Source: Raillietiella orientalis (Eukaryota). Taken from it: a DNA stretch of 41,817 nt. The stretch covers positions 4,960,001-5,001,817 of the forward strand of contig JAYWIR010000010.1 in assembly GCA_036172245.1 (NCBI GenBank). Direction: 5' to 3'. The notes under the pieces are model-generated. The model worked only from the letters and a program-made list of their open reading frames with translations. It was not told the origin of the DNA and searched no databases. The stretch's first letter is position 1. Every line of letters begins with the position of its first letter. The position numbers and the translations under genes are program-made. Positions 1 through 41,817 of this stretch are shown one piece after another.

Positions 1-983
1 CGTTTGCTTGCAGGAAACTGGGCACGCGGGCGAATAGCAAGCAGACGGGCCCGGAGTAACGGCGGCGGTTGCTGTACTGCTTCTGTAACAATTTCTGCCT
101 CCAGGAAACAGTCGTGCATCGTGGCAAGGGAGCTGAGCCTGGATTGAAGCTCCCACGCGGCAATGATGCCTGAGGGAGCTTCTTGGGCAGCAGCATGCCA
201 AGAAGGTGGAAGGTCTCGTGAGAGTTCAACTCCAGGAAGAAAGACTTGGGTGGTTGATCTACAGCGAGCTCGCAGGTACCAAGTGCCCTACGTCTACGCA
301 GCCGCGAGCTCTTGGCTATTCCCCAAAGAGACTACCGATGCTCCCCAGTCCTCCTGAGAACACTTACATCTTACCTTTTGGTTTCGTATTCGGCGATTCT
401 GCTGTTGCACTGGGGTTGTTTCTCTTCAAAGCCCCTCCGACTTCACTGGACCCGGGTTGTGTGGGAGCCCCAACTAGAGCCGGCACGGAGAGCGCGGATC
501 CGCCCGCAGCTGAATGCGGATTCTGTGGCTCTCAGGCTTCCTGATGGTTAAACTTTGTTGTGCCCACCCTTGGGATACCGGGGACAATTGCAGGGGCGTT
601 TGGAAGTGATGCATCTACCGCCAGCCGCGTCCCTAGCAGCTCATTGCGGCTAGAGCCGGATCGTGGCGGCCTGCAGCGACGCCTGGGAGACACGGACGCG
701 CCATCGTTCCGCGTGGCCATTTGCTTCCCATGAAAAGCATTAAGATGGTCGCAGCTGGGAAGCGTTCAGCAACACCCCGCCGGCAACTTAGGAAACATGC
801 AGAGCAACAGGCAGCGATCCCTTCCAAGCGTCTTCCCCCCATTTCTTCCTATTTGCTTTTTCATTTTGTTCCCGTTCTTGCTTGTCCTTCTGCAATTCTG
901 CTGCGGACCAGCGAACCTGGCGAGTCTGCGCACATCCTTCGCGGCAATCCTTCCAACACCTCTGTCAATTCATTTTTCACAAT
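1..983 (-). repeat. Inverted copy of part of the array unit (equivalent to 8864-9834), running off the left edge
   Basis: The reverse complement of 1-983 matches 8864-9834 and the equivalent segments of later units. For example, ORF 163..357(+) matches 9478..9672(-). Similarity stops at cacaat (978-983), which corresponds to attgtg at 8864. Confidence 0.96.
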
Positions 984-1790
984 CAACGCCCCGGAGCACC
1001 TTCGGATAACAAGCAAGCTTTCGAATATGCAGGAAAGTTTCTCTTTGTGATATGTGGGATGCGGCCTTCTCGTGGTGCAACTCAGATGATGTTGCCGTCC
1101 CTGTTCTGCTTTATTCCGGCGTAGCTTTTCTTTTCTTCGCAACAGCTCTGTGTAGGCGAAACAGAGCTGCAAATGTCGGGGCAGGCGACTCTGCACCAAG
1201 CGTGAGAGCGCGTCTCACCATGTCCTTGCAGATGTCCTTTGGCGATTGCAGAATGCACCCAACATGCCCTCCAGGGCAACATAATGGAACAACGGGTGTA
1301 GGAACGCTTACCTTTCAGCTGACCGAACGGCCCACCATGGTGGAGAAGAACTTTCTGCTATTGATGGTGGTGGATCCGTTCGGAAGTCGTTGAGCGATTC
1401 CTGCATTCATGCACGTGAGTTCAGCGAATTTCCCATTTGCTGACTGTCACCATACCTTCAAACACTTTTTTTGCAAACTTGTTACATTGCAACTTGCGAA
1501 AGAGTGAACCCCGGATGGATATTGGTCCTCCTGGCATATCATCCGTGGAGTGGCGTGAGATTAGGTGTCCTCCTTCGTTTTGGCTACAGCATCGTGAGAG
1601 GGTTTCGCGGCAAACAACTGGTTGTTCCTCTGAATGTGTCCATCTCAGCGGAACTTTGGTAATACTGCCCCAGAAGGAGGCTGAGTGGGTTTTCGAATGC
1701 AGAATTCTCTTTCCGAAAGAGATCACCATGCAAAACGCTTTTCTGCTCCTTCTTCTTGGCTTTCGCTTGCCCTCTCCTCACCCGCAAGGC
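1..1790 (-). pseudogene. Duox: Duox-like pseudogene, EF-hand region reading leftward into the transmembrane region (no peroxidase domain in this window)
   Basis: Minus-strand peptides are collinear with insect Duox as I recall it: AKAKKKEQKSVLHGDLFRK ~ AKAETRERRQKRLEHFFRE; NKFAKKVFE ~ DMFVRKMFN; NGSTTINSRKFFSTMV ~ DGRISFQEFLETVV; GALIVKNELTEVLEGL ~ NGVIDKGELSEMMRSL. There is a GT..AG intron at 1455-1401 and further donor-like sites at 1311 and 1218. Frame changes and a stop are present. Confidence 0.6.
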
Positions 1791-1842
1791 CACTTGAGGC
1801 ATGAAGAATTCTGACATGGAGGTCTCCGCGAGACACGGAGTT

Positions 1843-2080
1843 CTAACCAGGGTATGCCGGGGCATTTATTTTACCATGTTTTTTTACAGAAAGCCTATTG
1901 ATAGGCTTTTCGATGCAAATGCTTATCGATGCTGGCCTATTATCAGGCTTTTCGTTTGTCGGTGCATTAGGAAATTTGCTAATGATTTTGTACTTCTATA
2001 TCATGTTTTTGTCATATATTATATATTATATGACAATATAATAAAGGTGGAAATAGGCACTTACGAACCCACGGAATAGC
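1843..2080. other. AT-rich island with two short hairpins (possible transposon fragment)
   Basis: Sharp drop in GC relative to the flanks. Inverted repeats: aaagcctat (1890-1898) / ataggcttt (1901-1909) and ttgtcatata (2009-2018) / tatatgacaa (2027-2036). A transposon origin is inference only. Confidence 0.4.
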
Positions 2081-2129
2081 TAAGAGTCGGTTGTTAGTGA
2101 GTGGCGACCTAAAACGTGGGCGGTGAATG

Positions 2130-2900
2130 GTGTTAATAAAAGGAAACAGCTACAGAGAAGTTGGAGAGGGGCTACACCCAGAGCCTTTCGTCGGCAGCCT
2201 GGCGGGTAACCGATTCGCAGACCGGTGAGGTCACCACGGCAGCCGAGGGGAGGAAGACGAACAAAAAGAAAAGAAACCAAAAATTCGATAAGGAAATTTG
2301 GGAGGAAAGGGCGGGATGGGATCACTGTCTGCTAGAGGCGGTCCTTGCATCCTCTGTAGGATTCCGGCACAATCTCGCTGCATGGAGATGGAAACTGATG
2401 GGGCCATCTCCTTCCCATCCTCAATACTCGCACGTAAAAGTGGATGCCATCCTTTAGCAACGTTCCACGCAGTGACGATTCCGCGTAGGCAGCATGGTGG
2501 GGGTAGCGAGGCAGCCACACAAAGTGCTTGCCGAACGAGATGCGCTTTTCGAGCTTCCTTGGACCTGCCGACGCAGGTTGTTACTAGGGTCGCGGCAAGG
2601 CGTTCCGAGATAGGCTGGAGGGCAATACAGTCCACCAGCAACTGCAGGAGGGATTCCGATCCCCGCACCTCCACAGCTGAGGTCCCTACACGCCCTAGTC
2701 CAGTGATGCCGGCGAGAGCTGGACGGGAGAGGCCCCACTGCAACAGCATCAGCGCGGTCTCCAGCCACTTCAGTGTGTGGGTGCGTCTGTCCAAAAGCTC
2801 TGAGCAACACTGCACATCTTCTCCCTCCGGAATACTCGGTAGACCGCTCCAGTACAAAGCGAAAGAATGCAAATCCGAAGGATTTCTTCGCACGACCTCA
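2130..2900 (-). mobile_element. Decayed 3' end of a non-LTR retrotransposon (LINE): eroded C-terminal CCHC knuckle plus pyrimidine-rich 3' UTR
   Basis: ORF 2231..2893(-) contains SAVEVRGSESLLQLLVDCIALQPISERLAATL. This resembles the C-x2-CG-x-EET-x-EHLLxxC-x6-R-x2-LxxxL terminus of RNase H-containing arthropod LINEs. It is followed on the minus strand by a CT-rich tract and an accgg...ggtta motif like those I recall from tick LINE 3' UTRs. Boundaries are approximate. Confidence 0.55.
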
Positions 2901-3087
2901 TTCCTTTGAATAGAAACACCGATTTCGGAAGCATGGCATGTGTTTCCAGGATCAGCGAATTCACGAATCTCCCGTGCAGATCACCAGGAAGAGCGAAGAA
3001 CGCTTTCCGTGTAAGACTTTTGCATGCAACCCTGCTGCAGCGTGAGTGTAGGCAACTGTCCACTAAAGCAGAAAGCGCTGCCGCAAG

Positions 3088-3991
3088 AATTGTCGTCTCG
3101 AGCAACCGCCCGAGACTCCAGCTGGTGGAGGGTTGCGAAGATAAGGCCTCCTTACGATGAGCGCATCTAACGAAAAGCGGCCAGGCGTGAAGAAGCGGCG
3201 CATCCCAATTCTTGGGCTGTCCCCCTGGAGCAGGAGCACGGATTCCACCTTCTTTGCAGTGGAGGAAAAGATGCGCGAGCGTTTCCGCACCAGTCTTTGA
3301 AGACGCAACTCCCCCGCAGACGATGCTTGCGCTCTGGTTGCAATGCAAGCTAACCCATGCGCCATCGGAGCGGGACCACACGCACTCGTCCACGCACGAA
3401 CGAGAGTCCACAAGTTGTTCTGGTGGCACACTGAAGAGTTCACAGCAGCGAAGGACTGCTTTGGGAACATGGCCAGGCGTGGCACCTACTGCCGGACTCC
3501 AGTCGCCCATGGGACGAGTTGATCGTGCGTTCGGCAGGGCGCCCTCACATCCCGCCGGTAGGCAACTGTCCACTAAAGCAGAAAGCGCTGCCGCAAGGGG
3601 CGTGGAGAGCCCACTTGTGCTGGTCCTGCAGCACGTCCTCCACTGGACACGATGGGGAAAGGTGCACGCGCAACCAAGTTCCAAAACGACCACTTGCCTC
3701 GCGACGGTACGGCCGCGTGTCCCGGTTCGTCGGGCGGCAGGGGAATCAAGAGTGGGCTGCCAGGGACGAGCACGAGCTGCCCGAAGGGGAGCTCAAGAAG
3801 CCTCTCGTGGTGGCGCGCTGGGCATGCGGCAGCAACGAAAGCAGCAACTGGGGATGACCGAGAGCTTCAGGAAAACTCTTCATGAGCTCGTACACCGAGT
3901 GGATTCGCAGTACTCGTACATGCCGTGCATCAACGAACGTTTCTTGGAACAGGTGCTTGGAGAACGCAAAATGAGGTGCCTTTCAAGTTGA
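3088..3991 (+). pseudogene. Duox: Duox-like pseudogene, NADPH-binding C-terminal remnant (truncated at the array start)
   Basis: Collinear motifs in changing frames: RPRLQLVEG ~ QPKIRIEG; ILGLSPWSR ~ GIGVTPYAS; RVHKLFWW ~ KKVYFLW; LVLVLQH(V/F)LH ~ IHIFITQFFH; SSKTT ~ LSKTS; FVGRQ ~ HFGRP; ARWACGS ~ GVFSCGP; INERF ~ HFENF. In-frame TGA at 3158-3160. Confidence 0.6.
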
Positions 3992-5122
3992 GTGTTGAGT
4001 GTCCCTTCACGGATGCGTTTCGCGAAACTCCAAGCCGTGCACGCGCCACCATCCCGCTCACCAGCCTGCTTGCTGTTGTCGCACGCAACAAGCAGAGCAT
4101 GCGCCAACGAACCGCGTCTTTGAGGCAAGCGCGCGTTCCACGCCGCTGTTGGTTTTCGATGCATCTCCGACGCCTATTCCGTCCTTCGCGATTCGCCCAA
4201 CGGGCGTGACCTTACCCGCTGATCCCGACGCTCGTACGGGATGTACGGGAAGGGCCGGTGCACAAGTGCGAGGATATTCCCGGGAACGGAACGCGCACGC
4301 CTTGGATGGTCACAACGTACAAACGACGAAAGACTGCCGCTAGACGGGACGAGAAAAGAGGAAAGCGACGAACGGGCCGAATTGTTCGCGAGAATGGGGA
4401 ACAGCGAAGATCGAGCCAAAGTGGGAGCGTGGGCGTGCGAGAAACGCTCCCGTTTCCCTTCCTTCGCACTTTTCTGCGCATGAGCGTGCACCGAACCAGG
4501 ATGAAGTGGCACTCGCCAAAGGCATTGCTCGAGCGTCGGTCGTGTGACGTGGGCGCGGCCACCTCTCACTTCGACAACGATTCCCGTTGCTTAGCAAAGG
4601 AGATTTTTCCTGACGGAAGAATTTGCTGTGAGCTGCTTGCGAATTCGGTTGTCGGATCGACTCGCGCATTTCGTGGAAGAGATCGCAACTCGGAGTATCG
4701 TACTGCTGCGTAATCCAGCGCTTATCTACTTGTGCGTCTACTTGTGAATTCGGAAGTTCGTAGCGGATAGCGAATCCATCCCAACCGGAAGTAATTCGCA
4801 TCCCTGCGAATCCGGAACTTCGGATTCGGTTCCGAAACCAAACGGAAAGCGAGTCTTGTCGCTCGTGACCCCGGAAAAAACACATCTCGCCTATCCTGCC
4901 GCCGAGGTATCCAGGAAGGATTACCGTACTGCCAACGTAGAAAAGCCAGTGGCTGTAAGGTAGCAGGAAAGGAAAGCAGATCTAGAAACAAAGCTGAGCA
5001 CCGGTAAGATGAATGCGAGGTCCGTGAGAATGTGGGAAATCAATCCTGTGGTGCACGTGTGACGCAGGAAGTGATTCGTGGCTTGTGCACGACTTCCAGG
5101 TCGAGTCCCTCGCAATTGGGAG

Positions 5123-8098
5123 ATGTGCTCAGCCTGGATTGGCATGTCTTCCTTGCGTATCGGGAAGGAGGAGTCCGAATCGCCGAAGCAAAAAGCTTCG
5201 TTTCGGACCGCAGACACTGAGAGTGTGTACGCGAAGGCATCCTCTGCTACCGTGTCTTCTCCGAGAATCCAGAAGCAAACGGAAGAGGAGTGGCCACCGG
5301 AAAGCAGCAGTGAGACTTCCCGCACGGAACCAAGCCGAAGAGATGGCTTTGGTTCAGCTGGAAGAAAGGCAAGGGCAAGATGAACGGAGCGGAGGAAGCG
5401 GGGAGCGGACCAGCCGAGACAGTACCTGTTGCGAACGGCTGCCCGACTACCGACAAAAGCTGCAAGAAGCTCGTGAAAGCAACCTCGTTCTTCAAAAGCA
5501 ACCTCACTCCACAAGAGAAGCAGAGCAAGGAATGCAGAAAGAGGGGGAAAAAAGCCAGCAAGGTAGCACGGAAGCGAGACAAGAAACTGAAAGATGAACG
5601 GAAGAAGAAGAGAAACGAGGAGGAAAGACAGAAAGCGAAAGAGAAACGGGAGGAAGATCGGGAATGCAAGAAGAAATGCGGCAACAAACGGAATCGGTTC
5701 GTGCCGAAGAAGGTAGAAGTTCAGGAGCAACAGGAGACGAAGGAACGCGTGCCTGCGAATCGCAAAAGGCAAATGGTTCCGGGTGACGACAAGGAGGCGG
5801 CCGAAACGATTGCTTCCAAGCAGGAGCATGGAAACGGCGAACGAACGAAGACCACGAACGAAAAGGCGAAGAAAGGAAAAACGCTAGCTTGCTTCCGGTT
5901 CTCCAGGCACAGGGGAAGGAGAACCGGAGAAGATGCGACCCTGGCAACGTCCTTGCCCGGGAACGAACCTACGAAACGCGAAGTCTCGAGCAAACTGCGA
6001 GGCAAAGACGGAGGCGGCGACGTAGCCAGGGAGCAGGAAGAGCATTCCCTGCAGATGCTGCTCACGGAGCCGAAGCGGACCGAAGGAAACGACTGCCGCC
6101 ATTCCCGAGTCTGGGGAGCCGATGGCGCCGAACTGCCCTCGGCAGCTGTGGATGGGTGCGCAGGCACACATAGCCTCGAACTGCGAAGAAGAAAGCAGAC
6201 CTCTCCAGATGGGTGGCTGGTCAGCCGCAGCGTTCAGTGCGACTATGGAGATTATTGCCGAGAAGGTTGGTGGAACGGGTTCTGCTTTCCGGCCACTGCA
6301 CGCGCGTCTCCCTCCCTTCGGTGCCCCGGGTGGAGTTTGCGGATGCGCGTCGCTCGTTCTGCACGTTCGCGCACGAACGTACGCGTACGTGTGCGTGGCT
6401 CGTGTGGAGCTCGCAACGCGTTTGCATGCGTTTGGTCGAGAAACTTGCTTTTTCTTCGCTTGTGCGCGAAACAAGGAAGGACGGAAAAGAAGAAGAGCCG
6501 TTGCACGTGTTCTTGACCGGAAGCCGGTAGAAGGGGTGCGCATTTCGGGAAACTGCAGGCTTGTCTGGAAAGAGCGCCGCTGCGTTGCCTTCGGGAATTT
6601 CACAGGCGCGATTTGTTCTTCAAACTCTTTCCGGAACAAGGTGGCCATTTATCCGAGTGCAAGCGGCTGCGTGAGCATTTTGTCGAGCCGAACGTTTCGC
6701 AAGCAAGGCAATTGCACTTGGGATGCGAAGAAAAGGAATGATAATTTCCCTTCGCATGAACGTTTCGTGTGATGTGCTTCTCTCATGGCAGCGTTTCGAC
6801 GTGATGGCGGTGGCGGGAGCGGTGCGCTGACGGCTTGCCAGGCACGCGTGTTGCCACTCGCGTTGTCCGATCGGTTGGATGCATGAAAAATGCTAATGAG
6901 ACGCTTCTTGTTTTTCCCAAAGGGCAAATCGAGTCCGTGGTCCCGGCACTGGAATCCTTGATAACGCGATTGGAGATAGTAGCCACGGCGCTGGAAGCTG
7001 CGGCAACGGAGGCCGAACTTGGCGTGGAGCAGTCGGATGGCTTTGGTAATTGCGACTGTCCGCGTGCAATGGCTTGCTGCTTGCCCGCAAGTCCGATGTG
7101 CACGTCCGCGCTGCCTGGAATAGCCGAAATCGGCAGAGCGACGCGTGCAGCGAAGATGAGCTCGAGCAGCCAGTCTCGCTTTCTGTCGACCTAACACGGC
7201 TTGGCTCATCAGCTCACAACTCACGGGTTGCTAACAGCTCGCAATGGAGAAACAGCGTGCCTTCCATCGTCCAGAATGTCGATACCTTGTTTGCCGCTGT
7301 TTCCAGAGATCAGCAATCCGTGGCTCGAAGATTACGCCCGAATTGGGAAGGGATCTTTGGCCGTCTACCGCAATCTGTCGGCCAAGATCTCGGAAGCGGG
7401 TCGCAAAGCACTCGGACATGGTGCTGAAAGCATTCAAGTAAGCGCTTGGTGTTCATAAGGCCACGATGGAAGGTTCCCTCTCCTCGGTTTCTCCAGTTGC
7501 TAACCATCTTTCTTTCCTGTTGCAGGATCCAGGGGCGTTTGATGCAACTCATATGCTGCTCGCAGGAACCCGACGACTCGAAAGTGCTCGACCTCCTTCA
7601 ACCGCTTTCCGAGTGCATCGTGCAGATCGAGGCATTCGAGCAAAGTCAGCGCGACACCGAGACGCATGTTCACCTGTGTGTGATCAGCCAGAGTGTGGCA
7701 GCCATCCTTTGGGTGACCATGGTAGGTGTTCGGGCACGCATCCGCAAACTTTCTTTCCTTTTCGTAGAGCCCCTATCCCGCGGATGCTGTTGAAGATATG
7801 ATGTTTTTATGCCGACTCCCCGTGAAGCGCGTCCTCCAAGAATGGGAGGAAAAGTGAGTTTCCGGGTCGAAGGGAAGATCGGGAAAAGATGGTGCTTGCT
7901 CGTTTCTTTCAGCGATGATCATGTGTGTTGGGTGAAGTCATGGATGGCCGTATTGTCCGAGTTGCACAGTTTGGCGAAAACCCATCACACGACGTGGGTC
8001 CCATGGCACGCAAAAGGTGCCAGCGTTGAGGAGCACACCCCACCACAACCCCACCTCCACCCTTGCCGACCTCTTCCCACTCTCCTACGCCCCGGTGA
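5123..8098 (+). CDS. CAP: Chimeric gene, copy 1: basic/charged N-terminal region fused to the CAP (adenylyl cyclase-associated protein) N-terminal domain
   Basis: Predicted exons 5123-6265, 6923-7045, 7307-7437, 7526-7721, 7768-7853 and 7913-8098, all with GT..AG introns and compatible phases 1,1,2,0,2. CAP motifs: LESLITRLE (RLE motif), YRNLSAKISEA(V)RKHSDMVLKAF, LLQPLSECIVQIEAF, HLCVISQSVAAILWV, SPYP..VKRVLQEW, HVCWVKSW..LSELHSLAKTHHTT..W, then poly-Pro. This copy has private indels at ~5330 (-1), ~7405 (+1) and ~8040 (+11), which may be real or read errors. An alternative ATG lies at 5144. Confidence 0.8.
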
Positions 8099-8863
8099 CC
8101 CGGAAGGCCTGCTTTGCTTGCACGTTCGAATGCAGGCAAAGCAGTCACAATAAATACGTGTCGAATTTCGAATGATCTTTCAGTTCTTGGATGGTCCACG
8201 ACTGCCAAGTCGCCCATTCCACATTACCGAGAGTTCGGCACCATGCGACGGCACCAACCAAGTTGTGCAGAATGCTCAGCCACTTTTCAGCGTTGTTTTC
8301 ATTGTGCCTCGTTCCCTCGAATGCTCTGAATGAGGAAAACAAGCAGAAAAGAACCGCAAAAGATCAAAGTCGACTTCGACTGCATCCACTCAATTTTGGC
8401 ACACATTGGAATGGGACGCTCCTTTTTCGCTTCCAAATGCAACACGCACCCGGCGCCGTCCAGCGAGAGCCAACTCTCGTGAAACCACTGCTCTCCAAAG
8501 TAGCGAAGATGAAGTTTCAGCCACAGCGGATTCCACCCAAAGCTGACCAAGGCAGCAACAGTCAGAAGATTGGACGGACCCATATTGAGAATCCAAACCG
8601 GGCATGCCGTCCACCCATTTAGTACCAGCCGAACACATTTTCCACTTTTTCCTCACGAAAAGGGAACTCGTTCATCCCTTCGCCCCGCGGTGGGAAGACT
8701 ATGTCCACTGATAGTCAGACTTTTCGGATGACTCAAAATAGGAGATTGCGACTGATCTCGTTGTTTCTGCCTGAATGCCCTGTTCCCTGTTGCACGCAGC
8801 ATCCAGCTGCTAACCGGATTCGCTTCAGTCCTCACGATGTCGGTCGACTCGTGCCGACATGCC
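8099..8863 (+). pseudogene. Decayed C-terminal half of CAP (WH2 and possibly the start of CARP); repeated in units 1-4
   Basis: Directly after the TGA and in the same frame: PGRPALLARSNAGKAVT ~ CAP WH2 (RSALFAQINQGESIT). Weaker traces follow: ALNEENKQKRTAKDQSRLR ~ LKHVSDDMKTHKNPAL and TMSVDSCR ~ SITVDNCK. Canonical splice sites appear to be lost here. Confidence 0.45.
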
Positions 8864-11800
8864 ATTGTGGAAAATGAACTAACAGAGGTGGTGGAAGGAA
8901 TGGCGCGAAGGATGTGCGCACACTCGCCAGGTTCGCTGGTCCGCAGCAGAATTGCAGAAGGACAAGCAAGAACGGGAAGAAAATGAAAAAGCAAATAGGA
9001 AGAAATGAGGGGAAGACGCTTGGAAGGGATCGCTGCCTGTTCCTCTGCATGTTTCCTAAGGTGCCGGCGGGGTGTTGCTGAACGCTTCCCAGCTGCGACC
9101 ATGTTAATGCTTTTCGTGGGACGCAAATGGCCACGCGGAACGATGGCGCGTCCGTGTCTCCCAGGCGTCGCTGCAGGCCGCCACGATCCGGCTCTAGCCG
9201 CAATGAGCTGCTAGGGACGCGGCTGTCGGTAGATGCATCACTTCCAAACGCTCCTGCAATTGTCCCCGGTATCCCGAGGGTGGGCACAAAGTTTAACCAC
9301 CAGGAAGCCTGAGAGCCATTCAGCTGCGGGCGGATCCGCGCTCTGCGTGCCGGCTATAGTTGGGGCTCCCACACAAACCCGGGTCCAGTGAAGTCGGAGG
9401 AGGTTTGAAGAGAAACAAATCCAGTGCAACAGCAGAATCGCCGAATACGAAACCAAAAAGGCCAGATGTAAGTGTTCTCAGGAGGACTGGGGACCATCGG
9501 TAGTCTCGCCGGGGAATAGCCAAGAGCTCGCGGCTGCGAAGACGTAGGGCACTTGGTACCTGCGAGCTCGCTGTAGATCAACCACCCAAGTCTTTCTTCC
9601 TGGAGTTGAACTCTCACGAGACCTTCCACCTTCTTGGCATGCTGCTGCCCCAGAAGCTCCCTCAGGCATCATTGCCGCGTGGGAGGTTCAATCCAGGCTC
9701 AGCTCCCTTGCCACGATGCACGACTGTTTCCTGGAGGCAGAAGTTGTTACAGAAGCAGTACAGCAGCCGCCGCCGTGACTCCGGGCCCGTCTGCTTGCTG
9801 TTCGCCCGCGTGCCCAGTTTCCTGCAAGCAAACGCTACCGTTCGCAAGGCGATCCTGCTGGAGGTGCAGCTGTTCTTCCTGGTCGGTGAGACGTGATGCG
9901 AAGTGCGCAGTGGGCCACGTTGGACAGTATGCCGAGCATACCAAGAAAGTGGATGGGATTGTTTCGCGAGGATGGGCGTCGAAGGCAGAACGAACTCGAG
10001 TGGAAACGTTGGGAATGCTTTCGGTACACTTTCGATGAGACCGATCAGGTGTGAGAAAATCCGAACGTGGAGGAAAGCGTGTATTCCATTTTCTCCAGTT
10101 GTTGACCGTATGCGCCTTGCGCCGCGTCAGAAAAGACGCAGGAGAGCTGTCCTGCTCCGGCGCTGCAAGACGGCCCCGGATCGTCGGCAATCTGAGGAAC
10201 AGGGTCGGGCAAACCGCCTTCGCTTTTTTCGCAGCGCCTCCCTTTTTTGCAACGGAGGAGGGTGCTGAATGCCGGCTGTGCCCTCGCCTGCCTCAGACTG
10301 CTTGGCAACGAATAACGTGGTGCAGAGCGGAGGTGTTTGACGGAATGCCTTTCAGCTCGTTTTCTCCGGGAACCACGTGAGGTCTCGCGACCTGCTTCGA
10401 TCTTCCTCGGCCATCAGCGAACCTTTCTGCGCGCAAGCCTGCGCCGAACTGCGTGCGCAGTGGCGCGACCACGCGCGTGTCTGCGACAAGAAAGGACCAC
10501 TTGTTCCCGAATGGCGATCCCGGAGATGGAGGCCGGCAGGCTTTGCAGATGGAACGCGGAAGAGCTGGCCCGGTCATTGCGGAAGCCGGTCGGATAGCTG
10601 GCTTCTTGCGAAACGACACATCTGCACAACGTCGCTGCCGTTGGCCGTTTCATTTCCTCCCTCCGTTCAATCAAACCTTCGCTACGCGCACGTTCTCCGC
10701 ACCAGAAATGCTGCCGCTTCACCCTTCCCAGCTGTCACCTCTGCAGCACTTCTTCATCGTGCATCCTTTCTTGTGGGTCGCGCGCATACACCAGTTTCAC
10801 CCATCCATCACAAGATGACGCATCTCTGCTGATCTTCGCAGAACCTCTATCGTGAAGCCCGTTTCGCTCGAGCCTCGTTTCCACCGAGGATGGGCAAGAA
10901 GGTAGGCAGCGAAAAAGCGCACGTGCGAAATGCGCCAGCTCACTTGCCATGCACTTTCTCCTTCACGTCACACGGCTTTCCTGCTGCGTTTCACGCCGTC
11001 GTATGCACCGTCACAGCAAACGTTTCCATGCAAATGAAGCACCAGGAGAGAGTCCGCTTCCAGCGACCTCGCTTGCCCCCGCACCGTTTCGCATATCCCG
11101 AGCACAGGCTAGAACGCCGTGACCAGCAAGCAAGCTGTTGCCATCAGGCAGTGGAACGCTGGCTGCCGGTGCGTGCCTGCCGCATCCAACGATTTTTCCT
11201 TGGGTTCGTGCGGTGGTATCCGTCATCGGCGGCAAGCTCCCACGTGGAGCGCATCGCGCTTCTGCAAGCACGCTCTTGCTGCGCGTTCAGCCGTGTGCGG
11301 CGGAGCGGCGCCGCGTTGCTGGCGATCTTACCGGGAAGAAGGGAGGAGAAGGCAGGGAAACGAAGGACGTCGGACAGGTGGACTGCCAGTCTAACGTGGC
11401 GTCGCACGGAAAGTCCGGAACAGTCCACAAATACTGATGTAAGAAACACGCAAAAAGTGTGAGAACGAGACGATGACAGGGGTTTCCGCGTTCGGCCGTT
11501 CCCTGCAAGCGGAACCGGCGCTGCATAACGAACATCTCGCTGCTCGCTCATATCTTCTGGGAGTTCAGGCCGCCTGGCAGCCGTCGTCATGTTGACTTCA
11601 GCGAAAGAAGTGTCGTCTCGAGGAACCGCCCGAGACTCCAGCTGGTGGAGGGTTGCGAAGATAAGGCCTCCTTACGATGAGCGCATCTAACGGAAAGCGG
11701 CCAGGCGTGAAGACGCGGCGCATCCCAATTCTTGGGCTGTCCCCCTGCAGCAGGAGCACGGATGCAGTGGACGAAAAGATGCGGGAGCGTTTCCGCACCA

Positions 11801-12472
11801 GTCTTTGAAGACGCAACTCACCCGCAGACGATGCTTGCGCTCTGGTTGCAATGCAAGCTAACCCATGCGCCATCGGAGCGGGAACACACGCACTCGTCCA
11901 CGCACGAACGAGAGTCCACAAGTTGTTCTGGTGGCACACTGAAGAGTTCACAGCAGCGAAGGACTGCTTTGGGAACATGGCCAGGCGTGGCACCTTCTGC
12001 CGGACTCAGTCGCCCATGGGACGAGTTGATCCCTCCGGTAGGCAACGTCCACTAAAGCAGAAAGCGCTGCCACAAGGGGCGTGGAGAGCCACTTGTGCTG
12101 TTCCTGCAGCACTTCCTCCACTGGACACGATGGGGAAAGGTGCACGCAGCAAAGTTCCAAAACGACCACTTGCCTCGGACGATACCGCCGCATGTCCCGG
12201 TTCGTCGGGCGGCAGGAGAATCAAGAGTGGGCTGCCAAGGGCGAGCACAAGCTGCCTGAAGGGAAGCCGAAGCTTCTCGTGGTGGCGCGCTGGGCATGCG
12301 GCAGCAACGAAAGCAGCAACTGGGGATGATCGAGAGCTTCAGGAAAACTCTTCATCAAGTCGTACACCGAGTGGATTTGGTATACTCGTAGATGCAGTGC
12401 ATGAACGAAGATTTATTGGAACAGGTGCGCTCATCCGCCTGAGAATGGGAAATGAGGTGCCTTTCAAGTTGA
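8864..12472 (+). pseudogene. Duox: Duox-like pseudogene (second EF-hand to C-terminus), units 1/2
   Basis: Motifs in order: NELTEVVEGM (EF-hand); RSSLRHHCRVGGSI ~ HTDLRHIMGVGIAI; RNRVGQTAFAFF ~ HPTIRKKAYNFF; IFLGHQRTFLRASLRR ~ FFLGPGIVYTLDKIVSLR; HLFPNG ~ DLLPSD; DTSAQ ~ LTSAP; then the NADPH-domain motifs from 11611. The motifs sit in different frames in every copy. Confidence 0.6.
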
Positions 12473-13606
12473 GTGTTGAGTGTTCCTCCACGGATGCGTT
12501 TCGCGAAACTCCAAGCCGTGCACGCGCCACCATCCCGCTCACCAGCCTGCTTGCTGTTGTCGCAGGCAACACGCATAGCATGCGCCAACGAACTGTGTCT
12601 TTGAGGCAAGCGCGCGTTCCACGCACCGCTGCTGCGCTGAACAAAAAATCCGACGCCTATTCCGTCCTTCGCGATTCGCCAAACGGGCGTGTGCTGCGCT
12701 GATCCCGACGCTCGTACGGGATGTACGGGAAGGGCCGGTGCACAAGTGCGAGGATATTTTAGGGAACGAAACGCGCGCACGCCTTGGATGGTCACAACGT
12801 ACAAACGACGAAAGACTGCCGCTAGACGGAACGGGAAAAGAGGAAACTAACGAACGGGGTGAATTGTTCCCGAGAATGGGGAAGAGGGAAGATCGAGCCA
12901 AAGTGGAAGCGTGGGCGTGCGAGAAACGCTCCCGTTTACGTTCCTTCGCACTTTTCTGTGCATGAGCGTGCACGGAACCAGGATGAAGTGGCACTCGCCA
13001 AACGCATTGCTCGAGCGTCGGTTGTGTGTGACGTCAGCACGGCCACATCTCAGTTCGGCAACGATTCCTGTTGCTTAGCAAAGGAGATTTTCCCTGACGG
13101 AAGAAACTGCTGTGTGCTGCTTGCGAATTCGGTTGTCGGATCGACTCGCGCATTTCGTGGAAGAGATCGCAACTCGGAGTATCGTACTGCTGCGTAATCC
13201 AGCGCTTATCTACTTGTGCGTCTACTTGTGAATTCGGAAGTTCGTAGCGGATAGCGAATCAATCCCAACCGGAAGTAATTCGCATCCCTGCGAATCCGGA
13301 ACTTCGGATTCGGTTCCGAAACCAAACGGAAAGCGAGTCTTGTCGCTCGTGACCCCGGAAAAAACACATCTCGCCTATCCTGCCGCCGAGGTATCCAGGA
13401 AGGATTACCGTACTGCCAACTTAGAAAAGCCAGTGGCTGTAATTTAGCAGGAAAGGAAAGCAGATCCAGAAACAAAGCTGAGCACCGGTAAGATGAATGC
13501 ACGGTCCGTGAGAATGTGGGAAATCAATCCTGTGGTGCACGTGTGACGCAGGAAGTGATTCGTGGCTTGTGCACGACTTCCAGGTCGAGTCCCTCGCAAT
13601 TGGGAA

Positions 13607-16520
13607 ATGTGCTCAGCCTGGATTGGCATGTCTTCCCTGCGTATCGGGAAGGAGGAGTCCGAATCGCCGAAGCAAAAAGCTTCGTTTCTGACCGCAGACA
13701 CTGAGAGTCTGTACGCGAAGGCATCCTCTGCGACCGTGTCTTCTCCGAGAATCCAGAAGCAAACGGAAGAGGAGTGGCCACCGGAGAGCAGCAGTGAGCC
13801 TTCCCGCACGGAAGCCAAGCCGAAGAGATGGATTTGGTTCAGCTGGAAGAAAGGCAAGGGCAAGAAGAACGGAGCGGAGGAAGCGGGGAGCGGACCAGCC
13901 GAGACAGTACCTGTTGCGAACGGCTCCCCGACTACCGAGAAAAGCTGCAAGAAGCTCGTGAAAGCAACCTCGTTCTTCAAAAGCAACCTCACTCCACAAG
14001 AGAAGGAGAGCAAGGAATGCAGAAAGAGGGGGGAAAAAGCCAGCGAGGAAGCACGGAAGCGAGACCAGAAACGGAAAGATGAACGGAAGAAGAAGAGAAA
14101 CGAGGAGGAAAGACAGAAAGCGAAAGAGAAACGGGAGGAAGATCGGGAATGCAAGAAGAAATGCTGCAACAAACGGAATCGGTTCGTGCTGAAGAAGGTA
14201 GAAGTTCGGGAGCAACAGGAGACGAAGGAACGCGTGCCTGCGAATCGCAAGGCAATAGGCCGGGTGGCGGCTGAAGGCGGCCAGGCTGTTTTCAGCAGGG
14301 CATGGAAACGTGCAGACAGACAGAAGACCACAGACGAAAAAAGTGAAGAAGGAAAAACTGCTGGCTGCCCAGTTCTCCCAGCACAAGGGGCTTGATGCAG
14401 CCCCTGGCAACGTGCTACAGAACAAGGCTCTGGCCCTGAACAGTGAAGCAGCTGCAGGCAAGACAGGGCGACATGGCAAGAAACAGAAGGGCATGCTACT
14501 CTGACCACTGCTCCTGAGCCAAACCAGACAACGAGGAAGCATTCTCTGCCATTCCAGTCCCCAGGAGTCAGACAACATGAACTACCCTCGGCCTGGCCAG
14601 CCGGATAGGTGCTGCAGGCACACAACCTCGACTGCAGAGAAGGCGGAGCCTCCCGGACCGGACAACAGTGTGCTGGCGTTCAGCCGGCCTATGAGGATGT
14701 GCCGGAAGGTTAGGTGAACGGGTTCTGCCTTCGGCCACTGCACACGCGTCTGCTCCCGTTCGGTGCCCCGGGTGGAGTTTGCGGATGCGCGTCGCTCGTT
14801 CTGCACGTTCGCGCACGAACGTACGCGTACGTGTGCGTGGCTCGTGTGGAGCTCGCAACGCGTTTGCATGCGTTTGGTCGAGAAACTTGCTTTTTGTTCG
14901 CTTGCGCGCGAAACAAGGAAGGACGGAAAAGAAGAAGAGCCGTTGCACGTGTTCTTGACCGGAAGCCGGTAGAAGGGGTTGCGCATTTCGGAAAACTGCA
15001 GGCTTGTCTGGAAAGAGCGCCGCTGCGTTGCCTTCGGGAATTTCACAGGCGCGATTTGTTCTTCAAACTCTTTCCGGAACAAGGTGGCCATTTATCCGAG
15101 TGCAAGCGGCTGCGTGAGCATTTTGCCGAGCCGAACGTTCCGGAAGCAAGGCAATTGCACTTGGGATGCGAAGAAAAGGAACGATAATTTCCCTTCGCAC
15201 GAACGTTTCGTGTGCTTCTCTCATGGCAGCGTTTCGACGTGATGGCGGTGGCGGGAGCGGTGCGCCGACGGCTTGCGAGGCACGCGTGTTGCCGTCGCGT
15301 TGTCCGATCGGTTGAATGCATGAAAAATGCTAATGAGACGCTTCTTGTTTTTCCCAAAGGGCAAATCGAGTGCGTGGTCCCGGCACTGGAATCCTTGATA
15401 ACGCGATTGGAGATAGTAGCCACGGCGCTGGAAGCTGCGGCAACGGAGGCCGAACTTGGCGTGGAGCAGTCGGATGGCTTTGGTAATTGCGACTGTCCGC
15501 GTGCAATGGCTTGCTGCTTGCGCAAGTCCGATGTGCACATCCGCGCTGCCTGGAATAGCCGAAATCGGCAGAGCGACGCGTGCAGCGAAGATGAGCTCGA
15601 GCAGCCATTCTCGCTTTCTGTCGACCTAACACGGATTGGCTCATCAGCTCACAACTCACGGGTTGCTAACAGCTCGCAATGGAGAAACAGCGTGCCTTCC
15701 ATCGTCCAGAATGTCGATACCTTGTTTGCCGCTGTTTCCCGAGATCAGCAATCCGTGGCTCGAAGATTACGCCCGAATTGGGAAGGGATCTTTGGCCGTC
15801 TACCGCAATCTGTCGGCCAAGATCTCGGAAGCGGTTCGCAAGCACTCGGACATGGTGCTGAAAGCATTCAAGTAAGCGCTTGTTGTTCATAAGGCCACGA
15901 TGGAAGGTTCCCTCTCCTCGGTTTCCCAGTTGCTAACCATCTTTCTTTCCTGTTGCAGGATCCAGGGGCGTTTGATGCAACTAATATGCCGCTCGCAGGA
16001 ACCCGACGACTCGAAAGTGCTCGACCTCCTTCAACCGCTTTCCGAGTGCATCGTGCAGATCGAGGCATTCGAGCAAAGTCAGCGCGACACCGAGACGCAT
16101 GTTCACCTGTGTGTGATCAGCCAGAGTGTGGCAGCCATCCTTTGGGTGACCATGGTAGGTGGTCGGGCACGCATCCGCAAACTTTCTTTCCTTTTCGTAG
16201 AGCCCCTATCCCGCGGATGCTGTTCAAGACATGATGTTTTTATGCCGACTCCCTGTGAAGCGCGTCCTCCAGGAATGGAAGCAAAAGTGAGTTTCCGGGT
16301 CGAAGGGAAGATCGGGAACAGATGGTGCTTGCTCGTTTCTTTCAGCGATGATCATGTGTGTTGGGTGAAGTCGTGGATGGCCGTATTGTCCGAGTTGCAC
16401 AGTTTGGCGAAAACCCATCACACGACGTGGGTTCCATGGCACGCAAAAGGTGCCAGCGTTGAGGAGCACACCCCACCTCCACCCTTGCCGACCTCTTCCC
16501 ACTCTCCTACGCCCCGGTGA
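13607..16520 (+). CDS. CAP: Chimeric basic-region/CAP-N gene, copy 2
   Basis: Exon 1 is open from 13607 until a private divergent patch (~14253-14716) creates a stop at 14395. Exon 2 is 15360-15482. The exon 3 acceptor reads ttcccg instead of ttccag. Remaining CAP exons are open, and the last exon (16346-16520) ends EEHTPPPPLPTSSHSPTPR*. Confidence 0.75.
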
Positions 16521-17285
16521 CCCGGAAGGCCTGCTTTGCTTGCACGTTCGAATGCAGGCAAAGCAGTCACAATAAATACGTGTCGAATTTCGAATGCTCT
16601 TTCAGTTCTTGAATGGTCCACGACTGCCAAGTCGCCCATTCCACATTACCGAAAGTTTGGCACCATGCGACGGCACCAACCAAGTTGTGCAGAATGCTCA
16701 GCCACTTTTCAGCGTTGTTTTCATTTTGCCTCGTTCCCTCGAATGCTCTGAATGAGGAAAACAAGCAGAAAAGAACCGCAAAAGATCAAAGTCGACTTCG
16801 ACTGCATCCACTCAATTTTGGCACACATTGGAATGGGACGCTCCTTTTTCGCTTCCAAATGCAACACGCACCCTGCGCCGTCCAGCGAGAGCCAACTCTC
16901 GTGAAACCACTGCTCTCCAAAGTAGCGAAGATGAAGTTTCAGCCACAGCGGATTCCACCCAAAGCTGACCAAGGCAGCAACAGTCAGAAGATTGGACGGA
17001 CCCATATTGAGAATCCAAACCGGGCATGCCGTCCACCCATTTAGTACCAGCCGAACAAATTTTCCACTTTTTCCTCACGAAAAGGGAACTCGTTCATCCC
17101 TTCGCACCGCGGTGGGAAGACTATGTCCACTGCTCGTCAGACTTTTCGGATGACTCAAAATAGGAGATTGCGACTGATCTCGTTGTTTCTGCCTGAATGC
17201 CCTGTTCCCTGTTGCACGCAGCATCCAGCTGCTAACCGGATTCGCTTCAGTCCTCACGATGTCGGTCGACTCGTGCCGACATGCC

Positions 17286-20200
17286 ATTGTGGAAAATCTC
17301 ATGGACTCACTGTGGAAGGAATGGCTGAAAGGATGTGCGCAGACTCGCCAGGTTCGCTGGTCCGCAGCAGAATTGCAGAAGGACAAGCAAGAACGGGAAG
17401 AAAATGAAAAAGCAAATAGGAAGAAATGGGGGGAAGACGCTTGGAAGGGATCGCTGCCTGTTCCTCTGCATCTTTCCTAAGGTGCCGGCGGGGTGTTGCT
17501 GAACGCTTCCCAGCTGCGACCATCTTAATGCTTTTCGTGGGAAGCAAATGGCCACGCGGAACGATGGCGCGTCCGTGTCTCCCAGGCGTCGCTGCAGGCC
17601 GCCACGATCCGGCTCTAGCCGCAATGAGCTGCTAGGGACGCGGCTGGCGGTAGATGCATCACTTCCAAACGCTCCTGCAATTGTATCCCCGGTATCCCAA
17701 GGGTGGGCACAACACAGTTTAACCAGCAGGAAGCCTGAGAGCCACAGAATCCACATTCAGCTGCGGGCGGATCCGCGCTCTCCGTGCCGGCTCTAGTTGG
17801 GGCTCCCACACAACCCGCGTCCAGTGAAGTCGGAGGGGCTTTGAAGAGAAACAACCCCAGTGCAACAGCAGAATCGCCGAATACGAAACCAAAAAGGTAA
17901 GATGTAAGTGTTCTCAGGAGGACTGGGGAGCATCGGTAGTCTCTTTGGGGAATAGCCAAGAGCTCGCGGCTGCGTAGACGTAGAGCACTTGGTACCTGCG
18001 AGCTCGCTGTAGATCAACCACCCAAGTCTTTCTTCCTGGAGTTGAACTCTCACGAGACCTTCCACCTTCTTGGCATGCTGCTGCCCAAGAAGCTCCCTCA
18101 GGCATCATTGCCGCGTGGGAGGTTCAATCAGGCTCAGCTCCTTTGCCACGATGCACGACTGTTTCCTGGAGGCAGAAATTGTTACAGAAGCAGTACAGCA
18201 ACCGCCGCCGTGACTCCGGGCCCGTCTGCTGCTATTCGCCCGCGTGCAGTTTCCTGCAAGCAAACGCTACCGTTCGCGGGGCGATCCTGCTGGACGTCCT
18301 GCTCTTCTTCCTGGTCGGTGAGACGTGATGCGAAGTGCGCAGTGGGCCACGTTGGACAGCATGCCGAGCATACCAAGAAAGTGGATGCGATGTTTTCGCA
18401 AGGATGGGCGTCGAAGGCAGAACGAACTCGAGTGCAAACGTTGGGAATGCTTTCGGTACACTTTTGACGAGACCGATCAGGTGTGAGAAAATCCCAACGT
18501 GGGAGAGCGTGTATTCATCTTCTCCAGGTGTTGACCGTATGCGCCTTGCGCCGCGTCAGAAAAGGCCTGGGAGAGCTGTCCTGCTCCGGCGCTGCAAGAC
18601 GGCCCCGGATCGTCGGCAATCCGAGCAACAGGGTCGGGCAAACCGCCTTCGCTTTTTTCGCAGCGCCTCCCTTTTGTGCAACGGAGGAGGGTGCTGTGCC
18701 CTCGCCTGCCTCGCACTGCTTGGCAACGAATGACGTCGTGCAGAGCGGAGGCAGCAGCCACCTCGAGAGCTAGCTCGTTTCTCCGGGAACGCCTGCCGCG
18801 CACAATCTTCGCTTCGATCTTCCTCGGCCATCAGCGAACCTTTCTGCGCGCAATCCTCCCCCCAACTGCGTGCGCAGTGGCGCGACAACGCGCGTGTCTA
18901 CGACAAGAAAGGAACACTTGTTCCCGAATGGCAATCCCGGAGATGGAGGCCGGCAGGCTTTGCAGATGGAACGCGGAAGAGCTGGCTTGGTCATTGCGGA
19001 AGCCGGTCGGATAGCTGGCTTCTTGCGAAACGACGCATCTGCACAACGTCGCTGCCGTTGGCCGTTTCATTTGTTCCCTCCGTTCAAGCAAGCCTTCGCT
19101 ACGCGAACGTTCTCCGCACCGGAAATGCTGCCGCTCCACCCTTCCCAGCTGTCACCTCTGCAGCACTTCTTCATCGTGCATCCTTTCTTGTGGGTCACGC
19201 GCATACACCAGTTTCACCCATCCATCACGAGGTGACGCATCTCTGCTGATCTTCGCAGAACCTCTATCGTGAAGCCCGTTTTGCTCGTGCCTCGTTTCCA
19301 CCGAGGATGGTCAAGAAGGTAGGCAGCGAAAAAGCGCACGTGCGAAATGCGCCAGCTCACTTGCCATGCAGTTTCTCCTTCACGTCACACGGCTTTCCTG
19401 CTGCGTTTCACGCCGTCGTATGCACCGTCACAGCAAACGTTTCCATGCAAATGAAGCAACAGGAGAGAGTCCGCTTCCACCGACCTCGCTTGCCCCCGCA
19501 CCGTTTCGCATGTCGAGCACAGGCTAGAACGCCGTGACCAGCAAGCAAGCTGTTGCCATCAGGCAGTGGAACGCTGGCTGCCGGTGCGTGCCTGCCGCAT
19601 CCAACGATTTTTCCTTGGGTTCGTGCGGTGGTATCCGTCATCGGCGGCAAGCTGCCACGTTGAGCGCATCGCGCTTCTGCAAGCACGCTCTTGCTGCGCG
19701 TTCAGCCGTGTGCGGCGGCGCCGCGGTGCTCGCGATCTTTCCGGGAAGAAGGGAGGATGAAGGCAGGGAAAGGAAGGACGTCGGACAGGTGGACTGCCAG
19801 TCTAACGTGGCGTCGCACGGAAAGGCCGGAACAGTCCACAAATACTCATGTAAGAAACACGCAAAAAGTGTGAGAACGAGACGATGACCGGGGTTTGCGC
19901 GTTCGGCCGTTCCCTGCAAGCGCAACCGGCGCTGCGTAACGAACATCTCGCTGCTCGCTCATATCTTCTGGCAGTTCAGGCCGCCTGGCAGCCGTCGTCA
20001 TGTTGACTTCAGCGAAAGAAGTGTCGTCTCGAGGAACCGCCCGAGACTCCAGCTGGTGGAGGGTTGCGAAGATAAGGCCTCCTTACGAGGAGCGCATCTA
20101 ACGGAAAGCGGCCAGGCGTGAAGAAGCGGCGCATCCCAATTCTTGGGCTGTCCCCCTGGAGCAGGAGCACGGATGCAGTGGAGGAAAAGATGCGGGAGCG

Positions 20201-20864
20201 CATCTTTTCCGCACCAGTCTTTGAAGACGCAACTCCCCCGCAGACGATGCTTGCGCTCTGGTTGCAATGCAAGCTAACCCATGCGCCATCGGAGCGGGAA
20301 CACTTTTGCTGAATCCGCTGCGAACGAAGTCCACAAGTTGTTCTGTTGGCACACTGAAAGATCACAGCAGCGAAGGACTGCTTTGAGGCCTGTAGAAGCC
20401 AAGGCATGGCACCTTTGCGGACCTCAGTCGCCCATGGGACGGGTTGGTGATCCCGCCGGTAGGCAACCTCCACTAAGCGGAAAGCGCCTGCTGTGTGACC
20501 TGTATGGCTGCCGGCGCCTTCCTCCTGGGACACCAGTAGGGGAAGGGTACTGCAACAAAGTTCTCTCCCACCCCTCCTGACAAGGTACCGGCGTATCCCT
20601 GGTCGTCAGGCAACAGGGAATCAAAATGTGCAAGAGACTCGAGCACAGAGCTTTGTAAAAACTCAGAAGCCTCTCGTGGTGGCGCGCTGGGCATGCTGCT
20701 GCGCTGGCAAAGCAGCAATACAGGAGATGACCGAAGGCTTCAGGAAAACTCTTCTTGAGCTCGTACACCGAGTGGATTCGCAGTACTCGTACATGCCGTG
20801 CATCAACGAACGTTTCTTGGAACAGGTGCTTGGAGAATGCAAAATGAGGTGCCTTTCAAGTTGA
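17286..20864 (+). pseudogene. Duox: Duox-like pseudogene, units 2/3
   Basis: Repeat of 8864-12472 with the same collinear motifs. Private divergent patch at ~20305-20720. Confidence 0.6.
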
Positions 20865-21997
20865 GTGTTGAGTGTCCCTTCACGGATGCGTTTCGCGAAA
20901 CTCCAAGCCGTGCACGCGCCACCATCCCGCTCACCAGCCTGCTTGCTGTTGTCGCACGCAAAAAGCAGAGCATGCGCCAACGAACCGTGTCTTTGAGGCA
21001 AGCCCGCGTTCCACGCACCGCTGCTGCGCTGAACAAAAAATCCCACGCCTATTCCGTCCTTCGCGATTCGCCCAACGGGCGTGTGCTGCGCTGATCCCGA
21101 CGCTCGTACGGGATGTACGGGAAGGGCCGGTGCACAAGTGCGAGGATATTCCAGGGAACGGAACGCGCACGCCTTGCATGGTCACAACGTACAAACGACG
21201 AAAGACTGCCGCTAGACGGGACGAGAAAAGAGGAAAGCGACGAACGGGCCGAATTGTTCCCGAGAATGGGGAACAGCGAAGATCGAGCCAAAGTGGGAGC
21301 GTGGGCGTGCGAGAAACGCTCCCGTTTCGCTTCCTTCGCACTTTTCTGCGCATGAGCGTGCACCGAACCAGGATGAAGTGGCACTCGCCCAAGGCATTGC
21401 TCGAGCGTCGGTTGTGTGACGTGAGCACGGCCACCTCTCACTTCGACAACGATTCCCGTTGCTTAGCAAAGGAGATTTTTTCCTGACGGAAGAAGGGAAT
21501 TTGCTGTGTGCTGCTTACCGAATTCGGTTGTCGGATCGACTCGCACATTTCGTGGAAGAGATCGCAACTCAGAGTATCGTACTGCTGCTCCAGCGCTTAT
21601 CTGTGACCGTCTACTTGTGAATTCGGAAGTTCGTAGCGGATAGCGAATCCATCCCAACCGGAAGTAATTCGCATCCCTGCGAATCCGGAACTTCGGATTC
21701 GGTTCCGAAACCAAACGGAAAGCGAGTCTTGTCGCTCGTGACCCCGGAAAAAACACATCTCGCCTATCCTGCCGCCGAGGTATCCAGGAAGGATAACCGT
21801 ACTGCCAAATTAGAAAAGCCAGTGGCTGTAAGGTAGCAGGAAAGGAAAGCAGATCTAGAAACAAAGCTGAGCCACCGGTAAAGATGAATGCAGGGTCCGT
21901 GAGAATGTGGAAATCAATCCTGTGGTGCACGTGTGACGCAGGAAGTGATTCGTGAAGCATTGCACGACTTCCAGGTCGAGTCCCTCGCAATTGGGAG

Positions 21998-24958
21998 ATG
22001 TGCTCAGCCTGGATTGGCATGTCTTCCTTGCGTATCGGGAAGGAGGAGTCCGAATCGCCGAAGCAAAAAGCTTCGTTTCGGACCGCAGACACTGAGAGTG
22101 TGTACGCGAAGGCATCCTCTGCTACCGTGTCTTCTCCGAGAATCCAGAAGCAAACGGAAGAGGAGTGGCCAGCGGAGAGCAGCAGTGAGCCGTCCCGCGC
22201 GGAACCCAAGCCGAAGAGATGGCTTTGGTTCAGCTGGAAGAAAGGCAAGGGCAAGATGAACGGAGCGGAGGAAGCGGGGAGCGGACCAGCCGAGAGAGTA
22301 CCTGTTGCGAACGGCTCCCCGACTACCGACAAAAGCTGCAAACTCGTGAAAGCAATATCGGATTTCAAAAGCAACCCCCCCACTCCACTCCACAAGAGAA
22401 GCAGAGCAAGGAATGCAGAAAGAGGGGGAAAAAAGCCAGCAAGGAAGCACGGAAGCGAGACAAGAAACTGAAAGATGAACGGAAAAAGTAGAGAAACGAG
22501 GAGGAAAGACAGAAAGCGAAAGAGAAACGGGAGGAAGATCGGGAATGCAAGAAGAAATCCGGCAACAAACGGAATCGGTTCGTTCCGAAGAAGGTAGAAG
22601 TTCAGGAGCAACAGGAGACGAAGGAACGCGTGCCTGCGAGTCGCAAAAGGCAAATGGTTCCGGGTGACGACAAGGAGGCGGCCGAAACGATTGCTTCCAA
22701 GCAGGAGCATGGAAACGGCGAACGAACGAAGACCACCAACGAAAAGGCGAAGAAAGGAAAAACGCTAGCTTGCTTCCGGTTCTCCAAGCACAGGGGAAGG
22801 AGAACCGGAGAAGATGCGACCCTGGCAACGTCCTTGCCGGGGAACGAACCTACGAAACGCGAAGTCTCGAGCAAACTGCGAGGCAAAGACGGAGGCGGCG
22901 ACGTAGCCAGGGAGCAGGAAGAGCATTGCTGCTCGATGCTGCTCACGGAGCCCAAGCGGAACGAAGGAAGCGACTGCCGCCATTCCCGTGTCTGGGGAGT
23001 CGATGGCGCCGAACTGCCCTCGGCAGCTGTGGATGGGTGCGCAGGCACACATAGCCTCGAACTGCGAAGAAGACAGCAGACCTCTCCAGATGGGTGGCTG
23101 GTCAGCCGCAGCGTTCAGTGCGACTATGGAGATTATTGCCGAGAAGGTTGGTGGAACGGGTTCTGCATTCCGGCCACTGCACACGCGTCTGCTCCCGTTC
23201 GGTGCCCCGGGTGGTGTTTGCGGATGCGCGTCGCTCGTTCTGCACGTTCCCGCACGAACGTACGCGTACGTGTGCGTGGCTCGTGTGGAGCTCGCAACGC
23301 GTTTGCATGCGTTTGGTCGAGAAACTTGCTTTTCTTCGCTTGTGCGCGAAACAGGGAAGGACGGAAAGAAGAAGAGCCGTTGCACGTGTTCTTGACCGGA
23401 AGCCGGTAGAAGGGGGTGCGCATTTCGGAAAACTGCAGGCTTGTCGGAAGGCGCCTTTGCGTTTGTGGGGAATTTCACAGGCGCGATTTGTTCTTCAAAC
23501 TCTTTCCGGAACAAGGTGGCCATTTATCCGAGTGCAAGCGGCTGCGTGAGGCATTTGCCGAGCAGGCGATTCCGGAAGCGAAGGCAATTGCGCTTGGGAT
23601 GCGAAGAAAGGAACGATAATTTCCTTCGCACGAACGTTTCGTGTGCTTCTCTCATGGCAGCGTTTCATTGATGGCGGTGGCGGGAGCGGTGCGCCGACGG
23701 CTTGCGAGGCACGCGTGTTGCCGTCGCGTTGTCCGATCGGTTGAATGCATGAAAAATGCTAATGAGACGCTTCTTGTTTTTTCCCAAAGGGCAAATCGAG
23801 TGCGTGGTCCCGGCACTGGAATCCTTGATAACGCGATTGGAGATAGTAGCCACGGCGCTGGAAGCTGCGGCAACGGAGGCCGAACTTGGCGTGGAGCAGT
23901 CGGATGGCTTTGGTAATTGCGACTGTCCGCGTTCAATGGCTTGCTGCTTGCTTCGTGCCCGCAAGTCCGATGTGCACGTCCGCGCTGCCTGGAATAGCCG
24001 AAATCGGCAGAGCGACGCGTGCAGCGAAGATGAGCTCCAGCAGCCATTCTCGCTTTCTGTCGACCTAACACGGCTTGGCTCATCAGCTCACAACTCACGG
24101 GTCGCTAACAGCTCGCAATGCAGAAACAGCGTGCCTTCCATCGTCCAGAATGTCGATACCTTGTTTGCCGCTGTTTCCAGAGATCAGCAATCCGTGGCTC
24201 GAAGATTACGCCCGAATTGGGAAGGGATCTTTGGCCGTCTACCACAATCTGTCGGCCAAGATCTCGGAAGCGGTTCGCAAGCACTCGGACATGGTGCTGA
24301 AAGCATTCAAGTAAGGGCTTGGTGTTCATAAGGCCACGATGGAAGGTTCCCTCTCCTCGGTTTCTCCAGTTGCTAACCATCTTTCTTTCCTGTTGCAGGA
24401 TCCAGGGGCGTTTGATGCAACTCATATGCTGCTCGCAGGAACCCGACGACTCGAAAGTGCTCGACCTCCTTCAACCGCTTTCCGAGTGCATCGTGCAGAT
24501 CGAGGCATTCGAGCAAAGTCAGCGCGACACCGAGACGCATGTTCACCTGTGTGTGATCAGCCAGAGTGTGGCAGCCATCCTTTGGGTGACCATGGTAGGT
24601 GGTCGGGCACGCATCCGCAAACTTTCTTTCCTTTTCGTAGAGCCCCTATCCCGCGGATGCTGTTCGAGACATGATGTTTTTATGCCGACTCCCCGTGAAG
24701 CGCGTCCTCCAGGAATGGAAGCAAAAGTGAGTTTCCGGGTCCAAGGGAAGATCGGGAAAAGATGGTGCTTGCTCGTTTCTTTCAGCGATGATCATGTGTG
24801 TTGGGTGAAGTCGTGGATGGCCGTATTGTCCGAGTTGCACAGTTTGGCGAAAACCCATCACACGACGTGGGTCCCATGGCACGCAAAAGGTGCCAGCGTT
24901 GAGGAGCGCACCCCACCTCGCCCTTGCCGACCTGTCCCACTCTCCTACGCCCGGGTGA
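21998..24958 (+). CDS. CAP: Chimeric basic-region/CAP-N gene, copy 3
   Basis: Same exon structure (exon 2 from 23790, exon 3 from 24181). A private indel patch at ~22340-22390 and a TAG near 22490 affect exon 1. Three single-base deletions around the terminal TGA let this copy read into the WH2-like LLARSNAGKAVT. Confidence 0.75.
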
Positions 24959-25722
24959 CCCGGAAGGCCTGTTTGCTTGCACGTTCGAATGCAGGCAAAG
25001 CAGTCACAATAAATACGTGTCGAATTTCGAATGCTCTTTCAGTTCTTGAATGGTCCACGACTGCCAAGTCGCCCAGTCCACATTACCGAAAGTTTGGCAC
25101 CATGCGACGGCACCAACCAAGTTGTGCAGAATGCTCAGCCACTTTTCAGCGTTGTTTTCATTTTGCCTCGTTCCCTCGAATGTTTCTCATGAGGAAAACA
25201 AGCAGAAAAGAACCGCAAAAGATCAAAGTCGACTTCGACTGCATCCACTCAATTTTGGCACACATTGTAATGGGACGCTCCTTTTTCGCTTCCAAATGCA
25301 ACACGCACCCTGCGCCGTCCAGCGAGAGCCAACTCTCGTGAAACCACTGCTCTCCAAAGTAGCGAAGATGAAGTTTCAGCCACAGCGGATTCCACCCAAA
25401 GCTGACCAAGGCAGCAACAGTCAGAAGATTGGACGGACCCATATTGAGAATCCAAACCGGGCATGCCGTCCACCCATTTAGTACCAGCCGAACACATTTT
25501 TCCACTTTTTCTTACGAAAGGGAACTGTTCATCCCTTCGCACCGCGGTGTGGAAGACTAAAAACCCAACCCTCCATTGTTCTCTTTTGACTCAAAATGGG
25601 GAGATTGCGACTGATCTCATTGTTTCTGCCTGAATGCCCTGTTCCCTGTTTACGCAGCGCCAGCTGCTAACCGGAATTCGCTCCAGTCCTCACGATGTCG
25701 GTCGACTCATTCTCGACATGCC

Positions 25723-26473
25723 ATTGTGGAAAACGAACTAACAGAGGATGTGGAAGGAATGCCGTGAAGGAGGCTCGCAGACTCGCAAGGTTCGCTGGTC
25801 CGCAGCAGAAAAGCAGAAGGACAAGCATGAACGGAAAGAAAATGCAAAAGGAAGTAGAAGGAAATGGGGGGAAAACGTTTGGAAGGAACCAGAAGGAATC
25901 GCTGCCTGTTCCTCTGCATCTTTTCATCTTTTCGGCGAGGTGCTGCTGAACTCTTCACAACTGGGACCATCTTAATGCTTTTCGTGGAAGCAAATGGCCA
26001 CGCGGAACGATGGCGCGTCCGTGTCTCCCAGGCGTCGCTGCGAGGCCGCACACGATCCGGCTCTAGCCGCAATGAGCTGCTAGGGACGCATGGCCGGCAG
26101 TAGATGCATCACTTAAACGCCCCTGCAATTGTCCCCGGTATCCCGAGGGTGGGCACAAAGTTTAACCACCAGGAAGCCTGAGAGCCATTCAGCTGTGCCG
26201 GCTATAGTTGGGGCTCCCACACAACCCGGGTCCAGTGAAGTCGGAGGGGCTTTGAAGAGAAACAACCCCAGTGCAACAGCAGAATCGCCGAATACGAAAC
26301 CAAAAAGGTAAGATGTAAGTGTTCTCAGGAGGACTGGGGAGCATCGGTAGTCTCTTTGGGGAATAGCCAAGAGCTCGCGGCTGCGTAGACGTAGGGCACT
26401 TGGTACCTGCGAGCTCGCTGTAGATCAACCACCCAAGTCTTTCTTCCTGGAGTTGAACTCTCACGAGACCTTC

Positions 26474-26532
<59 letters not shown>

Positions 26533-29343
26533 CATTCGGACGCCGAAGCTCCCTCAGGCATCATTGCCGCGTGGGAGGTTCAATCCAGGCTCAGCTCCCT
26601 TGCCACGATGCACGACTGTTTCCTGGAGGCAGAAATTGTTACAGAAGCAGTACAGCAACCGCCGCCGTGACTCCGGGCCCGTCTGCTTGCTATTCGCCCG
26701 CGTGCCCAGTTTCCTGCAAGCAAACGCTACCGTTCGCGGGGCGATCCTGCTGGACGTCCTGCTCTTCTTCCTGGTCGGTGAGACGTGATGCGAAGTGCGC
26801 AGTGGGCCACGTTGGACAGCATGCCGAGCATACCAAGAAAGTGGATGCGATGTTTTCGCAAGGATGGGCGTCGAAGGCAGAACGAACTCGAGTGCAAACG
26901 TTGGGAATGCTTTCGGTACACTTTTGACGAGACCGATCAGGTGTGAGAAAATCCCAACGTGGAGGAAAGCGTGTATTCCATCTTCTCCAGGTGTTGACCG
27001 TATGCGCCTTGCGCCGCGTCAGAAAAGACGCAGGAGAGCTGTCCTGCTCCGGCGCTGCAAGACGGCCCCGGATCGTCGGCAATCCGAGCAACAGGGTCGG
27101 GCAAACCGCCTTCGCTTTTTTCGCAGCGCCTCCCTTTTTTGCAACGGAGGAGGGTGCTGTGCCCTCGCCTGCCTCGCACTGCTTGGCAACGAATGACGTC
27201 GTGCAGAGCGGAGGCAGCAGCCACCTCGAGAGCTAGCTCGTTTCTCCGGGAACGCCTGCCGCGCACAATCTTCGCTTCGATCTTCCTCGGCCATCAGCGA
27301 ACCTTTCTGCGCGCAAGCCTGCGCCGAACTGCGTGCGCAGTGGCGCGACAACGCGCGTGTCTGCGACAAGAAAGGAACACTTGTTCCCGAATGGCGATCC
27401 CGGAGATGGAGGCCGGCAGGCTTTGCAGATGGAACGCGGAAGAGCTGGCCCGGTCATTGCGGAAGCCGGTCGGATAGCTGGCTTCTTGCGAAACGACACA
27501 TCTGCACAACGTCGCTGCCGTTGGCCGTTTCATTTCCTCCCTCCGTTCAAGCAAGCCTTCGCTACGCGCACGTTCTCCGCACCGGAAATGCTGCCGCTTC
27601 ACCCTTCCCAGCTGTCACCTCTGCAGCACTTCTTCATCGTGCATCCTTTCTTGTGGGTCACGCGCGTACACCACTTTCACCCATCCATCACGAGATGACG
27701 CATCTCTGCTGATCTTCGCAGAACCTCTATCGTGAAGCCCGTTTCGCTCGTGCCTCGTTTCCACCGAGGATGGGCAAGAAGGTAGGCAGCGAAAAAGCGC
27801 ACGTGCGAAATGCGCCAGCTCACTTGCCATGCACTTTCTCCTTCACGTCACACGGCTTTCCTGCTGCGTTTCACGCCGTCGTATGCACCGTCACAGCAAA
27901 CGTTTCCATGCAAATGAAGCAACAGGAGAGAGTCCGCTTCCACCGACCTCGCTTGCCCCGCACCGTTTCGCATGTCGAGCACAGGCTAGAACGCTGTGAC
28001 CGCAAGAGCAAAGCTGTTGCCATCAGGCGGTGGAACGCTGGCTGCCGGTGCGTACCTGCCGCATCCAACGATTTGTCATTGGGTTCGTGCGGTGGTATCC
28101 GCCATCGGCGGCAAGCTGCCACGTTGAGCGCATCCCGCTTCGGCAAGCACGCTCTTGCTGCGCGTTCAGCCGTGTGCGGCGGCGCCGCGTTGCTCGCGAT
28201 CTTTCCGGGAAGAAGGGAGGAGAAGGCAGGGAAAAGAAGGACGTCGGACAGGTGGACTGCCAGTCTAACGTGGCGTCGCACGGAAAGTCGGAACAGTCCA
28301 CAAATACTGGTAAGAAACACGCAAAAAGTGTGAGAACGAGACGATGACAGGGGTTTGCGCGTTCGGCCGTTCCCTGCAAGCGCAACCGGCGCTGCGTAAC
28401 GAACATCTCGCTGCTCGCTTATATCTTCTGGCAGTTCAGGCCGCCTGGCAGCCGTCGTCATGTTGACTTCAGCGAAAGAAGTGTTGTCTCGAGGAACCGC
28501 CCGAGACTCCAGCTGGTGGAGGGTTGCGAAGATAAGGCCTCCTTACGATGAGCGCATCTAACGGAAAGCGGCCAGGCGTGAAGAAGCGGCGCATCTTAAT
28601 TCTTGGGCTGTCCTTCTGCAGCAGGAGCACGGATGCAGTGGACGAAAAGATGCGGGAGCGTTTCCGCACCAGTCTTTGAAGACGCAACTCCCCCGCAGAC
28701 GATGCTTGCGCTCTGGTTGCAATGCAAGCTAACCCATGCGCCATCGGAGCGGGAACACACGCACTCGTCCACGCACGAACGAGAGTCCACAAGTTGTTCT
28801 GGTGGCACACTGAAGAGTTCACAGCAGCGAAGGACTGCTTTGGGAACATGGCCAGGCGTGGCACCTTCTGCCGGACTCCAGTCGCCCATGGGACGAGTTG
28901 ATCCCGCCGGTAGGCAACTGTCCACTAAAGCAGAAAGCGCTGCCGCAAGGGGCGTGGAGAGCCCACTTGTGCTGGTCCTGCAGCACTTCCTCCACTGGAC
29001 ACGATGGGGAAAGGTGAACGTGCAACAAAGTTCCAAAACGACCACTTGCCTCGCGACGGTACCGGCGCGTGTCCCGGTTCGTCGGGCGGCAGGGGAATCA
29101 AGAGTGGGCTGCCAGGGACGAGCACGAGCTGCCCGAAGGGGAGCTCAAGAAGCCTCTCGTGGTGGCGCGCTGGGCATGCGGCAGCAACGAAAGCAGCAAC
29201 TGGGGATGACCGAGAGCTTCAGGAAAACTCTTCATGAGCTCGTACACCGAGTGGATTCGCAATACTCGTACATGCCGTGCATCAACGAACGTTTCTTGGA
29301 ACAGGTGCTTGGAGAACGCAAAATGAGGTGCCTTTCAAGTTGA
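25723..29343 (+). pseudogene. Duox: Duox-like pseudogene, units 3/4
   Basis: Repeat of 8864-12472. ORF 28603..29343 carries LVLVLQHFLHW, QSSKTT and FRKTLHELVHRVDSQYSYMPCINERF. Confidence 0.6.
26476..26531 (+). repeat. (TG)28 microsatellite present in one copy only
   Basis: Seen directly. It replaces accttcttggcatgctgctgccc found at the same position in the other copies, none of which has a TG seed there. Likely a base-calling artefact. Confidence 0.9.
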
Positions 29344-30462
29344 GTGTTGAGTGTCCCTTCACGGATGCGTTTCGCGAAACTCCAAGCCGTGCACGCGCCA
29401 CCATCCCGCTCACCAGCCTGCTTGCTGTTGTCGCACGCAACAAGCAGAGCATGCGCCAACGAACCGTGTCTTTGAGGCAAGCGCGCGTTCCACGCACCGC
29501 TGCTGCGCTGAACAAAAAATCCCACGCCTATTCCGTCCTTCGCGATTCGCCCAACGGGCGTGTGCTGCGCTGATCCCGACGCTCGTACGGGATGTACGGG
29601 AAGGGCCGGTGCACAAGTGCGAGGATATTCCAGGGAACGGAACGCGCACGCCTTGCATGGTCGCAACGTGCAAACGACGAAAGACTGCCGCTAGACGGGA
29701 CGAGAAAAGAGGAAAGCGACGAACGGGCCGAATCGTTCCCGAGAATGGGGAACAGCGAAGATCGAGCCAAAGTGGGAGCGTGGGCGTGCGAGAAACGCTC
29801 CCGTTTCCCTTCCTTCGCACTTTTCTGCGAATGAACGTGCAACGAACCAGGATGAAGTGGCACTCGCCCAAGGCATTGCTCGAGCGTCGGTTGTGTGACG
29901 TGAGCACGGCCACCTCTCACTTCGACAACGATTCCCGTTGCTTAGCAAAGGAGATTTTTCCTGACGGAAGAATTGCTGCTGTGTGCTGCTTGCGAATTGG
30001 GTGGATCGACTCGCGCATTTCGTGGAAGAGATCGCAACCGAGTACCGTACTGCTGCGTAATCCAGCGCTTTATCATCAGTGCCTTATTTAATCGGAACAG
30101 AAGGCGATAGCGAATCCATCCCAACCGGAAGTAATTCGCATCCCTGCGAATCCGGAACTTCGGATTCGGTTCCGAAACCAAACGGAAAGCGAGTCTTGTC
30201 GCTCGTGACCCCGGAAAAAACACATCTCGCCTATCCTGCCGCCGAGGTATCCAGGAAGGATAACCGTACTGCCAACTGAGAAAAGCCAGTGGCTGTAAGG
30301 TAGCAGGAAAGGAAAGCAGATCTAGAAACAAAGCTGAGCACCGGTAAGATGAATGCGAGGTCCGTGAGAATGTGGGAAATCAATCCTGTGGTGCACGTGT
30401 GACGCAGGAAGTGATTCGTGGCTTGTGCACGACTTCCAGGTCGAGTCCCTCGCAATTGGGAA

Positions 30463-33387
30463 ATGTGCTCAGCCTGGATTGGCATGTCTTCCTTGCGTAT
30501 CGGGAAGGAGGAGTCCGAATCGCCGAAGCAAAAAGCTTCGTTTCGGACCGCAGACACTGAGAGTGTGTACGCGAAGGCATCCTCTGCTACCGTGTCCTCT
30601 CCGAGAATCCAGAAGCAAACGGAAGAGGAGTGGCCAGCGGAGAGCAGCAGTGAGCCTTCCCGCGCGGAACCCAAGCCGAAGAGATGGCTTTGGTTCAGCT
30701 GGAAGAAAGGCAAGGGCAAGATGAACGGAGCGGAGGAAGCGGGGAGCGGACCAGCCGAGACAGTACCTGTTGCGAACGGCTGCCCGACTACCGACAAAAG
30801 CTGCAAGAAGCTCGTGAAAGCAACCTCGTTCTTCAAAAGCAACCTCACTCCACAAGAGAAGCAGAGCAAAAAATGCAGAAAGAGGGGGAAAAAAGCCAGG
30901 AAGGAAGCACGGAAGCGAGACAAGAAACCGGAAGATGAACGGAAGAAGAAGAGAAACGAGGAGGAAAGACAGAAAGCGAAAGAGAAACGGGAGGAAGATC
31001 GGGAATGCAAGAAGAAATCCGGCAACAAACGGAATCGGTTCGTTCCGAAGAAGGTAGAAGTTCAGGAGCAACAGGAGACGAAGGAACGCGTGCCTGCGAG
31101 TCGCAAAAGGCAAATGGTTCCGGGTGACGACAAGGAGGCGGCCGAAACGATTGCTTCCAAGCAGGAGCATGGAAACGGCGAACGAACGAAGACCACGAAC
31201 GAAAAGGCGAAGAAAGGAAAAACGCTAGCTTGCTTCCGGTTCTCCAAGCACAGGGGAAGGAGAACCGGAGAAGATGCGACCCTGGCAACGTCCTTGCCAG
31301 GGAACGAACCTACGAAACGCGAAGTCTCGAGCAAACTGAGAGGCAAAGACGGAGGCGGCGACGTAGCCAGGGAGCAGGAAGAGCATTCCCTGCGGATGCT
31401 GCTCACGGAGCCGAAGCGGAACGAAGGAAGCGACTGCCGCCATTCCCGTGTCTGGGGAGTCGATGGCGCCGAACTGCCCTCGGCAGCTGTGGATGGGTGC
31501 GCAGGCACACATAGCCTCGAACTGCGAAGAAGAAAGCAGACCTCTCCAGATGGGTGGCTGGTCAGCCGCAGCGTTCAGTGCGACTATGGAGATTATTGCC
31601 GAGAAGGTTGGTGGACCGGGTTCTGCATTCCGGCCACTGCACACGCGTCTCCTCCCATTCGGTGCCCCGGGTGGAGTTTGCGGATGCGCGTCGCTCGTTC
31701 TGCACGTTCGCGCACGAACGTATGCACCGTGCGTGGTCAGTGAGCTCGCAACGTTGCATGCGTTTGGTCGAGAAACTTGCTTTTGTTCGCTTGTGCGCGA
31801 AACAAGGAAGGACGGAAAAGAAGAAGAGCTGTTGCACGTGTTCTTGACCGGAAGCCGGTAGTAGGGGTGCGCATTTCAGTGCAGGCTTGTCTGGAAAGAG
31901 CGCCGCTGCGTTGCCTTCGGGAATTTCACAGGCGCGATTTGTTCTTCAAACTCTTTCCGGAACCAGGTGGCCATTTATCCGAGTGCAAGCTGCTGCGAGA
32001 GCATTTTGTCGAGCCGAACGTTCCGCAAGCAAGGCAATTGCACTTGGGATGCGAAGAAAAGCAATGATAATTTCCCTTCGCATGAACGTTTCGTGTGCTT
32101 CTCTCATGGCAGCGTTGCGACGTGATGGCGGTGGCGGGAGCGGTGCGCTGACGGCTTGCGAGGCACGCGTGTTGCCACTCGCGTTGTCCGATCGGTTGAA
32201 TGCATGAAAAATGCTAATGAGACGCTTCTTGTTTTTCCCAAAGGGCAAATCGAGTCCGTGGTCCCGGCACTGGAATCCTTGATAACGCGATTGGAGATAG
32301 CAGCCACGGCGCTGGAAGCTGCGGCAACGGAGGCCGAACTTGGCGTGGAGCAGTCGGATGGCTTCGGTAATTGCGACTGTCCGCGTGCAATGGCTTGCTG
32401 CTTGCCCGCAAGTCCGATGTGCACGTCCGCGCTGCCTGGAATAGCCGAAATCGGCAGAGCGACGCGTGCAGCGAAGATGAGCTGCAGCGGCCATTCTCGC
32501 TTTCTGTCGACCTGGCTGCTGGTCAACAGTCACGCCAACTCACGGGTTGCTAACAGCTCGTAGCGGAGAATCTTCGTCCTTGAATCTGTTTCTCCCGGAA
32601 ACTTGTTGTTTGGCCGCTGTTTCCAGAGATCAGCAATCCGTGGCTCGAAGATTACGCCCGAATTGGGAAGGGATCTTTGGCCGTCTACCGCAATCTGTCG
32701 GCCAAGATCTCGGAAGCGGTTCGCAAGCTCTCGGACATGGTGCTGAAAGCATTCAAGTAAGCGCTTGTTGTTCATAAGGCCACGATGGAAGGTTCCCTCT
32801 CCTCGGTTTCCCAGTTGCTAACCATCTTTCTTTCCTGTTGCAGGATCCAGGGGCGTTTGATGCACCTAATATGCCGCTCGCAGGAACCCGACGACTCGAA
32901 AGTGCTCGACCTCCTTCAACCGCTTTCCGAGTGCATCGTGCAGATCGAGGCATTCGAGCAGTCGAAGGCGATACCTAGGACACACCACCTGTGTGTGATC
33001 ACGAGTGGGCAGCCATCCGCACCAGCAGAGTGGGCCGGGCACGCATCCGCAAACCCTTCTTTTCGTAGAGCCCCATCCGGGTGATGCTGTTCGAGACATG
33101 GTGTTTTTATGCCGACTCCCTGTGAAGCGCGTCCTCCAGGAATGGAAGCAAAAGTGAGTTTCCGGGTCGAAGGGAAGATCGGGAACAGATTATGCTTGCT
33201 CGTTTCTTTCAGCGATGATCATGTGTGTTGGGTGAAGTCGTGGATGGCCGTATTGTCCGAGTTGCACAGTTTGGCGAAAACCCATCACACGACGTGGGTC
33301 CCATGGCACGCAAAAGGTGCCAGCGTTGAGGAGCACACCCCACCTCCACCCTTGCCGACCTCTTCCCACTCTCCTACGCCCCGGTGA
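30463..33387 (+). CDS. CAP: Chimeric basic-region/CAP-N gene, copy 4 (exon 1 fully open)
   Basis: Exon 1, 30463-31606 (1144 nt), is uninterrupted within ORF 30418..31743. Exon 2 starts at 32244. A private indel patch at ~32960-33085 damages the exon 4/5 junction. The last exon ends PPPPLPTSSHSPTPR* at 33387. Confidence 0.8.
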
Positions 33388-34168
33388 CCCGGAAGGCCTG
33401 CTTTGCTTGCACGTTCGAATGCAGGCAAAGCAGTCACAATAAATACGTGTCGAATTTCGAATGATCTTTCAGTTCTTGGATGGTCCACGACTGCCAAGTC
33501 GCCCATTCCACATTACCGAGAGTTCGGCACCATGCGACGGCACCAACCAAGTTGTGCAGAATGCTCAGCCACTTTTCAGCGTTGTTTTCATTTTCGCTCG
33601 TTCCCTCGAATGCTCTGAATAAAGGGAAAACAAGCAGAAAAGAACCACAAAAGATCAAAGTCGACTTCGAAACTGCGAGTTCGACTGCATCCACTCAATT
33701 TTGGCACACATTGGAATGGGACGCTCCTTTTTCGCTTCCAAATGCAACACGCACCCTGCGCGGTCCAGCGAGAGCCAACTCTCGTGAAACCACTGCTCTC
33801 CAAAGTAGCGAAGATGAAGTTTCAGCCACAGCGGATTCCACCCAAAGCTGACCAAGGCAGCAACAGTCAGAAGATTGGACGGACCCATATTGAGAATCCG
33901 AACCGGGCATGCCGTCCACCCATTTAGTACCAGCCGAACAAATTTTCCACTTTTTTCTTACGAAAAGGGAACTCGTTCATCCCTTCGCACCGCGGTGGGA
34001 AGACTATGTCCACTGCTAGTCAGACTTTTCGGATGACTCAAAATAGGAGATTGCGACTGATCTCGTGGTTTCTGCCTGAATGCCCTCTTCCCTGTTGCAC
34101 GCAGCATCCAGCTGCTAACCGAATTCGCTTCAGTCCTCACGATGTCGGTCGACTCGTGCCGACATGCC

Positions 34169-37100
34169 ATTGTGGAAAATGAACTAACAGAGGTGGTGGA
34201 AGGAATGCCGCGAAGGATGTGCGCAGACTCGCCAGGTTCGCTGGTCCGCAGCAGAATTGCAGAAGGACAAGCAAGAACGGGAAGAAAATGAAAAAGTAAA
34301 TAGGAAGAAATGGGGGGAAGACGCTTGGAAGGGATCGCTGCCTGTTCCTCTGCATCTTTCCTAAGGTGCCGGCGGGGTGTTGCTGAACGCTTCCCAGCTG
34401 CGACCATGTTAATGCTTTTCGTGGGAAGCAAATGGCCACGCGGAACGATGGCGCGTCCGTGTCTCCCAGGCGTCGCTGCAGGCCGCCACGATCCGGCTCT
34501 AGCCGCAATGAGCTGCTAGGGACGCGGCTGTCGGTAGATGCATCACTTCCAAACGCTCCTGCAATTGTCCCCGGTATCCCGAGGGTGGGCACAAAGTTTA
34601 ACCACCAGGAAGCCTGAGAGCCATTCAGCTGCGGGCGGATCCGCGCTCTGCGTGCCGGCTATAGTTGGGGCTCCCACACAAACCCGGGTCCAGTGAAGTC
34701 GGAGGAGGTTTGAAGAGAAACAAATCCAGTGCAACAGCAGAATCGCCGAATACGAAACCAAAAAGGCAAGATGTAAGTGTTCTCAGGAGGACTGGGGACC
34801 ATCGGTAGTCTCGCCGGGGAATAGCCAAGAGCTCGCGGCTGCGAAGACGTAGGGCATTTATACCATGAGTCGCTGTAGATCAACTACCCAAGTCTTTCTT
34901 CTTGAGTTGAACTTCACGAGACTCCACCTTCTTGGCATGCTGCTGCCCAAGAAGCTCCCTCAGGCATCATTGCCGCGTGGGAGCTTCAATCCAGGCTCAG
35001 CTCCCTTGCCACGATGCACGACTGTTTCCTGGAGGCAGAAATTGTTACAGAAGCAGTACAGCAACCGCCGCCGTTACTCCGGGCCCGTCTGCTTGCTATT
35101 CGCCCGCGTGCCCAGTTTCCTGCAAGCAAACGCTACCGTTCGCGGGGCGATCCTGCTGGAGGTCCAGCTGCTCTTCCTGGTCGGCGAGACGTGATGCGAA
35201 GCGCGCAGTGGGCCACGTTGGACAGCATGCCGAGCATACCAAGAAGGTCGATGCGATTTTTTCGCAAGGATGGCCGTCGAAGGCAGAACGAACTCGAGTG
35301 CAAACGTTGGAATGTCTTCGTACCCTTTTGATGAGACCGATCAGGTGTGAGAAAATCCGAACGCGGAGGAAAGCGTGTATTCCATCTTCTCCAGGTGTTG
35401 ACCGTATGCGCCTTGCGCCGCGTCAGAAAACACGCAGGAGAGCTGTCCTGCTCCGGCGCTGCAAGACGGCCCCGGATCGTCGGCAATCCGAGGAACAGGG
35501 TCGTGCAAACCGCCTTCGCTTTTTTCGCAGCGCCTGCCTTTTTTGCAACGGAGGAGGGTGCTGAATGCCGGCTGTGCCCTCTCCTGCCTCAGACTGCTTG
35601 GCAACGAATGACGTCGTGCAGAGCGGAGGCAGCAGCCACCTCGAGAGCTAGCTCGTTTCTCCGGGAACGTCTGCCGCGCACAATCTTCGCTTCGATCTTC
35701 CTCGGCCATCAGGGAACCTTTCTGCGCGCAAGCCTGCGCCGAACTGCGTGCGCAGTGGCGCGACAACGCGCGTGTCTGCGACAAGAAAGGAACACTTGTT
35801 CCCGAATGGCGATTCCGGAGATGGAGGCCGCGTTTACGGAACGGAAGAGTTGCCCGGTCACAGGAAGCCGTCTATACGGTTTTGCGAAACGACACATTCG
35901 CACAACGCTGCTGCTGGCCGTTTCATTTCCTCCCTCCGTTCAAGCAAACCTTCGCTACGCGCACGTTCTCCGCACCAGAAATGCTGCCGCTTCACCCTTC
36001 CCAGCTGGCACCTCTGCAGCACTTCTTCATCGTGCATCCTTTCTTGTGGGTCGCGCGCATACACCAGTTTCACCCATCCATCACAAGATGACGCATCTCT
36101 GCTGATCTTCGCAGAACCTCTATCGTGAAGCCCGTTTCGCTCGAGCCTCGTTTCCACCGAGATGGGCAAGAAGGTAGGCAGCGCAGTTGCACAGCGAAAA
36201 AGCGCAGGTGCGAAATGCGCCAGCTCACTTGCCATGCATTTTCTCCTTCGCGTCACACGGATTTCCTGCTGCGTTTCACGCCGTCGTATGCACCGTCACA
36301 GCAAACGTTTCCATGCAAATGAAGCAGCAGGAGAGAGTCCGCTTCCACCGACCTCGCTTGCCCCCGCACCGTTTCGCATGTCGAGCACAGGCTAGAACGC
36401 CGTGACCAGCAAGCAAGCTGTTGCCATCAGGCAGTGGAACGCTGGCTGCCGGTGCGTGCCTGCCGCATCCAACGATTTTTCCTTGGGTTCGTGCGGTGGT
36501 ATCCGTCATCGGCGGCAAGCTCCCACGTGGAGCGCATCGCGCTTCTGCAAGCACGCTCTTGCTGCGCGTTCAGCCGTGTGCGGCGGGGCGGCGCCGCGTT
36601 GCTGGCGATCTTACCGGGAAGAAGGGAGGAGAAGGCAGGGAAACGAAGGACGTCGGACAGGTGGACTGCCAGTCTAACGTGGCGTCGCACGGAAAGTCCG
36701 GAACAGTCCACAAATACTGATGTAAGAAACACGCAAAAAGTGTGAGAACGAGACGATGACAGGGGTTTCCGCGTTCGACCGTTCCCTGCAAGCGGAACCG
36801 GCGCTGCATAACGAACATCTCGCTGCTCGCTCATATCTTCTGGGAGTTCAGGCCGCCTGGCAGCCGTCGTCATGTTGACTTCAGCGAAAGAAGTGTCGTC
36901 TCGAGCAACCGCTCGAGACTCCAGCTGGTGGAGGGTTGCGAAGACAAGGCCTCCTTACGATGAGCGCATCTAACGAAAAGCGGCCAGGCGTGAAGAAGCG
37001 GCGCATCCCAATTCTTGGGCTGTCCCCCTGGAGCAGGAGCACGGATGCCACCTTCTTCGCAGTGGAGGAAAAGATGCGCGAGCGTTTCCGCACCAGTCTT

Positions 37101-37760
37101 TGAAGACGCAACTCCCCCGCAGACGATGCTTGCGCTCTGGTTGCAATGCAAGCTAACCCATGCGCCATCGGAGCGGGAACACACGCACTCGTCCACGCAC
37201 GAACGAGAGTCCACAAGTTGTTCTGGTGGCACACTGAAGAGTTCACAGCAGCGAAGGACTGCTTTGGGAACATGGCCAGGCGTGGCACCTTCTGCCGGAC
37301 TCCAGTCGCCCATGGGACGAGTTGATCCCGCCGGTAGGCAACTGTCCACTACAGCAGAAAGCGCTGCCGCAAGGGGCGTGGAGAGCCCACTTGTGCTGGT
37401 CCTGCAGCACTTCCTCCACTGGACACGATGGGGAAAGGTGCACGCAACAAAGTTCCAACACGACCACTTGCCTCGCGACGGTACCGGCGCGTGTCCCGGT
37501 TCGTCGGGCGGCAGGGGAATCAAGAGTGGGCTGCCAGGGACGAGCACGAGCTGCCCGAAGGGGAGCTCAAGAAGCCTCTCGTGGTGGCGCGCTGGGCATG
37601 CGGCAGCAACGAAAGCAGCAACTGGGGATGACCGAGAGCTTCAGGAAACCTCTTCATGAACTCGTACACCGAGTGGATTTGCAATACCCGTGCATGCCGT
37701 GCATCAACGAACGTTTCTTGGAACAGGTGCTTGGAGAACGTAACAGGTGCTCTTCGCTGA
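34169..37760 (+). pseudogene. Duox: Duox-like pseudogene, units 4/5
   Basis: Repeat of 8864-12472, including GNPRNRVVQTAFAFF and ERLPRTIFASIFLGHQGTFLRASLRR in ORF 35347..36105. The end is approximate. Confidence 0.6.
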
Positions 37761-38886
37761 GCGTTGATGTCCCTTCACGGATGTACTTGCGAAACTCCGG
37801 CCGCACGCGCCACCATCCCGCTCACCAGCCTGCTTGCTGTTGTCGCACGCAACAAGCAGAGCATGCGCCAACGAACCGTGTCTTTGAGGCAAGCGCGCGT
37901 TCCACGCACCGCTGCTGCGCTGAACAAAAAATCCGACGCCTATTCCGTCCTTCGCGATTCGCCCAACGGGCGTGTGCTGCGCTGATCCCGACGCTCGTAC
38001 GGGATGTACGGGAAGGGCCGGTGCACAAGTGCGAGGATATTCCAGGGAACGGAACGCGCACGCCTTGGATGGTCACAACGTACAAACGACGAAAGACTGT
38101 CGCTAGACGGGACGAGAAAAGAGGAAAGCGACGAACGGGCCGAATTGTTCCCGAGAATGGGGAACAGCGAAGATCGAGCCAAAGTGGGAGCGTGGGCGTG
38201 CGAGAAACGCTCCCGTTTCGCTTCCTTCGCACTTTTCTGCGCATGAGCGTGCAACGAACCAGGATGAAGTGGCACTCGCCCAAGGCATTGCTCGAGCGTC
38301 GGTTGTGTGACGTGAGCACGGCCACCTCTCACTTCGACAACGATTCCCGTTGCTTAGCAAAGGAGATTTTTCCTGACGGAAGAATTTGCTGTGTGCTGCT
38401 TGCGAATTCGGTTGTCGGATCGACTCGCGCATTTCGTGGAAGAGATCGCAACTCGGAGTATCGTACTGCTGCGTAATCCAGCGCTTATCTACTTTTGCGT
38501 CTACTTGTGAATTCGGAAGTTCGTAGCGGATAGCGAATCCATCCCAACCGGAAGTAATTCGCATCCCTGCGAATCCGGAGCTTCGGATTCGGTTCCGAAA
38601 CCAAACGGAAAGCGAGTCTTGTCGCTCGTGACCCCGGAAAAAAAAACATCTCGCCTATCCTGCCGCCGAGGTATCCAGGAAGGATTACCGTACTGCCAAC
38701 TTAGAAAAGCCAGTGGCTGTAAGGTAGCAGGAAAGGAAAGCAGATCTAGAAACAAAGCTGAGCACCGGTAAGATGAATGCGAGGTCCGTGAGAATGTGGG
38801 AAATCAATCCTGTGGTGCACGTGTGACGCAGGAAGTGATTCGTGGCTTGTGCACGACTTCCAGGTCGAGTCCCTCGCAATTGGGAG

Positions 38887-41817
38887 ATGTGCTCAGCCTG
38901 GATTGGCATGTCTTCCTTGCGTATCGGGAAGGAGGAGTCCGAATCGCCGAAGCAAAAAGCTTCGTTTCGGACCGCAGACACTGAGAGTCTGTACGCGAAG
39001 GCATCCTCTGCGACCGTGTCTTCTCCGAGAATCCAGAAGCAAACGGAAGAGGAGTGGCCACCGGAGAGCAGCAGTGAGCCTTCCCGCACGAAACCCAAGC
39101 CGAAGAGATGGCTTTGGAAGAAAGGCAAGGGCAAGATGAACGGAGCGGAGGAAGCGGGGAGCGGACCAGCCGAGACAGTATCTGTTGCGAACGGCTCCCC
39201 GACTACCGACAAAAGCTGCAAGAAGCTCGTGAAAGCAACCTCGTTCTTCAAAGGCAACCTCAATCCACAAGAGAAGGAGAGCAAGGAATGCAGAAAGAGG
39301 GGAAAAAAAGCCAGCAAGGAAGCACGAAGCGAGACAAGAAACTGAAAGATGAACAGAAGAAGAAGAGAAACGAGGAGGAGAGACAGAAAGCGAAAGAGAA
39401 ACAGGAGGAAGATCGGGAATGCAAGAAGAAATCCGGCAACAAACGGAATCGGTTGGTGCTGAAGAAGGTAAAAGTTCAGGAGCAACAGGAGACGAAGGAA
39501 CGCGTGCCTGCGAGTCGCAAAAGGCAAATGGTTCCGGGTGACGACAAGGAGGCGGCCGAAACGATTGCTTCCAAGCAGGAGCATGGAAACGGCGAACGAA
39601 CGAAGACCACGAACGAAAAGGCGAAGAAAGGAAAAACGCTAGCGTGCTTCCGGTTCTCCAAGCACAGGGGAAGGAGAACCGGAGAAGATGCGACCCTGGC
39701 AACGTCCTTGCCGGGGAACGAACCTACGAAACGCGAAGTCTCGAGCAAACTGCGAGGCAAAGACGGAGGCGGCGACGTAGCCAGGGAGCAGGAAGAGCAT
39801 TGCTGCTCGATGCTGCTCACGGAGCCCAAGCGGAACGAAGGAAGCGACTGCCGCCATTCCCGTGTCTGGGGAGTCGATGGCGCCGAACTGCCCTCGGCAG
39901 CTGTGGATGGGTGCGCAGGCACACATAGCCTCGAACTGCGAAGAAGAAAGCAGACCTCTCCAGATGGGTGGCTGGTCAGCCGCAGCGTTCAGTGCGACTA
40001 TGGAGATTAGTGCCGAGAAGGTTGGTGGAACGGGTTCTGCATTCCGGCCACTGCACACGCGTCTCCTCCCATTCGGTGCCCCGGGTGGAGTTTGCGGATG
40101 CGCGTCGCTCGTTCTGCACGTTCGCGCACGAACGTACGCGTACCTGTGCGTGGCTCGTGTGGAGCTCGCAACGCGTTTGCATGCGTTTGGTCGAGAAACT
40201 TGCTTTTTGTTCGCTTGTGCGCGAAACAAGGAAGGACGGAAAAGAAGAAGAGCCGTTGCACGTGTTCTTGACCGGAAGCCGGTAGAAGGGGTGCGCATTT
40301 CGGAAAACTGCAGGCTTGTCTGGAAAGAGCGCCGCTGCGTTGCCTTCGGGAATTTCACAGGCGCGATTTGTTCTTCAAACTCTTTCCGGAACAAGGTGGC
40401 CATTTATCCGAGTGCAAGCGGCTGCGTGAGCATTTTGTCGAGCCGAACGTTCCGGAAGCAAGGCAATTGCACTTGGGATGCGAAGAAAAGGAACGATAAT
40501 TTCCCTTCGCACGAACGTTTCGTGTGCTTCTCTCATGGCAGCGTTTCGACGTGATGGCGGTGGCGGGAGCGGTGCGCCGACGGCTTGCGAGGCACGCGTG
40601 TTGCCGTCGCGTTGTCCGATCGGTTGAATGCATGAAAAATGCTAATGAGACGCTTCTTGTTTTTCCCAAAGGGCAAATCGAGTCCGTGGTCCCGGCACTG
40701 GAATCCTTGATAACGCGATTGGAGATAGTAGCCACGGCGCTGGAAGCTGCGGCAACGGAGGCCGTGGAGCAGTCGGATGGCTTTGGTAATTGCGACTGTC
40801 CGCGTGCAATGGCTTGCTGCGTGCCCGCAAGTCCGATGTGCACGTCCGCGCTGCCTGGAATAGCCGAAATCGGCAGAGCGACGCGTGCAGCGAAGATGAG
40901 CTCCAGCAGCCATTCTCGCTTTCTGTCGACCTAACACGGCTTGGCTCATCAGCTCACAACTCACGGGTTGCTAACAGCTCGCAATGGAGAAACAGCGTGC
41001 CTTCCATCGTCCAGAATGTCGATACCTTGTTTGCCGCTGTTTCCAGAGATCAGCAATCCGTGGCTCGAAGATTACGCCCGAATTGGGAAGGGATCTTTGG
41101 CCGTCTACCGCAATCTGTCGGCCAAGATCTCGGAAGCGGTTCGCAAGCACTCGGACATGGTGCTGAAAGCATTCAAGTAAGCGCTTGTTGTTCATAAGGC
41201 CACGATGGAAGGTTCCCTCTCCTCGGTTTCCCAGTTGCTAACCATCTTTCCTTCCTGTTGCAGGATCCAGGGGCGTTTGATGCAACTAATATGCCGCTCG
41301 CAGGAACCCGACGACTCGAAAGTGCTCGACCTCCTTCAACCGCTTTCCGAGTGCATCGTGCAGATCGAGGCATTCGAGCAAAGTCAGCGCGACACCGAGA
41401 CGCATGTACACCTGTGTGTGATCAGCCAGAGTGTGGCAGCCATCCTTTGGGTGACCATGGTAGGTGGTCGGGCACGCATCCGCAAACTTTCTTTCCTTTT
41501 CGTAGAGCCCCTATCCCGCGGATGCTGTTCGAGACATGATGTTTTTATGCCGACTCCCCGTGAAGCGCGTCCTCCAGGAATGGAAGCAAAAGTGAGTTTC
41601 CGGGTCCAAGGGAAGATCGGGAAAAGATGGTGCTTGCTCGTTTCTTTCAGCGATGATCATGTGTGTTGGGTGAAGTCGTGGATGGCCGTATTGTCCGAGT
41701 TGCACAGTTTGGCGAAAACCCATCACACGACGTGGGTCCCATGGCACGCAAAAGGTGCCAGCGTTGAGGAGCACACCCCACCTCCACCCTTGCCGACCTC
41801 TTCCCACTCTCCTACGC
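38887..41817 (+). CDS. CAP: Chimeric basic-region/CAP-N gene, copy 5 (window ends just before the stop)
   Basis: Same exons. Private changes: a 9-nt in-frame deletion near 39115, a -1 deletion near 39325, TAG at 40008-40010 (TAT in the other copies), and a 9-nt in-frame deletion in exon 2. CAP exons 3-6 are open. Confidence 0.75.

What the first reader, a model, noticed from the sequence alone, without database searches (positions are those of the whole stretch)
5123..8098. Tandemly amplified chimeric gene: highly basic ~380-aa region spliced to the CAP/Srv2 N-terminal half
Seen: consensus exon lengths of 1144+123+130+196+86+175 nt join in frame through five GT..AG introns to give a ~617-aa protein, present five times. 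Established: canonical CAP begins essentially at its RLE oligomerisation motif, followed by the helical-folded domain, poly-Pro, WH2 and CARP, and animals usually carry only one or two CAP genes. Here a long K/R/E-rich extension is added, the CAP part is strongly diverged but keeps frame and splice sites, and the C-terminal half is dropped. Inference: a young, fast-evolving amplified paralog family, a pattern typical of germline, sex-linked or conflict-related genes.
Basis: partly seen in the sequence, partly recalled or inferred. Interest (0 to 1): 0.85.

Follow-up and report, generated by a model that had tools for sequence, protein, structure and literature searches.

The report
Decaying tandem array of truncated CAP genes
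An 8.4-kb DNA unit repeated about five times carries a shortened, diverged copy of the actin regulator CAP, but the proposed 617-residue fusion protein is intact in none of the five copies, so most or all copies are probably decaying duplicates.

Summary
The repeat is real. There are five head-to-tail copies, 91-96% identical, in units of about 8.4-8.5 kb running from 3082 to the window end. The consensus exon lengths 1144+123+130+196+86+175 nt are right, and the consensus reads open for 617 aa. Exons 4 and 6 match Pfam CAP_N. No CAP C-terminal half occurs anywhere in the window.

The 617-aa protein is not "present five times". Every copy carries a frameshift, nonsense or splice lesion. Exon 1 is open only in copy 4, whose CAP part is broken.

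Exon 1 has no Pfam family and no homologue. It evolves as if neutral: codon positions 24/25/23 and synonymous:nonsynonymous 20:52. Its donor, GTTGGT, is atypical.

The CAP exons do show constraint. Synonymous:nonsynonymous is 12:15 (p 0.011) and they vary half as much as introns (p 0.001). They read open in 3 of 5 copies.

Best reading: an amplified, 3'-truncated CAP paralogue (oligomerisation plus helical-folded domains) undergoing birth-and-death decay. The chimera is a consensus construct. Expression, organism, parental gene and sex linkage could not be tested.

The parts
3082..41817 (+). Tandem array of about 4.55 units of 8.4-8.5 kb. Unit starts lie at 3082, 11602, 20013, 28473 and 36885. 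The array runs off the window end.
   Evidence: Self-BLAST. Unit-to-unit identity is 91-96%.
5123..8098 (+). Copy 1 (the finding). It is broken by a 1-nt deletion in exon 1 (5329), a 1-nt insertion in exon 3 (7405) and an 11-nt insertion in exon 6 (8037).
5123..6265 (+). Proposed exon 1, copy 1. It is a K/R/E-rich ORF (1143 nt here, 1144 in the consensus). The donor is AAG|GTTGGT, with T at +3, unlike the other four donors.
   Evidence: No Pfam family and no homologue.
6883..6885 (+). ATG inside 'intron 1', in frame with exon 2 and 13 codons upstream of it. It is an alternative start for a CAP-only product. It is in frame in copies 1, 2, 4 and 5; in copy 3 an extra T puts it out of frame.
   Evidence: Read
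6923..7045 (+). Exon 2, copy 1. It holds the N-terminal coiled-coil/oligomerisation region with ITRLEIV. The Met of an ordinary CAP aligns to Ile384, just after the acceptor.
   Evidence: (consensus 384-600 against P0002 1-209)
7307..7437 (+). Exon 3, copy 1 (131 nt; 130 in the other four). It encodes the start of the helical-folded domain.
7526..7721 (+). Exon 4, copy 1. It matches CAP_N profile positions 38-100.
7768..7853 (+). Exon 5, copy 1 (86 nt).
7913..8098 (+). Exon 6, copy 1. It holds the end of the helical-folded domain (HHTTWVPW) and a short proline-rich tail. The consensus stop is the TGA at 8096-8098, but it is out of frame in copy 1 because of the 11-nt insertion.
8149..8154 (+). 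AATAAA about 50 nt after the consensus stop. It is unchanged in copies 1-4; copy 5 is cut before it.
   Evidence: Read
13607..16520 (+). Copy 2. The CAP part (exons 2-6) reads open to the stop, 235 aa. The exon-3 acceptor is CG. The second half of exon 1 is hyper-diverged.
14240..14708 (+). Hyper-diverged block in exon 1 of copy 2. It is homologous to the other copies (global score 70 against shuffles of -82 +/- 9). It carries 12 indels, only 2 of them multiples of 3, and 4 in-frame stops.
21998..24958 (+). Copy 3. Exon 1 has -3 and +8 nt and a nonsense codon (22489). The CAP part is open, but two 1-nt deletions alter the tail and the consensus stop is lost.
30463..33387 (+). Copy 4. It is the only copy with exons 1-3 intact (381-aa exon-1 ORF). 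Exon 4 has 23 substitutions, -13 nt and a lost donor (32844-33026). Exon 5 has -1 nt.
38887..41817 (+). Copy 5, cut 8 nt before the stop. Exon 1 has -9 and -1 nt (39325) and a nonsense codon (40008). Exon 2 has an in-frame -9. The CAP part is open to the window end.
1..983 (-). Inverted partial copy of unit segment 8864-9834, lying on the left flank of the array.
   Evidence: 94.6% over 985 nt, minus strand

Best explanation
Shown: the window holds a head-to-tail array of at least 4.5 units of 8.4-8.5 kb. Each unit carries a DNA-level (intron-retaining), 3'-truncated and diverged paralogue of the actin regulator CAP/Srv2. What is kept is 'N-CAP': the N-terminal coiled-coil oligomerisation region, the complete helical-folded domain and the first prolines of P1, followed by a stop and an AATAAA. 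WH2, P2 and CARP are gone.

Inferred: the family is in birth-and-death decay. Since amplification the CAP exons have been, or for a time were, under purifying selection, yet 2 of 5 copies are dead in the CAP part and a third has lost a splice acceptor.

The upstream 381-codon K/R/E-rich ORF ('exon 1') is a real, non-chance open frame in the consensus. But it has no relatives, evolves neutrally and is broken in 4 of 5 copies. The 617-aa fusion is therefore most likely a consensus construct. Exon 1 may be a lineage-specific ORF or a 5' leader, and at most a short-lived fusion.

If any member is expressed, the likeliest product is an N-CAP-only protein of about 235-250 aa. It would start at the in-frame ATG at 6883 or at an equivalent site. 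By analogy with isolated N-CAP, it would oligomerise through its coiled coil, possibly with the parental CAP. It would then act on cofilin-decorated filament ends without being able to recharge actin monomers. This last step is inference only.
For: Array and exon map.

CAP identity:
- CAP_N scores 40.3 bits on exon 4 and E 4.8e-4 on exon 6.
- Exon 4 matches CAP1 helical-folded-domain structures at E 3.6e-7.
- The spliced consensus aligns colinearly with 12 real helical-folded-domain segments and keeps 11 of the 17 columns that are at least 90% conserved.
- BLAST to P0013 gives E 2.8e-26.

Truncation: none of the 95 ORFs of at least 90 aa in 1-13700 hits CAP_C. Two CAP_C-bearing proteins match only the N-terminal exons by tblastn.

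Lesions: 5 of 5 copies carry one or more. The nonsense substitutions in copies 2, 3 and 5 and the +8, +11 and -13 nt changes cannot be homopolymer errors. Several 1-nt indels are shared between copies.

Constraint:
- CAP exons: synonymous:nonsynonymous 12:15 against a random expectation of 490:1643 (p 0.011).
- CAP exons: variable sites 27/710 against 83/1104 in introns (p 0.0012).
- Exon 1: 20:52 against 751:2678 (p 0.14), codon positions 24/25/23, 3 stop gains, and variable sites 69/1144 (p 0.18 against introns).
- All six exons together have fewer indel events than introns, 15 against 27 (p 3.6e-4; copy 2's exon-1 block left out of the exon count).

Exon 1:
- The exon-1 ORF is more than chance: 0 of 2000 forward-strand dinucleotide shuffles reach 381 aa.
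- It has no Pfam family and no homologue at near or longer lengths, and its Atlas recognition is 961 with no hit.

N-CAP works on its own and needs oligomerisation: passages of PMC7543520 and the abstract start of PMC3530777.
Against: - No transcript data exist, so neither the fusion nor the short product is shown.
- Exon 1 has few indels (5 events in four copies). It is fully open in copy 4 and in the consensus, which fits a coding past.
- The random synonymous:nonsynonymous expectation ignores transition bias, so the CAP-exon signal (27 changes) is modest.
- Gene conversion between copies could mimic constraint.
- Only part of the array is seen, and intact full-length members may lie beyond the window.
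- Assembly quality is unknown. The single-base indels in copies 1 and 5 could be errors, although copy 5 also has a nonsense substitution.
- The low identity to other CAPs could reflect a poorly sampled host lineage rather than fast evolution.
Confidence: 0.6

Rival explanations
1. A functional, young chimeric gene family encodes about 617 aa (a basic extension fused to N-CAP). The window happens to show mostly defective members, as in many ampliconic families.
For: - The consensus of the five copies is open over 1854 nt with compatible phases at all five introns.
- The exon-1 ORF exceeds all 2000 forward shuffles.
- The exon-2 acceptor has a good polypyrimidine tract, and the ordinary CAP Met position reads ATC just behind it. 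This fits capture of a former 5'UTR acceptor.
- Exons have fewer indels than introns.
Against: - 0 of 5 copies are intact.
- Exon 1 is broken in exactly the three copies whose CAP part is open.
- Exon-1 substitutions are flat over codon positions, with 3 stop gains.
- Copy 2's exon-1 block diverged through indels that are not multiples of 3.
- The donor GTTGGT is atypical.
- The exon-1 frame runs about 83 codons past the donor, so a frame-compatible GT is easy to find.
- No parent gene for exon 1 was found.
Confidence: 0.1
2. A wholly dead array: a macrosatellite-like amplification of a segment that happened to contain a CAP pseudogene. No member has been functional since amplification.
For: - Lesions occur in all five copies.
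- Copies differ by 2-12% in the gene region.
- No other gene or domain lies in the unit.
- An inverted partial unit lies on the flank.
Against: - The CAP exons vary half as much as introns and are enriched for synonymous changes.
- The CAP part is open in 3 of 5 copies, with near-identical protein sequences.
- The consensus CAP part keeps an open frame and all splice sites despite about 60-65% amino-acid divergence from other CAPs. A long-dead pseudogene would not do this, unless the host's own CAP is equally divergent.
Confidence: 0.25
3. Assembly artefact. The lesions, or the array itself, come from errors or mis-joined repeats in a long-read assembly.
For: - Many of the 1-2-nt indels lie beside short homopolymers.
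- Copy 3 has a striking number of them, 17 of the 30 listed.
- At 5329 and 7405 the short-read contigs of run X1 carry the consensus state, not copy 1's. However, those contigs are other copy variants, not copy 1 itself.
Against: - The copies differ by hundreds of substitutions and by large blocks.
- Several indels are shared by two copies.
- The nonsense substitutions and the +8, +11 and -13 nt changes are not typical read errors.
- An independent DNA run holds 41% of the sampled words. Its contigs include a further copy variant that bridges unit parts.
Confidence: 0.05

Closest known systems
Canonical CAP/Srv2 (CAP1, CAP2, Capulet): its N-terminal half, 'N-CAP'
   Same: - It has a coiled-coil region with RLE, followed by a full-length helical-folded domain.
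- CAP_N passes the Pfam cut-off on one exon alone.
- It aligns colinearly with 12 real domains.
- A proline run begins after HHTT..W.
- N-CAP is a separable functional unit (PMC7543520, passages read).
   Different: - WH2, P2 and CARP/CAP_C are absent.
- 6 of the 17 near-invariant columns are changed.
- Identity to the nearest domains is 35-41%.
- It is multi-copy, and most copies carry lesions.
- The canonical Met position reads Ile.
Tandemly amplified chimeric or partial gene duplicates such as Sdic of Drosophila melanogaster, and the ampliconic X/Y families
   Same: A partial duplicate of a housekeeping cytoskeletal gene, possibly with a new 5' exon, amplified head to tail with many defective members. 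Sdic's tandem nature comes from the abstract start of PMC7475035 in the listing. Its chimeric origin is recalled, not read.
   Different: There is no evidence here of expression, sex linkage or an intact chimeric copy. No donor gene for the 5' ORF was found.
Proteins with several CAP_N domains and no CAP_C in the public library (P0001, P0002, P0007)
   Same: Repeated N-CAP modules without the C-terminal half. They were the top-scoring hits to exon 4.
   Different: There the repeats lie inside one uninterrupted polypeptide and score 356-666 bits against CAP_N. Identity to the array is only 24-26%. Their organisms are unknown.

Membership tests
CAP/Srv2 family | Helical-folded domain (Pfam CAP_N, PF21938) above the gathering score | tested here: met
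   Exon 4 alone scores 40.3 bits against a cut-off of 27 (profile positions 38-100). Exon 6 covers positions 132-157 at E 4.8e-4. The alignment is colinear over the whole domain. The spliced protein could not be scanned as a whole.
CAP/Srv2 family | N-terminal coiled-coil oligomerisation region (RLE motif) | tested here: met
   ITRLEIV lies in exon 2 of all five copies. Consensus 384-600 aligns to residues 1-209 of P0002, including its LATRLENL. No coiled-coil prediction was run. The name 'RLE motif' is recalled; it was not found in the review.
CAP/Srv2 family | C-terminal half: P1, WH2, P2 and CARP (Pfam CAP_C, PF08603) | tested here: not met
   No CAP_C hit in the 95 ORFs of 1-13700. tblastn with the CAP_C-bearing P0013 and P0003 matches only the N-terminal exons anywhere in the window. 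Only a PPPPLP tail remains.
CAP/Srv2 family | Intact reading frame and splice sites | tested here: not met
   The full 617-aa frame is intact in 0 of 5 copies. The CAP part alone is open in 3 of 5, and one of those has a CG acceptor.
CAP/Srv2 family | Binding of cofilin-actin and pointed-end depolymerisation | not testable with these tools
   This needs biochemistry. The spliced protein could not be folded here.
Amplified chimeric gene family (Sdic-like or ampliconic) | Head-to-tail amplification of the gene-bearing unit | tested here: met
Amplified chimeric gene family (Sdic-like or ampliconic) | A transcript that joins sequence from two parental genes | not testable with these tools
   No RNA run is listed. 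No parent for exon 1 was found.
Amplified chimeric gene family (Sdic-like or ampliconic) | Purifying or positive selection on the chimeric ORF | tested here: not met
   Exon 1: dN/dS-like ratio 0.73, p 0.14, codon positions 24/25/23 and 3 stop gains. Only the CAP exons show constraint.
Amplified chimeric gene family (Sdic-like or ampliconic) | Sex linkage or germline expression | not testable with these tools
   No genome is held. The three listed runs are DNA with coded identities.

The most novel reading that the evidence does not exclude
Some members of the array, including ones beyond the window, may be expressed as N-CAP-only proteins, with or without the basic extension. These would co-oligomerise with the parental CAP through the retained coiled coil. 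They would then uncouple filament-end depolymerisation from monomer recharging, acting as a dosage-amplified, dominant modifier of actin turnover. That is the kind of gene that gets amplified under germline or genetic conflict. The constraint seen on the CAP exons since amplification would be its footprint.
Probability: 0.15. Interest if true: 0.7.

Novelty: new member of a known kind. Interest (0 to 1): 0.35.

Why it matters
CAP is normally a one- or two-copy, highly conserved actin regulator. Drosophila has a single homologue (PMC7543520). An amplified family that keeps only the N-CAP half would be a natural separation-of-function experiment. It would also be a candidate for dosage-driven or conflict-driven evolution.

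As it stands, the window shows mostly broken copies and no expression data. The safe value is a caution: the 617-aa 'chimera' should not be annotated as a gene from the consensus alone. Three full-text searches found no paper describing an amplified or chimeric CAP paralogue.

Tried and rejected
- Whole-genome search for the parental CAP: no genome is held for this window.
- Expression: no RNA holder is listed. Only one DNA run holds the stretch, at share 0.41.
- Laying runs X1-X3 on 5000-24999. 12 contigs of X1 were laid, 4 at 99% or more and 8 at 95-99%. X2 and X3 gave none. The contigs at 5329 and 7405 carry the consensus state, but they are other copy variants (2-30 other differences each). 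They neither confirm nor refute copy 1's lesions.
- Homologues of exon 1: none at near lengths or longer lengths. Shorter lengths were not searched. Atlas gave no usable hit.
- Exon 4 by word-indexed search at longer lengths: none. Atlas: no usable hit.
- HMMER over 1.84 billion representatives: 13 hits at E up to 0.001, and 12 of the 13 carry CAP_N. P0012 is a low-complexity or unrelated hit.
- Rfam: 0 matches in the window.
- Earlier scan notes: nothing by place, sequence or words.
- The minus-strand ORFs across exon 1 (320-411 aa) were rejected as composition effects. Six-frame shuffles of exon 1 give mean longest ORFs of 198 aa and reach 381 aa, and these ORFs have no Pfam hit.
- A sub-threshold RBD_RDR6 hit on the minus strand of intron 1 (21.3 bits against a cut-off of 27) was treated as chance.
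- No structure prediction was run. The spliced protein is not a contiguous translation of the window, and single exons would not be informative.
- No supplementary files were opened.
Full report
**Observation**

The sequence at 5123-8098 recurs four more times on the + strand: 13607-16520, 21998-24958, 30463-33387 and 38887-41817. The last copy is cut by the window end. Identity to copy 1 is 91.0%, 95.2%, 93.8% and 96.4%.

Self-comparison shows units of about 8.4-8.5 kb starting at 3082, 11602, 20013, 28473 and 36885. The array therefore begins inside the window and runs off its right end. Positions 984-3047 are unique in the window, and 1-983 is an inverted copy of unit segment 8864-9834. Tandem Repeats Finder, whose longest period is 500, sees only a (TG)28 tract.

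**Gene model**

I aligned the five copies and mapped the proposed exons onto each. In copy 1 the exons are:

| Exon | Copy 1 coordinates |
|---|---|
| 1 | 5123-6265 |
| 2 | 6923-7045 |
| 3 | 7307-7437 |
| 4 | 7526-7721 |
| 5 | 7768-7853 |
| 6 | 7913-8098 |

All introns are GT..AG, with two exceptions. Copy 2 has CG for the exon-3 acceptor, and copy 4 has lost the exon-4 donor.

**No copy is intact**

Lesions per copy:

| Copy | Exon 1 | CAP part (exons 2-6) |
|---|---|---|
| 1 | -1 nt at 5329 | +1 nt in exon 3 (7405); +11 nt in exon 6 (8037) |
| 2 | Second half hyper-diverged: 12 indels, only 2 of them multiples of 3, and 4 in-frame stops | Exon-3 acceptor is CG; otherwise open to the stop |
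| 3 | -3 and +8 nt; nonsense codon at 22489 | Two 1-nt deletions in the exon-6 tail; otherwise open |
| 4 | Intact (also exons 2-3) | Exon 4: 23 substitutions, -13 nt, donor lost; exon 5: -1 nt |
| 5 | -9 and -1 nt (39325); nonsense codon at 40008 | In-frame -9 nt in exon 2; open to the window end |

The 617-aa frame is therefore intact in 0 of 5 copies. Exon 1 is open only in copy 4. The CAP part is open in copies 2, 3 and 5, which are exactly the copies whose exon 1 is broken.

Many 1-2-nt indels lie beside short homopolymers. But several are shared between copies, and the nonsense substitutions and larger indels are not plausible read errors.

**What the CAP part is**

- Exon 4 alone passes the Pfam CAP_N cut-off: 40.3 bits against 27, E 4.3e-10, profile positions 38-100. 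Exon 6 matches positions 132-157 at E 4.8e-4.
- Exon 4 matches mouse and human CAP1 helical-folded-domain structures (6rsw, E 3.6e-7).
- HMMER over 1.84 billion representatives gave 13 hits at E up to 0.001. 12 of the 13 carry CAP_N.
- The spliced consensus, joined only inside scripts, aligns to these hits over the whole domain. The best is P0013 at 35% over 154 aa, E 2.8e-26. It also aligns to the N-terminus of P0002 from residue 384, which includes the RLE stretch.
- It keeps 11 of the 17 columns that are at least 90% conserved among 12 real helical-folded-domain segments.
- Its identity to the nearest group (P0013, P0011, P0004, P0010) is 35-41%, whereas those are 41-57% identical to each other. 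It is diverged, but part of this could be a lineage effect.
- No CAP_C is present. None of the 95 ORFs of at least 90 aa in 1-13700 hits it. tblastn with two CAP_C-bearing proteins finds only the N-terminal exons in all five units.
- The frame ends after HHTTWVPWHAKG...PPPPLP...stop. An AATAAA lies about 50 nt downstream, at 8149-8154, and is unchanged in copies 1-4.

The retained part thus equals 'N-CAP' (oligomerisation domain plus helical-folded domain) as defined in the review PMC7543520 (passages). The retained introns show a DNA-level partial duplication, not a retrocopy.

**What exon 1 is**

The copy-4 product is 381 aa with pI 9.75 and 90 K+R against 60 D+E. A strongly basic core lies around residues 121-200.

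It has no Pfam family. It has no homologue among proteins of 209-667 or 668-2000 aa. The Atlas search gave a recognition value of 961 and no hit.

The region is T-poor (143 T in 1144 nt), so long ORFs arise easily. Dinucleotide shuffles give a mean longest forward ORF of 139 aa, and six-frame shuffles reach 381 aa. However, 0 of 2000 forward shuffles reach 381 aa, so the consensus frame is more than chance.

Three points weaken the proposed fusion. In copy 1 the frame continues about 83 codons past the proposed donor. The donor AAG|GTTGGT has T at +3, unlike the other four donors. An ATG at 6883 inside 'intron 1' is in frame with exon 2 in four of five copies. The exon 1-exon 2 join is therefore one frame-compatible possibility, not an observation.

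Two points fit capture of a former 5'UTR acceptor. The exon-2 acceptor is good, and the position of an ordinary CAP Met reads ATC three codons behind it.

**Selection since amplification**

Substitutions were counted among copies, with the hyper-diverged blocks masked.

| Region | Variable sites | Codon positions 1/2/3 | Synonymous:nonsynonymous | Random expectation | dN/dS-like ratio | p |
|---|---|---|---|---|---|---|
| Exon 1 | 69/1144 (6.0%) | 24/25/23 | 20:52 | 751:2678 | 0.73 | 0.14 |
| CAP exons | 27/710 (3.8%) | 6/8/13 | 12:15 | 490:1643 | 0.37 | 0.011 |
| Introns | 83/1104 (7.5%) | - | - | - | - | - |

Exon 1 also has 3 stop gains, and its variable-site rate is not different from introns (p 0.18). 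The CAP exons vary less than introns (p 0.0012).

Indel events are fewer in exons than in introns: 15 against 27, p 3.6e-4, leaving out copy 2's exon-1 block. 6 of the 15 exon events are multiples of 3, against 4 of the 27 intron events (p 0.13).

The CAP exons therefore carry a modest signature of purifying selection since amplification, and exon 1 does not. The expectation ignores transition bias, and gene conversion could contribute to the signal.

**Other features of the copies**

Copy 2's exon-1 block (14240-14708) is homologous to the others but only about half identical (global score 70 against shuffles of -82 +/- 9). Copy 4 has similar patches. This patchiness, together with X1 contigs that match none of copies 1-3 exactly, suggests further and older family members elsewhere.

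**Interpretation**

The best-supported reading is an amplified, 3'-truncated, diverged CAP paralogue in birth-and-death decay. Most or all of the copies seen are defective. The CAP half was under constraint at least for a time after amplification. The 617-aa chimera exists only as a consensus.

The consensus CAP part keeps its frame and all its splice sites despite about 60-65% amino-acid divergence from other CAPs. This argues that its single-copy ancestor was a functional gene rather than an old pseudogene, unless the host's own CAP is equally divergent. That could not be checked, because no genome is held.

If a member is expressed, the likely product is an N-CAP-only protein. Isolated N-CAP oligomerises and promotes cofilin-dependent severing and pointed-end depolymerisation (PMC7543520, passages; PMC3530777, abstract start). 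Such a product could act alone or by mixing into parental CAP oligomers. This is inference.

**Limits**

The organism, parental gene, array extent, sex linkage and expression are all unknown. Three full-text searches found no report of an amplified or chimeric CAP paralogue. Sdic (PMC7475035) and the ampliconic Y families (PMC8794474) were seen only as listing entries. No supplementary files were consulted.

**Verdict**

This is a new member of a known kind (tandemly amplified partial gene duplicates). Interest is 0.35.

Noticed in passing
window 26476-26531: A perfect (TG)28 microsatellite lies in the spacer of the third unit. The unit-to-unit alignments break at this point (9627/9653, 18063/18089, 26474/26545), so the tract length differs between units.
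   Followed up: partly
window 1-983 (minus strand) against 8864-9834: The left flank of the array holds an inverted partial unit, 87-97% identical to the matching part of four units. It is followed by about 2.1 kb of sequence unique in the window (984-3047).
   Followed up: partly
window 3048-3087 and 3558-3597 (also 12038, 28910, 37334): A 40-nt element lies at the very start of the array and again about 500 nt inside each unit. It could mark the original duplication junction.
   Followed up: no
proteins P0001, P0002, P0007 (library hits): These public proteins of unknown origin carry 2-4 complete CAP_N domains in one chain and no CAP_C. In P0002, N-terminal RLE-type stretches are repeated as well. 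Repeated N-CAP modules therefore exist elsewhere as intact polypeptides.
   Followed up: partly
window 14240-14708; 32520-32610 and 32960-33070: Short blocks in copies 2 and 4 are far more diverged (about 50% identity) than the surrounding 90-96% identical sequence. This looks like conversion from older paralogues. In copy 2 the block ends almost exactly at the proposed exon-1 donor.
   Followed up: partly
window 6224-6619, minus strand: A sub-threshold Pfam hit to RBD_RDR6 (21.3 bits, cut-off 27, E 3e-4) lies in an ORF antisense to intron 1. It is probably chance.
   Followed up: no
CAP_N profile position 100 (exon 4/5 boundary, e.g. 7721|7768): Six of the 13 library hits (P0004, P0005, P0006, P0008, P0009, P0010) stop matching CAP_N at profile position 100-102, which is where exon 4 ends here. 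This hints at an intron position shared with other organisms.
   Followed up: no
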